64,000 nucleotides of DNA from an uncultured Spirochaetota bacterium. GTDB lineage: Bacteria > Spirochaetota > UBA4802 > UBA5550. A model generated the notes under the pieces. The model saw only the letters and a list, made by a program, of their open reading frames with translations, searched no databases and was not told the origin of the DNA. The DNA is taken from contig CAVSFD010000002.1 of assembly GCA_963727175.1 (NCBI GenBank), forward strand, positions 3,928,782-3,992,781, read 5' to 3'. Positions 1 to 64,000 of this stretch are shown one piece after another. Positions within the stretch are counted from its first letter, which is position 1. Each line of letters starts with the position of its first letter. Position numbers and translations under genes: made by a program.

Positions 1-79
1 TTCCTCCAGTGCGCTATTAAAAAAGTTGACACTGAATGCTTCATCCGTACCGTGTGAATGAGACCGCGGAGGTGATTCC

Positions 80-1429
80 ATGCAGGATATCCTGAAAAAA
101 ATCCAAAAACTGACATTGCTAAATGATTACCTAACTCCGGACATGATAAGGGAGAAGGATGTCAAGCTCGGCCTGCGGAACCCCGACGGAACCGGGGTTG
201 TCGTGGGAATAACGTCGAAGGGAAGGGTGGACGGCTACCAGAAGGTCGCAAAGAGCGGCAATACAAAAAGTTATGAGGTGAAGGCGGTCCCCGGAAAGCT
301 TTTTTACTGCGGCTATGACGTCGAGAAAATCATTCAGGCGGCAGAGAAGAACAGGCAGTTCCTGTTCGAGGAGGTGGCATATCTGCTCCTGGCTGGCGAG
401 CTTCCAAAACCGTCCGACCTCAGGAAATTCAGCAGGGAACTTGGTAAGAGGCGAACTTTGTCCAGGCTTGAACGCCAGATCATCATGGGCGAAGTGGAGA
501 ACGACAACCAGATGTATGCCCTCCACAGCGTGCTGTCGCACCTGAGCAGGTGCGACGAAGATGCCGACTCGACCGATATCGACAACGTGTGCCGCCAGAG
601 CATCAACCTGATAGCCAAGTTCCCGACCATTGTCGCAACGAACTACAACGTGCTGCGTTACAGCAAAGGCTTTGACCTGAAAATACTGCGTCCAAAACCG
701 GAATACTCGACGGCTCAGAATTTCCTCTACCTTCTCCATGGCGAGAAGCCGGATGACGAAGAGGCCCATATCTTTGATGTGGCCCTGATCCTTCACGCCG
801 AGCATGGCGGAGGCAACAACTCCACCTTTACCGTTCGGTCGGTATCGTCCAGCGGCGCCAACACCTACATGGCCATTGCAGCAGGCATAGCGTCGCTGTC
901 AGGGCACCTCCACGGCGGGGCCAATGAATCCGTCAAGATAATGATGAAGGATCTGAAAAAAGACCTCAAGGACTGGGGGAGCGAAAAGGAGATCAGGTCT
1001 TATCTCACAAAGATACTTGATAAGAAGGCCGGGGACAGATCCGGCAAGATATACGGTTTCGGACATGCCGTTTATACCATATCTGATCCGCGGGCCCTTA
1101 TTCTGAAGGAATATGCGAGGAATATGGCTAAAAAACGCGACTACTACGAGGAATTTCTGCTTTATGAAAATGTTGAGCGACTAGCCACTTCGATTCTTAA
1201 CAACCGGGGCAAGAAGGTCGTCAGCGCAAATGTCGATTATTATTCGGGTTTCGTGTATGAAATGCTGGGAATCCCCATGGAGCTATATACGCCGATATTC
1301 GCCATGGCACGGGTTGTGGGGTGGTGCGCCCACCGTATCGAACAGATCATGCAGGGGAAGATCCTGCGCCCCGCCTATATCCAGGTCTATGCCGATGAGA
1401 AAGAATACGTGAATCTGAAAGAAAGATAA
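80..1429 (+). CDS. gltA: citrate synthase (Si-type, 449 aa)
   Basis: Full-length ORF with citrate synthase signatures (LHAEHGGGNNSTF..., GFGHAVYTISDPRA, YYSGFVYEMLGIP, ARVVGWCAHRIEQ). Family assignment comes from motif recognition. Confidence 0.8.
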   Translation: MQDILKKIQKLTLLNDYLTPDMIREKDVKLGLRNPDGTGVVVGITSKGRVDGYQKVAKSGNTKSYEVKAVPGKLFYCGYDVEKIIQAAEKNRQFLFEEVAYLLLAGELPKPSDLRKFSRELGKRRTLSRLERQIIMGEVENDNQMYALHSVLSHLSRCDEDADSTDIDNVCRQSINLIAKFPTIVATNYNVLRYSKGFDLKILRPKPEYSTAQNFLYLLHGEKPDDEEAHIFDVALILHAEHGGGNNSTFTVRSVSSSGANTYMAIAAGIASLSGHLHGGANESVKIMMKDLKKDLKDWGSEKEIRSYLTKILDKKAGDRSGKIYGFGHAVYTISDPRALILKEYARNMAKKRDYYEEFLLYENVERLATSILNNRGKKVVSANVDYYSGFVYEMLGIPMELYTPIFAMARVVGWCAHRIEQIMQGKILRPAYIQVYADEKEYVNLKER

Positions 1430-1486
1430 CGGCGGACATTAACCATCATTTCAATTTAACGATATCCGGCAGCGTAGTAGTGATGG

Positions 1487-3526
1487 TTATCTGCTCAGAA
1501 TTCGTTTATAGTATTCTTCTTTATAATTTCTAGCCTTCAGTACAAACCGACGATAGCGCTTTGTTATATCAGGATGCTGTGAGGCTATGTTGTTCTTTTC
1601 ATTCGGGTCTTCTCCGAGATCATAAAGCTCATCAATCCCGTCATCATTTCTAAGGATATACTTCCACTGCTGATCGGCTATTCCCATAAAATCATCCTTC
1701 CACGACGTATGGAGGAGTGCCAACTGCTCCCGGTGAGAGGAGAATACCGATACCCCTTCCTGCTCGGGAGACCGTGCGATACCCAGGATGTCCAGTATGG
1801 TCGGAAGGATGTCGATGTGTCGGGTAATACCGTCATAGTATTCAGGCGAAGGGAACAGCTTTTTGCTGTATATCAGGAACGGCACATGCACGTTTTCGTT
1901 ATAGAGAAAGAACGGATGGTTGTAGTTCATTCTATGCTGATAAAAGGCCTCTCCATGGTCGGCAAAGAGAAATAGAAGCGTATTCTCCATGAGATTGCTC
2001 CGTTCCAGTTCATCAACGAGCATGCCCAGTGCAACGTCTGAATAATAGAGCGAATTCAGATAATTGAGCCAGTTCCTTTTCCTGTAATCCTGGTCTTCAT
2101 CCACGGAGCCGGTTATCTGGAATTCCTTACCGGGGATAGCGTAGGGGTGGTGCGGGTTCACCGGCAACAGCACCAGGAGAGAGGGCTGTTCGTGGCTGCG
2201 CTTCAAATAATCAACCGCCGGTCTGATCATTGCCCGTTCATCAATGCCCCAGCCCACCTGCCTGTTATAGGGCGGGACATTTACAAGATCGTTGTATTCC
2301 AGGATTTCGTCAAATCCTCTGTTCTTTAAAAATCGTTTCTGTCCAGCATAGCCGAGGCCGCCGGTATGTATCAGGCAGGTACGGTAATTGCGCTCCTTTA
2401 GTATCTCCGAAAGCGTACGGAGCTTGATGTCAGGATACTTCTGTATCACCATGTCCTTGGTATTTAAATCATAGGCGGAGGTGAGGACGGAGAGGAGGGC
2501 ATTTGCCGACAGGGGGTAATTGACATAATGGTTGCGGAAATTAATGCTGTTCTTCTCAAGACGGTGCCATGTTTCAATGACATGGCGATCCTGAATTTTG
2601 ATGTCATAATATCTGGACGGGGTAGATTCAAAAAAGTAGAGGATAATATTGTATCGTTTCCCGCGGGGGATACTATCCTGTCTTGAATACCGCCGATCCG
2701 TTGCCAGGGAATCCGTATTGAGCCGGAAGGTAAAGGGGGCCAGATCCTTCCCCATCGGCTTTTCAACGGCGCCGGGTCCGGGTGATGTATCGGTTATAAG
2801 GTTATAAACCGGGTTCAGAGAAAACTCGCGGAGCAACGAGAGGTAACGGGCAGCGTCATGCTTGTACCGTGATTCATGGTATCTGATCGGTGATTCTGGA
2901 TCAGTTGCGAGGGCTATGCCGAGACAGACAACAAGTACCGCGGGGATAAACTGACGTATCGCCCTGAACATGAGCAGCTCGGAATGGAATTCCACCATCT
3001 CCTGCATATCATTGTTTTTTTCCCACCGGTACAGGGCACTATTCATGGCGACCGCCAGCCCGGTCAGGAGAAAAAAGAGGATGTAGAATTCTGCCGAAAA
3101 TTCAGCAAGGGCTGAATCGAGAACATTGCCGAGACCGGAAAAATGCTCCCTGCCGGCGTAATTTTTCTGGAACGATGTTTCATAGACTCTGAAGAATTCC
3201 ATGGAAAAGAGCAGAAAGAAAATTAAAACGACCGAGTACGCGGTGATGATTATGTACCGTATCCGCCTGTATCGCGCCGACAGAAAGAGTATGATGAAGA
3301 GAAATGCCAGTGTAACGCCGAGGGTAGCGGAGTCATAGTGCAGGCATAGCCTGAGATATTCGGAAACCCCCGTGAACCTGACATCCAGGTAAAGGGACTT
3401 GATGTACCAGTATATCCTGAGCCGGTAAAACCCGTAGAGCGCAATGGCCAGAAGGCCCTGGGCAAGAAGGAGATGAGAAATTGCGTTATAGCGGCGTTGT
3501 ATTCGTGTCCAGAGAGGTTCCATCAT
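1487..3526 (-). CDS. membrane-anchored sulfatase/alkaline-phosphatase-superfamily protein (LtaS/MdoB-like architecture; Ser-type S-T-P-S-R motif)
   Basis: N-terminal ~250 aa is hydrophobic with multiple TM helices. C-terminal sulfatase domain has LFADHGEAF and an STPSR nucleophile motif (nt 2612-2626). Confidence 0.65.
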   Translation of the reverse strand: MMEPLWTRIQRRYNAISHLLLAQGLLAIALYGFYRLRIYWYIKSLYLDVRFTGVSEYLRLCLHYDSATLGVTLAFLFIILFLSARYRRIRYIIITAYSVVLIFFLLFSMEFFRVYETSFQKNYAGREHFSGLGNVLDSALAEFSAEFYILFFLLTGLAVAMNSALYRWEKNNDMQEMVEFHSELLMFRAIRQFIPAVLVVCLGIALATDPESPIRYHESRYKHDAARYLSLLREFSLNPVYNLITDTSPGPGAVEKPMGKDLAPFTFRLNTDSLATDRRYSRQDSIPRGKRYNIILYFFESTPSRYYDIKIQDRHVIETWHRLEKNSINFRNHYVNYPLSANALLSVLTSAYDLNTKDMVIQKYPDIKLRTLSEILKERNYRTCLIHTGGLGYAGQKRFLKNRGFDEILEYNDLVNVPPYNRQVGWGIDERAMIRPAVDYLKRSHEQPSLLVLLPVNPHHPYAIPGKEFQITGSVDEDQDYRKRNWLNYLNSLYYSDVALGMLVDELERSNLMENTLLFLFADHGEAFYQHRMNYNHPFFLYNENVHVPFLIYSKKLFPSPEYYDGITRHIDILPTILDILGIARSPEQEGVSVFSSHREQLALLHTSWKDDFMGIADQQWKYILRNDDGIDELYDLGEDPNEKNNIASQHPDITKRYRRFVLKARNYKEEYYKRILSR

Positions 3527-3649
3527 CAGTCATCATTACGCAATATTCGATTTTCCACGCCTGCGCCGCAGATCACGACGATGGAGCAGATGCAGGTAAA
3601 TAGAAAATATACAGGATGCCGGGTCAAGCACTTTGCGAAAGCTGTAGAT

Positions 3650-4531
3650 TCACTTGAAGGCGTACATTACCATGGAACTGGTGGCGGCGAAATCGTTGAA
3701 ATGAATTTTGCTGATGAAATGGTACATCGATATCCTGAGCCAGCGGCGGTAATCCCAGGTTGATTTAAATGTGTACCGTGATTTCTTCAGCTTCGGCAGC
3801 AATCCAAATTCAACCGGGTGAAAGATTTTGATGTTTCGGAATCCTATACCGGTCAGGGTTTGAGCAAGGTTTTTTTTGCTGAAATATGAAAGATGTCCCG
3901 GCATAAAATAGGCGTAGCCACTCCCCTGTAATCTCGCCTGAAGACCGTCCATGTTGGCTGTCTGTATCATCAGAAGCCCCCCCTTGCGGAGCAGGCGGTG
4001 GCATTCCTTCAGGGCGGACAGCGGATCAGGGAGATGTTCGACCACTTCGATCATGGTTATGGCTGAAAAAAAATCTCTTTCAAAGGGATGATCATCCAGG
4101 GTCCCGATGTGGACAGGGCCGACGGCAGCAGTCTTTGAATAACCGCCGGCGTACGGTGAAACCTCTATTCCATGAGGTGCATAATACCGGGAGGCCGCCT
4201 TGAGGAGTCCTCCGAAGGAGGAGCCCACATCAAGGAAGTTGCCACCGGGTACGTGCCGGTGAAGAATCTCGATGCGCTTGTTCCAGACATATGCAGAATA
4301 TTTTTCCGCCTCGCGCTCATCATAATAGGAGTATTCCGCCCGGCCGGTATAGTAATCCTCGCCGTATAGATTGCGTATCGCCTCGTCGTTCAGACGCGGG
4401 TTCATGAACATGAAGCCGCACGTTCCGCACCGGTCTACAGTGAATGCCGGGGAATATCGTTCAATCCGGTAGCGGGGTGCTATCTGTCCACTTCCGCAAA
4501 GAGGACAGGTATGTACTGATCGGTCAAACAT
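3650..4531 (-). CDS. class I SAM-dependent methyltransferase with N-terminal zinc-ribbon (CPLCGSG...CGTCGF)
   Basis: Two CxxC pairs at the N-terminus. SAM-binding glycine-rich motif (LDVGSSFGG) and an acidic loop typical of Methyltransf_23-like enzymes. Confidence 0.55.
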   Translation of the reverse strand: MFDRSVHTCPLCGSGQIAPRYRIERYSPAFTVDRCGTCGFMFMNPRLNDEAIRNLYGEDYYTGRAEYSYYDEREAEKYSAYVWNKRIEILHRHVPGGNFLDVGSSFGGLLKAASRYYAPHGIEVSPYAGGYSKTAAVGPVHIGTLDDHPFERDFFSAITMIEVVEHLPDPLSALKECHRLLRKGGLLMIQTANMDGLQARLQGSGYAYFMPGHLSYFSKKNLAQTLTGIGFRNIKIFHPVEFGLLPKLKKSRYTFKSTWDYRRWLRISMYHFISKIHFNDFAATSSMVMYAFK

Positions 4532-4580
4532 ACTGGGGTTACCGGCCGGGCCACGGACGTGTTCCGGACCTGATCCTCCG

Positions 4581-5222
4581 TTATCTGCGCGCCTCTATGA
4601 CCCAGTGGGATATTAATGCCGTGATATCCCCCATGAGCGTCCGTTCCATGAGGCCGTAGGTAAATTCATTAAAAATTGAGAATGATACCTTTAATTCTTC
4701 CTCGCTGTAAAAGGCGGCGATCGATCCGTTGATGTCGTTCAGGTCCGTGATCCATGTGTCGTTGCCGAGGTGCTTCCCCCGCTTCAGGTAGGTGTCGCGC
4801 TCTGACCTGAGTGTAGCAAAAAGGTATCCGCCTCTTTTGAGGATCCTTAGAATTTCCTCCAGCATTTCGATCAGATCGTACTTGTTGTTATAGTGGAGCG
4901 AACCCCAGGCAATGACGATGTCAGCAGAACCGCTTTTAAGGGGCAGGTGGAGGTTGTTTCCCTGCAGGAGCGGACCGGGACATTGTCTGCGGGAAATCAC
5001 AAGGGCATTGTAGCTCGCGTCGAGGCCGACGATCATGGACAGACCCATATCGGCGAGGAGTTTAAGGTGCCTTCCGCTGCCGCACCCGAGATCAACTGCG
5101 GTAAGTCCCGCCGGGGAGCTTAAGAGTGTATTTTTTTTCAGGAGGCGCACCAGGTTTTCATCCGGGTAGAGAAGTTCGGATTTCCCGGCGGTGTAATGGG
5201 TCTCCCATGAAGCATCTTTCAT
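4581..5222 (-). CDS. class I SAM-dependent methyltransferase
   Basis: Motif I VDLGCGSGRH and a post-I acidic residue (GLDAS). 213 aa. Stop overlaps the next gene, so likely co-operonic. Confidence 0.6.
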   Translation of the reverse strand: MKDASWETHYTAGKSELLYPDENLVRLLKKNTLLSSPAGLTAVDLGCGSGRHLKLLADMGLSMIVGLDASYNALVISRRQCPGPLLQGNNLHLPLKSGSADIVIAWGSLHYNNKYDLIEMLEEILRILKRGGYLFATLRSERDTYLKRGKHLGNDTWITDLNDINGSIAAFYSEEELKVSFSIFNEFTYGLMERTLMGDITALISHWVIEARR

Positions 5223-5225
5223 AGA

Positions 5226-6443
5226 TCACTTGATCCGGATATTGAAGTTTGATGCCGCGGTCTCGGAAAGCGCCAGTGCCTCTTCCCTGGTAGCGGCGGC
5301 TACGACTACAACGCCTATTCGGTCATGGTTGGTGACCGGGTCATTTATGGGCGAACCCATCTCCTTGAAAATACGTGAAAATATTGTTCCTTCCACGGTG
5401 CGGGGCCCTTCGGGATTGCATGACGCCAGTACACCCTTCTGCCCGGTTATGTACCGTACGACGACGGCGTTTCTTTTTTTCTGCTGCTGGGGAGGCCGGA
5501 ATCCGTTATTCGTCATCGATTTGATGGCCTCGCCTATGATGTTGTAGTTGATGCTGGCAGGCACCAGAACGTCCGGAATGAACTCGCCGCCGAATTCGGG
5601 TACCGCCTCGATAAGAAACGCCTCTTCATCGCTGGTGATGACAAGTTCCATGATGAGAGGAGCCCGTGCTATCCCGAATGCCCCGGCGACTTTCTGGCCT
5701 ATTTTCTCAATTCGTTTGGACAGGTGAAGATATTTTGACGGCGACACGTGGACCATGTCGATGAAGTAGGGGGGGTATGCTGTTTTCTTGTCGGTGATCT
5801 CCACGAGATGATACGTGCCGTCATGGATGATCCCGGCCACGATTATCTCGTCGCCCTCAATGAATTTCTCCAACAGATAGTCGTCTTCGCTACCGTATTG
5901 CGAGGTGCAGATTTTTTTTAATTCCGTGCTGTCGGAGGCCAGGCGCACATTTGTCTTGGCGTGACCGACATTCGGCTTGACGATTACCGGAAATCCATCT
6001 GCGGCATCTCTGTCGTTTCGTGACCGAAAATTATACTGGATACTGCAGGGCGACTGAATGGAATGATCGATAAAACGGTTTTTCATCTTTTTTTTATCGA
6101 TAAAGCAATCGGTGCTGGAAAAAGGTATGAAGGGTATCTTGAATTTTTCCGTCAGGTAGCTGGTGGTGACAATCGCAGGACCGTATGATTTAGTCATTAC
6201 TCCGCGGATATCGCCGTCAACCAGGAGTTCTATAAGTTTCTTGTATATGCTATCATAGTTTTCTATTGATTCCTGTATCTTCAGATCACATTGATAGAAG
6301 CCGGCTGCAGAAACGTTTGCATCGACACCGATAACATGAAAACCCTGTTTTTTCGCCTCGGATATGAGAGGGATCTGGTTTAATCCGGAACCGATGGAAA
6401 CAAAATAGTTCAATTGTTGTGTTTTTCTTTTTTTGAAAAGCAT
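5226..6443 (-). CDS. ATP-grasp domain ligase (carboxylate-amine ligase family)
   Basis: 405 aa with ATP-grasp-like core (VIVKP..GHAKTNVRLA, EKFIEGDEIIVAGII). GC drops toward the 5' end of the gene. Confidence 0.5.
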   Translation of the reverse strand: MLFKKRKTQQLNYFVSIGSGLNQIPLISEAKKQGFHVIGVDANVSAAGFYQCDLKIQESIENYDSIYKKLIELLVDGDIRGVMTKSYGPAIVTTSYLTEKFKIPFIPFSSTDCFIDKKKMKNRFIDHSIQSPCSIQYNFRSRNDRDAADGFPVIVKPNVGHAKTNVRLASDSTELKKICTSQYGSEDDYLLEKFIEGDEIIVAGIIHDGTYHLVEITDKKTAYPPYFIDMVHVSPSKYLHLSKRIEKIGQKVAGAFGIARAPLIMELVITSDEEAFLIEAVPEFGGEFIPDVLVPASINYNIIGEAIKSMTNNGFRPPQQQKKRNAVVVRYITGQKGVLASCNPEGPRTVEGTIFSRIFKEMGSPINDPVTNHDRIGVVVVAAATREEALALSETAASNFNIRIK

Positions 6444-6599
6444 GGATTATTTTTGAATGATTTAAGGATACCGTCAACAAGTTTATCATTCATCAATGGT
6501 AATATTACCTGTGCCGAGACTGCATGAACAGCCCGGTCAGGTGGAACAGAATTTTAGAAGGACAAAAACATGAGTTCATGATCGTTGAGTTATGGATTA

Positions 6600-6944
6600 C
6601 TATTCACCGGATCTTACATCAATATTTAATAGCTTATTATAATCGTGTAGTGACGACATGAAATTTGTATCAAACTGCCCATGTGCGGGTTCAACATTAA
6701 TGGTATAGATTTTTTTGGAGCTCAATAAGCAAAGGTGATTTTCCTTCTGTCTGCGTAGATGGAGATTATTGTAACTATTTATGAAGTGATACTCATTGAG
6801 GAAGGTGTTCAATTTTTCTTTAGGAAAGATCCTAATAGTATTGTATTTTTTCAACAAATTTTTGAATATGACAAAATTTGAAGGATCATTGATATTGTAA
6901 AAAAAATATACACAATTGTGTATTTGATAATTTATAGCTTGCAT
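6600..6944 (-). CDS. hypothetical protein, very low GC (Asn/Lys/Tyr-rich)
   Basis: 114-aa ORF in a ~25% GC stretch upstream of the ATP-grasp gene. No recognisable domain. May be spurious or foreign-derived. Confidence 0.2.
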   Translation of the reverse strand: MQAINYQIHNCVYFFYNINDPSNFVIFKNLLKKYNTIRIFPKEKLNTFLNEYHFINSYNNLHLRRQKENHLCLLSSKKIYTINVEPAHGQFDTNFMSSLHDYNKLLNIDVRSGE

Positions 6945-6967
6945 ATAATTTTGAATATTGCTATAAT
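6939..6967 (+). promoter_or_regulatory. near-consensus sigma70 promoter (TTGCAT-17-TATAAT) upstream of mcsA
   Basis: Hexamers TTGCAT at 6939-6944 and TATAAT at 6962-6967 with a 17-nt spacer, about 85 nt upstream of the mcsA start. Confidence 0.35.
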
Positions 6968-7053
6968 AGATATATTAGCCGTGTAAAAATGATTTTTGAT
7001 AACAGGATTTCTTAATTTTTTGTATATTATTAACAGGTATTGAAACATACACC

Positions 7054-7575
7054 ATGTTCTGTGAACGTTGCAAAAATATTGAAGCAACAATACACCTGAC
7101 CGAGATAATCAAGGATGTAAAGTCAGAACTGCATCTATGCGAAAACTGCGCCAGGGAAATAGGATTGAATTCAAAGCTTTCTAATTTTTCCCTTTCTATT
7201 CCGGAGATGCTGTCCTTTCTTGATATCGACGAAGTGGATGATTACGTAAACGGCAGTGTTTGTAAAAGCTGTGGCATGTCTTTTGTTGATTACAGCCGGG
7301 AAAGCAAGCTCGGATGTCCCGACTGCTACCGTTACCTGGGAGAATCGTTAAAATCGGTTATCGCGGGATATCATGGAGCGGTAAAACACACGGGGAAGCA
7401 TCCAAACAATCCCGTGGGCATTACCAGCATTACCTACGAAAAAACGGTTGTCGCAGCCAACCCGAAGAAGTCAATGGAGGAATTGAAGAATCTGTTGAAC
7501 CGGGCCGTGGCCGATGAACGCTACGAGGAAGCTGCCCTGCTGCGAGATAAGATAAGGGAATTGGAACTGAAATGA
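7054..7575 (+). CDS. mcsA: McsA-like activator of protein-arginine kinase (zinc fingers plus C-terminal UVR motif)
   Basis: CERC...CENC and CKSCG...CPDC zinc-finger pairs. C-terminal UvrB/C-like motif (ERYEEAALLRDKIRELE). Gene order is mcsA-mcsB-clpC. Confidence 0.7.
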   Translation: MFCERCKNIEATIHLTEIIKDVKSELHLCENCAREIGLNSKLSNFSLSIPEMLSFLDIDEVDDYVNGSVCKSCGMSFVDYSRESKLGCPDCYRYLGESLKSVIAGYHGAVKHTGKHPNNPVGITSITYEKTVVAANPKKSMEELKNLLNRAVADERYEEAALLRDKIRELELK

Positions 7576-7593
7576 TCGTGAGGGGAAGAACCA

Positions 7594-8648
7594 TTGTTTG
7601 AGGAAGTATTACAACAGTCCGGATTCTGGACATCAACCGGACCTTTCAGCCATATTGTTCTCTCCAGCAGGCTCAGGCTGGCCCGTAATATGCAGTCGGT
7701 TCCCTTCCCCGGCAGGATGCTCACCGACGAATCATATCCAATTCGGGGGGCCATGGAGAAGTTTGCCTATGAATCGAAGTACCGGGACCATACGAGCATC
7801 ATAGACCTGAAGGAGATTGACGCCAACGAGAAGCGTTTTTTACGCGAGCGTAATATTATTACCTACGAGATGGAAGTTGCCGAAAACAGCCTGGTAGCGA
7901 TTAATAACAGTGATGATTTCAGCATCCTGGTGAACGAGGAAGACCATTTTCGCATACAGGTCATCCGTCCAGGGCTGCAGCTCACAGAGGTCTACAAAAC
8001 GGCTGACCTGGTGGACAACGAACTGAACCGGTTTGTCCCGTATGCCTTCTCTGATGACCTGGGGTTCCTGACGGCCTGCACGTCGAACCTCGGCACCGGG
8101 CTCCGTGTTTCAGTTCTGCTTCATCTTCCGATAATAACCATGAAGAACGGTATACAGGAACTTCTTCCCGAAGACAGAAAAAACAAGATTGAGATAAAGG
8201 GCACCATTGGAAAATCGAGCAAGACTCTCGGCTCCCTGTACCAGCTTTCCAACAGGGTCTCCCTGGGTCTGTCGGAGGTAGACATCATCGAGTCACTTGA
8301 TGATGTAATCGGCAGTATCCTTGATAAAGAAGACACAAGACGCGATGAATTCTTCTCAGAGTCCCGCACGGAAGTTGAGGACATTGTATGGCGTGCCTAT
8401 GGCGCGCTCCGGTATTCGCGGCGGATCAGCTATATAGAGGCCATGGACCATCTATCAAATGTCCGCCTCGGTATTGTTCTGGCGATAATTAAGAGCATCG
8501 ATGTCAAAACGGTTAATGACATCATGGTCAATATCCAGTGGGCCCACCTCCAGAGACATTACGCGCTGCTCTTCAAGAGCACCGGCGAGTGCGACGAGTA
8601 CCGGGCCGACTATATACGGAAATTATTACATTCTTTAGAGGTCAAATA

Positions 8649-8649
<1 letters not shown>
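7594..8649 (+). CDS. mcsB: protein-arginine kinase McsB (ATP:guanido phosphotransferase family)
   Basis: Phosphagen-kinase active-site signature CTSNLGTGLR. 351 aa. Stop overlaps the clpC start (TAATG). Confidence 0.8.
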
Positions 8650-11054
<2,405 letters not shown>

Positions 11055-11148
11055 AGATATCGGCAAGGTTTCTCCCGGCGATGACGAGGTAGACGCTGAC
11101 GGCGAACTTCTGGAGACCAGCCCCCTGGAGATAAAAGGTATTCAGTGA

Positions 11149-12425
11149 ATGGGATATACTATAGCTGAAAAAATATTCGACTGCGCATCGCATCGACAAC
11201 CCGACACCAGCCATACACGTTTTAACAATTGACGCGGTTTTCTGCCACGAGATCACGACGCCGATAGCGATCAATGACCTGATCGCGAAAGGGAAAGGAC
11301 AGGGTGTTCGATCCCGAGAAAATCAAGGCCGTGATCGACCACGTGACCCCCGCAAAGGATTCCAAGACAGCGGAGCAGGGTAAAATCCTGCGAGACTGGG
11401 CGAGGCGCCACGGTATCCAGGATTATTTCGACATCGGGCGCAACGGCGTGTGCCACGCCCTGTTTCCGGAAAAAGGCTTCGTGCGCCCCGGCTACACCGT
11501 CATCATGGGTGATTCCCACACCTGCACCCACGGCGCCTTCGGTGCCTTCGCCGCCGGTGTCGGTTCGACAGACCTTGAAGTGGCCATCCTCAAGGGCGTG
11601 TGCGCCTTCAATTCGCCCCGGACCATGAGGATCAACGTTACCGGCGCACTTCCTGAAGGCGTCTTCGCCAAAGATGTCATCCTCTCGATAATCGCAAAAA
11701 TCGGCGTAAACGGCGCAACCAACATGGTCATGGAATTTACCGGCCCGGTGATTGCCGCCATGTCGCATGGAATCGCGCATGACCCTCTGCAACATGGCCG
11801 TTGAAGCAGGAGCAACAAGCGGGATCTGCTACCCTGACAGGACCACGGTGGACTACCTGTGGGAATTCATCAAAAATGATTTTGTATCCCCGGATAAGGC
11901 GCGTCAAAGATTACGCGAAGTGGATCTCCGATACCGACGCCAAGTATGAAAAGGTCATTGCCCTGGACGTATCCGACCTCGAACCGGTCGTCACCTTCGA
12001 CTACAAGCCGGACCAGGTGAAGCCGGTACGCCTCATGGAAGGGACTCCTGTCGACCAGATCTATATCGGTTCGTGCACCAACGGACGCATCGAAGATCTC
12101 CGGATCGCGGCCGCGGTTTTAAAAGGGAAGACGAATCAGCGACCGGGTCAGGGCCATCGTGTCTCCGGCAACCCCGAAGGTATACCAGACGGCCCTCGAA
12201 GAAGGAATAATAAAGATATTCATGGACGCTGGTTTCTGCGTCACCAACCCGACCTGCGGCGCCTGCCTGGGTATGAGCAACGGCGTGCTGGCGCCCGGCG
12301 AGGTGTGCGGCGCCACGACTAACAGGAATTTCCAGGGGCAGGATGGGGGCGGGCGGCATGGTGCACCTCATGAGCCCGGCTACCGCGGCTGCCTCTGCAA
12401 TTGCCGGGTCCATCACGAATTCTGA
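11149..12425 (+). pseudogene. leuC: 3-isopropylmalate dehydratase/aconitase-family large subunit (LeuC-like), disrupted by at least 4 frameshifts
   Basis: LeuC-like segments (MGYTIAEKIF..., [67 protein letters not shown]) lie in different reading frames across 11149-12425. Confidence 0.6.
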
Positions 12426-12448
12426 ACTCTACCGGGGAAAGAAGTAAC

Positions 12449-12974
12449 ATGAAGAATTTCAGCGGAAAAGTGCTGTTCCTCGACAGGGCTGACATCAATA
12501 CTGACGAAATAATCCCGGCCCATTATCTCACCGAGATAACAAAGGAGGCCCTTAAGCCCCATCTTCTCGAGGGGCTGAAGATGCGAAGGCTTTGACCACC
12601 GACGCGACATCCCGGGAAAAAGCGTCATAATAACAAGGTCGAATTTCGGGTGCGGCTCATCGCGGGAGCATGCGCCATGGGCGCTGGAAATGAACGGCAT
12701 CAACCTGGTTATCGCCGAGAGTTTTGCACGTATTTTCCGGCAGAACATGTACAACGGCGGCATGATGGCGGTGGAACTCCCCAGCGAGGCCATAGACCAG
12801 CTTTTTTCCGCCGCAGCCGGCAAGGAAGCAGAGATCGAAACAGATTTCGCCATGGGCCAGTTCATCATACGGATAAACGGAGAGGAGGAGCGGATACGCT
12901 TCACCATTTCCGATTTCGACCGTGAACTTGTGCAGGCCGGGGGCTGGCTGGAATACGCGGATAAAAAATATTAA
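12449..12974 (+). pseudogene. leuD: 3-isopropylmalate dehydratase small subunit (LeuD-like), two frameshifts
   Basis: MKNFSGKVLFLDRADINTDEIIPA... breaks at about 12575 and again at about 12610. It continues in another frame as SNFGCGSSREHAPWALEMNGINLVIAESFARIF. The first break looks like an A-homopolymer deletion (ctgaag-atg where ctgaaagat is expected). Confidence 0.6.
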
Positions 12975-12981
12975 AAATTGT

Positions 12982-13184
12982 TCTCGCAGAGTCGCTGAGG
13001 CGCAGAGAAAAAGAGTGGATCGAATTTAATACGCACTATTCATTTCATAAAACTGTTAGATGATGCAATCAACCATTTTTTTCAGAGCCATTTTTACCTC
13101 GATCGTTTTATTCTCTTGCATTTAAGAAATTTATAGCTGCCCTGGCATAGGTTAAAAACTCTGTGTCCCTACGACTCTGCGAGA
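12982..13184. mobile_element. MITE-like element, copy 1 (~203 bp; 26-bp imperfect terminal inverted repeats TCTCGCAGAGTCG...; AT-rich interior)
   Basis: 5' end is tctcgcagagtcgctgaggcgcagag. The reverse complement of the 3' end is tctcgcagagtcgtagggacacagag. Sits between convergent leuD and the asmA-like gene. A second copy is at 35676-35807. Confidence 0.5.
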
Positions 13185-13194
13185 GATATTCTTT

Positions 13195-15057
13195 TCAGTT
13201 TGCCCGCCTGAGGTTGCTTCCGCTTGTCATGTCCCCTGACATGGTGAAGGGCATGATGTACCATTCTCCCCGCAGGTATTTATTTATGCCAATAGTAATC
13301 AAACCCGGAAGGTCCTGGATGAATATCCTGGTGAATTCCAGCGTGATGTTGAGATGACTGGCGATGAGCTTGTCATTGAACACCCCGGTGATTTTCAACC
13401 GCACATTGTTCGAATTGAATATGAAGGAATTAACGAGATAGGTCGTGCCTTTTATGTCCATGTTGCCGTAAATCTTGTTGAATTCAAGGTCGCGCAGCTT
13501 GTACCTGAGTTCAGACAGGATAACCCCCAGGCCGTTCTGTATCCCGGTATCGACGAGCTTCCCCTTGTCGGCAGTAAACTCGACATTACCTCGTGCGGTT
13601 TCCAGGATCCTGTTACTGATTTCAAAATCAATTTTTGCCTTCCCGTTGACGATGCCGAAAATCCTGTTACGAATTTTCTCATTGATGGCGACAGCGTTCT
13701 GTATCAGGACGTTGCTGATATTCAGCGACAGGGACGCCCGGGGCGCCCCCTGTCCCATGGTGATGCCGCCGCTGCCGGATATCTTACCGTCGGCAAAATT
13801 GAACTGGAAACCCTGTATGCCGACGGTGCTGCCGGAGAGAAGATACTGGAGCTGGATTCCGCTGACACGGTACTGGCCGTACTGGAACTGGTTCACGTTA
13901 ATGATGCCGTAGATCTCTTTCGGTATGCTGATCGGCGCATCCCCCCTCGAGAACCTGTTCTTCTCCGGATCTATTATTATTCTCTCAGCGCCGATGTTTA
14001 TGAAGAGTTTCGATAGTGATGATTCCGTCGAAGCGATGGAAAGGGCGCAGGGATTGCCGTAGAATTTGAAGGGGATCCCCGTCTGTTTGAACATGTTGTC
14101 GGTGATAGCCAGAGAAGCATGAAGATCGCTTACCAGCCCGGTTTCCTGATCATAGCCGCAATTGCTTAGCTTGAGGTTGCCGTTGTAGAGGCCGCCGCGG
14201 TAGCTCAGCTTGCCCTCAACCCTGCCGAAAAGCTTTGCCGGGAAAAATTTTAAAACCGCCGCGGCGTCTGCAACGGTTGCGTCGATATTCCTGAACTCGA
14301 ACCCTATGAGGCTTCCGCCAAAGGTGAAATGGAGATTGTCAATAAAAAAAGAAGATTTATCTATCCCTCCCTGTGCCTGGCCTATGAAGACCGTCCTGCC
14401 GGGTATATCGACCTTGCAGAATCCCGCTGCGCTGAGCAGTTTATTCGCCGTGAGAAGGGTCGATGTCGCCACGACGTTGCCCTGGACGTGTTGTTTCGTT
14501 ATAACCAGGTTATTGATCGATCCATTTACGACATTGTAAGGGAGCTGTACATTTTTACCCCACTGGTACACCCAGAGTAGCGATGCGTTTTCCAGCTTGA
14601 CGGTGCCTGATATTTCAAAATTGCCTTTTGACGTTTTAATGTCCAAATCCGGCTTCAGTATCCCGCGCGCCTGGGGCAGCCTGATCGAACAATTGCGGAT
14701 TGTTATCAGCTTTCCGATCCTGACGGTACCGTCAAGCCTGTACGTCCCTGCCAGGGGCGCCAGGAACGTGGGAGGATTTGTCAGGGAGACTGTTGCATCA
14801 ATCAGCTTTATCTTTGATATTTTTGCAGAGACGGCGGAACCGCCGGTTTTTGACATGTTCGAAACGAGCTTCCCGATATTTGATTCTTTTTTTTCATCAA
14901 AGACGATATTGCATTGGGCTTTTTTCAGAGTTATGGAACTGAAATCGATTTCCATGTTTAATAAGGAAAGGATAGATATGCGAAGGTCCGCCTCTTCGAC
15001 ACCTGCAAGGACAGGGGAATTTTCGTCCGATTCGAAAATGGTGACATCCTCGATCAA
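13195..15057 (-). CDS. AsmA-family outer-membrane-biogenesis protein (N-terminus probably extends to ~15270 through a frameshift)
   Basis: 620-aa ORF. Upstream in-frame sequence encodes a TM helix (YFLSFSLAIILVLSAAVTLLVTFY) and an AsmA-like start, but there is no in-frame start codon. A GTG-initiated MKPAKTLKIF sits in an adjacent frame (overlapping 80-aa ORF 15086..15328), suggesting an indel in an A/T homopolymer. Confidence 0.45.
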   Translation of the reverse strand: MIEDVTIFESDENSPVLAGVEEADLRISILSLLNMEIDFSSITLKKAQCNIVFDEKKESNIGKLVSNMSKTGGSAVSAKISKIKLIDATVSLTNPPTFLAPLAGTYRLDGTVRIGKLITIRNCSIRLPQARGILKPDLDIKTSKGNFEISGTVKLENASLLWVYQWGKNVQLPYNVVNGSINNLVITKQHVQGNVVATSTLLTANKLLSAAGFCKVDIPGRTVFIGQAQGGIDKSSFFIDNLHFTFGGSLIGFEFRNIDATVADAAAVLKFFPAKLFGRVEGKLSYRGGLYNGNLKLSNCGYDQETGLVSDLHASLAITDNMFKQTGIPFKFYGNPCALSIASTESSLSKLFINIGAERIIIDPEKNRFSRGDAPISIPKEIYGIINVNQFQYGQYRVSGIQLQYLLSGSTVGIQGFQFNFADGKISGSGGITMGQGAPRASLSLNISNVLIQNAVAINEKIRNRIFGIVNGKAKIDFEISNRILETARGNVEFTADKGKLVDTGIQNGLGVILSELRYKLRDLEFNKIYGNMDIKGTTYLVNSFIFNSNNVRLKITGVFNDKLIASHLNITLEFTRIFIQDLPGLITIGINKYLRGEWYIMPFTMSGDMTSGSNLRRAN

Positions 15058-15337
15058 TATCCCGCCGATGCTGTAACCGATCTTCTTAATGCGGACTTTC
15101 CTTCCCAGAGCGGTTTCGGCCTTTTCCGTTACCAGAGATAATATCCGTTCTGCAGGATAGAAAGTGACCAGGAGGGTGACTGCTGCGGACAGGACGAGAA
15201 TAATGGCGAGTGAAAATGATAAGAAATATTTTAAGTGTTTTTGCTGGCTTCACGTTTTCGTTCCATGGCGGACTTTTTCTTGTAGAATTGTACGGTTTTT
15301 TCCAGTTCCAGTATATCAGTGCAGACAATTTTTCCTT

Positions 15338-16450
15338 CTACAAGGACAAAATGTTTGTCTTCAAGGAGCTGGACGACGTACATGTCCCCTTTTTCGGGGG
15401 GAGACCTACCATGTTGATGAGTTCCTTGGTGCCGAACTCGAAATTATGTGGTTGCTTCGATTCTATCCTGATTTTCTGCTTTTCAAGCTGTATGAGCAGT
15501 GTATCGTAAATTCGTCCAAGAGGATCGTGAATCATCAGGTTTTCCAGCTGACGATAGGCTGTCCATATCCGTTCGCTCAGAATCTGTATCAGGCGCGTTG
15601 CCAGCTGCGGCTGGGCCTGTACCATGCTCTCGAAATTTGACTTGTTAATGGCCAGAACTTCCACGTCACCGAAGGTGATGGCCGAGGCGCTCCGCGGCTT
15701 GTTGTCGAGGATGGCCATTTCACCGAAAATATCCCCCTGCTTGAGCACGGCAAGGAGCACTTCCTCGTTTACAATCTTGGTGATTTTCACCTTCCCCGAC
15801 TGTATGATGAATAGTTCTTCCCCCGGCTCATATTCGCAGAAGATCATGGTGTTGTCCCTGTACTTGCGGTTCATGCCGGCCCGCTGACCGGTTTCCGTTG
15901 ATTTGAGGGGTGCCTTCAGCGACTGGAGTCGCTGTATTGCCATATCGCGGTTATCACCGTCAGGCCGATACTGCAGGTATTTCTGAAATGCGTAGACGGC
16001 ATGGTTGAAGACTTTCTTTTTTACATAGTACTCGCCTATGTTAAAAAGATGAGACGGATCCTCGGTGGCAACGTTTTTGAAGGTAAGATTGGTAATGGCC
16101 TGGTCGAAATCTCGGAGCTGTCTGCTGAAAAACCGGATGATTTTCATGGCAACGGTAGGGTTTTTCTGTATCAGGAGACCGAATTTCTCGCGTTCAACGG
16201 ATATGAGGGAGACATTCTCAAGGGCAACGGCCGATTCGATCCTGGCGTGTGCGCTCATGCACGACACAACGCCGAAAAAATCACCGGGACCAAGGACGTT
16301 GTAAGGCTCGGTTGAAACCACGGGGTTTTCCTTGGCAACCTTTACCTTTCCCTTGAGGATTATATAAAAATTATTGGCATTCTTTTTGCCTTCAACGACA
16401 ACAAAGGAATTGGCGAGATAATTTTCGACTTTGAACTGTATATCAGACAT
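15338..16450 (-). CDS. tandem cyclic-nucleotide-binding (CAP effector) domain protein with TPR-like linker
   Basis: Two cNMP-binding motifs (GDFFGVVSCMSAHARIESAVA and GDIFGEMAILDNKPRSASA). No DNA-binding HTH seen. Confidence 0.65.
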   Translation of the reverse strand: MSDIQFKVENYLANSFVVVEGKKNANNFYIILKGKVKVAKENPVVSTEPYNVLGPGDFFGVVSCMSAHARIESAVALENVSLISVEREKFGLLIQKNPTVAMKIIRFFSRQLRDFDQAITNLTFKNVATEDPSHLFNIGEYYVKKKVFNHAVYAFQKYLQYRPDGDNRDMAIQRLQSLKAPLKSTETGQRAGMNRKYRDNTMIFCEYEPGEELFIIQSGKVKITKIVNEEVLLAVLKQGDIFGEMAILDNKPRSASAITFGDVEVLAINKSNFESMVQAQPQLATRLIQILSERIWTAYRQLENLMIHDPLGRIYDTLLIQLEKQKIRIESKQPHNFEFGTKELINMVGLPPKKGTCTSSSSLKTNILSL

Positions 16451-16580
16451 TGTTCCTCTTGGTTAAACAATGATATAATAGCACTAATAATAAAATCGGC
16501 AAAAAATCAAGTAATTTCTATTATTTTTGTCCAGCCCGGGAATTTTAATGATGATCAATCGTAAGGTGTAATTATCTGCG

Positions 16581-19157
16581 CTATTCTACCAGTTTTTTCA
16601 GCCGGTGCAGCTCGTTCAGGGCTTCAATAGGCGTAAGGGTATCGGTATCTATGTTTTTTATGGCCTGCACCACCAGGTGGTTTGAGGCGTTGAATATTTC
16701 GAGCTGCTCTGACTGCTCTTCCTCTTCAGGGTTCAGGGGCCGTATGTTTTTCCTGCCCCGCTCGAGGCGCTGAAGTATCTGCTCGGCTTTTCCGATGATC
16801 GGTTTCGGTATCCCGGCGAGGTTTGCAACATGGATGCCGTAGGATTTATCCGCCGCCCCGCGTACCACCTTGTGCAGAAAATCAACCCCGTTCAGGTGCT
16901 CCCTGACGATGACCGTGTAATTGACTATACCCCTGCGGCTTCCGAGCTGAGTAAGCTCATGGTAATGCGTCGCGAAAAGGGTCCGCGCCTTCAGATAGCG
17001 CTGGATGTATTCCACCACTGCCCAGGCAATCGAGAGGCCGTCGTAGGTGCTGGTACCCCTGCCGATCTCGTCCATGATGATGAGGCTTTTCGATGTCGCG
17101 TTGTTGAGTATGCCGGCGGTCTCGTTCATCTCCACCAGGAAGGTGGATTCGCCGCGCGAAATGTTGTCAGAAGCACCGATCCTGGTGAATATGCGGTCAG
17201 CGATTGAAAGAAGAGCTTCACGGGCCGGCACGAAGGAGCCGATCTGGGCCATGAGCTGTATTATGGCGGTCATGCGTATGTAGGTGGACTTCCCCGACAT
17301 GTTCGGGCCGGTGATGATCTTTATGATGTTCTCGTCAGCGTCAAGGTTGATATCATTGGGAATAAACACTTCCCTGGCGTAAAATTTTTCAACGACCGGG
17401 TGGCGTCCCTCTCTGATATGCGTGATGCCGTCAGCGCTGAAGGCGGGCCTGACGAATCGGTTTTCGGTGGCTGACCTGGCGAGGGAACAGCAGCGATCGA
17501 GATCGCCGATTGCCTCGGCCATAGCCTGGAGATCCCCCCGCGCCGCGTGGACAGACTTTGTCAGCCTGCCGATTTCATCATTTTCAATCGCTATAATCTT
17601 TTCTGATGCTGAAAGTATTTCGGACTCGAAAGTCTGCAGCTTTTCGGTGGTGAACCGCTCGGAGCCGACCAGGGTCTGCTTGCGGTAATACGATTCCGGT
17701 ATGCCTGATGCCTGTCCCTTGCTCACCTCGATGAAGTAGCCGAGGATCTTGTTGTAGCGTATCTTCAGGGTCGATATGCCGAGGTTTTTCTTTTCCTCTT
17801 CCTGGTATTCGACGATCCAGTTTTTTGCATTGGTCTTCAGATCGTAGATCCGGTCCAGCTCCGCGTTGAACCCTTTCCGTATTACCCTGCCGTGTTCCGG
17901 GGAGAGGGCAGGTTCGTCGTCGATTGCCGCACTGATCATGTCGGCCAGTCCCGTCAGGTCCGGCATGCGGTCCGCGATCTCCCTGACCAGGTCATGGGGC
18001 TGCCCGGCAAGGATCGAACGGATCTTCGCAGCTGCCCTGGCAGAGTTCATCAGGGCGAGGAAATTCCTCGGGAAGGTCCTCCCTATGATGAAGCGGGAAA
18101 TGAGCCGTTCGATGTCATGTATCCCGGCAAGGAGATCCGAAATCTGTCCGGTGAGCTGGTGAAACTCATGGAAGTACTGGACGATATCAAGCCTCCTGTC
18201 AATGGCCCCGGGATCAAGAAGCGGCTGGAGGATGCTTCGCTCGAGGGAACGCTTGCCCATGGCGGTGCGGGTGTAATCGAGGACCGCGAAGAGGGTGCGG
18301 TTCTTCGTCCCGTCCTGGAGGTTGCGCACCAACTCAAGGTTCGAAATGGTCGCGTCATCCAGGGTCATGATGTCGCCGGATAGAATCTTCCGGGGAAACT
18401 TCAGGTGGTCAAAGGTCTTCTTGTGGGTCTCCTTCAGATATTGAAGGATTGATCCGGCAGCCATGATGTCAAGATCATCGGTGATGCCCAGGCCCTTGGT
18501 GCCGGCTATCCTGAAGGTTTCGCATATGATGTTCGCCATGTAATCGGCGTCATAGAGCCATTCGTTGATGCGATATACGGGGATGTCCCTCGTCCTTATG
18601 AAATCGGAAAAAACCGCGTTTTCCGGCGATTCACCCTCGTAGAGCACCGCCTCCCGGGGATTGAACTTGATAATTTCGCTGCGGAACAGGTCCAGCGATT
18701 TACCTATGGAGGAGAGGAAGAAATCCCCCGTCGATATGTCAACGAAGGATAGCCCGATGGCGTTTTTGTCTATTATCACCGATGCGAGATAGTTGTTCTC
18801 GTCAGACTGGAGGAGATTGGCCTCCACAACGGTCCCCGGTGTGACGACCCTGACAACTTCACGCTTTACCACCGGGCCGCTGGATGGGACCGTCTCCATC
18901 TGCTCGCAGATGGCCACGCGCTTTCCAGCCTTGATGAGACGGGCTATGTAGCTCTCGGCAGCGTGATAGGGGATGCCGCACATGGGAATATCGTTCTGCC
19001 GCGAGGTGAGGGCTATGTCAAGGATCTTCGATGCGACGCGGGCGTCCTCGAAAAACATCTCGTAGAAATCGCCCATGCGGAAAAACAGGACCTCTTCCGG
19101 GTACTGCTTTTTCATGTCCAGGTACTGCTTCATCGCTGGGGTAATCTTTGAGTCCAT
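16581..19157 (-). CDS. mutS: DNA mismatch repair protein MutS
   Basis: 858 aa. Walker A GPNMSGKSTYIRM, THYHELT motif and the MutS domain I-V layout. Confidence 0.95.
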   Translation of the reverse strand: MDSKITPAMKQYLDMKKQYPEEVLFFRMGDFYEMFFEDARVASKILDIALTSRQNDIPMCGIPYHAAESYIARLIKAGKRVAICEQMETVPSSGPVVKREVVRVVTPGTVVEANLLQSDENNYLASVIIDKNAIGLSFVDISTGDFFLSSIGKSLDLFRSEIIKFNPREAVLYEGESPENAVFSDFIRTRDIPVYRINEWLYDADYMANIICETFRIAGTKGLGITDDLDIMAAGSILQYLKETHKKTFDHLKFPRKILSGDIMTLDDATISNLELVRNLQDGTKNRTLFAVLDYTRTAMGKRSLERSILQPLLDPGAIDRRLDIVQYFHEFHQLTGQISDLLAGIHDIERLISRFIIGRTFPRNFLALMNSARAAAKIRSILAGQPHDLVREIADRMPDLTGLADMISAAIDDEPALSPEHGRVIRKGFNAELDRIYDLKTNAKNWIVEYQEEEKKNLGISTLKIRYNKILGYFIEVSKGQASGIPESYYRKQTLVGSERFTTEKLQTFESEILSASEKIIAIENDEIGRLTKSVHAARGDLQAMAEAIGDLDRCCSLARSATENRFVRPAFSADGITHIREGRHPVVEKFYAREVFIPNDINLDADENIIKIITGPNMSGKSTYIRMTAIIQLMAQIGSFVPAREALLSIADRIFTRIGASDNISRGESTFLVEMNETAGILNNATSKSLIIMDEIGRGTSTYDGLSIAWAVVEYIQRYLKARTLFATHYHELTQLGSRRGIVNYTVIVREHLNGVDFLHKVVRGAADKSYGIHVANLAGIPKPIIGKAEQILQRLERGRKNIRPLNPEEEEQSEQLEIFNASNHLVVQAIKNIDTDTLTPIEALNELHRLKKLVE

Positions 19158-19159
19158 CG

Positions 19160-20309
19160 CTATTCCCCATAAATATAGGAGCGCTCGCTGTCGCCGGAAA
19201 TGCGCACGATACGGCCGTTAATCCCGTATTCCTCCGCGAGTCGGACCTTCAGCTTCAGGGCCGATCCCTCATCAGGGTCTTTTACCGACGTACAGGGCGT
19301 ATCCGTCCCGGAGCTTCACCGTTTTAATGGAATCGAACTCTTTCAGGAGCTTCTTCAGCTCTGCCGCTTCCCTGGCCGATGCGAGGGGACCAACGGAAAT
19401 CGAATAGAACGCACCGGCAACGGTGTCTTCCGGCATGACCGCTTCGGGATGTATATCAATCTTCTCGGTAGTATCAAGTATCTTTTTGTCCGGCATATAA
19501 AAAACACGGCGTGGATTGTTCTTAATCAGCACCTGTATCCGGCGTGACGCTTCGGCGGCTTCGGGGGATCCGGGATACTTTGAAACAAGGTCCAGGTATG
19601 CGGAATACGCTTCATCATGCATCCCCCTGTTTTCATAGAATTCGCCGAGCATATAGATAACGGCCTGTATGGCATCGGATTCGGCATACCCGAGGGCGAT
19701 GTCCCGGATCGTGGCGATGTATTCGCGGGAAAACCCCGTGGTTGAGCGTAAAATATGCGCCAGCATGAGCAATGACCGCGCCATTACGCGATAGTCGTGG
19801 TCAGTGTCGATGAGTCGGCGGCATTCCTGTTCCGCACCGGCGTAATCGCCCGTATGGATCAGCGCAATAATCAGGAAGAAGGTGAATTTGCCGGCATAGG
19901 GGCTCTTCCCCATGCGGCGACCTTCACGAGCATCACGCGCCAGGATCTCCCATTTTGATTGAAGGTACACTATCTCGCAGATGCGGTACTGGGCATAGGA
20001 ACGCTTCTGGTAATTTCGATATCTGCTAACGACATCCCGGTATTTAACGACCGCTTCCTCCGGAGAAGTTTCGATTTCGGCAAGGAGAAGGCGCACATCC
20101 GGAACGAGGGGGCTATCCGGATGTGCCTTGAAGAAGACGGCTGATTCTTTTTTTACAGCGCCGGGATTTTCTTCCGAGACCAGCTTCTGCAGATTCTTGA
20201 AGTCCTGCCTGTCTGAAGTGCCCGGCTTTGGCGCGCCGGAAATGCGCTGCTGAGGAATTGCTGCGCAGATCAGCAGCCCGGCCGCTGCTATGATCGCGGC
20301 GTTACGCAA
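19160..20309 (-). CDS. TPR-repeat protein with C-terminal SPOR (peptidoglycan-binding) domain; C-terminal ~35 aa displaced by a frameshift
   Basis: Signal peptide, TPR-like repeats, and a SPOR-like segment (FYSISVGPLASAREAAELKKLLKEF...YALYVGK). The ORF stops at 19272. Deleting one A in the aaaa run at about 19268 restores DPDEGSALKLKVRLAEEYGINGRIVRISGD... ending at 19160, 2 nt from the mutS start. Confidence 0.5.
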
Positions 20310-21691
20310 TTCTTGTTCCCTGCAGCGTTGAACCGAGGACGCCGCTGATCTTTATTTTCAGTCTTTTCCCGATATCATCCAGCGTACCAGGGGTGATCAC
20401 GACATGGTTAAGATAGGTTTTCCCCATGACCCGGTCAGGCGATTTTTTGCTGAACCGTTCTATGATCGCGTCTTCAACGCTGTCAATGCGCTCTTTCAGT
20501 CGCTGCTTTGATATGCCCCTCTGCATGGCGATGAGCCGCTCCAGGCGGGCGCTTTTTTCCTCGCGGGTGATGGTTTCCTCCATTGAGGCTGCCGGCGTGC
20601 CCCGGCGGGATGAGTAGGCATAGGTAAAAGCGTCGTCGAAGCGAATTGTCTCCACGGCGCGCAGCGTGTCATTGAATTCATCCTCGCTTTCCCCGGGAAA
20701 TCCGACGATCAGGTCCGTGGAAAGCGAGCTCTGCCCCAGGATGTTCCGTACCTTTTCCACGATGGACAGGTAATCTTCGATGGTGTACCCGCGGTTCATC
20801 AGTTCCAGGATACGGTTTGAGCCGCTCTGCAGGGGGAGATGTATCGACCGGGAGATGTTCGGCATGTCCCGCATGACATGGAGGATGTCATCCGAAAAAT
20901 CTTTCGGATGGGATGTTATAAAATTGATCCGTTCAATGCCGCCGATGCCTGCCGCGGCTTCGAGAAGCCTGAAAAACGGGATGTCGCCGCTGTCAGAACC
21001 GTACTGGTTGACGTTCTGGCCGAGGAGGGTAATCTCCCGGATGCCCCGGTCAGCCAGCGAACGGATGTAATCCAGGACCTGGCCGGACGGGAATGAAATG
21101 AGCTTTCCGCGTACGGAAGGCACGATGCAGTATGAACAATAGTTTTCGCACCCGTGTGTAATGGTGACCCACTTGTGCCATTCAGGACTGTCGCTGACCC
21201 GGTAGAGATCGTGCTTGATCCTCCCGGAAAAATCGCTGACGCTCTGCGAAAGAAAAACGCGGGCGCCATGGTCTTCAAGGTGTCGTCGCAGCAGCTTTCC
21301 GATATCGGGCGACTGGTAGGGGCCTATGACTATGTCAGCTATCCCGCTTTCGATAAGTTCCTCTCCCAGCCGCTGGGCCATGCATCCAGCAACAACGATT
21401 ATGCCATCATGCTCACGGAGTCTTTTCCGGTGTGATTTTATGCGTGAAAGTGACCCTGTTTTCCGCATGTTCCCGCACGGAACAGGTGTTGTAAATTGTA
21501 ATATCCGCCTTTTCCCCGTCGGCGGCGCCCTGGAAACCATGCTCGGAAAGGGATAACGCCATCAGCTCGGTATCATTCTTGTTCATCTGGCACCCGAAGG
21601 TCTCTATGTAGTAGGTTGTTATCAAGTCGATACCTGAATTGGCAGATATTCTGTCGAGGCCCGGACCCGGGCGGAAAGCCCATTGTGTCAC
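20302..21691 (-). pseudogene. miaB: tRNA-i6A37 methylthiotransferase MiaB (radical SAM + TRAM), split by one frameshift near 21440-21470
   Basis: N-terminal MTTase domain (YIETFGCQMNKNDTE, IYNTCSVREHAENRV) is in ORF 21413..21691. The rest is in ORF 20302..21540 (VAGCMAQRLGEEL, radical-SAM CENYCSYCIVP, C-terminal TRAM). Removing one base after ...ENRV restores ENRVLSRIKSHRK. Confidence 0.7.
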
Positions 21692-21947
21692 GGCTCTGCT
21701 GAGTAATCAAACAATTTTTATATGATAATAAATCAACAATTTTTTATGCTTACATACTGGAAGATATAGTTTTTCAATACTTGGATAAGTGATTTTTTAA
21801 ACCGGATTTTTTATGAAAGGCTGTTTTTTTCTTGAATAAAAGGGCGCATTTCTGTAAATTATTATCAAAATGGATTTACAGATTGCAGCGATGAATGAAG
21901 CACAGCTTGGGCGGGCTGGAATCATTAGTCTATAAAGGGAGGTTTAT

Positions 21948-22118
21948 ATGGCGATACAGAAAGTTACTGAGAGTTCGTTGCCCCGGACCCAGGGAGTTAT
22001 CGAGAGCATGAAACAGCAGGGGAATGAGACGGCGAAACCTGATGCAATAAAAAAATCATCTAAAATGCAGAGTTTCAAAGAGGCAATGAAGGGGAATAAA
22101 ATCGATACAAAAGCATAA
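21948..22118 (+). CDS. small hypothetical protein (56 aa, Lys/Gln-rich) with strong RBS and terminator
   Basis: GGGAGG 8 nt upstream of the ATG at 21948. A terminator follows immediately. Not in the ORF track because it is under 60 aa. Confidence 0.3.
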   Translation: MAIQKVTESSLPRTQGVIESMKQQGNETAKPDAIKKSSKMQSFKEAMKGNKIDTKA

Positions 22119-22139
22119 TGCATACTATGTATTGAACAT

Positions 22140-22170
22140 AAAAATGGATGCGCGGGGCATCCATTTTTTT
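22140..22170 (+). terminator. rho-independent terminator (aaaaatggatgc-gcgg-ggcatccattttttt)
   Basis: Perfect 12-bp stem, tetraloop and T7 tract directly after the small ORF. Confidence 0.6.
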
Positions 22171-22241
22171 ATCGACCATCGTAAATACTCTTGATCCATT
22201 TTTCGATTCTGCAGATGCTTCTTCTCAGGAGGTCGGACTGC

Positions 22242-22598
22242 ATGTCCCGGGACGAATCCAAAAGAAAATATGTCCGCATCAACAACCAGTTCAACGTCCG
22301 CATCGTTGCCAGGGATACTACCGCCCGGTATGGGACCAGGGAAATCAATACTTCCCGGTCAATCAATGTGAGCGCCAGCGGGATGCTTGTTAACACCACT
22401 GAGCGGATCAACACCGGGACAAATGTAATCATTACTTTCATGAAGCCGAACAGCTTTGATTTTTTCAAGGGAAACGGAACGGTCGTGCGCATGGATGAAA
22501 ACGCCGACGGGACCTTTAAAATAGCCATCAATTTTATTGATCTGTCTCATGATGACATGCAGCTGCTCGATTATTATATTCAACTCGGCTCACGATAG
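22242..22598 (+). CDS. PilZ-domain (c-di-GMP-binding) protein
   Basis: RxxxR-type motif (KRKYVRINNQF) and D/NxSxxG motif (NVSASGMLV). AGGAGG RBS before the ATG at 22242. Confidence 0.55.
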   Translation: MSRDESKRKYVRINNQFNVRIVARDTTARYGTREINTSRSINVSASGMLVNTTERINTGTNVIITFMKPNSFDFFKGNGTVVRMDENADGTFKIAINFIDLSHDDMQLLDYYIQLGSR

Positions 22599-22649
22599 GG
22601 CCGCCCTCGTGCAGGTCCGGCATACCGCGCTTACATGAATAGTACTCGT

Positions 22650-23252
22650 CTAAAATTGCACGGTAAATTCTATGAGAGGAACCGGCAGGATGATCCTGTT
22701 CCCCTTTTTCTTTCTCAGCGTAGCCGTTGTTGTAACACTGTAATCATAGTTGAGCCACAGATTGAAACCGGCCTTGAGACGATCGGCGAACTTGAATACC
22801 AAACCCAATCCGGCGCCGAAGGTGAAATCGTTAATATTGCCTTCCCTGAAAGTGAAATTGTTGGTATTTCCGATATGGTATAATTTCGTTTCCCAGTGAT
22901 GATAGGAATATACAAAACCAATCATGATAACAGGATCAAGGATTTTGGCCTCCGGCGCAAGGTGGATCACCGGAGTAAGTATTGCTGATACAATGTATTC
23001 ATCCTTGTTCAAACTATTGAAATCAGCTCCGAAAATGTAAAGACCCACAGCCCTGATGCCCATGTGCGGTATGAAGGTGTATTCAGCCTGGAGGCCAACC
23101 ATGGTAATTCCCCCGAGAACACCGATGGCTCCCTTGTAAAGTTGTTTTTTCACCGGCTTGGGTTCTTCTGGTTTTTCAGCCTTCCGGGCCTGCAGTGTGA
23201 CCGCCCATGACACAAGGGCAAAGATTGAGATGATACGTATCAGTTTTTTCAT
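22650..23252 (-). CDS. outer-membrane beta-barrel protein (OmpW/porin-like), signal peptide, C-terminal Phe
   Basis: N-terminal signal peptide MKKLIRIISIFALVSWAVTLQA, alternating amphipathic strands, terminal ...TVQF. Confidence 0.55.
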   Translation of the reverse strand: MKKLIRIISIFALVSWAVTLQARKAEKPEEPKPVKKQLYKGAIGVLGGITMVGLQAEYTFIPHMGIRAVGLYIFGADFNSLNKDEYIVSAILTPVIHLAPEAKILDPVIMIGFVYSYHHWETKLYHIGNTNNFTFREGNINDFTFGAGLGLVFKFADRLKAGFNLWLNYDYSVTTTATLRKKKGNRIILPVPLIEFTVQF

Positions 23253-23326
23253 TTATTGGTAACAGGCCTGTTCCGGCTATTTCAGTTCAGCCGGGTGCGT
23301 CAGGACGGAGCCGGGCCCGATTCCGC

Positions 23327-24163
23327 TTATTTGCGGTCAGGTCCTATATTCACCCGTTCGTTTATCCTTCCCATGATATCTTCAATGGCTTCTTCGACAT
23401 CATCCACTGAAATGGTTATTATTTTTTCCGGGCATACCGTGGCGCAGTGACCGCACCCTTTGCACAGGCTTTCGTTCCAGGTGATCCCCTTGTCACCGAG
23501 AGAAAGTGCCCGGGTGAAGCATTCATTGACGCAGAGGCCGCACCTGGTGCATGCGGTATTGTCGATGCTGATCCGCAGGCCCTTCAGGCGGACCAGGGAA
23601 TCCTTCACATCATCGGGGAAGTAACGTGTTGATTTAAAGATCGTGCAGCAGCAGGGGCAGCAGAAGCAGACCGTAAGGGACCTGCCGGTGTTGGGAGTGC
23701 CGTAGAAAAAATCATCCATCCGCACCCTGCCGATCATGGGGATGAGCCCCAGGCCGATCATTTTCCGCATGTGTGCGATAGCGCCTTCAACGGACCGCGG
23801 TGTTGCTATGTGCGGGTCGAGGTAACTGGTGCCTTCACCGAGGTGCATGCATGCGTCTTCAACCGGGTAGTTCTTGCAGTGCTCTGACTCGCGGCATGTG
23901 CAGCGGTTGATGGTTATCCGGTGCGCGGAGCGGCGTATGAGTTCTTCCAGAACGCGTTCCGGGATATGGGTGCTGCCGGCGCCATTAATGTTCAGGTTGA
24001 TCGGTATGTGGCTGACATGGAAATTCCTGCCGGTGAACAAAGGACGGACCAGTACTGCAAAAAACGGTCCGATGATGGGCCACCGGGTCATCTTCGCGCT
24101 GGCCGAGGTTAACGGCCAAACGAATCTTAAAAAATCAAGCCACCAGGATGGACGTTTTTTCAT
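23327..24163 (-). CDS. Cys-rich Fe-S protein with C-terminal 2x[4Fe-4S] ferredoxin motifs (paralog of 59507..60592)
   Basis: TCxCRxxxxC motif, CFCCPCCC cluster, then CTRCGLCVNEC and CKGCGHCATVCP ferredoxin motifs. Confidence 0.55.
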   Translation of the reverse strand: MKKRPSWWLDFLRFVWPLTSASAKMTRWPIIGPFFAVLVRPLFTGRNFHVSHIPINLNINGAGSTHIPERVLEELIRRSAHRITINRCTCRESEHCKNYPVEDACMHLGEGTSYLDPHIATPRSVEGAIAHMRKMIGLGLIPMIGRVRMDDFFYGTPNTGRSLTVCFCCPCCCTIFKSTRYFPDDVKDSLVRLKGLRISIDNTACTRCGLCVNECFTRALSLGDKGITWNESLCKGCGHCATVCPEKIITISVDDVEEAIEDIMGRINERVNIGPDRK

Positions 24164-24299
24164 CGGCCGCTCCTTAATTGTTCAAATCGATCCACCATTA
24201 AAAAAGGCAGAAACAGCGAAAGCATATGGACTGCCACTCATGCAAATACTTGCAAAATGGAAGAATTTGTCAATCTGAATATTGCCGACCGTAGATTTC

Positions 24300-25691
24300 T
24301 CAAATCTGCTCAAAGTAGCGCGAACGTTCCCAGTCGGTGACTGCCCGGTCGTAGCACTGCAGTTCTGTTTTGAAAAAGTGAAGATAATGTTCAATTACGT
24401 CCGGCCCGAAGGCATCCCGCGCGAAGCTGCTCTGCTCAAGGGCTGCTACGGCGTCTCGAAGGGTGGCGGGAACACGGGGAAGTGACGGGGCGGCGTACAT
24501 ATCCCCCTCATAGAGCGCCGGCGGTTCGGTCCTGTACCTGACACCGTCAAGGCCTGAAGCCAGTGCGGCGGCAAATCCCAGGTACGGATTTATGTCGGCG
24601 CCGGGTATACGTGATTCTATGCGCAGTGATTCACCGCCGCCGACGATCCGGAAGCCGGCAGTCCTGTTATCATAGCTCCAGGCCAGTGCCGTGGGCGCCC
24701 AGGATCCGGCCTGGTACCTCTTGTATGAGTTGACCGTGGGGGCGTAGAAAGGCATCATCTCCGCAGCGTGGCCGATCCACCCCCCCAGGAACCAGCGGAA
24801 GATATCGGACCCGGTGACCGGGCCGATTTTTTCATTGCCGGCAAAAAGGCTTTTCTTACCTGAACGGTCCCAGATGCTCAGGTGCATATGGCAGCTGGAA
24901 CCTGCGAGCCCTTCGTCAAACTTGGCCATGAAGGTTACTGAAATGCCCAGGGCGTCCGCTACGTCCTTGAAGCACTGCTTGTACACCATCTGGCTATCGG
25001 CCATGGCAAGGACGTCGGAATAGCGTGTGTTCAATTCGTGCTGCCCGGGTCCCCATTCCCCCTTGCTGAATTCAACCGGCACGCCGCTGCCGGCAAGATG
25101 CCTGCGCACCGCAGCGTTGAGCGGCTCCTCCCGGGTTCCCTGAAGAATATGGTAGTCCTCAATATATGAACCGAAAGGTTTCAGATCATGGTAATGCTTA
25201 AAACGGGCACTTTCGTAGCTCTCTTTAAAAATATAGTATTCAAGCTCGGCGGCGCCCATGGGAAGGAATCCCATGGTCTCTGCTGCGGCGATTTGCTTTT
25301 TCAGCATCGACCGCGGCGAAATGGCGGTAAGGGCGCCTCCATGCTCATCGTAGATATCGCAGATGACCAGGGCGGTCTTATCAAGCCAGGCCGCATGCCT
25401 GAGGGTGGACATGTCGGGAACGCAGTGAAAATCGCCGTATCCGGTGTTCCAGTTGGCGTATCGGTAGCCGGAGACCGGGGTCATCTCCATGTCAACGGTG
25501 AAGAGGTAGTTGCACGCGTGCATGCCCGATTTCGACACCTGTTCGAGGAAAAAATCGGGAGCGATGCGCTTGCCGAAGAGGCGTCCGTACAGGTCAGGAA
25601 AGGCTGCGATAACGGTTTCTATTTCGCCGGAACGTATTTTTTCCTCCAGCTGCAGGAGGGTTAGCATTCCTCTGATCACTTTTTTTTCCAT
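24300..25691 (-). CDS. glutamine synthetase family protein (type I-like catalytic domain; possibly gamma-glutamyl-amine ligase)
   Basis: 463 aa with GS catalytic-domain signatures (FDGSS-like region, KPxxGxxGSGxHxH-like HMHLSIWD, NPY...). Confidence 0.75.
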   Translation of the reverse strand: MEKKVIRGMLTLLQLEEKIRSGEIETVIAAFPDLYGRLFGKRIAPDFFLEQVSKSGMHACNYLFTVDMEMTPVSGYRYANWNTGYGDFHCVPDMSTLRHAAWLDKTALVICDIYDEHGGALTAISPRSMLKKQIAAAETMGFLPMGAAELEYYIFKESYESARFKHYHDLKPFGSYIEDYHILQGTREEPLNAAVRRHLAGSGVPVEFSKGEWGPGQHELNTRYSDVLAMADSQMVYKQCFKDVADALGISVTFMAKFDEGLAGSSCHMHLSIWDRSGKKSLFAGNEKIGPVTGSDIFRWFLGGWIGHAAEMMPFYAPTVNSYKRYQAGSWAPTALAWSYDNRTAGFRIVGGGESLRIESRIPGADINPYLGFAAALASGLDGVRYRTEPPALYEGDMYAAPSLPRVPATLRDAVAALEQSSFARDAFGPDVIEHYLHFFKTELQCYDRAVTDWERSRYFEQI

Positions 25692-25724
25692 GGTAACCGT
25701 CCGGGTAATGGGATGAGGGTCCTG

Positions 25725-26057
25725 TCAGTCAAGCTGCTGAATGCGGAGAAGGTCCGATTTCCGGCCGAGGAAAAGGAGCTCCGAATGATCAGGGATGATG
25801 TCATTCGCCGTGGGTGCTATTTTCATGTTCTCCCATGCCTGCGAATCCGGGTTCCATGTATCGCTTCCTTTAAGGTACCTGATGCCCATGATCTGGCACT
25901 GGAAGCGAGCCCCGATCTGCAGATCCCTGATGCTGCTGCCGATGAAGCTTTTCGGGGGGCGGATGTTCATGATCATATAATCGCCGTTGTACTTTTTCAG
26001 GGATTTAGCGATCTGTGAACCAAATTCGCTCAGGCTGATGACAGTGTGTTTCTGCAT
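25725..26057 (-). CDS. stand-alone TrkA-C (RCK C-terminal) domain protein
   Basis: 110 aa matching the TrkA_C pattern (G.SIRDL...NPD....ND.I...LLFLG). Directly upstream of the GS-family gene on the same strand. Confidence 0.4.
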   Translation of the reverse strand: MQKHTVISLSEFGSQIAKSLKKYNGDYMIMNIRPPKSFIGSSIRDLQIGARFQCQIMGIRYLKGSDTWNPDSQAWENMKIAPTANDIIPDHSELLFLGRKSDLLRIQQLD

Positions 26058-26215
26058 GATCGTTTCTCCTTTTGTCGCTGGTATGATGATGGCGTATTGA
26101 ATCCTCGGAGGGCCGCTCTGTTACAGTATATACATATGAACCGTACTGCCATATATATCATGCAAAAAACAGTATATTCTTAAGAGCGATTGTCAAGCGT
26201 AAAAAAGAGCCTCCC

Positions 26216-26244
26216 TTGACATAGGTCAATGCGCGTTTTATAAT
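26216..26244 (+). promoter_or_regulatory. consensus sigma70 promoter (TTGACA-17-TATAAT) whose -35 lies inside a 14-bp FNR/Dnr-type palindrome TTGAC-ATAG-GTCAA
   Basis: TTGACA at 26216-26221. TATAAT at 26239-26244. Inverted repeat TTGACatagGTCAA at 26216-26229 matches the CRP/FNR-family half-sites TTGA(T/C)-N4-(A/G)TCAA. Confidence 0.45.
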
Positions 26245-26498
26245 CCCGTGGTATGTATTATATGTATTCTTAAGCCTGGTGCCGGAACAATGCAAATGCG
26301 GCAGTTAGCGGTGACGCAAACAGGTAGCGCACCATTGTTCAGCAAAGGCTGTTTTATCAGGGGTACCTTCAATTATGAAGGTGTATGGTCTGTCATTAGT
26401 TCAATATTCCGGGAAACTTGATTCCCCTGTTTTTGTGGAATATTATACTTACAACAGTATCATACAACCTATACAATTTTATAAATAAGGAAGGAGTT

Positions 26499-27047
26499 AT
26501 GGTAGATTCAAGCATGGTTCTCTGGGGTCAGACCCTTGCCTATACATTCTATGCCATTGCAATTATGGCCGTGATAGGATGGTTCGGGTACAAGGTAACA
26601 AAAAGTGGAAAGGGCAGGGAGATTAAACCCGCGCTCTTTTACGCGTTTGTCGGATTCCTGGTTGTGACAGGGGTATCGCTGCACATCATTACCCACGAAA
26701 CAATTCCATGGAAACCGATGGACCTTAACCGGTCGGCAATTAAAGCCGATAAAACATTTTCAATACAGATCGTTCAGCATAAATTCATATTGCCCCCGGG
26801 AAAAATGGTGATCAAGAAGGGTGAAATCGTAAGGTTTAATGTAACGTCAGATGATCTGACCTATGGTTTCGGTTTGTTCCGCGCGGATAATTCCATGGTT
26901 TTTCAAATGCAGGTCCTTCCCGGATATGTGAACGATATACTCTGGCGTTTCGAAAAGACCGGCGTGTATACCATACGGTCAACTGAATATTCCGGACCAA
27001 AAGGACTGGGGATGATCGAGAAGAACGCGGTTGAAGTCACGGATTAA
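26499..27047 (+). CDS. heme-copper-oxidase subunit II-like protein (2 TM + cupredoxin-like domain, no CuA ligands, no heme-c motif)
   Basis: Two N-terminal TM helices. The subunit-II-like periplasmic domain (FNVTSDDLTYGFGLF...YTIRSTEYSGPKGLGM) aligns with the CuA loop but lacks the H/C/C/H/M ligands. RBS AAGGAGG before the ATG at 26499. Confidence 0.6.
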   Translation: MVDSSMVLWGQTLAYTFYAIAIMAVIGWFGYKVTKSGKGREIKPALFYAFVGFLVVTGVSLHIITHETIPWKPMDLNRSAIKADKTFSIQIVQHKFILPPGKMVIKKGEIVRFNVTSDDLTYGFGLFRADNSMVFQMQVLPGYVNDILWRFEKTGVYTIRSTEYSGPKGLGMIEKNAVEVTD

Positions 27048-27091
27048 TGCTGGCCGCATATAAATTTTTAATTAACATAAGGAATTAAAAA

Positions 27092-28714
27092 ATGAACTTG
27101 ATACAAACTTTTTTGAAAGGTGAGCAGGGTTTATTCAAGCCGGATTCCCTGACGCCGATGCAGAAATTGACACTGCGTTTTGTCGTGGTAGGTATTCTCT
27201 ATTACGGCCTCGTGGTGCTTGAGGGTATGATCATGAGGATGTACCTGGTGAAACCGGTGATCGATCTTGTTCCTCCAGAACAGTATTACGCGATAATGAC
27301 AGCCCATCCTCTGGTTGGGATTTTCGGATCGACCTATTCGATCGTATTCGGCGCCTTTCTCTTCCTGGTGCCTTTTCTCATGAAAAAACCGCTCTGGAGC
27401 ATAAAGCTCGGCAACTGGACATGCGGTTTGGTTGCAGGAGGTACGTTCACCTTCTGGCTTTCAGGATTTATCACGCATTACGCTCCGATGTATACTCTTT
27501 ACTGGCCGCTTCCAGCTGATTTTACCCAGTTCAGCCTATGGGGCGGGATATTTTTCATCGCCGGCATCGCGCTGGTCATGGTAGGTACGGTGTTCTTTGT
27601 GATAAACATATTCACGACTATAACCTACACGCCCGAAGGAATGAAGAAACAGCCCGTCGGAGCTCTCCTTGGCTCTGCGCTTGGATTGAGCGGTTTCAGG
27701 AATCTCTTCACAAAAAATAAGAAAGAACATCTTGTGTCACTGCCTGTTGCCGCTATCGCCCGCGGCACCATAGATACCGCCCTTAATTCGGGCATTATCC
27801 TTTTCACCGGCGTGCTGATACTGGTGTATATGATAGCAGCCGTGTTCGGCGTAAACTTGAAGCATTCCGCCGTTGACGCGCTGCTGTACAAGAACTGGTT
27901 CTGGTGGGGCCTTGACCTGATCGCGGACGGGCTGGTGCTGATTTTTGTCGCCGGGACCTGGTATCTTCTCGCCACCCTCATCACCGGGAAAAAGCTGTTC
28001 ATGGAAAACGTCGCCAGGGCGGCTCTCTTCGTCGAACTGGTGGTATCATGGACTGTCTGGTCACACCACCTTATGTCTGACCAGGCCCAGCCGGGAATCC
28101 TGAAGGTAGTATCGGGCGAAATGGTCACGGCCTTTGAGCTCATAACACAGGGACTGGCCTTCTTTATTACCCTGGTGACGCTCTGGAGCGCTCGGCCCCT
28201 TAAGATGACCAACCCTCTCAAGTTCCTCCTGGGCGGTCTCCTTGGCTTCGGACTCGCGGTGCCGGCAGGCATCATCCAGGCCGACCTGGGACTGAACAGG
28301 ATCCTGCATAATACCCAGTGGATCGTGGGTCCCCATGTTCACGTAGCTGTCCTGGTGGGTCTCACCATGACGCTTTATTCAGCGGTCTATTACCTCTTCC
28401 CGGTCCTGACGAACGGCGCCAAGCTTTACAGCGAAAAGCTCGCCAACATACATTTCTGGTGCCACCTCCTCGGCGGTATCGGCATGGGCGCCTTCATGGG
28501 AATGGCAGGTTTACAGGGGATGCTGCGGCGGACGATATATTTTGAAGGAGAGTTTACACCCTTCATGATACTCGCGGCCCTTGCAGGTTCGCTGCTCCTC
28601 ATCGGCTTCGCAGCCTTCTTCTTTAATATAGTCATGAGTGTCGGTCTGAATGGCGTAATCGGAATTTTCCTGCCGTCAAAATTAAAAACAAAAGATCTGC
28701 TGCCAGGCAAATAA
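27092..28714 (+). CDS. divergent heme-copper oxidase superfamily subunit I (NOR/oxidase-like; helix-VI CuB histidine replaced)
   Basis: 12-TM protein. Helix II IMTAHPLVGIFG has the low-spin heme His. Helix VII WSHHLM has the two CuB His. Helix X GPHVHVAV is the H-x-H heme pair. HFWCHLLGG...GMLRRT region present. The helix-VI GHPEVY position reads DALLYKNWFWWGLDLIADG, so the His and the cross-link Tyr are absent. Confidence 0.7.
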   Translation: MNLIQTFLKGEQGLFKPDSLTPMQKLTLRFVVVGILYYGLVVLEGMIMRMYLVKPVIDLVPPEQYYAIMTAHPLVGIFGSTYSIVFGAFLFLVPFLMKKPLWSIKLGNWTCGLVAGGTFTFWLSGFITHYAPMYTLYWPLPADFTQFSLWGGIFFIAGIALVMVGTVFFVINIFTTITYTPEGMKKQPVGALLGSALGLSGFRNLFTKNKKEHLVSLPVAAIARGTIDTALNSGIILFTGVLILVYMIAAVFGVNLKHSAVDALLYKNWFWWGLDLIADGLVLIFVAGTWYLLATLITGKKLFMENVARAALFVELVVSWTVWSHHLMSDQAQPGILKVVSGEMVTAFELITQGLAFFITLVTLWSARPLKMTNPLKFLLGGLLGFGLAVPAGIIQADLGLNRILHNTQWIVGPHVHVAVLVGLTMTLYSAVYYLFPVLTNGAKLYSEKLANIHFWCHLLGGIGMGAFMGMAGLQGMLRRTIYFEGEFTPFMILAALAGSLLLIGFAAFFFNIVMSVGLNGVIGIFLPSKLKTKDLLPGK

Positions 28715-28740
28715 AAGCCTGACAGAAGAACAGTATGTAA

Positions 28741-28776
28741 ACCCGTTTCCTGATTTGCCAGGGAACGGGTTTTTTC
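28741..28776 (+). terminator. rho-independent terminator (aacccgtttcc...ggaacgggtttttt)
   Basis: 10-bp stem and T tract directly after the subunit I stop. Confidence 0.55.
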
Positions 28777-28805
28777 ATATGGTACTTATGAAAAAAGTTG
28801 TGATT

Positions 28806-28975
28806 AATTAGAAGGGAAGGGTGCCATCCCGGTGAGCAGGCAACAAGGATGTCGCCGATCCCGCCAAGTCGTCAGGGTGCGCTTGCCAGGATGGCCGAGT
28901 GCAGAGCCGCGACAGGAGGTCGCATTTGGCTCTGCTTATCCGAGGCGGGCGAGCTGGTTGGCTCCCTTCCCGAAA
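28806..28975 (+). other. GC-rich, internally complementary leader between the terminator and gcvR; candidate structured cis-regulatory RNA of unknown class
   Basis: About 170 nt at ~65% GC between AT-rich sequence on both sides. 5' gggaaggg...gcca pairs with 3' tggc...cccttccc. Contains caggcaacaagga and cgccga motifs. Confidence 0.2.
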
Positions 28976-29110
28976 TATCAAATACTGCCCATAAAAAATT
29001 CATACGACATAAAAATTTTAACTTGTATTTTTCCATGATGCGTATATTGATAATCCTTATAATTTTCAAATAATCAATAAAACAGTTCTGTTATTAATTA
29101 TCATGGTGGT

Positions 29111-29656
29111 ATGATGAGTTCATATATTGTTCTCACAGCTGTCGGATCCGACAGGCCGGGACTGGTTGATGAAATAAGCTCCTTCCTGGCAGCGCGTAAG
29201 ATCAACATCGAAGACAGCCGCATGGCGGTCCTGGGCGGCGAATTCGCGGTCATCCTTCTCGCCTCCGGCCCCGCAACCATCGTGGACAAACTGGGGATAG
29301 CATTGAGTATTCTGGAAAAAAGCACCGGCCTGAGCGTGCAGGTGAAGAATACCCTGTCCCCGCACCAGAGGAAAATAGCGCCGTCGATGCCCCATCGTCT
29401 TTCAGCCACCAGCATGGACCATCCGGGCATTGTTCACGAGATAACCCGCATATTGCATAAGAGGAACATCAATATCGAATCAATGGAAACCCGCGTTACC
29501 AATGCTCCTCTGAGCGGCGCACCGATTTTCAACATGAAATGCATAATAAATATTCCTGTCGAGGAAAAAGCTTCAACTATCCGCAAAGAACTGGAAAAGC
29601 TGGGCGATAAAATGGATATCGACATTGAAATCGACGCGGTCGATACCTTTCAATAA
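29111..29656 (+). CDS. gcvR: two-ACT-domain regulatory protein (GcvR-like glycine cleavage system regulator)
   Basis: 181 aa with two ACT repeats (LTAVGSDRPGLVDEISSFLA; LSATSMDHPGIVHEITRIL). Located immediately upstream of gcvT. Confidence 0.55.
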   Translation: MMSSYIVLTAVGSDRPGLVDEISSFLAARKINIEDSRMAVLGGEFAVILLASGPATIVDKLGIALSILEKSTGLSVQVKNTLSPHQRKIAPSMPHRLSATSMDHPGIVHEITRILHKRNINIESMETRVTNAPLSGAPIFNMKCIINIPVEEKASTIRKELEKLGDKMDIDIEIDAVDTFQ

Positions 29657-29680
29657 CAATAACGGTGATCGAACATAACA

Positions 29681-30775
29681 ATGGATAAAAATACCCCACT
29701 CCATGAAGAGCATCTGAAGCTGAAGGCCCTCATGGCACCTTTCGCCGGATGGAACATGCCGATCCATTACGGCAGCATCCTCGACGAGACAAAGCATACC
29801 AGGACGGCCGTATCGCTTTTTGACATATCCCACATGGGAGAATTCATCATCAGGGAAAATCCTTCGAAGTCATCCCTGGATTCCATTGTCACCATTCCGG
29901 TTGTGAAAATGAAGACCCAGCGGTGCCGGTACGGGTTTCTGCTCAATGAAAATGGCAGGATACTCGATGATCTCATCACCTATCGGATCGCCGCAGATGA
30001 ATGGATGCTGGTGGTCAATGCCGCCAATGAGCAGAAAGACATGAACGCCATCCGGAAACAGCTCTCCCCGGACGCGTCATTTGAAAACATTTCCCCGAGG
30101 ATCGTCAAACTGGACCTTCAGGGCCCCGGATCGCTGGCCGTGCTGAAAAGCATCGTCGGAGATGAAGTAAAACGTCTCACCTATTACGGGTTCCAGTTTT
30201 TCAGCTTTCTCGGCGGAAACTTTATTATCAGCCGTACCGGGTATACCGGGGAGCTCGGCTTCGAGATCTATGTTGATTCCAGCAGGGGCGTCGAGCTCTG
30301 GCAGACACTGCTGAAGAACCCGGCGGTGAAACCGGCGGGCCTCGGGGCGCGTGACATTTTACGGTTGGAGATGGGTCTTCCCCTCTATGGGAATGAGTTT
30401 ACCGAGGAGCTGACACCCCTTGACAGCGGCATGGAGCGTTTCCTTGACATGGAAAAGGAATTCACCGGGAAGCAGGCCCTCATCGAGCAGAAAAAGCGGG
30501 GCATGCCGCGCACCCTCGTGGGATTTGCCGTGGACGGAAGGAGGACCCCGCGCCATGAAAACAGGATCCTCGCCGGCGTTAAAGACGCCGGTTTCGTCAC
30601 GAGCGGCGTTTTTTCTCCCCATTTGAATAAAGGCATCGGCATGGGCTATGTCGACACGGCGTTAAGCGGTGAAGGCACGGCCATTGCCATCGATACCGGC
30701 AAGGGAATCATCAACGCAGCTGTCGCGAAGGTCCCTTTTCTTAAAGAAACATCTATCAAATATTCGGAGGTTTAA
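29681..30775 (+). CDS. gcvT: glycine cleavage system T protein (aminomethyltransferase)
   Basis: 364 aa. GcvT motifs (LFDISHMGE, GYTGELGFEI) and operon context. Confidence 0.9.
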   Translation: MDKNTPLHEEHLKLKALMAPFAGWNMPIHYGSILDETKHTRTAVSLFDISHMGEFIIRENPSKSSLDSIVTIPVVKMKTQRCRYGFLLNENGRILDDLITYRIAADEWMLVVNAANEQKDMNAIRKQLSPDASFENISPRIVKLDLQGPGSLAVLKSIVGDEVKRLTYYGFQFFSFLGGNFIISRTGYTGELGFEIYVDSSRGVELWQTLLKNPAVKPAGLGARDILRLEMGLPLYGNEFTEELTPLDSGMERFLDMEKEFTGKQALIEQKKRGMPRTLVGFAVDGRRTPRHENRILAGVKDAGFVTSGVFSPHLNKGIGMGYVDTALSGEGTAIAIDTGKGIINAAVAKVPFLKETSIKYSEV

Positions 30776-30779
30776 GGGC

Positions 30780-31172
30780 ATGAATAGTACTGTCCTTGAG
30801 GGTTATTATTATACCAGGGAACACGAATGGGTAAAAATCGACGGGTCTAAGGCTAAAATCGGCATCAGCGATTACGCCCAGCAGAAGCTGGGGGACATCA
30901 CCTTCGTCGATCCGACGGAACCTGGCAAGAAGGTCAAACAGTTCGAATTCCTCACCGGCATCGAATCTGTGAAGGCAGCCAGCGATATTTATTCGCCCCT
31001 GTCGGGGACCATTGCCGCGTTCAACGAGGCTCTCGATCAGGCCCCTGAGCTTGTAAACAAGTCATGCTACACCGACGGCTGGATAGCTGAGATCGAAGTT
31101 GCCGATCCGGTAGAGACAAAGAACCTCATGGATGCAGCGGCATATAAGCAATACACGGCCGGGCTGGAATAG
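30780..31172 (+). CDS. gcvH: glycine cleavage system H protein (lipoyl carrier)
   Basis: Lipoyl-lysine context IESVKAASDIYSPLSG. GGAGG RBS at 30766-30770. Start at the ATG at 30780 rather than the ORF-track 30669. Confidence 0.9.
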   Translation: MNSTVLEGYYYTREHEWVKIDGSKAKIGISDYAQQKLGDITFVDPTEPGKKVKQFEFLTGIESVKAASDIYSPLSGTIAAFNEALDQAPELVNKSCYTDGWIAEIEVADPVETKNLMDAAAYKQYTAGLE

Positions 31173-31174
31173 AC

Positions 31175-32509
31175 ATGGCGCGGTTCACACCCCATACAGA
31201 CCGGGACGTGCGGGAGATGCTTGACGCCATCGGCGTTGATTCGATCGACCGGCTCTTTACCGATATCCCTGAAAATCTCTGGCCCGAATCCTTTAACCTC
31301 CCTTCTGGAATGACCGAGAACGAAACGGTCAGGGTATTCAATGACCTGGCGCACCGGAACAGGACCGACCTGGTTTCATTCCTGGGAGGGGGCTATTACG
31401 ACCACTTCATCCCGGCTGCCGTTGATACCGTGTCATCGCGTTCGGAATTTTTTACCGCCTATACACCGTACCAGCCGGAAGCGTCCCAGGGTACACTGCG
31501 CGCGATTTTTGAATACCAGACCATGATAGCGGGAATAGCCGGCCTGGATTATGCCAACGCGTCCCTTTATGACGGCGGCACTGCCCTGTACGAGGCGATC
31601 GCCATGGCGGTTCGGACCAACAACCGGAGGAAAGTGGTCATCGATGCCGGAGTCAATCCCCTCTTCAGAAAAATTATCAGAACCTATGTGGTCAATATTG
31701 ATATTGAAATTATCGAAGCGGATCTCAAGGATATTTATACCGATACTGAAAAGCTTGAATCACTTCTTGATGATACTACCGCTGCGCTGGTGGTGCAGAA
31801 CCCGAACTTTTTCGGCATTGTTGAGGATTACGGCCCTCTCTTTGAAAAGGCCCGGGCCAGAGGCGTGGTGAATATCCTCGTCTTCTACCCGGTATCACTG
31901 GGTATCCTGAAAACGCCCGGCGAAATGAAGGCTGACATCGCTGTCGGCGAAGGACAATCCCTGGGTATGCCCCTTGCCTTCGGCGGCCCGTATCTTGGTC
32001 TCATGGCAGTGGAAAAGAAGTTTGTCCGCAAGATGCCGGGGCGCATCGTGGGAGAGACCGTTGACCGGTCCGGCCGCCAGTCCTTCGTGCTGACCCTCCA
32101 GGCGAGGGAACAGCATATCCGCAGGGAGAAGGCGACATCGAACATATGCTCAAACCAGGCCCTGTGCGCCCTGCGGGCCGTGGTCTACCTGTCTCTCCTG
32201 GGAAAGGAGGGCTTCAGGAACACCGCTCTCCTCTGCATGGAGCGGGCCGAATACATGAAAAAGCAGGTAAGTTCACTGCCGGGTGTCAGGGTCATGGACG
32301 GGCAGACCTTCAACGAATTTACCGCGCTTCTTCCGGTACCGGCCATTAATTTCGTTAAAGGAATGTTTGACAGCGGATTTGCGGCAGGCCTGCCTGCGTC
32401 GGTTTTTTTCAGAGACATGGACCGCTCCCTGATCATTGGTGTCACTGAAAAGAGATCGATTAAGGATATAGACGATTATGCGGCGGCGGCGCGGAAGGTG
32501 TTGTCATGA
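31175..32509 (+). CDS. gcvPA: glycine dehydrogenase (decarboxylating) subunit 1 (P-protein alpha)
   Basis: 444 aa. N-terminal GcvP subunit 1 signature (FLGGGYYDHFIPA, YTPYQPE-SQG). Stop overlaps the gcvPB start. Confidence 0.9.
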   Translation: MARFTPHTDRDVREMLDAIGVDSIDRLFTDIPENLWPESFNLPSGMTENETVRVFNDLAHRNRTDLVSFLGGGYYDHFIPAAVDTVSSRSEFFTAYTPYQPEASQGTLRAIFEYQTMIAGIAGLDYANASLYDGGTALYEAIAMAVRTNNRRKVVIDAGVNPLFRKIIRTYVVNIDIEIIEADLKDIYTDTEKLESLLDDTTAALVVQNPNFFGIVEDYGPLFEKARARGVVNILVFYPVSLGILKTPGEMKADIAVGEGQSLGMPLAFGGPYLGLMAVEKKFVRKMPGRIVGETVDRSGRQSFVLTLQAREQHIRREKATSNICSNQALCALRAVVYLSLLGKEGFRNTALLCMERAEYMKKQVSSLPGVRVMDGQTFNEFTALLPVPAINFVKGMFDSGFAAGLPASVFFRDMDRSLIIGVTEKRSIKDIDDYAAAARKVLS

Positions 32510-33951
32510 AGCATATATTTGAAAAAAGCGTACCCGGCAGAACCGGCGTTGAAACCGGAGCCGTGGAAAACGCAACCATCGGCCTCCTTGACGACCGGTT
32601 CAGGAGAAAAACAGACAGTAAACTCCCGGAGGTGTCCGAGCTTGACGTGATGAGGCATTACATCAGGCTCTCCCAGCTCAATTTTTCCGTTGATACCCAT
32701 TTCTATCCCCTGGGTTCCTGCACGATGAAGTACAACCCGAAGGTGAATGAGGCCGTATCGTCGATGCCCGGATTTGCAGGTATTCATCCCCTCATGGCGT
32801 ACATCGGCGAGGAACATGCCCAGGGATGCCTGGAACTTATCTATAATCTTTCTTCCCTGCTTGCGGAAATAACCGGGATGAAGGGAGTCACCACGCAGCC
32901 CTATGCCGGGGCCCATGGAGAGCTCACCGGTATCCTGCTCATGGCGGCCTATCATAAAAGCAGGGGCAATAAAAAGAAATTTGTTATAGTCCCGGATGAA
33001 GCCCACGGCACCAATCCCGCCAGCGCCGCCATGGGTGGCTACACGGTAATATCCATACCGGTAGACAAAGACGGCGGCATGGACGTTGACCTTTTCAGGG
33101 AGAACATGAACGACGAGGTGGCCGGCGTCATGCTGACACTGCCCAACACCCTGGGACTGTTCCACCGGAGAATCTGCGACATCGTGGAAATTGCGCGGAA
33201 ACACGACGCCATACTGTACAATGACGGCGCCAATCTGAACGCGATCCTTGGGAAGGCACGTCCCGGCGATATCGGCTTCGACATCGTCCACATGAACCTG
33301 CACAAGACCTTCTCTACACCCCACGGCGGTGGCGGGCCAGGCGCAGGCGTGGTGGCTGTATCTGAACGGCTCGTGGATTTCCTGCCGGCGCCCTCTGTCG
33401 TCAAAACCCCGCAGGGCTGTTTCAGCCTTGATTTCAGCCGTGAAAAAACCATCGGCCCCGTGGCCTCATTCTTCGGCAACTTCGGGGTGCTGGTCCGGGC
33501 CGCTGTCTATATCATGATGCTGGGAAAGGAAGGGCTGATTGATGTTTCCGAAAAGGCCGTACTGAACGCCAATTACATCAGGGTTAAGCTGAAGGATTAT
33601 TATGACCTCCCCATGGACCGCACCTGCATGCATGAATGCGTATTCTCGGCCAGGCGGCAGGTACAGAAAAGCGGCGTCCACGCCATTGACATAGCCAAGG
33701 CGCTTATCGAGCGGGGCATTCACCCGCCGACGATATATTTTCCCCTGGTGGTCGACGAGGCTCTCATGATTGAGCCCACCGAAACTGAGTCCAAGGAAAC
33801 CATCGACGGTTTCATCGAGGCGATGATCGAGATCGCGAAGTTATCGGAATCTGATCCGGACCGTATCAAGAACGCCCCCAGCAACACTCCGGTCTCCCGT
33901 CCCGACGAGACCAGGGCTGCCAGAGAGCTGAAATTGACATGCAATTTGTGA
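32506..33951 (+). CDS. gcvPB: glycine dehydrogenase (decarboxylating) subunit 2 (P-protein beta, PLP-binding)
   Basis: 481 aa. PLP-lysine region HMNLHKTFSTPHGGGGPGAG. Confidence 0.9.
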   Translation: MKHIFEKSVPGRTGVETGAVENATIGLLDDRFRRKTDSKLPEVSELDVMRHYIRLSQLNFSVDTHFYPLGSCTMKYNPKVNEAVSSMPGFAGIHPLMAYIGEEHAQGCLELIYNLSSLLAEITGMKGVTTQPYAGAHGELTGILLMAAYHKSRGNKKKFVIVPDEAHGTNPASAAMGGYTVISIPVDKDGGMDVDLFRENMNDEVAGVMLTLPNTLGLFHRRICDIVEIARKHDAILYNDGANLNAILGKARPGDIGFDIVHMNLHKTFSTPHGGGGPGAGVVAVSERLVDFLPAPSVVKTPQGCFSLDFSREKTIGPVASFFGNFGVLVRAAVYIMMLGKEGLIDVSEKAVLNANYIRVKLKDYYDLPMDRTCMHECVFSARRQVQKSGVHAIDIAKALIERGIHPPTIYFPLVVDEALMIEPTETESKETIDGFIEAMIEIAKLSESDPDRIKNAPSNTPVSRPDETRAARELKLTCNL

Positions 33952-34775
33952 AAGCCCGGCTCATCCCTTACGCGCCTCGCAGCGGAATGGAAAACATGGC
34001 CGTGGATGAATACATGATGTCATGGCATCTGAACACCGGGATCCCGGTCTTCAGGGTTTACGCCTGGAGCCCGCCAACGATATCCCTGGGGAGATACCAG
34101 CAGATCGACTGCATTGACCTCGGTGCCTGCCGTGCAGACGGCGTGGACGTTGTCCGCCGCGTTACCGGCGGCAGCGCCATTTATCATGACAGGGAGCTTA
34201 CCTATTGCCTGGCGTGCGCCTGCAATAATCTTGAAAAAAAATCACTGACTATCCAGGAATCCTTTGAAATAGTTAACCGCTTCCTCATCGTTTTTTACCG
34301 GTGGATGGGCCTGAACGCCGTATACGCCAAAGACAGCGCCTCAACCGGCCACCCCGACAGGCGCGCGGCCTTCTGTTTCTCCAGCAATGAGAAATATGAT
34401 ATCATGATCAACGGGAAAAAAATCGGCGGCAACGCGCAGTGCCGGCTGGGAAAGGCGGTGCTTCAGCATGGTTCGATACCATTGTCCATTGACAGGGACC
34501 GGGTGGGCCGCTATTTCAAATCGGGCATGGACGGAGCAAACTTCACCTCCCTGAACGAGATCACCGGCATTGAAGCCGATACGGACATACATGTACGGCT
34601 CCTTGCCGAGAGTTTTTCCGAAACAACGGGATTGAGAATGTACGAGGAAGATATTCGCCCGGACGAAAAACCCGAAATAGAATCCATCATGAAGAAAAAA
34701 TACCTGAGCCGCCAGTGGAATCTGGAGGGCAGGGCGGAGGATGATGAGGTCTTCACGTCCCGGATGGCTAGATAA
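33939..34775 (+). CDS. lipoate-protein ligase / octanoyltransferase family protein (LplA/LipM-like BPL_LplA_LipB domain)
   Basis: Catalytic lysine motif KKIGGNAQ and RRVTGGSAIYHD. Positioned between gcvPB and lipA. Confidence 0.65.
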   Translation: MQFVKARLIPYAPRSGMENMAVDEYMMSWHLNTGIPVFRVYAWSPPTISLGRYQQIDCIDLGACRADGVDVVRRVTGGSAIYHDRELTYCLACACNNLEKKSLTIQESFEIVNRFLIVFYRWMGLNAVYAKDSASTGHPDRRAAFCFSSNEKYDIMINGKKIGGNAQCRLGKAVLQHGSIPLSIDRDRVGRYFKSGMDGANFTSLNEITGIEADTDIHVRLLAESFSETTGLRMYEEDIRPDEKPEIESIMKKKYLSRQWNLEGRAEDDEVFTSRMAR

Positions 34776-35583
34776 AAAGATAGACTTCCGCGCCATGCAC
34801 ACAACGGAGCAGAAGCTCCGCGGCCTGGCGCTGCACACGGTATGTAACCAGGCTCGGTGTCCCAACATATCAGAATGCTTTTCCCGCGGCACTGCCACGT
34901 TCCTCATCCTGGGGGAAGTCTGCACCAGAAATTGCTCATTCTGCGGCGTGAAGCACGGTACGCCTTTCCCGGCAGATACTGAAGAACCGGCCCGGGTTGC
35001 CGAAGCGGTCAGGCGGATGGGTATCAGCCATGCGGTCATCACCTCGGTCACGCGGGACGACCTGCCGGACGGCGGTGCCGGCTCTTTTATTTCAGTTATC
35101 AATGAATTAAAAAATATCAGCCGGGATGTGACTGTTGAAGTCCTGGTGCCTGATTTCAGAGGTTCCGAAGCTTCAATCAGCGCGGTACTGGACGCGGGAC
35201 CGGACATCTTCGGCCACAACCTGGAAACAGTGCCGTCCCTCTACAGCGCGCGGGGAAACTGCAATTACCAACAGAGCCTTAAGGTCCTGGACGTAGCGAA
35301 GAACCATTCCCGCACAGTAAAAACCAAGTCGGCCCTCATGGTCGGCCTGGGCGAAACCTTCGTGGAAGTGACCTCCGTCATGAAGGATCTCCGCGCCGTG
35401 GGATGCGACTACCTGAGCATAGGCCAGTACCTGCAGCCGGGTCGCGGCAACCAGCCGGTGCGGGAATATGTAACTCCGGAACAGTTTGAGCGATATAAGG
35501 AAAAAGCCCTTGAGATGGGTTTCCTCCACGTGGAAAGCGGAACCTATGTGCGGAGCTCCTACATGGCTGATAGATATCGGTAA
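34741..35583 (+). CDS. lipA: lipoyl synthase (radical SAM)
   Basis: N-terminal CNQARCPNISEC auxiliary-cluster motif and radical-SAM CTRNCSFC. 280 aa. Confidence 0.9.
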   Translation: MMRSSRPGWLDKKIDFRAMHTTEQKLRGLALHTVCNQARCPNISECFSRGTATFLILGEVCTRNCSFCGVKHGTPFPADTEEPARVAEAVRRMGISHAVITSVTRDDLPDGGAGSFISVINELKNISRDVTVEVLVPDFRGSEASISAVLDAGPDIFGHNLETVPSLYSARGNCNYQQSLKVLDVAKNHSRTVKTKSALMVGLGETFVEVTSVMKDLRAVGCDYLSIGQYLQPGRGNQPVREYVTPEQFERYKEKALEMGFLHVESGTYVRSSYMADRYR

Positions 35584-35675
35584 AAGCAGGAAGACACCCG
35601 GAAATCCTACCACGGGTATACAGGAGCACGGTGATTATTGGGAACTATCCGATAGCATTGAAAACAATGAGAATT

Positions 35676-35807
35676 TCTCGCAGAGTCGCTGAGCCGCAGA
35701 GTTTATAAAAATGCAATTGACGATTATAATATCAACTTTTCTGGTAAACTGATTTGAAGAGAATATTGTTTTTCTTTTTTTCTCTGCGTCCCTGCGCCTC
35801 TGCGAGA
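35676..35807. mobile_element. MITE-like element, copy 2 (~132 bp) with the same 26-bp TIR family as 12982-13184
   Basis: 5' end is tctcgcagagtcgctgagccgcagag. The reverse complement of the 3' end is tctcgcagaggcgcagggacgcagag. AT-rich interior. Flanking aatt / aatt could be a target-site duplication. Sits between lipA and lpd. Confidence 0.5.
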
Positions 35808-35858
35808 ATTATTCTTTAATCTATTTTTAATTTAGAGAACATGTAAAAGGAGAATGTC

Positions 35859-37154
35859 GTGAAAGAATACGATATCGTCATCATAGGGTCCGGTCCGGCC
35901 GGATACACGGCGGCCTTCGAGGCGGTAAAACACAAGATGAAAACAGCCATAATCGAACGCGACACATCTCGTCTCGGTGGCGTATGCCTCGGTGAAGGAT
36001 GCATTCCCCTGAAGGGCCTCCTTAAGTTTTCGGAAACCGTTAAGGATTATGCCTCTATTCGCGATACCGTGATGAAAAGAGTGGAGCAGATACGGGGCGG
36101 CCTCGCCTCCAGGCTTAAGAGTCAGGGCGTTGAGATTATCCAGGGCGAGGCTCGTTTCATTTCAAACAAGGAAATATCAATCAACGGCACTCAGGTCAGT
36201 GCCAAATACTTTATTATCGCAACGGGATCGTCGCCGAGAAAATTGTTTGATTATCCCAATGTGCACACATCAGAAAAAATCTTCGCCCTCCAAAAAGCTC
36301 CTGAATCCGTACTCATTATCGGCGGAGGAGTCGTCGGATGCGAGTACGCATCGTTTTTAAACAATATAGGCGTTAAGGTAGATATCGTCGAAGTTATGGA
36401 TTCCCTTCTCTACGGCGAGGATGAGGAAGCTGTACGGCTTCTCGCCAGGGAATTCAAGAAAAAGGGTATCCAGGTCTTTGCGAAGACGAAAATTACCGTT
36501 ATCAATCCTGACGGAGAGGCAGTCATGGAAGGCGGCAAAGAGATACGGCAGCGCTATGACCTGATCATGGAAGCCACGGGCCGCAGGCCCAACACGGCCG
36601 TGCTGGACCTTGAAGCTGCCGGGGTAACTCTTACCGCAAAGGGCTTTATCGCGGTCAATGAATCTATGCAGACATCGGCCGGGAACATATACGCCGCCGG
36701 CGACTGCATCGAGACGCCCATGCTGGCCTACACGGCTTACAAGGAAGCAGAGACCGCGGTCCGCCATTGTGCCACCGGAGAAAAGGGAGGAATCGATTAT
36801 AAATCGATGCCCCGTCTCGTTTTCTCCATGCCCCAGGTGGGTAGCGTCGGGATGAATGAAAAAGCAGCCGCTGATCGAAAGATCAATCACCGCGTTTACA
36901 AATATTTCTTCAAGGCCCTGGGGAAGGCGGTGATGGAAGGAAAGGATGCCGGGTTCGTGAAGATGATTTCCGACGAGGGGAAAGGGACTGTTATCGGGGC
37001 TGCGGCAGTGGGGGATCACATAGCCGATATCATGAACCAGCTGGCCCTGATCGTTGCAGGCGGCGTCACTATGACAACCATCATGGACTGCATGTTTGTT
37101 CATCCATCGTATTCGGAGATTATACTGGAGGCGCTGCAGTACGGGAAGCAGTAG
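35859..37154 (+). CDS. lpd: dihydrolipoyl dehydrogenase (E3 / L-protein)
   Basis: FAD motif IIGSGPAGY, redox-disulfide motif GGVCLGEGCIPLK, NAD motif IIGGGVVGCEYA. Confidence 0.8.
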   Translation: MKEYDIVIIGSGPAGYTAAFEAVKHKMKTAIIERDTSRLGGVCLGEGCIPLKGLLKFSETVKDYASIRDTVMKRVEQIRGGLASRLKSQGVEIIQGEARFISNKEISINGTQVSAKYFIIATGSSPRKLFDYPNVHTSEKIFALQKAPESVLIIGGGVVGCEYASFLNNIGVKVDIVEVMDSLLYGEDEEAVRLLAREFKKKGIQVFAKTKITVINPDGEAVMEGGKEIRQRYDLIMEATGRRPNTAVLDLEAAGVTLTAKGFIAVNESMQTSAGNIYAAGDCIETPMLAYTAYKEAETAVRHCATGEKGGIDYKSMPRLVFSMPQVGSVGMNEKAAADRKINHRVYKYFFKALGKAVMEGKDAGFVKMISDEGKGTVIGAAAVGDHIADIMNQLALIVAGGVTMTTIMDCMFVHPSYSEIILEALQYGKQ

Positions 37155-37270
37155 AGGCATTTCTGCAGATAATTGGCCATCATACCTTCAAAAATAACTT
37201 GAAATATTTTCAGCAACAGAAATTATATATATAGCAGTTTTTCGTCATCTTAAAATCAAGGAGGCGGCGA

Positions 37271-38896
37271 ATGAATCTACATGATGCGGTCATGAATATT
37301 TTCCCAGAGCAGAGGGATGTACCCGCAGAATTCACGCCGGCTTTCCCGATCATTCAAAAGGAGTTTCTGGTCAATGGCGAGATCAGGACCTGGAACGGCG
37401 AAATGCAGGACGTGTATTCCCCGGTATGCATAAAGACCGGCAATTTAATTGAGCAGAAACTCATCGGCCGATATCCCACACTAACGGAAAAAGAATCGCT
37501 GGAAGCGCTGGAGGCAGCGTCAGCAGCCTTCGATAATGGCAAGGGACAGTGGCCTACAATGCCGGTGGAGGAAAGAATCGGCCATGTCGAGAAGCTGGCC
37601 TTTCTCATGAAGGAGAAGCGGACGGAGATCATAAACCTCCTGATGTGGGAAATCGGAAAATCGTACAACGACAGCGCCAAGGAATTCGATCGCACCATTG
37701 AATATATGGGAGACACCATCAACGCCCTGAAAGACCTTGATCGCGCCGGCTCCCGGTTCGAAATTAAAGAAGGCATCATTGGCCAGATACGGCGCGCTCC
37801 CCTGGGCGTGGTCCTGTGCATGGGCCCCTTCAACTATCCCCTGAACGAGACCTTCACTACCTTGATCCCGGCCCTGATCATGGGCAATACAATCATATTC
37901 AAACCTCCCAAGATCGGCGTTCTTCTGCATCGGCCCCTTCTTCATGCATTCAAAGAGGCTTTCCCGAAAGGAGTGGTGAACACAGTCTACGGCGACGGAG
38001 CGAAAATTATCGGCCCCATGATGGCCACGGGAAAAATCGACGTCCTGGCCTTTATAGGCTCCAGCAGGGTGGCTGACATTATCAAGAAGCAGCATCCCAA
38101 GCCGCACCGTCTCCGGTCGGTACTGGGAATGGACGCCAAGAACGCGGGCATCATCCTGAAAGACGCCGATATCGCCCAGACCGTGAAGGAGTGCGTTCTC
38201 GGGTCGTTGTCCTTTAACGGACAGCGATGCACGGCGCTGAAGATTCTCTATGTCCACAAGGATATTGCCGATGAATTTTTGAAACAGATGAGCGCTGCCA
38301 TCGCGGCCCTGAAGCCGGGGATGCCCTGGGACAAGGACGTCAACCTGACGCCCCTGCCGGAAACCAACAAGACTCAATACATGACGGATTACATCGAAGA
38401 CGCTAAAAAGAACGGCGCGAAAGTCGTGAACGACGGCGGCGGTACCGTGAACAACACCTTCATGTTCCCCGCGGTGCTCTATCCCGTGAACGAGAAAATG
38501 AAGGTGTATCGCGAAGAGCAGTTCGGGCCGGTAATACCCGTTGTTCCCTTCACGAGGATAGATGAACCGATGAACTACGTGGTCAATTCAAACTATGGCC
38601 AGCAGGTTTCTATTTTCGGCCGGGACTCCGGCGCCATCGGCACGCTCATCGACACCCTGGTGAACCAGGTCTGCCGGGTGAACATCAACAGCCAGTGCCA
38701 GCGCGGGCCGGATTCCTTTCCCTTCACCGGCAGGAAGGACAGCGCCGAAGGTACCCTGTCCGTATCGGACGCCCTGAGGGTCTTCACCATCCGCACCCTG
38801 GTGGCGGTAAAAGGGACCGATACAAACAAGCAGATCATCACGGAAATTCTAAAGGATAAAAAGTCGAATTTTCTATCGACTGATTTTATCTTTTAA
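37271..38896 (+). CDS. gapN: non-phosphorylating NADP-dependent glyceraldehyde-3-phosphate dehydrogenase-like aldehyde dehydrogenase (GapN family)
   Basis: ALDH superfamily with GapN-like motifs (MGPFNYPLNE, catalytic Cys in SFNGQRCTALKILYV, VNINSQCQRGPDSFPFTGRKDSAEG). Confidence 0.65.
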   Translation: MNLHDAVMNIFPEQRDVPAEFTPAFPIIQKEFLVNGEIRTWNGEMQDVYSPVCIKTGNLIEQKLIGRYPTLTEKESLEALEAASAAFDNGKGQWPTMPVEERIGHVEKLAFLMKEKRTEIINLLMWEIGKSYNDSAKEFDRTIEYMGDTINALKDLDRAGSRFEIKEGIIGQIRRAPLGVVLCMGPFNYPLNETFTTLIPALIMGNTIIFKPPKIGVLLHRPLLHAFKEAFPKGVVNTVYGDGAKIIGPMMATGKIDVLAFIGSSRVADIIKKQHPKPHRLRSVLGMDAKNAGIILKDADIAQTVKECVLGSLSFNGQRCTALKILYVHKDIADEFLKQMSAAIAALKPGMPWDKDVNLTPLPETNKTQYMTDYIEDAKKNGAKVVNDGGGTVNNTFMFPAVLYPVNEKMKVYREEQFGPVIPVVPFTRIDEPMNYVVNSNYGQQVSIFGRDSGAIGTLIDTLVNQVCRVNINSQCQRGPDSFPFTGRKDSAEGTLSVSDALRVFTIRTLVAVKGTDTNKQIITEILKDKKSNFLSTDFIF

Positions 38897-38951
38897 TATA
38901 ACCAGTCCTCTTAATGGCTGTAGAGGAACATCTCCGGCATGAGCCCGGTAA

Positions 38952-40835
38952 GTGGGGTGCACTATGAGTAAGGGATTCTGTGATAATATCTCTCAAGTTG
39001 ATTTAAGCACCGGTTCGATTGCAACTATACATCCCGGTGCTGATTTTTATCGCATGTACCTGGGAGGTGGAGCTCTTGGATCTTATTTCCTCCTGAAAGA
39101 AACCGGTCCTGATACCGATCCTCTCTCTAATGAAAACGTATTGACTATTGCCACCGGCATTGCCACCGGCGCGGCCGTATCAGGCGTGAGCCGCTGCAGT
39201 GTTACGGCACTATCCCCTCTCACGAACATGGTGGCGGACAGCCAGGCAGGCGGAAACATCGGTCCCATGATCAAGAGGGCGGGGTTTGATGCAATCGTGA
39301 TCAAGGGAAAAGCCGCAAGCCTATCATACCTCCTGGTGGACGGCGGCAGCGTGACGATCGTTGATGCCGCCGGCCTGTCGGGTCGAACGGTGATAGAGGC
39401 TCGTGAAATTCTCCTGGAAAAGCACGGCACTAAAAACATAAGCATCATTCAGTGCGGTCCGGCAGGGGAAAAAATGGTGCGCTATGCCAATATCATGGCA
39501 GACGGAAATGACGCCTTCGGCAGGACCGGCCTGGGCGCGGTAATGGGAAGCAAGAACCTCCGTGCCGTTGTGGTAAAAGGCACCGGTGATGTCAGTTTCG
39601 CCGATCCTGACGCCCTCAAGGAACTGGGGAAGGCGGGGGCTAAACGCCTTACCGGTTCCGGATTTCCGGAAACTCTGCGAAAATTCGGTACCCCCGGGGT
39701 TGTCAAGTTCCAGGCCGAGGGAGGCAACTTCGCAACGCATAATTATTCCCGGGGCTGGCATCCTGATTACGCAAAGCTGGACGGCTCAACATACGAACCG
39801 CAGATCGGCGCAGGCACTACAACCTGCTATGGGTGCGTTGTTTCGTGCCGCAAGAGGATCAAGGCATCATCTCCTTATGAGCTGACTGATGCCCTTGGCG
39901 GACCGGAATTTGAAACACTCGGGCTGCTCGGGTCAAACCTCGATATAACGGATGCGGCCGTTGTTGCGAAAGCGAACGAACTGTGCAATAAGAACGGTAT
40001 TGACACCATCACCATGGGTTGTATTGCCGGGTACCTCTTCGAATGTGCGGAAAAGGGATTGATAAACGAGGCTGATACAGATGGCAGGACTCTCAGCTTT
40101 GGCGATCCGGATGCCTTGTTCTGGCTTATTGAAGCCGTTGCCCAAAGAAAGGGAGTCGGCGATGTCTGCGCCGAAGGCTTTGAGGCGCTTATCAAAAAAT
40201 TCGGCGAAAAGACACGGCCCTTCGCGATACATGTCAAGGGATCAGGCCTGGCGGTTCACATGCCACAGGTGAAGCCGAGCCTGGCTCTTATGTACGCCGT
40301 GTGTCCCATCGGACCGGACCACATGTCATCGGAACACGACTGGCTCCTGGCAAGCAAATCTGAAGCCGCCATGGGCCTCGGCATCATGGGCCAGGAAGAC
40401 GCCCCCTCGACGAGCTCCAACAAAGTGCGAATGACTGCCTACTCGCAGATATTCTACAGCGTTCTCGATTCAATGTCCCTGTGCATGTTTCCATGGGGTC
40501 CTGGTAGTCTATTTTCCTACCGTGACCTCGAAGACCTGGTGCGGTTTACGACAGGCTGGCAGATGACCCTGTGGGAGCTCATGAAAGTTGGAGAGCGCAG
40601 GATCAATATGATGCGCCGCGTGAACGCAAAGAGGGGTTTTACTAAGGAACATGATGTCCTGCCGGAACGGCTTTTTGATCCGCTGCCGGATGGTCCCAGC
40701 AAGGGACGTCATGTTGATCGCGCAGCCTTCAGCCGCATGAAAGATGAATATTACGGCTTCATGGGATGGGATGACAGGGACGGGAATCCCACAAGGGGAA
40801 AACTGATCGAGCTGGGACTCGATTGGACGATATGA
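38952..40835 (+). CDS. tungsten-type aldehyde:ferredoxin oxidoreductase family protein (AOR)
   Basis: 627 aa. AOR N-terminal domain and conserved Cys ligands of the [4Fe-4S]/tungstopterin site (TTCYGCVVSC region). The first Met options are 38952 and 38964. Confidence 0.8.
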   Translation: MGCTMSKGFCDNISQVDLSTGSIATIHPGADFYRMYLGGGALGSYFLLKETGPDTDPLSNENVLTIATGIATGAAVSGVSRCSVTALSPLTNMVADSQAGGNIGPMIKRAGFDAIVIKGKAASLSYLLVDGGSVTIVDAAGLSGRTVIEAREILLEKHGTKNISIIQCGPAGEKMVRYANIMADGNDAFGRTGLGAVMGSKNLRAVVVKGTGDVSFADPDALKELGKAGAKRLTGSGFPETLRKFGTPGVVKFQAEGGNFATHNYSRGWHPDYAKLDGSTYEPQIGAGTTTCYGCVVSCRKRIKASSPYELTDALGGPEFETLGLLGSNLDITDAAVVAKANELCNKNGIDTITMGCIAGYLFECAEKGLINEADTDGRTLSFGDPDALFWLIEAVAQRKGVGDVCAEGFEALIKKFGEKTRPFAIHVKGSGLAVHMPQVKPSLALMYAVCPIGPDHMSSEHDWLLASKSEAAMGLGIMGQEDAPSTSSNKVRMTAYSQIFYSVLDSMSLCMFPWGPGSLFSYRDLEDLVRFTTGWQMTLWELMKVGERRINMMRRVNAKRGFTKEHDVLPERLFDPLPDGPSKGRHVDRAAFSRMKDEYYGFMGWDDRDGNPTRGKLIELGLDWTI

Positions 40836-40838
40836 TCC

Positions 40839-42119
40839 ATGACCCCTGCCGATAACCAGCAGAACGACTCCCTCTACCGGCCCTGGCAGATAAAAATACT
40901 GCTGTCGACCTGGCTCGCCTACGCCGGATACTATTTCTGCCGCAAGCCCTTCTACGTAACCAAGGTAAGCATATCAGGAGCACTGGGAATCGATTCCTTC
41001 GGCCTGGCGCAGCTGGGCACCGCGTACCTGGTCGCCTACATGGTCGGTCAGTTTTCCAGCGCCTTTTTCGGCAGGAAAATGGGACCCAAGCTTCTTCTCC
41101 TGACCGGCATACTTATATCCATCGTCAGCACCTTTCTATTTGGCATATCCAACAGCTTCTGGACAATCATGCTCCTGACAAGCCTGAATGGCCTGGCCCA
41201 GGGCACCGGGTGGCCCGGCTGCATCGGAAGCCTTGCCTTCTGGTTCAGACGCAAACAGCGCGGCAGTGTCCTCGGTCTCTGGTCCACCTGCTACCAGTTC
41301 GGCCCGGTGGTAGCCACGCTCCTTGCTTCATTTCTCCTGGCCCGGGCGGGATGGCGGTGGTCCTTCTTCGGCGGCTCCATGGTGCTCCTTGCGGTCTGGT
41401 TCCTTGTGCTCATACTCCATCCGAACCGGCCCGAGGATGCCGGCCTTGCGCCTTTTCAAGATGAGGATGAAATGCCTGATCCGGCTGCCGCACATGGGGA
41501 TAAAAAGCTGGGATGGGACCGGAGCGTAGTTGTCACCATCATGATGATGGGCCTCATATATTTCTGCATCAAATTTTTAAGATACGCGCTGTGGAGCTGG
41601 CTTCCCTGGTTCCTGAACAAGAATTTTTTCATCTCAGAAGCCGACGCAGGATATCTTTCCACGGTATTCGATATATGCGGCTTTGCCGGCGTCATCGCCG
41701 CCGGCTTCCTTTCAGACCGCATATTCAGGGGTAAACGGGCCCTGCTTTCCTTCATTATGCTGGCCCTGATGACCCTGTCATTTTTCATCCTCTATTTCAT
41801 GGGATCGACAAACCTTGCGGTCTTTACGATATCAATAGGCTTTGCCGGGTTCATGCTCTTCGGGCCGGACTCACTCCTCTCAGGTGTCGGTGCCATTGAT
41901 GTAGGCTCAAAGGAGGGCGCCCTGTCCGCTGCAGGAATCATCAACGGTATGGGTTCCATCGGCCCCATCTTTCAGGAGCAGCTTGTGGGATGGATGTACC
42001 GGCGCTATGACCGGGACCTCCTGCCGATACTCATAATGCTGGTTGCGGTCGCGGCCGTGAGCGCCGTTTTCACCATGCTGCTCTGGTTTAGATCGCGGAA
42101 GGGGCTGGCAGGCGTTTAG
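40839..42119 (+). CDS. MFS transporter, organophosphate:Pi antiporter (OPA; GlpT/UhpT/PgtP-like) family
   Basis: 12 TM segments. N-terminal RPWQIKILLSTWLAYAGYYFCRKPF resembles the OPA-family signature. Confidence 0.65.
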   Translation: MTPADNQQNDSLYRPWQIKILLSTWLAYAGYYFCRKPFYVTKVSISGALGIDSFGLAQLGTAYLVAYMVGQFSSAFFGRKMGPKLLLLTGILISIVSTFLFGISNSFWTIMLLTSLNGLAQGTGWPGCIGSLAFWFRRKQRGSVLGLWSTCYQFGPVVATLLASFLLARAGWRWSFFGGSMVLLAVWFLVLILHPNRPEDAGLAPFQDEDEMPDPAAAHGDKKLGWDRSVVVTIMMMGLIYFCIKFLRYALWSWLPWFLNKNFFISEADAGYLSTVFDICGFAGVIAAGFLSDRIFRGKRALLSFIMLALMTLSFFILYFMGSTNLAVFTISIGFAGFMLFGPDSLLSGVGAIDVGSKEGALSAAGIINGMGSIGPIFQEQLVGWMYRRYDRDLLPILIMLVAVAAVSAVFTMLLWFRSRKGLAGV

Positions 42120-42211
42120 CATGAAAGCATATCTTCTGTGAGAGCAGGGCATTAACCTTACACTCTCAGAAGACAAATATTTTAAACCTGCCCCTGACAG
42201 ATATGGATGTT

Positions 42212-43540
42212 CTATTTATACTTCACCTTGTCCTCAAGCTTCATGTAACCGCGAACGGCCTGTGATAATCCGAACTTGATCGGCTCCGGCGGCCAGGGTA
42301 TGGTCTTCCGTCCCACGAAGAACAGGCCTGTCCTGGACGTTTTTTTGTTAAGAATCATTTCGGCGATGGTCAGGCCGTTCAGTGTGGTCATGGACACACC
42401 GTGGCCCATGCAGCCTAGGGAATAGATGGCCTTTTTGTCGTGACCGATATACCCTATGGCAGGGGCCATATCGAGGGTTATGGAAACCGGTCCTCCCCAC
42501 CGGTGGGTGATGCCGATGCCCTTCAGCTGGGGAAAGACCTCGGTTATATGCTTCTCAAGATGATTAAATATCTTATCATTGATATCATGGTCAAAACCGG
42601 CGCCGTAGGTAAGCGATACGTCACCGCCGCCCATGGCGATTCGGTTGTCCGCCGTGAGGCGGTAGTAATGTATGAAGTCGCGGGCGTCCTCCACGCCGGC
42701 GCGGCACTTCCAGCCGATTGATTTCAGCTGCTGCTTGCTGAGCGGCTCCGTGAGCACGATGTGGGTGAAGGCCGGGGTTTGCAGCGACTTCAGCTGGGGA
42801 AATATTACTGAATAGGCGTTTGTCGCCATGACCAGGTATTCGCAGACAACCTCGCCGTTAACGGTCATGACGCGGAACTTCCCGTCCCCTTTTTTCTCAA
42901 AGGCGGTGGCGGGTGAATTTTCGTATATGGCCACGCCTTTTTTCTCCGTGATGCGTTTCATCTCGCGGGCCAGCTTTGCTGGATTGAGAATCGCGCAGCG
43001 CGGCTCAAACCAACCAAGTTTATAGAATTCCGTATTGAATTCCCCGGCGAGACGGTCCCGCTCCCACCGTTCAACGCCGCTTATGCCCCACCGCTTAATG
43101 ATGTCGAAGTCGTGCTCAAGCCGCTTGATCTGTGCCGGGCTCGTGGCGACGAGGAGATATCCGGTCCGCTCGTAATCACAGATGAGCCTGTTTTTCGCGA
43201 TTAATTCATCCAGGTAATCGACGGCCTGTTCCAGATAAATCTGCGCTTCCCTCGCATTGGCGTCGCCGAAACGGAATTTCGTAATTCCCTTGGTGAGGCC
43301 GAAAAGGGTCATGGAAAACCCGCCGTTGCGCCCGCTGGCGCCGTATCCGCATATCTCGCTTTCCAGTATGCATACGTCAAGATTGGGGTTCAGCATTTTC
43401 AGGTGATACCCTGCAGAAAGACCGGTATATCCGCCGCCAATTATGACGACATCCGCCTTCTCCGATGTTTCAAGGGAAGGGTTTTCCGAGAGATCCCTGG
43501 GAAGTGTCTCCAGCCACCAGCTTTTATCGCGGTAATCCAT
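42212..43540 (-). CDS. FAD-dependent oxidoreductase (DAO family)
   Basis: N-terminal dinucleotide fold VVIIGGGYTGLSAGYHL. 442 aa. Confidence 0.7.
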   Translation of the reverse strand: MDYRDKSWWLETLPRDLSENPSLETSEKADVVIIGGGYTGLSAGYHLKMLNPNLDVCILESEICGYGASGRNGGFSMTLFGLTKGITKFRFGDANAREAQIYLEQAVDYLDELIAKNRLICDYERTGYLLVATSPAQIKRLEHDFDIIKRWGISGVERWERDRLAGEFNTEFYKLGWFEPRCAILNPAKLAREMKRITEKKGVAIYENSPATAFEKKGDGKFRVMTVNGEVVCEYLVMATNAYSVIFPQLKSLQTPAFTHIVLTEPLSKQQLKSIGWKCRAGVEDARDFIHYYRLTADNRIAMGGGDVSLTYGAGFDHDINDKIFNHLEKHITEVFPQLKGIGITHRWGGPVSITLDMAPAIGYIGHDKKAIYSLGCMGHGVSMTTLNGLTIAEMILNKKTSRTGLFFVGRKTIPWPPEPIKFGLSQAVRGYMKLEDKVKYK

Positions 43541-43733
43541 GGCACTCCTCCTGGTTGGGTTTGTAAATTTAATATATGTATGATAAAAATCAAAGTCAAG
43601 ACGGCAGGACGGTTTCGTTTAAAAGATTTTACGTGACATGGAAAAAATCATTGCTTTTTCGTTTGCCGCACATTCTTATATCACAATTCGAAGCGCTGAC
43701 TTGTATTGTCCGCGGATCGCCGCTTAACGGGCA

Positions 43734-45524
43734 TTGCTGGAGCCCGTATCCGCATCCGGCTGGGGATACCCGATGTCACAAACCATATCAATTATTACTC
43801 AGCTCACGCTGAAGCTTGAGTCGTATGCCTTTCTCATGATCACGCCCCTCGCCGTGTATTTCGTGGTGCTGAGCGGAGCCCATCGCGGACCGGACGTCAG
43901 GCTCATTGTCATTGGAGCAGTGCTGGCTGTTCCGGTTGTATTGATATTCGGATTGCCGATGAGGATACTGCGCCTTGCGCCGCTGCTCCTGTCAATATAC
44001 CGGGAGCCGTCAGATGACATGTCAGATGAAAGACTGCAGCGCTTAAAAATGGGACTGCTTAATTATCCGCTCTTTGAAGGTGTCATAATAATCATGCGGT
44101 GGGTCCTGGGCCTGACCATAGCTGCAGGATATGTTTACCTTAAAACAGGAATATTCGGTGACATCGAATACATGCTTGCCATAATACTTGTTGTTCCTGC
44201 AAACTATACTCTCTTTTATTTCACTACGGAGAATTTTCTGGCCAGGGTTCTTCTCGATGACCGGCTGAGCGAGGTGAAGCTGCAGCCGGGAACATACCGG
44301 CACATAAGCCTCTTTACCAGGACACTCCTTATCCTCGTGTCCATAATAATAATACCAACGGTCATATTTGGCTATTTCTTTGTCCTTTCCCAGGCCGGGT
44401 TGATACATTTCCAGAATACCAGGCTCCACGTGTTTTTCATTGTGGGACTGTCACTCCTCTCCATTATTGTCACCGCCTACGAGTCGACGGTCAATATTCG
44501 CCGCGGCCTTAACCTGACGATCCGCACCCTCGAAAACATGCGGAGCGGAAAATTCGGCATCCACCTGGCGATGATCTCCCGCGACGAAATCGGCATGATA
44601 ACACAGTACATCAATTTCCTGGCGGAGGCCCTCAGGTCGTACGTGAAGAAGAACAAGGACCTGACCGACAACCTGGAATGGAAGGTGGAGCAGAGGACCG
44701 AAGAGCTTAATTCCGCCATGGAGGAGCTGACCGCGACAAACGATCAACTGAAAGAAGCCCGTGACGAGTTGTGGGGAGAAATGGAATTGACCAAGAAAAT
44801 CCAGTCTTCGCTCCTCCCGGGACGGCCCCTGATCGCCGGTTATGATGTGGCGGTCCACATCGCACCTGCAGCCCAGGTTGGCGGCGATTATTATGATGTC
44901 ATTAATTGTCCCGGCCTCGACTGGGTTGTCATAGGCGACGTATCAGGGCACGGGGTCCCTGCGGGACTGGTAATGATGATGGCGCAAACGGCCATCCGGA
45001 CACTCCTCAGGAACAATCCTGACGTTGAACCCCATCGCCTCATCGAGGCCATGAACGGCGTTCTCCACGAGAACATAAAAAAAATCGCCGAAGACAAGTA
45101 CATGACGCTGACGGTCATTGCGGTGCACCATGACGGAACCCTGCGGTTTTCAGGCCTCCACGAGGACATACTGATCTATAATGCCGCTACGGGCCGCGTG
45201 TCAGCCAACGAGACTGACGGCGTGTGGATCGGCATGTACGGCGATATCGGCGGCCAGGTTCGGTCTGATACGCTTGCGCTTGAGCCGGGCGACGTGATGC
45301 TGCTTCATACGGACGGGGTGGTGCAGGCATGGCACCGCGAGTCCGTGCGGGGCCAGCGCACCCCGGAGATAGACATGTTCGGACAGAAACGCCTGATTTC
45401 GCTACTGGAACGAAACGGTGATCAATCGCCGAATATCATCCTGAATGAGATAATCCGGGACCTTGAAGGATTCCGGCGGGATGATGACGCCACGGTGGTC
45501 GTGGTCAAACGGTCACGGGAATAA
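43734..45524 (+). CDS. membrane sensor protein with HAMP domain and PP2C/SpoIIE-type Ser phosphatase domain
   Basis: N-terminal multi-TM region, HAMP-like linker, coiled coil, and PPM motifs (GGDYYDV, GDVSGHG, DGV). Confidence 0.7.
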   Translation: MLEPVSASGWGYPMSQTISIITQLTLKLESYAFLMITPLAVYFVVLSGAHRGPDVRLIVIGAVLAVPVVLIFGLPMRILRLAPLLLSIYREPSDDMSDERLQRLKMGLLNYPLFEGVIIIMRWVLGLTIAAGYVYLKTGIFGDIEYMLAIILVVPANYTLFYFTTENFLARVLLDDRLSEVKLQPGTYRHISLFTRTLLILVSIIIIPTVIFGYFFVLSQAGLIHFQNTRLHVFFIVGLSLLSIIVTAYESTVNIRRGLNLTIRTLENMRSGKFGIHLAMISRDEIGMITQYINFLAEALRSYVKKNKDLTDNLEWKVEQRTEELNSAMEELTATNDQLKEARDELWGEMELTKKIQSSLLPGRPLIAGYDVAVHIAPAAQVGGDYYDVINCPGLDWVVIGDVSGHGVPAGLVMMMAQTAIRTLLRNNPDVEPHRLIEAMNGVLHENIKKIAEDKYMTLTVIAVHHDGTLRFSGLHEDILIYNAATGRVSANETDGVWIGMYGDIGGQVRSDTLALEPGDVMLLHTDGVVQAWHRESVRGQRTPEIDMFGQKRLISLLERNGDQSPNIILNEIIRDLEGFRRDDDATVVVVKRSRE

Positions 45525-45593
45525 CTGACGAACATTTAATATCATTTAAATCTGTTGATATTCAGAATTTTATAAATATCTTAAAAACTACAT

Positions 45594-45621
45594 TGACTTT
45601 GCCGTCTTCTATATGTATATT
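45594..45621 (+). promoter_or_regulatory. sigma70-like promoter (TTGACT-16-TATATT) upstream of hsp20
   Basis: Hexamers at 45594-45599 and 45616-45621. Confidence 0.3.
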
Positions 45622-45674
45622 CCAGTAATTAATTGATTCGAATAGATCAATGAAATTATATGCGAGGTGCCGAC

Positions 45675-45977
45675 ATGGAAAAGGAAAGAATTAAAGTATC
45701 GCCTGATGTGTGTACCTATAACAGCGAAGATAACAAGACCCTTGTTCTGGAGATATCGATACCCGGCGTTGACAGGAAGGATATCGACCTGAAGATGCTG
45801 GACGACAGTTTTACCCTCAGCGCTCCCCGGGAGGACCTGGAATTTACCCTGGCTCTCTCCCTCTGCTGTCCCGTACGTGCGGCTGACACCAGGGCCGAGT
45901 ATCATAATGGCCTTCTCAGGATAGAAGCTCCCTACAAGGATTTCATGGAAAACGCGGTGCGGGTAAAAGTGGCATAG
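45675..45977 (+). CDS. Hsp20/alpha-crystallin family small heat-shock protein (short)
   Basis: Alpha-crystallin domain features (LVLEISIPGVDRKDIDL, GLLRIEAP). About 100 aa. Confidence 0.5.
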   Translation: MEKERIKVSPDVCTYNSEDNKTLVLEISIPGVDRKDIDLKMLDDSFTLSAPREDLEFTLALSLCCPVRAADTRAEYHNGLLRIEAPYKDFMENAVRVKVA

Positions 45978-46045
45978 GTTGGTTGAAAATAAAAAAGGCA
46001 CGGTTGTGTAACCGTGCCTTTTGAATATTAGCGTTTTATTACTTT

Positions 46046-47668
46046 TTAGATAAAGAAAAGAAGTGTTATCAGGATAAAAGTCGGTATCAGTACTGCAACT
46101 GAATAGACCATGTAACCGAAGAAGCTCGGCATCTTTACCCCCTGTTCCTCAGCTATGGACTTTACCATGAAATTCGGTCCGTTGCCTATGTAGCTGTTGG
46201 CCCCCATGAACACGGCCCCGCAGGATATCGCAGTCAGCACCATGGTTGATACATGGCTGCCGTCATTGAGGATGATATCCTTTGAAAGGTTGAGCCCCTT
46301 CGCCAGCGATAAGAAGGTGAGGTATGTCGGAGCATTGTCAAGAAATGACGACAGACCGCCGGTGGCCCAGAAAAACTGCCATGGCTGGGTGATACCCAGG
46401 GCGGCTCCCTTGTGCTCCAGGATATAGAGGGCCGGGATCATGGCAGCGAATATTCCGGCGAAGAGAAAGGCGACTTCCTTTATCGGCCCGAAGGTAAAAC
46501 CGTTCGACTGGCGGAGCTCGCTCTTGTACGGCGTCAGGATTAGTGACACACCCAGGAGAATGGCCATACCGACTTCTTGGAAACCGAAGCGGGGCCACCA
46601 GGACACTTTTTTGACCAGCAGTCCCTGAAGGAAAACGATAACCACGACCCCTGCAATGAGGGCAAGATTGATTTTACCGTCAATCCCGAATTTTTCACCT
46701 CCCGCTGCCGGAGAATTTCCGGAGAAGCCTTCAAGCCTCTGGAGGGCGCGCGCCAGCATGCCCCGGATGTTTTTCAACAGTGCGACGCTCACTTTTTTCT
46801 CAACAATAAGATTCTTAATATCAAGCATGTCGATTGCCGCGGAGATGTCTCTCTTCACAAGTAATATAGTATCCGTGCCATTGCCTGCACTGGCAATACC
46901 TGCCTTTGCGGGAAATTCCTTCCGGTAGAGGATGGTGTCCATGATGAAGAAAACTGTCAGCACTATTGTACAGGCAACGGCCCACTGCGGAATAAGCCTG
47001 AAGGTCCACTCGAAGGGGACCCCCTGGAGGTACCCCAGGAAGAGGGGAGGGTCGCCCAGCGGCGTGAGAGATCCGCCGATGTTGCTGACAATGAATATGA
47101 AGAATATTATTACATGGGCTTTATTTTTTCGATCTTTGTTTGCCCTGATGAGGGGGCGCACAAGAAGCATCGACGCGCCCGTTGTTCCGATGAAACTGGC
47201 GATGACGCTTCCAATGAGAAGGAAGATAGTGTTGACCTTTGGCGTTCCAGAGAGGCTTCCCTTGATAAGGATGCCACCCGAAATAACGAAGAGTGACGCC
47301 AGGAGTATGATAAATGAAACATAGTCCAGGGCCTTCTCAAATGACAGGGTCCTGAGCTGATCTCCCATGAAAACCGTGAAGATGATACTCATGGGGACGC
47401 AGAATACCCCCAGGGAAATCCACCAGAGATTCTTTTCCCAGAAGTGGGCATTGATAAGAGGAATAATGGCTATACAGAGCAGTATCCCGATGAAGGGAAG
47501 CACCCATAATACAGAAATATCCGGCGCCGCTTCGGCTGCGGCCTTCTCTCCGGCCAGGAGACCAATACTATTCAAAAAAACCAGAATCATCGAAAACACT
47601 GCAATAGTAATAATTCTTTTCTTCATATTATTTTCCTCGCCCGGCAACGCTATATTATTATTGCCCAT
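46046..47668 (-). CDS. ArsB/NhaD-superfamily permease (Na+/H+ antiporter NhaD- or anion permease-like)
   Basis: 540 aa, about 12-14 TM segments, duplicated half-domains typical of the ArsB/NhaD/CitMHS fold. Confidence 0.6.
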   Translation of the reverse strand: MGNNNIALPGEENNMKKRIITIAVFSMILVFLNSIGLLAGEKAAAEAAPDISVLWVLPFIGILLCIAIIPLINAHFWEKNLWWISLGVFCVPMSIIFTVFMGDQLRTLSFEKALDYVSFIILLASLFVISGGILIKGSLSGTPKVNTIFLLIGSVIASFIGTTGASMLLVRPLIRANKDRKNKAHVIIFFIFIVSNIGGSLTPLGDPPLFLGYLQGVPFEWTFRLIPQWAVACTIVLTVFFIMDTILYRKEFPAKAGIASAGNGTDTILLVKRDISAAIDMLDIKNLIVEKKVSVALLKNIRGMLARALQRLEGFSGNSPAAGGEKFGIDGKINLALIAGVVVIVFLQGLLVKKVSWWPRFGFQEVGMAILLGVSLILTPYKSELRQSNGFTFGPIKEVAFLFAGIFAAMIPALYILEHKGAALGITQPWQFFWATGGLSSFLDNAPTYLTFLSLAKGLNLSKDIILNDGSHVSTMVLTAISCGAVFMGANSYIGNGPNFMVKSIAEEQGVKMPSFFGYMVYSVAVLIPTFILITLLFFI

Positions 47669-47798
47669 GAATCAATAATAAAATAGTGCCATTGAAAAAT
47701 TTCACACGACATGAGGCAGCTAACTGCTTGTCTGTAAGTCCATCGCGATACCATAGCATGTGCCATGTTGCCATGCTCTGCCGATTGATTGATACTGA

Positions 47799-48353
47799 TT
47801 AACCCGGCAGTTTGGCGTTCATGAGGTTCTTGCCTATTTCAGCAAGAAATATCTCGCAGGCGATGCAGCCCAGCGAGAGGAATAACAGGAACAACCTGCC
47901 GGGATACTCTGTTCCATATACCAGCGCGATTATGCCCATGGCCGTGGACAGGACCAGCAGTAATGAGGCTGCAGAAATTTTTCTTACCAGATACGGCGTA
48001 GTGAGTCGTTTAAACCGTGTCTTCCCGTCGATGAGTCCGCAGAGGAAGGCCGCTGCCACGCTGAGAGGCATGAGCAGTGACGCGATCCTGACGGTAATAA
48101 GCAGGTCATGTCCCAGCGTAGGATTGACCGCCACCCCCAGAAGAATGAAGGGCGGGATGATCGCAGCAAAGGCCTGGGGGAAGTGGACCGCGATTGGATG
48201 CAGGTTCATGCCCAGGATCATCTTTCTTCTCGGGGAGATGTTTTCACGGTGGGGTTCAAATGCCGACCGCGGCACACCGCATGCCGGGCATTTATCCCCG
48301 AGTTTCTTTTCATCGATGATAAAACCGCATGCCTTGCATCTTACCTGTTCCAT
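47799..48353 (-). CDS. membrane protein with N-terminal rubredoxin-like zinc ribbon (CKACG...CPACG)
   Basis: Two CxxCG pairs followed by 4 predicted TM helices. No family assigned. Confidence 0.35.
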   Translation of the reverse strand: MEQVRCKACGFIIDEKKLGDKCPACGVPRSAFEPHRENISPRRKMILGMNLHPIAVHFPQAFAAIIPPFILLGVAVNPTLGHDLLITVRIASLLMPLSVAAAFLCGLIDGKTRFKRLTTPYLVRKISAASLLLVLSTAMGIIALVYGTEYPGRLFLLFLSLGCIACEIFLAEIGKNLMNAKLPG

Positions 48354-48725
48354 AACGTTTTCGCCTCAAAATAATATCTGCCGGTACGGGTGAAATAACA
48401 TTATCTGTCATTAAAGTCAAGAATTTAAGATTTAAATCGATATTCATCAAATTATTCGCCCGGTCATAGTAAACAGATATCAATCAAATGTGCAGTTGGT
48501 CCCGGGTCCAATTTAACAAGTACAAAAAAATTTTGATTGGTTGAAGACCAATAGTTTTTTACTTTGACATAATATTTACTATAAATTATTCTTAATCAAA
48601 ACAAATAAATGCCTGTGTCCGGGCTCTGTCTCGTGTTTATCGATACTATCATTTCATCAATATGCAAGTCATCCCAAAGCAAATGCTGGAGGGTGCTAAA
48701 TAAAAAATAAATAAGGAGGAAGGCG

Positions 48726-49394
48726 ATGAAGTTTCAGCATAAACTGACGGCCATTATAACGGCATGCGCGCTTGTAGCGTTGATACCATTCTTTGCAGCG
48801 GCAAAAGATGAGAAACCCAAGGACGCGAATAAACAAGTGGTAAAAAAGGATCATCCCTGGGTACAGAAAAAAAATAAAGACGGCATCCAGGTGTTCGTCC
48901 GTGAAGTAGATGGAATCGATTTCAAGGAGTTTCTCGGCGTTACGGTCATGGACGCTCCTATGGCGGTGATTGACAAGATCATCAGCGATGTTCCGAACCA
49001 GGTGAACTGGATGTGCGACACCATCGAGTCGAAGGTCATCAAGAATGATCCGGTGAATCCGATACAGTATAATGTGGTTACGGCTCCCCTCGTATCCAAC
49101 CGGGACGTTGTCATCCAGACACACATTGTCCGGACCCCTACCAAGATCATCCGTTCTTTCCAGGGAATACAGCTCGATTCAGTTCCGCAGAGAAAAGGGA
49201 TCGTACGTATGCCCAAGATGGTCGGCGTATGGATGTTCGAAGCGGTGGGTAAAAACCAGACAAAAGTCACCTATCAGAATCTTGCGGATCCGGGCGGAAG
49301 CCTTCCGTCGGGCCTCGTCAACATGACAGTAGTGAAGATGCCTTTCGTATCATTGCAAAAGATGAAGGAACAGATTCCGAAATTCAGCAAGTAA
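48726..49394 (+). CDS. secreted SRPBCC/START-like lipid-binding domain protein
   Basis: Signal peptide MKFQHKLTAIITACALVALIPFFAAA. Size and secondary-structure pattern fit a helix-grip fold. GGAGG RBS. Confidence 0.4.
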   Translation: MKFQHKLTAIITACALVALIPFFAAAKDEKPKDANKQVVKKDHPWVQKKNKDGIQVFVREVDGIDFKEFLGVTVMDAPMAVIDKIISDVPNQVNWMCDTIESKVIKNDPVNPIQYNVVTAPLVSNRDVVIQTHIVRTPTKIIRSFQGIQLDSVPQRKGIVRMPKMVGVWMFEAVGKNQTKVTYQNLADPGGSLPSGLVNMTVVKMPFVSLQKMKEQIPKFSK

Positions 49395-49492
49395 TAAACA
49401 GATTTCCCACGTGAACTACAAAGGCCGGTCAAATCCGGCCTTTTTTTATTATATTTTACTTTACTTTTTCAAATTATACCCTAATAATTAAC

Positions 49493-51310
49493 ATGTTGTC
49501 ATTCTTTGGTGGAGAGACTCTTATGCCGGAATTCAAGGTGCTCATTGAGTTATCACAGTTGTTCATACCCGTCGCTTTTTCAGGTATGCTTTTTCTGGGA
49601 TGGCTTCTTTTCACCTATATGTATCTCCGCTCGAAGCAGGCGCTCCATCTAGCCATGCTGATACTCTTTTTCCTGGGATTTATCTTCGTCTTTTCCGAGG
49701 CAATGATTCTGTCGGTTGGCATGTGGCGCCTTGACGCCTCCATCGGGATGCAGTTTCATCGGATCGAGCAATTGTCCGGCGCTTATTTCATCTTCGCCAT
49801 ACCGCTACTGGTACAAAGCCTGACTGAGCTGACGCCGGAATGGCAGAGAGTCAACCGCTACTTAGGCTATGCCGGCCTGGGCATAGCCATGCTGATTACT
49901 GTTGCGGCCTTTGTGACGCCGGATCTCTACATTTCCCAGGCGAACCACAAAGCCGGTTGGGATACCATCCAGGCTGACTATGGACGCGGCATTGAAGGCC
50001 CCCTGTACCAGGCCCGGGACGCCATCATCGGGGTTATGATACTGTACGGAACCGTCTGCTTTATCTTCGAGATGGTAAAACACCGCCGCTTCGCCTATGT
50101 GCTGCCGCCCTTTATCGGCTTCATCATAGCAATTCACGGCGCCTTTGTCGATATCATGTTTGTCTACACCCGCGTGTATTACGATTTAACTCCATGGAGC
50201 AACCATTCGCGCTTTACCGTGGGTATCACTGCCATGATCGTATTCTGCATGAGCGCCGTGTTCACGAAGTTTTTCGACATGGCCCATGAAGTGGAGCGGG
50301 CGGAGTCGCACGCAACGGCGGAGGCAGAAAAGAACCTTGAGCAGAACCGGTTTATCCGGGAAGTGCTGGATACCGGTTCAGGATCCCTCGTCGTGGACAT
50401 CGAGTCTCTTTCCGCCACCATATCGGACTTTAACAAGCACAGCCAGGAGCAGGCAGCCGCGACAGAGGAGGTCACCGCTTCAATCGAGGAGATCACGGCA
50501 GGCGTGGACAACGTAAAGAATAACGCGGATGAGCAGTACGATAATCTGGAACTTCTGCTGGGCACGATGGAGAACCTGTCGGAGATCATCGTCACCATGA
50601 ACGCCCTGGTAGAGGAGGCCCTCACCATGATCGACCAGATTTCGGTAAATGCCAAGTCCGGTGAACAGTCCCTCAGGGTGATGAACGAAAGCATGGGCAA
50701 TATCAGCAAAAGTTCGCAGGAAATGACCGGCATCATCCAGATCATCAACGACATATCGGACAAGATCAATTTGCTGAGCCTTAACGCGGCCATCGAGGCT
50801 GCCCGGGCCGGCGACGCGGGCCGCGGCTTCGCCGTCGTCGCCGACGAGATATCAAAGCTGGCAGACCAGACCGCGTCATCCATCAAGAGCATAGACACCC
50901 TCATCAGGACCAATGAAAGCGAGATCGCCAAGGGGAACCAGAACGTGGGCGCCGCCGTGGAGAAGATCAACTACATCATAAGCGAGATCGAAAAGATCGT
51001 GGAGAAGATAACGGTCATCTCGCAGAATATGAGCCAGCAAACCGTCGCAAACCAGACGGTAAACGAGAACGCCGAAAAGGTCAAGATACGCTCGGAGCAG
51101 ATTACCAACGCGATGAACGAACAGAAACTTGCAATCGAAGAAATATCGAAGACCGTCGGCTCCATCAACGAGCTGTCGCAGCACAACACGCACCAGATAA
51201 TTCAGATCACGGATTCCACCAAGTCCATTGTTGCCAGGGTGGAAAACATGCACGGCGATATTGAAAACTTTGTCCAGAAGTCTCACCGTTCCGGCAGCAA
51301 GGATTCATGA
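49493..51310 (+). CDS. methyl-accepting chemotaxis protein (membrane sensor N-terminus + MCP signalling domain)
   Basis: Conserved signalling hairpin (LLSLNAAIEAARAGDAGRGFAVVADEISKLA). About 7 N-terminal TM helices. Confidence 0.85.
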   Translation: MLSFFGGETLMPEFKVLIELSQLFIPVAFSGMLFLGWLLFTYMYLRSKQALHLAMLILFFLGFIFVFSEAMILSVGMWRLDASIGMQFHRIEQLSGAYFIFAIPLLVQSLTELTPEWQRVNRYLGYAGLGIAMLITVAAFVTPDLYISQANHKAGWDTIQADYGRGIEGPLYQARDAIIGVMILYGTVCFIFEMVKHRRFAYVLPPFIGFIIAIHGAFVDIMFVYTRVYYDLTPWSNHSRFTVGITAMIVFCMSAVFTKFFDMAHEVERAESHATAEAEKNLEQNRFIREVLDTGSGSLVVDIESLSATISDFNKHSQEQAAATEEVTASIEEITAGVDNVKNNADEQYDNLELLLGTMENLSEIIVTMNALVEEALTMIDQISVNAKSGEQSLRVMNESMGNISKSSQEMTGIIQIINDISDKINLLSLNAAIEAARAGDAGRGFAVVADEISKLADQTASSIKSIDTLIRTNESEIAKGNQNVGAAVEKINYIISEIEKIVEKITVISQNMSQQTVANQTVNENAEKVKIRSEQITNAMNEQKLAIEEISKTVGSINELSQHNTHQIIQITDSTKSIVARVENMHGDIENFVQKSHRSGSKDS

Positions 51311-51444
51311 TCTCTCGTCGATTGTCACGCCACGAGCAGGAGGATCCCGGTCGTAATCACTGACCGGGAAGCTCACCGGATGCATCCAGGTGCACCGGAA
51401 AAAATATTGACACAAACAGATGATGTTTATAGGTTGATTCCCCT

Positions 51445-51519
51445 CGGGGTGTAGCTCAGCCCGGTTAGAGCGCCTGCTTTGGGAGCAGGAAGTCGGAGGT
51501 TCGAATCCTCTCACCCCGA
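51445..51519 (+). tRNA. tRNA-Pro (anticodon TGG)
   Basis: Cloverleaf folded by hand: acceptor cggggtg/caccccg, D stem gctc/gagc, anticodon stem cctgc/gcagg with loop ttTGGga, T loop ttcgaat. CCA not encoded. Confidence 0.85.
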
Positions 51520-51531
51520 AAGTGAAACAAT

Positions 51532-51604
51532 GCGCCAGTAGCTCAGTGGATAGAGCAACGGCCTTCTAAGCCGTTGGTCGCAAGTTCGATCCTTGCCTGG
51601 CGCG
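51532..51604 (+). tRNA. tRNA-Arg (anticodon TCT)
   Basis: Acceptor gcgccag/ctggcgc, anticodon stem acggc/gccgt with loop ctTCTaa, T loop ttcgatc. Confidence 0.85.
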
Positions 51605-51607
51605 AAG

Positions 51608-51636
51608 GAAGCCCCTGGAGAATCCAGGGGCTTTAT
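51608..51636 (+). terminator. rho-independent terminator after the tRNA pair (gcccctgga-gaat-tccaggggc + T-rich tail)
   Basis: 9-bp GC-rich stem followed by tttataatt. Confidence 0.5.
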
Positions 51637-51809
51637 AATTAATTATTTTCCCCCAAACACTTTTTTCTCCCGCCACTATTTTGTATATTTTATAATTGAT
51701 GGCACTAATGGTGCGGTGTGGTTAAACAACCATATATCTATCGATGTATCGGTAGCTGCAGGGCGAACGAAATCATTGAGTCATATGACGATCTGATCGG
51801 TACAAGCAT

Positions 51810-51995
51810 GTGAGAATAATTATAGCATTATTGGGCATGGTTGTCACCGGGGGTTTTATCGGATACATCTATCGGTTTCACATTTACCCCGGCACACCAC
51901 GATGGGTGGTTCCCCACATGACGGCGGTCCTGGCCGTTATTGTTTTTGTGTTTATTGTTGTTTACATTGCCGTTGGCACTACACGAAAAAAATAA
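51810..51995 (+). CDS. small hydrophobic protein (2 TM), hypothetical
   Basis: 61-aa ORF made almost entirely of two TM helices. Confidence 0.2.
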   Translation: MRIIIALLGMVVTGGFIGYIYRFHIYPGTPRWVVPHMTAVLAVIVFVFIVVYIAVGTTRKK

Positions 51996-52093
51996 ACGTT
52001 TTAACCTGTTGCCGGCGGCAGCATTAAAAACTGATTTACAAATTGCGTCTAACAGCTCATTATTGAACGACATATCAAGCTTCCGGAGGTGTT

Positions 52094-52807
52094 ATGATTA
52101 CACAATTGAAGATCGGCGACAGCGTCAGGGATGGCTGGGGCGGCTTCAAAAAAAATGCCGGAACGGCTATCGGCCTGATCGTTATCTATGGTATGATTAC
52201 TTCAATCGGCGGAGTCATACCGGTGGTTAATGTTGCTGTCAATCTTGTAGTTACTCCCATACTGTCGGCCGGTCTCTCGATATTTGCGCTGAAAGTGGCG
52301 AGAGGCGGGGAGGGGCGGATCGAGGATCTTTTCAAAGGATTCAACCAGTTCGGGAGCTTCCTGGGGGCGTACTGGCTCTTTCTCCTCATTGTCGTTGGCG
52401 CCTTTCTGCCGGCAGCGATCGGATTCGGGATTGATGTCGCCATAAATGGCGGTATCGCAAATCTTTTCCCCTACATTACAATTGTCGTTTCATCGGTCAC
52501 CTTTGTTGCCCTCATTATTGTATTGCTTCGGTTTTCCATGGTTACGTATCTCATCATTGACGGTATGGATGTGATGAATGCATTCAGGGAAAGCGCGCGG
52601 ATAACACGGGGGTTCACCGGTAAACTGTTCCTCCTGGCCCTGGTCATCGGATTGATGATAATCGCCGGCGTCCTTCTTCTGTTCATGGGTCTCCTTGTGG
52701 CCATTCCCGTGACAATGATAACCTTTGCTGCGGCCTATACCAGGTTAAAGCAGGTTGTCCCGGCATCCACTGTACAGGGTACACCCCCTGTCACGACGAG
52801 CATGTAA
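52094..52807 (+). CDS. polytopic membrane protein of unknown function (about 6 TM)
   Basis: 237-aa ORF with GGAGG RBS. No enzymatic motifs recognised. Confidence 0.45.
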   Translation: MITQLKIGDSVRDGWGGFKKNAGTAIGLIVIYGMITSIGGVIPVVNVAVNLVVTPILSAGLSIFALKVARGGEGRIEDLFKGFNQFGSFLGAYWLFLLIVVGAFLPAAIGFGIDVAINGGIANLFPYITIVVSSVTFVALIIVLLRFSMVTYLIIDGMDVMNAFRESARITRGFTGKLFLLALVIGLMIIAGVLLLFMGLLVAIPVTMITFAAAYTRLKQVVPASTVQGTPPVTTSM

Positions 52808-53054
52808 ATGCTGTTCTGTTGGCAGGGGTTTAAAACCCTTGCTGACAGAATAGCGGACATTCGTAATACATCCATTTTCACTTTCGGAAAGAATCACCTC
52901 TCAATTCCAATTCAGATTGATTTTGATAAGATTAATTCTCTGCTATTTTATAATTGATGCATTACTATTATTTTGGATCTATGGCTTTACCGGCATGGTC
53001 CATCGTTGCTTATCCGCGGCATATAGTTATTATATTGAGATAAAGAGGAAGTCC

Positions 53055-54893
53055 ATGAATCTTAAAACAATTATCCGGCGATTTGCATGGTTTGTTAATT
53101 TTCGCACCATGATAAAACTGACGATGTGGTGGATGCGGCCCCGGAGAAACCGGGTGCTATTTATATTCGAGGGTAGAGAATACACATATGGGGAGGTATA
53201 TAAACAATCATGTATATATGCCAATTTTTTCCTGTCTGAAAGAAAAAATCTGATTAATGCCGGAAAGCTCGGAACGAATGACAGGCTGTCACTGGGCATT
53301 TACATGGAAAACACGCCGGAATACGTCTTCGCCTCCTTTGCCGCGGGCCTGAGTAACTCGGTGCTCTTCGCCATCAATACCGGCTTTCGCGGAGATACTC
53401 TGGCGAAAGTTATAGACCAGGCAAAGATATCATTCCTTATAGTAAATATAAGTTCTGCCGAAGAAGTCAGGAAGGTGGCCGGGAATATAACCGTGATCAG
53501 GGCCGATGACATTTTCTGCGCCGGACCGGAAGATGAAGTGAAGAAGGCAGGATACCAGAGCCTGGCAGACGCACTGTCGAAATCGGAAGCGAAGGTGCCG
53601 TCGTTTTACCGCGTGCCTGTCGACAACTTCAGCCCGGTAATCGTCATTTACACATCAGGCACCACGGGACTTCCCAAAGGCGTTCCCTGCACCCATATCA
53701 AGCTGGTGGGTGCCGGGTTCGTCGTCCAGAACGCGGTCAGGCTCACCAGGAAGGACCGGGGCTACATTTCGATGCCCCTCTTTCATTCAAACGCCTGGTA
53801 CATAGGCATCCTGCCCCAGCTCATCGCCGGCGGCAGTTTTGTGCTTAAACGAAAGTTCAGCGCCAGCGCATTTGAAAAAGACATGCTGGAACATGGCGTG
53901 ACCTTCCTCAACTACGTGGGTCAGCCCCTTCACTATATCATTGACGCCCTCGAGAAGAAGTACGGAAGCGGAGATGAGATAGTGAAAGCCCTGGCCAATA
54001 ATCCGAAGAACAGGTTCCGTGTTGCCTATGGCAACGGGGCCTCTATCACAGACCGCAGGAACCTGATGCGCTATCTCGGCATGGAGCATATTTTCGAGAT
54101 CTACGGCTCCACCGAGGCGGTCATAACCACGGCAAACAGGCCAGGTGACCCGATTGAAAGCGTGGGGATGGCACCTAAAGACGTGATGATACTCAATGAA
54201 GAGGGGAACGTGTGCAAGCCGGGCGTGGCCGATGCAAACGGAAAACTAACAAACTACGACGAAGCGGTCGGCGAGATCTGCCGCAAGGTGGGAACGGACA
54301 ATCTCAGGTTCGACGGTTATTTCGACAATAAAGGCGCCACGAGCCAGAAATTCCGCAACGGCATGTACCATTCCGGGGACCTCGGCCATGTCCGCGTCAT
54401 AAACGGTAAACGCTATCTGTACTTTAACGGCCGCACCGACGACTGGATCCGCAAGGACGGCGAGAATTTTTCCGCGGAGAACGTGCTCCATTACGCGCAG
54501 GCCATTCCCGGCGTGGATATAGCCGTGGCATATGGTGCTCCCTGTCAGGTGGCGGACGAACATGTCATGATAACCGTCCAGATGAAGAGGAACTGCGCCT
54601 TCAGTCCCGACGAGACCTTTGCGTGGCTGACTCGACAGCAGAAAGAAGGGGGGATGGATCCCAAGTGGATGCCTGATTACATACGGGTCATCGACAGCTT
54701 TCCCGTCACTGACACGCAGAAAATCATGGTGAAGCCTTATAAGAAGGACTATTTCAACATCGAGAAGAACCCGGATATGCACATTTATTACCGGGAGCGC
54801 GGCGGAAACACGTACAATCTTATGACGCGGGAAAAATTTATTGAGATCAGGGAAGGATTTAAAAAGAACGGCCGGGAAAGTCTGCTCGTGTGA
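53055..54893 (+). CDS. AMP-forming acyl-CoA synthetase / ligase (ANL superfamily)
   Basis: AMP-binding motif IVIYTSGTTGLPKGV. The A8-A10 region includes YHSGDLG and the catalytic Lys. Start placed at the ATG at 53055 with an AGAGGAAG RBS. The ORF track extends upstream to 52917. Confidence 0.8.
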   Translation: MNLKTIIRRFAWFVNFRTMIKLTMWWMRPRRNRVLFIFEGREYTYGEVYKQSCIYANFFLSERKNLINAGKLGTNDRLSLGIYMENTPEYVFASFAAGLSNSVLFAINTGFRGDTLAKVIDQAKISFLIVNISSAEEVRKVAGNITVIRADDIFCAGPEDEVKKAGYQSLADALSKSEAKVPSFYRVPVDNFSPVIVIYTSGTTGLPKGVPCTHIKLVGAGFVVQNAVRLTRKDRGYISMPLFHSNAWYIGILPQLIAGGSFVLKRKFSASAFEKDMLEHGVTFLNYVGQPLHYIIDALEKKYGSGDEIVKALANNPKNRFRVAYGNGASITDRRNLMRYLGMEHIFEIYGSTEAVITTANRPGDPIESVGMAPKDVMILNEEGNVCKPGVADANGKLTNYDEAVGEICRKVGTDNLRFDGYFDNKGATSQKFRNGMYHSGDLGHVRVINGKRYLYFNGRTDDWIRKDGENFSAENVLHYAQAIPGVDIAVAYGAPCQVADEHVMITVQMKRNCAFSPDETFAWLTRQQKEGGMDPKWMPDYIRVIDSFPVTDTQKIMVKPYKKDYFNIEKNPDMHIYYRERGGNTYNLMTREKFIEIREGFKKNGRESLLV

Positions 54894-55061
54894 AATTTTC
54901 CGTAAGACTGTACGACATGCATAAGCAGGTTCCGCCTCTTATTCCCAGCGTAAGAGAGTGGAGGTAATCTATTAATTAAAAATTCACATGTTAAAATAAA
55001 TTGTAATAGACATGACGCGTCAGGACTAGTATATTTAGTAAAAATCCAGGAGTCTTGAACA

Positions 55062-55466
55062 ATGATCAACAAAAAGAAATTATTAGTCTTCATGTACTGG
55101 TACACAGCCCTTGGTGCAGGAATCTGCGGGCTTATCGTTCTTTTTTTTCCGGAATTAAGCCAGAACGCAATCCGGTCCCTCATGCCTTTTCCGGTCCAGG
55201 ATAAGTTCGTATACGGTTACATGGGAAGCGCGCTTCTGGCCTTTGGCGTGCTGACGGCCATGGGCATATCCCGGCCGATGAAATTCGTTCCGGTGCTCAT
55301 GCTTCAAATGGTGTATAAAATCATCTGGATCGCGGCTGTGGTCATTCCGAATGCGATTATGGGCGAACTTCCCCTCTATGCGATTCTCTACGCTATCGTG
55401 TTTTTAACCTACATAATCGGCGATATCATTGCTATCCCCTTTGGAGAATTGCTCAAGAAGGATTAA
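55062..55466 (+). CDS. small integral membrane protein (4 TM), hypothetical
   Basis: 134 aa with a GGAG RBS. No conserved motif recognised. Confidence 0.35.
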   Translation: MINKKKLLVFMYWYTALGAGICGLIVLFFPELSQNAIRSLMPFPVQDKFVYGYMGSALLAFGVLTAMGISRPMKFVPVLMLQMVYKIIWIAAVVIPNAIMGELPLYAILYAIVFLTYIIGDIIAIPFGELLKKD

Positions 55467-55511
55467 CCGGATTATCCGGTGTATTGCAATTAATGCACCG
55501 GATAGTTTATA

Positions 55512-57419
55512 CTAACCTGCCAGGAGACCCCGCTTATCCAGATCCTTCGCCACTTCCTGAAGTCCAAGTTCATCGAGAATTTCACTTTTCTGGAGTCCCG
55601 TGGCCGGGTCCCATCCCCGTAGAAGATAATATTCCTCAAGCATTTTCCCGAATTCAACCCGCCCGACAACGGCATTACGCCGCGAAACTACGATGCCGTC
55701 AGGCCCGGGTGCGGTCAGGTCCGGATCTGCGACATGCCCCGCAAGCGGTTCATCATGCCATTGCGCGGGAAGATAGTCCTCCTCCCGTGCCTTCCGGCCT
55801 TCGCGCAGGAGAATGGCGCGCTGGAGGTTGAATACACGTTCACCGTATCGGTTAAGGGACTCCTCGTCAGCGTTGATCCCCGTGACTGCTGAAAAGATAG
55901 CGCTTTCCACTAATGGGTCACCCACATGGTCATCAGCCACAGGCTTGTCCAGTACCGGGTACATCCAGTCGCACAGCATGAGGGACTCCTTGGCGTACTG
56001 CCGGTCCTGTATCCTCTTGGCAGCCAGGGCCTTTCCCTCAAAAGTGGTCTGGTCCATTGCTTCTTCGCCGCCCCAGAATTTTTTAGCTATTCCGCGCAGC
56101 ACATCGGTGGATATGTGCGAACCGGCCGTGCCCTTTACCCAGCTTACCCATTGCGCCATGGTGAGTCCCACTTCATGTATCTGCTGGATCGGTTCACGCG
56201 GTTCGAAGGGGAAAACCAGGGCGTTGGCAAGGTACAGACGGGGCTCGTACGGATCATTGTGCCTCACCAGCAATGCCGCAGTACCGCCAATCGCGGCGGC
56301 GGCCCTGTCGCGGCCGAGGGCAAGGGTATCACCGATTCCACGCCGGAAGGCAACCATGTCCGCGAGGACAGTTATGAATTCGAGGCTTCCCAGCCTGGAG
56401 AAGGGTATGCCCGTGTTTTCCTCGGTCAGGACGCCGGCGCCGTTGCAGGCAAGGAGCCAGTCCAGCAGCTTCTGGAGCTCCCAGGTGTCGAGGCCCCGGT
56501 CGTCGCAAAGCTTGTTCGCCTTGAAGGGCACGTCGTTCTCTGCGCGGTAATGCATGAGGGCGTGGACGAAATAAAAAAACCGCGACTGGCACATGAATTT
56601 GCCGTGCTCACCGTCATCCGCCCGGTAGCTCACCCGCAGGCAGTGTGCCATGCACCCGTAGCACGGCATCCTTTTTGTCTTTGGACCGTGTGCCATGAAG
56701 TCGAGGCCCCATACCTTGGTGTTGCCCCGCCTGATGCTCCTGACCATGTCGGCGATCTCACGAAGCCGGCCGGGACTTGCTATGGCTGCGCTCCGCCTGC
56801 TGCCGCGCACCGCGATGGCCTTGAGGTTTTTCGAGCCCATGACTGCTCCCATACCGCCTGAACAGCTCGCGTCCCCGTCAGCCAGCACAATTGCCGTGGA
56901 AACCAGGTTCTCTCCTGCCGGGCCTATGGCAGCCACTTTTACACGTGCTCCCATACGCTGCTGGATCATTGTCCTCGTTTCGATTGCTCCCCGTCCCCGG
57001 AACTCGGCTGCATCAACCAGTTCAACCGTGCTGTCCTGTATTGAAAGGATGACCGGACGTTCAGCGCGGCCCTCCAGCACAATCGCGTCATACCCGGCGA
57101 ACTTGAGCTCGGCGCCGAAGGCACCGCCAAGGTTGCCGTAGCAGAATTGCTCCGGCGAGGGAAAGGGGGATTTAGCGAATATTCCCCAGCGCGAGGCGCC
57201 GATGGAATGCACGCCGGCCATGGGGCCCAGTGCCACAATGAGCCGGTTTTCCGGGTCAAGAGCCCCTGTTTCCGGTGGCACCTCTTCCCAGTATATTTTC
57301 GCCGCCAGTCCGCGGCCCCCGAGAAAGCGATCGGCATATTCCGCGGTAGGACTGGTTGTTACTGCTCCGGAAGAAAGATTAACGCGTAGAATTGCACCCG
57401 CATATCCGTTATGTGTCAT
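55512..57419 (-). CDS. aldehyde:ferredoxin oxidoreductase family protein (AOR), second copy
   Basis: 635 aa with the same AOR architecture as 38952..40835 (N-terminal AOR_N domain, conserved Cys quartet). Sequence is divergent, so not a recent duplicate. Confidence 0.8.
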   Translation of the reverse strand: MTHNGYAGAILRVNLSSGAVTTSPTAEYADRFLGGRGLAAKIYWEEVPPETGALDPENRLIVALGPMAGVHSIGASRWGIFAKSPFPSPEQFCYGNLGGAFGAELKFAGYDAIVLEGRAERPVILSIQDSTVELVDAAEFRGRGAIETRTMIQQRMGARVKVAAIGPAGENLVSTAIVLADGDASCSGGMGAVMGSKNLKAIAVRGSRRSAAIASPGRLREIADMVRSIRRGNTKVWGLDFMAHGPKTKRMPCYGCMAHCLRVSYRADDGEHGKFMCQSRFFYFVHALMHYRAENDVPFKANKLCDDRGLDTWELQKLLDWLLACNGAGVLTEENTGIPFSRLGSLEFITVLADMVAFRRGIGDTLALGRDRAAAAIGGTAALLVRHNDPYEPRLYLANALVFPFEPREPIQQIHEVGLTMAQWVSWVKGTAGSHISTDVLRGIAKKFWGGEEAMDQTTFEGKALAAKRIQDRQYAKESLMLCDWMYPVLDKPVADDHVGDPLVESAIFSAVTGINADEESLNRYGERVFNLQRAILLREGRKAREEDYLPAQWHDEPLAGHVADPDLTAPGPDGIVVSRRNAVVGRVEFGKMLEEYYLLRGWDPATGLQKSEILDELGLQEVAKDLDKRGLLAG

Positions 57420-57505
57420 TATAATCTCCTTGTCGTTGATTGAAGGATCGCCGGAAGGCGCTTCTGTCTAATGAAGTGCCTGCGGCCGGACGCCGGCCCT
57501 GATTA

Positions 57506-58458
57506 TCACTTCTTTGCAGAACCGGCAAGCCAGGGAACGAGCCGCGATACTCTGCGGCGGTAATCAGCGTAACCGGAATACTTTCCGGCGCTGATCGATT
57601 CTGTGAACCAGACCGAGCCCTGGAACAGGATCGTGAGCGTGACTGCCCCGGCTATGGTCCAGTGGAGCCATGCCCCGGTGGCAGCGGGTACATACAGATA
57701 GAAGATCCACCACATGGATATCTCTGCAAAATAGTTGGGATGGCGCGAAATTGAATAGAGGCCTGTTGTTATGAAGCCATTTTTGAAATCGCCGTCGAGG
57801 GGTTCTCCGGCGGCGGTTCTTCTCTTTTTCTCCTGCTGGAAGCGCCACATCTGCTCGTCCGCGACAGTCTCAACGGCGAGCAGGGACAGGAACAGGAGGG
57901 CGAGGAAAAGATCCGTCAGCCCCGGATGTTCAGACCCTTCCAGGAGTACCGCACAGGCCGGCAGGGTTATGAGAAGCACCTGGATATGCTGGTACCCTGC
58001 AATGAAGGAAAGATTGAAGGCCTGCCACGCGGCAGGATTGGTGATTTTATTTTTGAGGTAGATCCACCGGTAGTCCTCTTCGGCGGTGTATCCGCCCTTA
58101 CGGGCGAAATTGAAGCTGAGCCGCGCTCCCCAGATCGTCGCAAGGCCCGCCATCAGTACCAGGCGGCATGTCAAAGTGGCCCCGGGCTGCGAAATACCAG
58201 GTGTATAGACACCGGGGTTATGCTCCAGAGCCTGTCGGTCTGTGAGTAGTCTCCGGTGATCCACGCCAGGACAAAGCAGGCGGCGATGATGCCGCCGCAG
58301 ATAACCGCTGATACATGCAGGGGGTTACCGGTTGTGAAGTAAAGCCAGGGAGAACCTGACGAAAATGCCGCCAGGAACGCAATAACGAAGATACTACATG
58401 CCAGTAGCAGTTGCACGATTTTCATGGTAATACTTCCTTTTTCCGGAGCATCAATCAA
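57506..58458 (-). pseudogene. DUF1295 / steroid-5-alpha-reductase-like membrane protein, one frameshift near 58171-58264
   Basis: N-terminal part is in ORF 58171..58458 (ITGDYSQTDRLWSITPV...). The C-terminal part is in 57506..58264 (ISRHPNYFAEISMWW). Confidence 0.5.
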
Positions 58459-58850
58459 TTGATCAAACGTTCCGGCTTTATATATTTTTTATTCATCCAC
58501 CTGATATATTGCGATGACAACTCGAGTCTGTCAACAACATATCATCGTCGGGTCCTTCGTTCTTCAATGAAATTTGGAAATAATATTTCAGGCCAATGCG
58601 CCAGGATCATGCTGCACGTTGTCGATCGCACCATGGTATTCACAGTCGTCATCTTTACACCAAAATAATATGGCTTCTGCACCGCATGAATCCCGCCTCC
58701 GTCATTAAAATCATGGGGTCACAACTGGGGAATGCAAAAAGTAAGGTGATTGTCATATCGTGATGCGCAGCAGCCATGCCGGTATTTTTCACATTACCCT
58801 TGACATTTTCCCGAGATCAGGGTCACACAGATTCAATAAAGGTATGGACC

Positions 58851-59294
58851 ATGCCATTATGTAAAAATACGATATTCGTCGAACGCTCCCTGGAAGCCGT
58901 GTTTGACGTTGCCACGATGGCCGGACACTGGACAGCGTGGCATCCCCAGTCCCTGGGCGTCAAGGGCGTCCTTGACCGCCCCATGCAGCTCAACGATACT
59001 ATACGTGAACTGGTCTCCTTCGCAGGACAGAAACGATGGTTCGATTGGACCTGCACACGCTGTATCCGGCCCCGCACGCTCCGGTTGGAAGGAAAAATCC
59101 GTGGCGCGAAAAGCTGCATCGAATACACGTTCATTTCAAAAGATGGGGGCACCGAATTTACGCGGCTTCTTTCGTATCGATTCCATCCTGTTTTCAAACC
59201 GTTCGAACTGTTAACCATGCCTCGCATGCGGAAACTCCAGACTGAATCCATGGCCCGCATGAAAGAGCTTCTCCTTAAAATGATACCACGATAA
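58851..59294 (+). CDS. SRPBCC (polyketide cyclase/START-like) family protein
   Basis: About 148 aa. N-terminal IFVERSLEAVFDVATMAGHWTAWHP resembles Polyketide_cyc2-type helix-grip proteins. Confidence 0.45.
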   Translation: MPLCKNTIFVERSLEAVFDVATMAGHWTAWHPQSLGVKGVLDRPMQLNDTIRELVSFAGQKRWFDWTCTRCIRPRTLRLEGKIRGAKSCIEYTFISKDGGTEFTRLLSYRFHPVFKPFELLTMPRMRKLQTESMARMKELLLKMIPR

Positions 59295-59506
59295 TGGATA
59301 TGCCACTCCCTATTGTTTTAAAAATCATGTCAAAATCAAACTTTACCAGATATATATACGCAAACCATTGATAGTATCAATTCCGCTGCCAGAAAATCAT
59401 AAAATGTATTCCGGTTTTTTAGTTCTATGTTATAATTATGAACGACAGGATCTGTTAAACATGTTAGAATCTGACCTCGTAATCGAATCATACATGGAGA
59501 ACGTCG

Positions 59507-60592
59507 ATGTCAGAACAAATATGGCTCAATGCAGCACAGGCGATAATCAGGGCGGGGACGCTGCCGATGCCCCTGACGGATGCCATCATGGAACTCATCA
59601 AGACCATCCTCACCGAGGAGCAGGCGCTCTTTGTTCCTGTTTTTTCCGGATCCATGAACCGTGACCAGGTCAGGGCCGGATCGGGGATGGAGGGAGATGA
59701 ACTTGATGCAATGCTGGGAAGCCTCATGGACAGCGGCGTTATAACCGGTACCCGGAGCAAGGGGAGCGGCACCATGGTGTACCGCCTCATGGGGCCCTTC
59801 CCGGGACTCTTTGAATTCACCATGATGCGGGGCGGCACCGGCGAAAAAGAAAAAAGACAGGCACAGCTTTTCGACAGGCTGTTCAACGAGCTTGCCGGGA
59901 TGGTGCAGAATAATTACGACCAGATCATCGCGGCGACCCGCGCGTTTCCTCCTGTTGCCAGGGTTGTTCCCATTGACGCCGCTATTGACCGCAACAAAGA
60001 CGCCGTGCTTCCCACGGAGGAAGTAAACAGGATCGTGGACAAGTTCGATACCATCGCGGTGACCACGTGCTATTGCCGCCACGAAAAGGAGCTCCTGGGC
60101 GAGCCGTGCAGGGTAACGAAGGAGAAAAACAACTGCCTGATGTTCGGGAAAATCGCACAGTTCGCCATGGAGCATAACTTTGCCCGGCCCATATCAAAGT
60201 ACGATGCCCGTCGCGTGCTCCGCGAATCAGCAAAGGCCGGACTGGTGCACAAGGCCATCCACGTGAACCTTGATCCTGAACGGGAGGAGGAGGCGATCTG
60301 CAACTGCTGCAAGTGCTGCTGCGGCACCTTCCAGATATATTACAAGGGCGCGTCGCCGCTTCATAACCTGTCGGCCTTCATGGCGGCCGTCGACATGGAC
60401 GCCTGTACCGGCTGCGGTCTGTGCGAAGAGAAATGTCCGATGGAGGCCATCGCCATCACTGAAGGCATTGCATCGATAACCGAGAATAAATGCATCGGCT
60501 GCGGCGTGTGCGCGTCACAGTGCCCGCAGGAGGCTCTTCATGTATATAAAACCGGCCTGAGGAAAGTCTTCGTGCCGCCGAAGAGAGCTTAA
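59507..60592 (+). CDS. Cys-rich Fe-S protein with C-terminal 2x[4Fe-4S] ferredoxin motifs (paralog of 23327..24163)
   Basis: TCYCRHEKELLGEPC motif, CNCCKCCCG cluster, CTGCGLCEEKCP and CIGCGVCASQCP ferredoxin motifs. 361 aa with a longer N-terminal domain than its paralog. Confidence 0.55.
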   Translation: MSEQIWLNAAQAIIRAGTLPMPLTDAIMELIKTILTEEQALFVPVFSGSMNRDQVRAGSGMEGDELDAMLGSLMDSGVITGTRSKGSGTMVYRLMGPFPGLFEFTMMRGGTGEKEKRQAQLFDRLFNELAGMVQNNYDQIIAATRAFPPVARVVPIDAAIDRNKDAVLPTEEVNRIVDKFDTIAVTTCYCRHEKELLGEPCRVTKEKNNCLMFGKIAQFAMEHNFARPISKYDARRVLRESAKAGLVHKAIHVNLDPEREEEAICNCCKCCCGTFQIYYKGASPLHNLSAFMAAVDMDACTGCGLCEEKCPMEAIAITEGIASITENKCIGCGVCASQCPQEALHVYKTGLRKVFVPPKRA

Positions 60593-60634
60593 TGATCAGT
60601 GTTTTGATCATATTCTATGACGAGGAGTTTTTCC

Positions 60635-62662
60635 ATGGATTACAGGACTGATACCCTGTGCGGATTATTTCATTCCAGGGCGCTTCACTATGGTGAGAGG
60701 CATGCATTTCTTACCGGAAGATATAACATGGACGGCAGCCCCGCCGACAGGATGATATGCATGTCCTGGAAGGAAGCCAGGGAGCAGGTACTCTATATGG
60801 CCGCAGGCCTGACCGCCCTGGGAGTGAAGCCCGGCGACCGGGTCATGATCTTTTCCGAAAGCATACCCCACTGGATTATCGTGGACCAGGCCATACAGGC
60901 CGCGGGGGCCATCGAAGTTCCCATATATCCCACGGTATCCCGTGAAGAACTGGCCTATATGATCAGGGACAGCGGTGCAAAAGTCGTTTTTGCCGCTGAC
61001 CGGGAAAAGGCTGCGATGGTCAGGAATAAACCTGCGGGTAAAAAGCCGCCCCATGTCATAGTCATGCGGCCAAGGGTAGACAAAAAGAAAGACGGCCTGT
61101 TATACTTCCCGGACCTGGTGTCCCTGGGGAAAAAGAAAAAAAACCGGGACAATGTCGAGAAACAGATAATGGAAGTCAGCCCCGACAGCACCGCGTCGAT
61201 CATCTATACCTCTGGCACGACGGGTATGCAGAAGGGTGTAGTGCTGAGCCAGAAAAACTGGATCGTCAACATGAGACAGGCCGCGGCTTCCGAACTGATG
61301 CAGTTCACCCTGAAAAAGGAAGCCCACCTCAAGGCTCTTGTCCACCTCCCGCTGTGCCACGTCCTGGGCAGGACTGCTGACTACCATGTCGTGGGTCTCT
61401 ATCTCGGCGGCGAACTGGTCTTCGCCGAGAATTTCCAGACCCTGGCCCGGGATCTCAGGGAAACAAGGCCCAATGTGATCACCTCGATCCCGCGTTTTTA
61501 CGAAAAGGTTTATGAATCGGTCCAGTCTGTAATGAGCAGGTCAAAAAAGCCGTATCAGATCATATTCAACTGGGCGCTGGGAAGAGGGAAGGTATATAAT
61601 GACAGCTTCGTCAAGGGGAGGCCCATGGGTCCCCACAGCATGCTGTTCTTCGTCCTCGCGAATATCCTTGTGTTCAACCGGCTGAAAAAAGAGATCGGCA
61701 TGGACCGGTTCGTCATGGCCGTGTCAGGCGGAGGAAAGCTCAACAAGGACGTATGCACCTTTTTCCGGGCCCTGGGGGTCCAGCTCATGGAAGGGTACGG
61801 ACTCACGGAAACCAGCCCGGTCATCAACATGAATACCCCTGATCTTATCTTCAAGAAGACCCCGGGTAAATTAAGAAAAAGATTCAATGCCTGGCTGATG
61901 GAGCTGACTGTTGACGTGATGATTGTCCGGCAGTCCCGCGGCGAGTCGCCTTTTCTTAACCCGATCTCTTCACTTAAACTGCTGATCTGTTATTACGCGA
62001 TACTCTACCGCATGATGGTGAAGCCGGGAACCGTCGGGCGGGCCATGCAGGAGACCGAGGAAATAATAGCGCCCGACGGCGAAATCCTGGTCAGGGGCCC
62101 GCAGGTGTTCAAGGAATACTGGAAGAAACCCGATGAAACCAGGGAATCCTTCACCGAAGATGGGTATTTTAAAACCGGCGATATTGGCTTTATTGATAAA
62201 GACGGTTTTCTGACAATTACCGATCGCAAGAAGGAACTCTTTGTGACATCGGGCGGGAAGAACGTCGCGCCGCACCCCATAGAGGTCTCCCTGACCCAGC
62301 GGCCCTACATAGAGCAGGCATGCCTGGTAGGCGACGGGCGCAAATACCTGGCAGCCCTTATAGTGCCCGATTTAGAAAGGCTGAAATATTTCGCCAGAAG
62401 TAAAAAGATTCCCTATACCGATCCCTCGGAACTGATTGATCATGATGAAGTAAAGGCCGCCATTGACAGGGAAATTCAGGCGGTGAATGCCACCCTGGCC
62501 AGGTACGAGCAGATCAAATACTACACGCTCCTCGCGACACCCTTCACGATAGAAAGCGGGGAGCTCACCCCGACGATGAAGCTTAAGCGCCGCATCGTCA
62601 ATGAACAGTATCGGGAAGTCATTGATGCGATGTATAACAGGGACATTGGATTATCGATGTAA
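60635..62662 (+). CDS. long-chain-fatty-acid--CoA ligase-like AMP-binding enzyme with ~60-aa insertion after the GYGLTETSPV motif
   Basis: IIYTSGTTGMQKGV (A3), GYGLTETSPV (A5), and PGTVGRAMQETEEIIAPDGEILVRGPQVFKEYW downstream of an inserted hydrophobic segment. GAGGAG RBS before the ATG at 60635. Confidence 0.8.
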   Translation: MDYRTDTLCGLFHSRALHYGERHAFLTGRYNMDGSPADRMICMSWKEAREQVLYMAAGLTALGVKPGDRVMIFSESIPHWIIVDQAIQAAGAIEVPIYPTVSREELAYMIRDSGAKVVFAADREKAAMVRNKPAGKKPPHVIVMRPRVDKKKDGLLYFPDLVSLGKKKKNRDNVEKQIMEVSPDSTASIIYTSGTTGMQKGVVLSQKNWIVNMRQAAASELMQFTLKKEAHLKALVHLPLCHVLGRTADYHVVGLYLGGELVFAENFQTLARDLRETRPNVITSIPRFYEKVYESVQSVMSRSKKPYQIIFNWALGRGKVYNDSFVKGRPMGPHSMLFFVLANILVFNRLKKEIGMDRFVMAVSGGGKLNKDVCTFFRALGVQLMEGYGLTETSPVINMNTPDLIFKKTPGKLRKRFNAWLMELTVDVMIVRQSRGESPFLNPISSLKLLICYYAILYRMMVKPGTVGRAMQETEEIIAPDGEILVRGPQVFKEYWKKPDETRESFTEDGYFKTGDIGFIDKDGFLTITDRKKELFVTSGGKNVAPHPIEVSLTQRPYIEQACLVGDGRKYLAALIVPDLERLKYFARSKKIPYTDPSELIDHDEVKAAIDREIQAVNATLARYEQIKYYTLLATPFTIESGELTPTMKLKRRIVNEQYREVIDAMYNRDIGLSM

Positions 62663-62709
62663 TATGGATTCCAGTTATGGACTATGTTGAGGTGATTGCG
62701 GAATCTTTC

Positions 62710-63999
62710 TTATCCCTTCCTGTTTCTTTCCATCACCTCAATGAAGCTTTCGATGCGCGTTTTCATCTGCGCATCGGAAAAGGCGCGGGGATCGTTCATG
62801 TCGCACTGGATGATGAGTACCGGCACGTTCAGGTCCTCCTGGATGGCGTTCTTCAGGTCTATCATGCCGGTGCTCGACGGGCGGCACGACAGGTTCTCGT
62901 GGAGGATGACGCCGTCAATTTTGTAATCGAGCACGGCCTTTTCGAAGTACTGTATGCGCTTTTCCAGGTTGTAGGAGTAGGGGAGATCCATCATGATGCG
63001 TGCGACGTCACGGAGGGTCTCGGTATAGTCCTTGCCCACCGGCTTGGGCGGCGCGAAAGAGAAGGTGTACGGCTCGTAGGTTACCACGGCGTTGTATTTT
63101 GCCAGGTCGTACATGAACCGCATTTTGTACCAGAAGGGTATGCCCTCGAAGAGGAGACGGTATTTCTCCGGGGCGCCGCCTGAAAGGGTGCCCTGGCCGC
63201 GTTCGACCCGCTGTTTGAGGTCCTTTTTTATTTTCTCAAAAAATTTCATGCCTACTTTTTTCCCGGGCAACACAACCAGGGGAAAGAATGACGCCGAGGT
63301 TTCCGCGGAGCTGTAGGGGCTGGGAACGCTCTTCCGGTATTCGTAGATGTCCCGCCATAGCACGCTCATGCGCTCCGAGTCCTCGCAGGCCTTGTTCAGG
63401 CGTTTAATATTGAGTTCCTTGCCGGTGTGTTTCTTTACGAATTCAAAGAAATCGTAAAACTGCTCCACCATGTAATTGGTGTAGCCCTCGATGGTACGCT
63501 CGTCAGTACCGCTCACGATCTTAGGGCAATCGAAGACGAATATCGGCACCTTGAGCTTCTCGGCCTGTATCTGGAACCACTTCCAGTGGGTGTCGCAGAT
63601 GGTGTTGGTGCAGGTGATGATGTCGGGCTTCGCTATGCCGCCCAGGGTTGTTTTGATCCCTGTGTCCACGGCCCCGAAATTGGTCTTGCAGTAGGAACAG
63701 AGGTCCCGGGAGTATCCCATGCCCTCCGCGTGCTCGATAAGGCGCTGGGACTGCTTCTGTGCCGCGGCCACGGTGGCCATGTTTTCCGGGTGCAGGGGAA
63801 ATATATCGAACCCCCACAGGAGTTCCACCGGGAAGCCGGCGCAGGTCCACGCGGTCTTCTTCCAGGGGAGTATGGAGTATATCTGGCCGACCAGGAAGTA
63901 CCATAGCATTGACCACTTGAGGTCTTTTGCGTGGGGGACCGTTTCGATCCTGATCTGGGGTGCTTCCAGGGAAGCCGGGGCTGTGGTATTCTGGTTCAT
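62710..63999 (-). CDS. 2-hydroxyacyl-CoA dehydratase / benzoyl-CoA reductase BcrB-BadD family protein (HgdB-like)
   Basis: 429 aa. Family-typical Cys residues and the C-terminal DGVILHENLSCRPSSTG region. The start codon is the last complete codon in the window, so the true N-terminus may lie outside it. Confidence 0.6.
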   Translation of the reverse strand: MNQNTTAPASLEAPQIRIETVPHAKDLKWSMLWYFLVGQIYSILPWKKTAWTCAGFPVELLWGFDIFPLHPENMATVAAAQKQSQRLIEHAEGMGYSRDLCSYCKTNFGAVDTGIKTTLGGIAKPDIITCTNTICDTHWKWFQIQAEKLKVPIFVFDCPKIVSGTDERTIEGYTNYMVEQFYDFFEFVKKHTGKELNIKRLNKACEDSERMSVLWRDIYEYRKSVPSPYSSAETSASFFPLVVLPGKKVGMKFFEKIKKDLKQRVERGQGTLSGGAPEKYRLLFEGIPFWYKMRFMYDLAKYNAVVTYEPYTFSFAPPKPVGKDYTETLRDVARIMMDLPYSYNLEKRIQYFEKAVLDYKIDGVILHENLSCRPSSTGMIDLKNAIQEDLNVPVLIIQCDMNDPRAFSDAQMKTRIESFIEVMERNRKG

Positions 64000-64000
64000 G

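Follow-up and report, generated by a model that had tools for sequence, protein, structure and literature searches.

A two-gene operon for a putative gNOR-type heme-copper oxidase with two active-site aspartates in an uncultured Spirochaetota bacterium

Closest described systems

Four NO reductase families have been predicted that together are said to account for much of the natural NOR diversity. Among them is the gNOR family of heme-copper oxidases (HCO), and no other HCO family is reported to have lost an active-site histidine. Credit for the family is reportedly also due to Sievert et al. in 2008 and to Hemp and Gennis in 2008. According to its peer-reviewed description, gNOR proteins carry an Asp instead of one active-site His, are accompanied by a cupredoxin subunit II devoid of CuA, and may be quinol-oxidising (Murali et al. 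2024, PMC11214002); they occur in Bacteria and Archaea, mainly in sulfidic habitats (PMC11214002). The "active-site residue" of gNOR is listed as D (PMC8756737 Table A4), and the originally cited hosts are Campylobacterota, Aquificota and NC10. Reference gNORs are those of Sulfurimonas (S. denitrificans), Sulfurovum, Persephonella (P. marina) and M. oxyfera (DAMO_1118). gNOR is a predicted family, none of whose enzymes has so far been purified or assayed, and NO reduction is ascribed to it by analogy and on the basis of a bioinorganic mimic (PMC11214002). A preprint additionally describes a His-to-Glu substitution of a heme ligand in gNOR (10.1101/592808).

Among enzymes with solved structures, the ba3 oxidase of Thermus thermophilus (1EHK/1XME) reduces O2 and possesses H233, Y237 and a full CuA site. 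In cNOR and qNOR, FeB is held by three His and a Glu, the catalytic chain is associated with a heme-c NorC or a fused N-terminal domain, and affinity is to the C family. The Escherichia coli bo3 oxidase, in turn, has a three-His CuB site with a Tyr cross-link, subunits III and IV, and a quinol site formed by R71, D75, H98 and Q101. Its subunit II is a cupredoxin without CuA, and its electrons come from quinol (comparison in PMC11214002).

Operon layout and active-site residues

The window, i.e., the whole 64-kb stretch of DNA that was analysed, carries a two-gene operon with the order subunit II-subunit I within positions 26216-28779; ORF calling confirmed both the coordinates and the reading frames (Table 1). 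The operon is closed by a strong terminator, called at 28739-28772 and listed to 28779 in Table 1. Its leader differs in length between relatives and matched no known RNA family in an Rfam search, which over the whole window returned two tRNAs only, none inside the operon. A recent foreign origin of the operon was rejected, as its GC and GC3 lie inside the host range. Neither a further nitrogen-oxide gene nor one for quinone or heme biosynthesis was found in the window.

Table 1. Features of the operon, in window coordinates
Feature	Position	Strand	Remarks
sigma-70-type promoter TTGACA-17 nt-TATAAT	26216-26244	+	hexamers at 26216-26221 and 26239-26244; 12/12
palindrome TTGAC-ATAG-GTCAA	26216-26229	no strand	left arm doubles as -35 hexamer
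5' leader, ~250 nt	26245-26498	+	ends in RBS AAGGAAGGAG
RBS AAGGAAGGAG of subunit II	26487-26496	+	
subunit II, ATG start, 182 aa	26499-27047	+	two TM helices and cupredoxin domain
subunit I, 540 aa, HCO fold	27092-28714	+	
D275-D279 codons, helix VI	27914-27928	+	D275 27914-27916, D279 27926-27928
intrinsic terminator	28739-28779	+	14-bp stem (7 G-C pairs), 6-nt loop, T run

Subunit I matches PF00115 over residues 26-500 (E=1e-56), and its AF2 model (pTM 0.80) was matched by Foldseek to bo3/aa3 subunit I at TM ~0.7, with low model confidence around the heme/metal ligands (residues 63-74, 327-333 and 398-412). A sequence-only reading of this DNA had counted five of the six canonical histidines, and H72, H325, H326, H415 and H417 are indeed present. 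By alignment, H72 and H417 are the ligands of the low-spin heme and H415 that of the high-spin heme, while R479/R480 form the heme-propionate pair. The loss of the helix-VI His, claimed by the same reading, was corroborated as well. In the ungapped profile alignment with ba3 (1ehk_A), Asp275 aligns to the CuB ligand His233 and Asp279 to Tyr237, and a single-sequence alignment with plant COX1 (7jro) gave an identical helix-VI register with D275 at the CuB His. Residues 259-324 contain no His, and none of the profile alignments places at the helix-VI CuB position the His that the reading had itself named as a possible refutation. H258 was considered as a substitute ligand and rejected, being unconserved in P0123, a 46% identical relative used as a query, and in the family at large.

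The cross-linked Tyr is absent, as had been stated, but it does have the counterpart in the alignment that the reading had denied it, namely Asp279. Asp thus fills both the His and the Tyr positions and neither is left empty; the helix-VI stretch WWGLDLIAD stands where oxygen reductases have WWxGHPxVY. The residues of the non-heme metal site are D275, H325 and H326, with D279 at the Tyr position, so that the three-His CuB and the His-Tyr cross-link of A, B and C family oxygen reductases are absent and D275/D279 are found instead. In short, the CuB-type site has swapped one His ligand and the Tyr cofactor for two invariant aspartates. A quinol site could not be identified in subunit I, where the four bo3 residues are unmatched; R29, E44, R49 and T70, invariant polar residues of helices I-II, are candidates only for quinol binding.

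For subunit II, whose structure was predicted with database homologues, the AF2 model (pLDDT 81.5) consists of two TM helices and a beta domain of COX2 fold, which superposes on the ba3 CuA domain with an rmsd of 2.6 A. The ba3 subunit II differs in having one TM helix. There is no Cys anywhere in subunit II and therefore neither CuA nor a CXXCH motif, in agreement with the earlier description of this protein as cupredoxin-like and lacking both. In the profile alignment with the ba3 CuA domain, the positions of H114, C149, C153 and H157 are taken by Y122, S161, S165 and G169, respectively, and M172 is retained at the M160 position. The former CuA loop, R-S-T-E-Y-S-G, is invariant among relatives. 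Judging from these residues, neither CuA nor heme c can be accommodated by subunit II. By ORF calling, the gene adjoins that of subunit I in 72 of the best 80 loci.

Family membership and spread

We found the following gNOR features at the locus: the heme-ligand His set, the HCO fold, D275, D279 and an adjacent cupredoxin subunit II without CuA. Membership was assigned by these published defining features and by exclusion, not by phylogeny. In a search of the subunit I profile against solved structures, the A family (4e-15) and the B family (8e-14) were matched about equally well and cbb3 (C family) at ~3e-8, and no cNOR or qNOR chain was recovered at E<0.01. For gNOR, a relation to the B family and not to the C family, cNOR or qNOR is expected; by these E-values the protein would, like gNOR, be closer to the A/B-family oxidases than to either kind of NOR. 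It does not lie among ordinary quinol oxidases of intact site, the other outcome that had been put forward as a refutation. Further shared traits are the two-subunit make-up, the Asp residues at the His and the Tyr positions, the occurrence in Bacteria and Archaea and the origin of some loci from sulfidic sites. The earlier suggestion of an uncharacterised NOR-like HCO branch, possibly fed by quinol, is supported and the branch can be named, its features matching those in print for gNOR (PMC11214002; PMC8756737 Table A4). By contrast, the expectation of new active-site chemistry went too far, the His-to-Asp site being already described in the literature.

Two differences from the described family were noted. 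The His-to-Glu heme ligand of the preprint is not seen here, H72, H415 and H417 being invariant; as this substitution is missing from the peer-reviewed description of gNOR, we treat it as imprecise wording rather than a defining trait, and no testable defining feature differs. The second difference concerns the hosts, which are fermentative or syntrophic anaerobes here, in contrast to the originally cited Campylobacterota, Aquificota and NC10. The gNOR hosts in these three groups are sulfur-oxidising or denitrifying. With P0123 as a query, the family extended to archaea and Chloroflexi, and no Methylomirabilis, Sulfurimonas or Persephonella was present among the best 120 matches.

Among enzymes of solved structure, the ba3 oxidase is one of the closest to subunit I (E ~1e-13) and comes first for subunit II (CuA domain, E=1e-5 to 3e-4); it shares the HH and HxH motifs, and helix VI can be aligned to it with no gap. 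It differs by H233, Y237, CuA and O2 reduction, as against D275, D279 and Y122/S161/S165/G169 at this locus. The bo3 subunit I is among the top Foldseek matches and its subunit II was also matched, and both systems have a cupredoxin subunit II without CuA; the three-His CuB with Tyr, subunits III/IV and the quinol site of bo3 are unmatched here. What is shared with cNOR/qNOR is the proposed reaction, the lack of a Tyr cofactor and a carboxylate four residues past the helix-VI ligand position, D279 corresponding to Glu211 of Pseudomonas aeruginosa cNOR. Unlike in these enzymes, only two of the three FeB His remain, a cupredoxin without CXXCH takes the place of NorC or the fused domain, and no NOR chain was matched at the threshold given above.

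The seven-residue pattern H-D-D-H-H-H-H is present in 246/246 relatives (41-100% identity) from Bacteria and Archaea, among them branches whose source names are Thermoprotei, Methanomethylicia, Anaerolineae and Actinobacteria. In total, 104 positions of subunit I are at least 98% conserved, R479/R480 among them. Identity in subunit I does not fall below 76% across MAGs that their depositors assign to at least seven phyla, under the labels Spirochaetota, Smithella, Ignavibacteria, Bacteroidales, Planctomycetales, Acidobacteriota and Chloroflexia. Sulfidic sites are the source of several loci, e.g., the SulCav MAGs L022 and L037. Related sequences on record exceed 3,000, and with this locus a family known from hundreds of anaerobes gains a further member.

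Regulation, proposed function and alternatives

The promoter upstream of subunit II scores 12/12, with an inferred start near 26251, and its -35 hexamer lies inside a TTGAC-N4-GTCAA palindrome (TTGACATAGGTCAA, 26216-26229), both as initially reported. By chance, 1.7 such palindromes with at most one mismatch are expected in the window, so that a single site is unremarkable. The palindrome is credible because it is conserved in orthologous loci: the box is kept as TTGACnnnnGTCAATG, perfectly in L001, L003 and L005 and with one mismatch in L002, all of them Spirochaetota loci, although the flanks have diverged. The sequence-only reading had placed the box in the FNR/Dnr type; the CRP/FNR class holds, but the FNR/Dnr consensus (TTGAT-N4-ATCAA) does not fit, and the core TTGACnnnnGTCAA is exactly the one predicted for HcpR. 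The predicted consensus of this CRP/FNR family protein is wyTTGACnnnnGTCAArw (Rodionov et al. 2005, PMC1274295). HcpR is an NO-stress regulator, and its published predicted sites precede hcp, frdX and Synechocystis norB (PMC1274295). The site described here differs from them in its flanks, which are off wy...rw with TG as the conserved 3' flank, in overlapping the -35 and the spacer of a consensus promoter, and in having no HcpR gene in the window.

Counted from the perfect promoter, the box occupies -35 to -22 and is centred at -28.5, where an operator rather than a class II activator would be expected; the centre is at -29.5 in L005. These positions, together with the Rrf2 repressors that are the commonest operon neighbours in other phyla and have an operator-like repeat of their own, would agree with the palindrome being the operator of a repressor (Rrf2-type or another dimeric one) encoded elsewhere and blocking an otherwise constitutive promoter. 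We regard this explanation, which concerns regulation only, as a real possibility but somewhat short of an even chance, given that the palindrome has an HcpR-type core unlike the Rrf2-linked repeat, and that the box of L003 is centred at -41.5 by the best -10 hexamer and L001 has no -10 at 17-nt spacing, as for activator-dependent promoters. The -10 hexamer at this spacing is unconserved in L001, L002 and L003, and the box could thus serve activation or repression.

Gene neighbourhoods were counted in the best 80 loci from a scan of genome contigs. A Fe-S-type Rrf2 regulator is encoded immediately upstream in 42 of them, and further neighbours are Crp/Fnr regulators, DUF438-hemerythrin-PAS proteins, hemerythrins and DUF1858/DUF2249 proteins. 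Such neighbours fit NO or redox stress. The repeat ATGnTA-N8-TAnCAT was detected in 11/41 Rrf2-linked loci versus 0.29 in shuffles, while TTGA-N6-TCAA boxes gave no consistent site in Ignavibacteria clusters with a Crp/Fnr gene. Downstream of the operon, about ten Bacteroidales loci encode YeeE/YedE-like transporters and rhodaneses. Phmmer searches with neighbours from other loci found no Rrf2, Crp/Fnr or HcpR-like regulator in the window; the sole match was a gene at 15338-16450 on the minus strand, the product of which has two cNMP domains and no HTH.

Taken together, we consider it probable, by analogy with the published family, that the locus encodes a gNOR-type HCO, a membrane complex in which subunit I pairs with a cupredoxin subunit devoid of CuA and which would reduce NO under HcpR-like control. 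The 2-His/carboxylate site (Asp275/His325/His326 with Asp279) is proposed to bind a non-heme iron (FeB) rather than copper. Electrons would be delivered by (mena)quinol, because there is no cytochrome c or CuA entry point. The enzyme would then convert 2 NO to N2O, a two-electron reaction for which a Tyr radical is unneeded. In the fermentative Spirochaetota host this probably serves NO detoxification, not denitrification, and a CRP/FNR regulator of HcpR-like, NO-responsive type, with its gene beyond the window, may act via TTGAC-N4-GTCAA. Less favourable to this reading are the failure to identify a quinol site, the lack in the window of further nitrogen-oxide genes, of an HcpR-like regulator and of quinone or heme biosynthesis genes, the box centre at -28.5, the His-to-Glu substitution claimed in the preprint, and the low model confidence around the heme and metal ligands.

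The same architecture could also be read as an O2-scavenging quinol oxidase of strict anaerobes, which would protect the cell by reducing O2 to H2O2 or, slowly, to water. The homology to A/B-family oxygen reductases and the bo3-type subunit II without CuA agree with such a role, the hosts are anaerobes that meet O2, and Fe-S Rrf2 regulators and hemerythrins respond to oxidative stress too. Yet, all known O2 reductases of the HCO superfamily have a three-His CuB and a cross-linked Tyr (PMC11214002), both of which are invariantly replaced here, and we therefore find this role quite unlikely. Slightly better placed, though still unlikely, is a different reaction at the heme/2-His-2-Asp site, with N2O, nitrite, hydroxylamine or sulfur species as substrate and perhaps adapted to sulfidic habitats. 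The ligand set resembles that of no characterised NOR, gNOR is mostly from sulfidic environments (PMC11214002), and the Bacteroidales loci place transporter and rhodanese genes next to the operon. However, the linkage to sulfur genes is limited to one related group of loci and may be a single inherited arrangement; no other context gene indicates a specific alternative substrate, and both the kinds of regulator present and the HcpR-type box are those of NO-stress regulons.

Loss of the canonical CuB and CuA ligands might, in principle, also mark a decayed, non-catalytic remnant of an oxidase. Against this stand the intact ORFs, RBS, promoter and terminator, the high identity of subunit I across the labelled phyla, and the invariance of the substituted residues in 246 sequences, which extends to the former CuA loop. 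By this conservation pattern, a remnant is effectively refuted and appears extremely improbable.

The locus belongs to a known, uncharacterised kind, and NO reduction would be its function by analogy. Taken alone, it leaves existing knowledge unchanged, and gNOR is already part of published HMM sets for metagenome surveys. It does supply, from a mesophilic anaerobe, a compact operon of two genes with clear boundaries, and the family-wide invariance of both Asp275 and Asp279 is added evidence. A more speculative view, which we hold to be rather improbable, is that the clade represents a horizontally spreading, sulfide-tolerant NO-stress module, or catalyses another reaction, rather than being an enzyme of denitrification. 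On this view, the high identity of subunit I across differently labelled MAGs and the ties to Fe-S Rrf2 regulators, HcpR-type boxes, hemerythrins and, in Bacteroidales, YeeE/rhodanese genes go together with a heme/2-His-2-Asp iron site that is without a characterised counterpart and could depart in chemistry or metal from all known NORs. For the gNOR-type NO reductase that we favour, the HcpR-type box and the Rrf2 neighbours provide a regulatory link supporting a role in NO stress.

Ligands of subunit I and extent of its family

Subunit I of the two-gene operon (see table) matches PF00115 over nearly its entire length (E=1e-56) and falls below every equivalog threshold in NCBIfam. Its AF2 model (mean pLDDT 75.5, pTM 0.80) predicts the all-helical fold of oxidase subunit I, the closest PDB matches being bo3 and aa3 subunit I (TM ~0.7), with the ligand regions modeled at low confidence. 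By alignment, His72, His325/326, and His415/417 correspond to the residues that bind low-spin heme, CuB, and heme a3/heme in known oxidases. In helix VI, WWGLD275LIAD279 aligns without gaps to WWTGH233PIVY237 of the Thermus ba3 oxidase (profile alignment; 1ehk_A numbering), which puts Asp275 in place of the CuB histidine and Asp279 in place of the cross-linked tyrosine; the register is identical when the single sequence is aligned to plant COX1. Residues 259–324 contain no histidine, and His258 was rejected as a substitute ligand, as it is not conserved across the family. Both alignments thus agree with the sequence-only reading that the helix-VI histidine is absent. The tyrosine, held to have no counterpart, is indeed lost, but its position is not empty, being occupied by Asp279.

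A search of 5.8 billion proteins returned more than 3,400 matches to subunit I, the best 120 of which share 81–100% identity with it and, where the source is named, originate from Spirochaetota, Smithella, Ignavibacteria, Melioribacter, and Bacteroidota. When each GTDB species is represented by one genome, relatives are encoded in 461 stretches; the record titles of the best 80 (76–94% identity) add Planctomycetales, Acidobacteriota, and Chloroflexia MAGs. Only two neighbors of full length (72 and 46%) were found in a library clustered at 50% identity, the next proteins dropping to 26–31%, so that, judged by identity, the family is tight and well separated. A search from the 46% neighbor (P0123) added branches labeled by their sources as Thermoprotei, Methanomethylicia, Actinobacteria, Anaerolineae, and Dehalococcoidia. 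In 246/246 full-length members collected (41–100% identity to the window subunit I), the pattern at the seven key positions is H-D-D-H-H-H-H, and 104 positions are conserved at ≥98% across them, including Arg479/Arg480, a pair typical of heme-propionate binding. In distant heme-copper oxidoreductases (HCOs) of the same alignment, the helix-VI site is GHPxVY (oxygen reductases) or H...N (sNOR-like).

The clustered library also contains a different HCO-like subunit I (P0222, 462 aa) with WVALRFYLQG in helix VI and glutamine for the first histidine of the HH pair. With the alignment pattern H-R-Q-Q-H-H-H, two of its metal ligands appear to be replaced, and it is therefore not a member of gNOR, a predicted nitric oxide reductase family.

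Subunit II, family assignment, and proposed chemistry

All COX2, CoxB, and NosZ matches of subunit II in Pfam and NCBIfam were sub-threshold. The profile of its family matches the ba3 CuA domain (E=1e-5 to 3e-4) in an unambiguous alignment, with Tyr122, Ser161, Ser165, and Gly169 facing His114, Cys149, Cys153, and His157, and Met172 retained for Met160. Since it contains no cysteine, subunit II has neither CuA nor heme c, as expected from its initial description as cupredoxin-like without CuA ligands or a CXXCH motif. Its AF2 model (pLDDT 81.5) predicts two TM helices and a beta domain that superposes on the ba3 CuA domain (rmsd 2.6 Å), and the top structural matches of the model are all oxidase subunits II, E. 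coli bo3 CyoA included. Invariant in 74 sequences, including those of the distant L081 branch, the former CuA loop (R160-S-T-E-Y-S-G166) evidently still serves some purpose.

gNOR was described as the first HCO family with an active-site histidine swapped, for aspartate, all other families keeping the three histidines; its subunit II is a cupredoxin without CuA residues, like that of bo3, it is possibly quinol-oxidizing, and its hosts are Bacteria and Archaea, mostly of sulfidic habitats (Murali et al., 2024; PMC11214002). A table of the active-site residue, adapted from Hemp & Gennis, assigns Y to oxygen reductases, E to cNOR/qNOR, N to sNOR, Q to eNOR, and D to gNOR, with Sulfurimonas, Sulfurovum, and Persephonella as gNOR examples (PMC8756737); M. 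oxyfera DAMO_1118-1119 is a further cited gNOR. Among the new NOR families, eNOR is the sole one with experimental confirmation (PMC11214002). Each of the features listed for gNOR in the literature appears to be present in the operon. The exception is a His-to-Glu heme ligand, reported in a preprint (10.1101/592808) and absent from the peer-reviewed description (PMC11214002), which is not seen in subunit I. Assigned by defining features and exclusion, not phylogeny, the operon very probably belongs to gNOR and, on this sequence evidence, is a further member of a known, bioinformatically defined family, not a new kind of enzyme. The altered-ligand, NOR-like, uncharacterized HCO branch proposed earlier is thereby supported and, by Asp275/Asp279 and the CuA-less subunit II, refined to gNOR.

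Both heme sites are intact in subunit I. The third metal site would consist of Asp275, His325, and His326, Asp279 lying a helix turn away, and the complex has neither CuA nor heme c through which electrons could enter. Two histidines and a carboxylate form the classic non-heme iron motif; the cNOR carboxylate lies four residues after the helix-VI ligand, which we take to be the position of Asp279 here; and NO reduction, a two-electron reaction, requires no Tyr radical. From these analogies we infer NO reduction, the most likely reaction being 2 NO + 2 e- + 2 H+ -> N2O + H2O, which would most likely take place at the heme/FeB centre with electrons from (mena)quinol.

Promoter region and regulation

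Features of the window and of related loci
Feature	Position	Strand	Remarks
UVR-motif protein	7054-7575		
Stretch between UVR-motif and ClpC-like genes	7576-8537		no ORF ≥90 aa kept by greedy ORF caller
ClpC-like ATPase	8538-11054		
Cyclic-nucleotide-binding protein	15338-16450	-	370 aa; two such domains
Sigma-70 promoter, perfect	26216-26221 / 26239-26244	+	TTGACA, 17 nt, TATAAT
Leader	between promoter and subunit II		~250 nt
Terminator-like hairpin in leader	26411-26426		GGGAA-ACTTGA-TTCCC, then CTGTTTTTGT
Subunit II	ATG 26499 to 27047	+	182 aa; RBS AAGGAAGGAG
Subunit I	27092-28714	+	540 aa
Intrinsic terminator, strong	28739-28772	+	14-bp stem, T run; operon end
Intergenic region	28780-29110		~330 nt
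Promoter-like site	29047-29074		10/12; before ACT-domain gene
ACT-domain gene	29111-29656		followed by gcvT/H/P
Two aldehyde:ferredoxin oxidoreductases and 2-hydroxyglutaryl-CoA dehydratase D-component	38952-40835, 55512-57419, 62710-63999	+, -, -	
L081 hemerythrin-domain protein	7714-8274		186 aa; directly downstream of subunit I
Rrf2-locus elements	~100 nt before and at Rrf2 start		examples L030, L038, L042
YeeE/rhodanese loci			L007, L036, L046, L052, L056, L062, L072, L079
Larger Ignavibacteria/Melioribacter clusters	~2500-7600		L043, L067, L074, L075
Larger Ignavibacteria/Melioribacter clusters	~7700-11700		L016, L019, L077

The perfect promoter claimed in the sequence-only reading was recovered (26216-26244). 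The leader, which harbors a small hairpin, varies in sequence and length among relatives (92–283 nt in Spirochaetota loci) and had no match in Rfam. A longer subunit II ORF with a TTG start at 26418 finds no support, since homologs have 182 aa and the RBS lies just ahead of the ATG at 26499.

The window contains a single copy of the palindrome TTGACATAGGTCAA, which by itself is not significant. TTGACnnnnGTCAATG is kept in 4/4 other Spirochaetota loci, one with a single mismatch, while flanks, leader length, and spacer bases differ. HcpR, a CRP/FNR-family regulator, controls hcp, frdX, and in Synechocystis also norB; as its predicted box, wyTTGACnnnnGTCAArw, has the TTGAC-N4-GTCAA core and FNR/DNR boxes are TTGATnnnnATCAA (Rodionov et al., 2005; PMC1274295), HcpR is by motif the closer match. 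The CRP/FNR-type class proposed earlier for the palindrome therefore stands, with an HcpR-type core kept in Spirochaetota, but FNR/Dnr specifically does not. In the window and L005, a good -10 lies 17–18 nt past TTGAC, so the putative box is centered at -28.5 and -29.5, respectively, an operator-like position; the best -10 of L003 places the center at -41.5, and L001 has no -10 at this spacing. No HcpR-like gene was found within the 64-kb window, where the sole match to Crp/Fnr neighbors of other loci is the cyclic-nucleotide-binding protein, in which no DNA-binding domain was detected.

Rrf2-bearing loci carry elements different from the window palindrome: an inverted repeat, ATGnTA-N8-TAnCAT (ATGCTATA-N-TATCAT), right before the Rrf2 ATG (11/41, vs. 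0.29 in shuffles), and, farther upstream, a CRP-like TGTGAAAnnnnTxACA box (TGTGAAATAATTAACA). L059 has a perfect TGTGA-N6-TCACA.

Genomic neighborhood and host

Among the best 80 of the 461 loci, the commonest operon neighbor is an Rrf2 regulator with a three-Cys Fe-S motif, located directly upstream in 42 and scoring under all equivalog cut-offs, NsrR and IscR included. Also recurrent are Crp/Fnr regulators, DUF6448, ABM and cupin proteins, DUF1858+DUF2249, DUF438-hemerythrin-PAS, hemerythrin, and small COX1-like membrane proteins. These associations fit a role in NO or redox stress; since many of the loci are close relatives, they do not count as independent of one another.

Individual lineages show arrangements of their own. 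In about 10 Bacteroidales loci, two YeeE/YedE-like membrane proteins and rhodanese-domain proteins are encoded downstream of subunit I, an arrangement that may indicate a link to sulfur or may have been inherited just once. Ignavibacteria/Melioribacter possess a same-strand cluster of Crp/Fnr, DUF6448, ABM, a 154-aa COX1-like membrane protein, subunit II, and subunit I; other loci have DUF1858+DUF2249 and a 421-aa COX1-like protein downstream. Subunit II of L081, which belongs to the 46%-identity branch, is just 140 aa long, with one N-terminal helix region in the alignment.

The flanks of the window operon are arranged identically in the sister species (L001), and its GC and GC3 are host-like. 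The intergenic region ahead of the ACT-domain gene matched neither a glycine riboswitch nor any other family in Rfam, and no other nitrogen-oxide genes lie within the 64-kb window. Its gene content is housekeeping and fermentative, with MutS, a ClpC-like ATPase, a glutamine-synthetase-like protein, and a glycine cleavage operon. By its aldehyde:ferredoxin oxidoreductases and the dehydratase, the host is recognizable as a fermentative anaerobe, in which a heme-copper-type enzyme is unusual.
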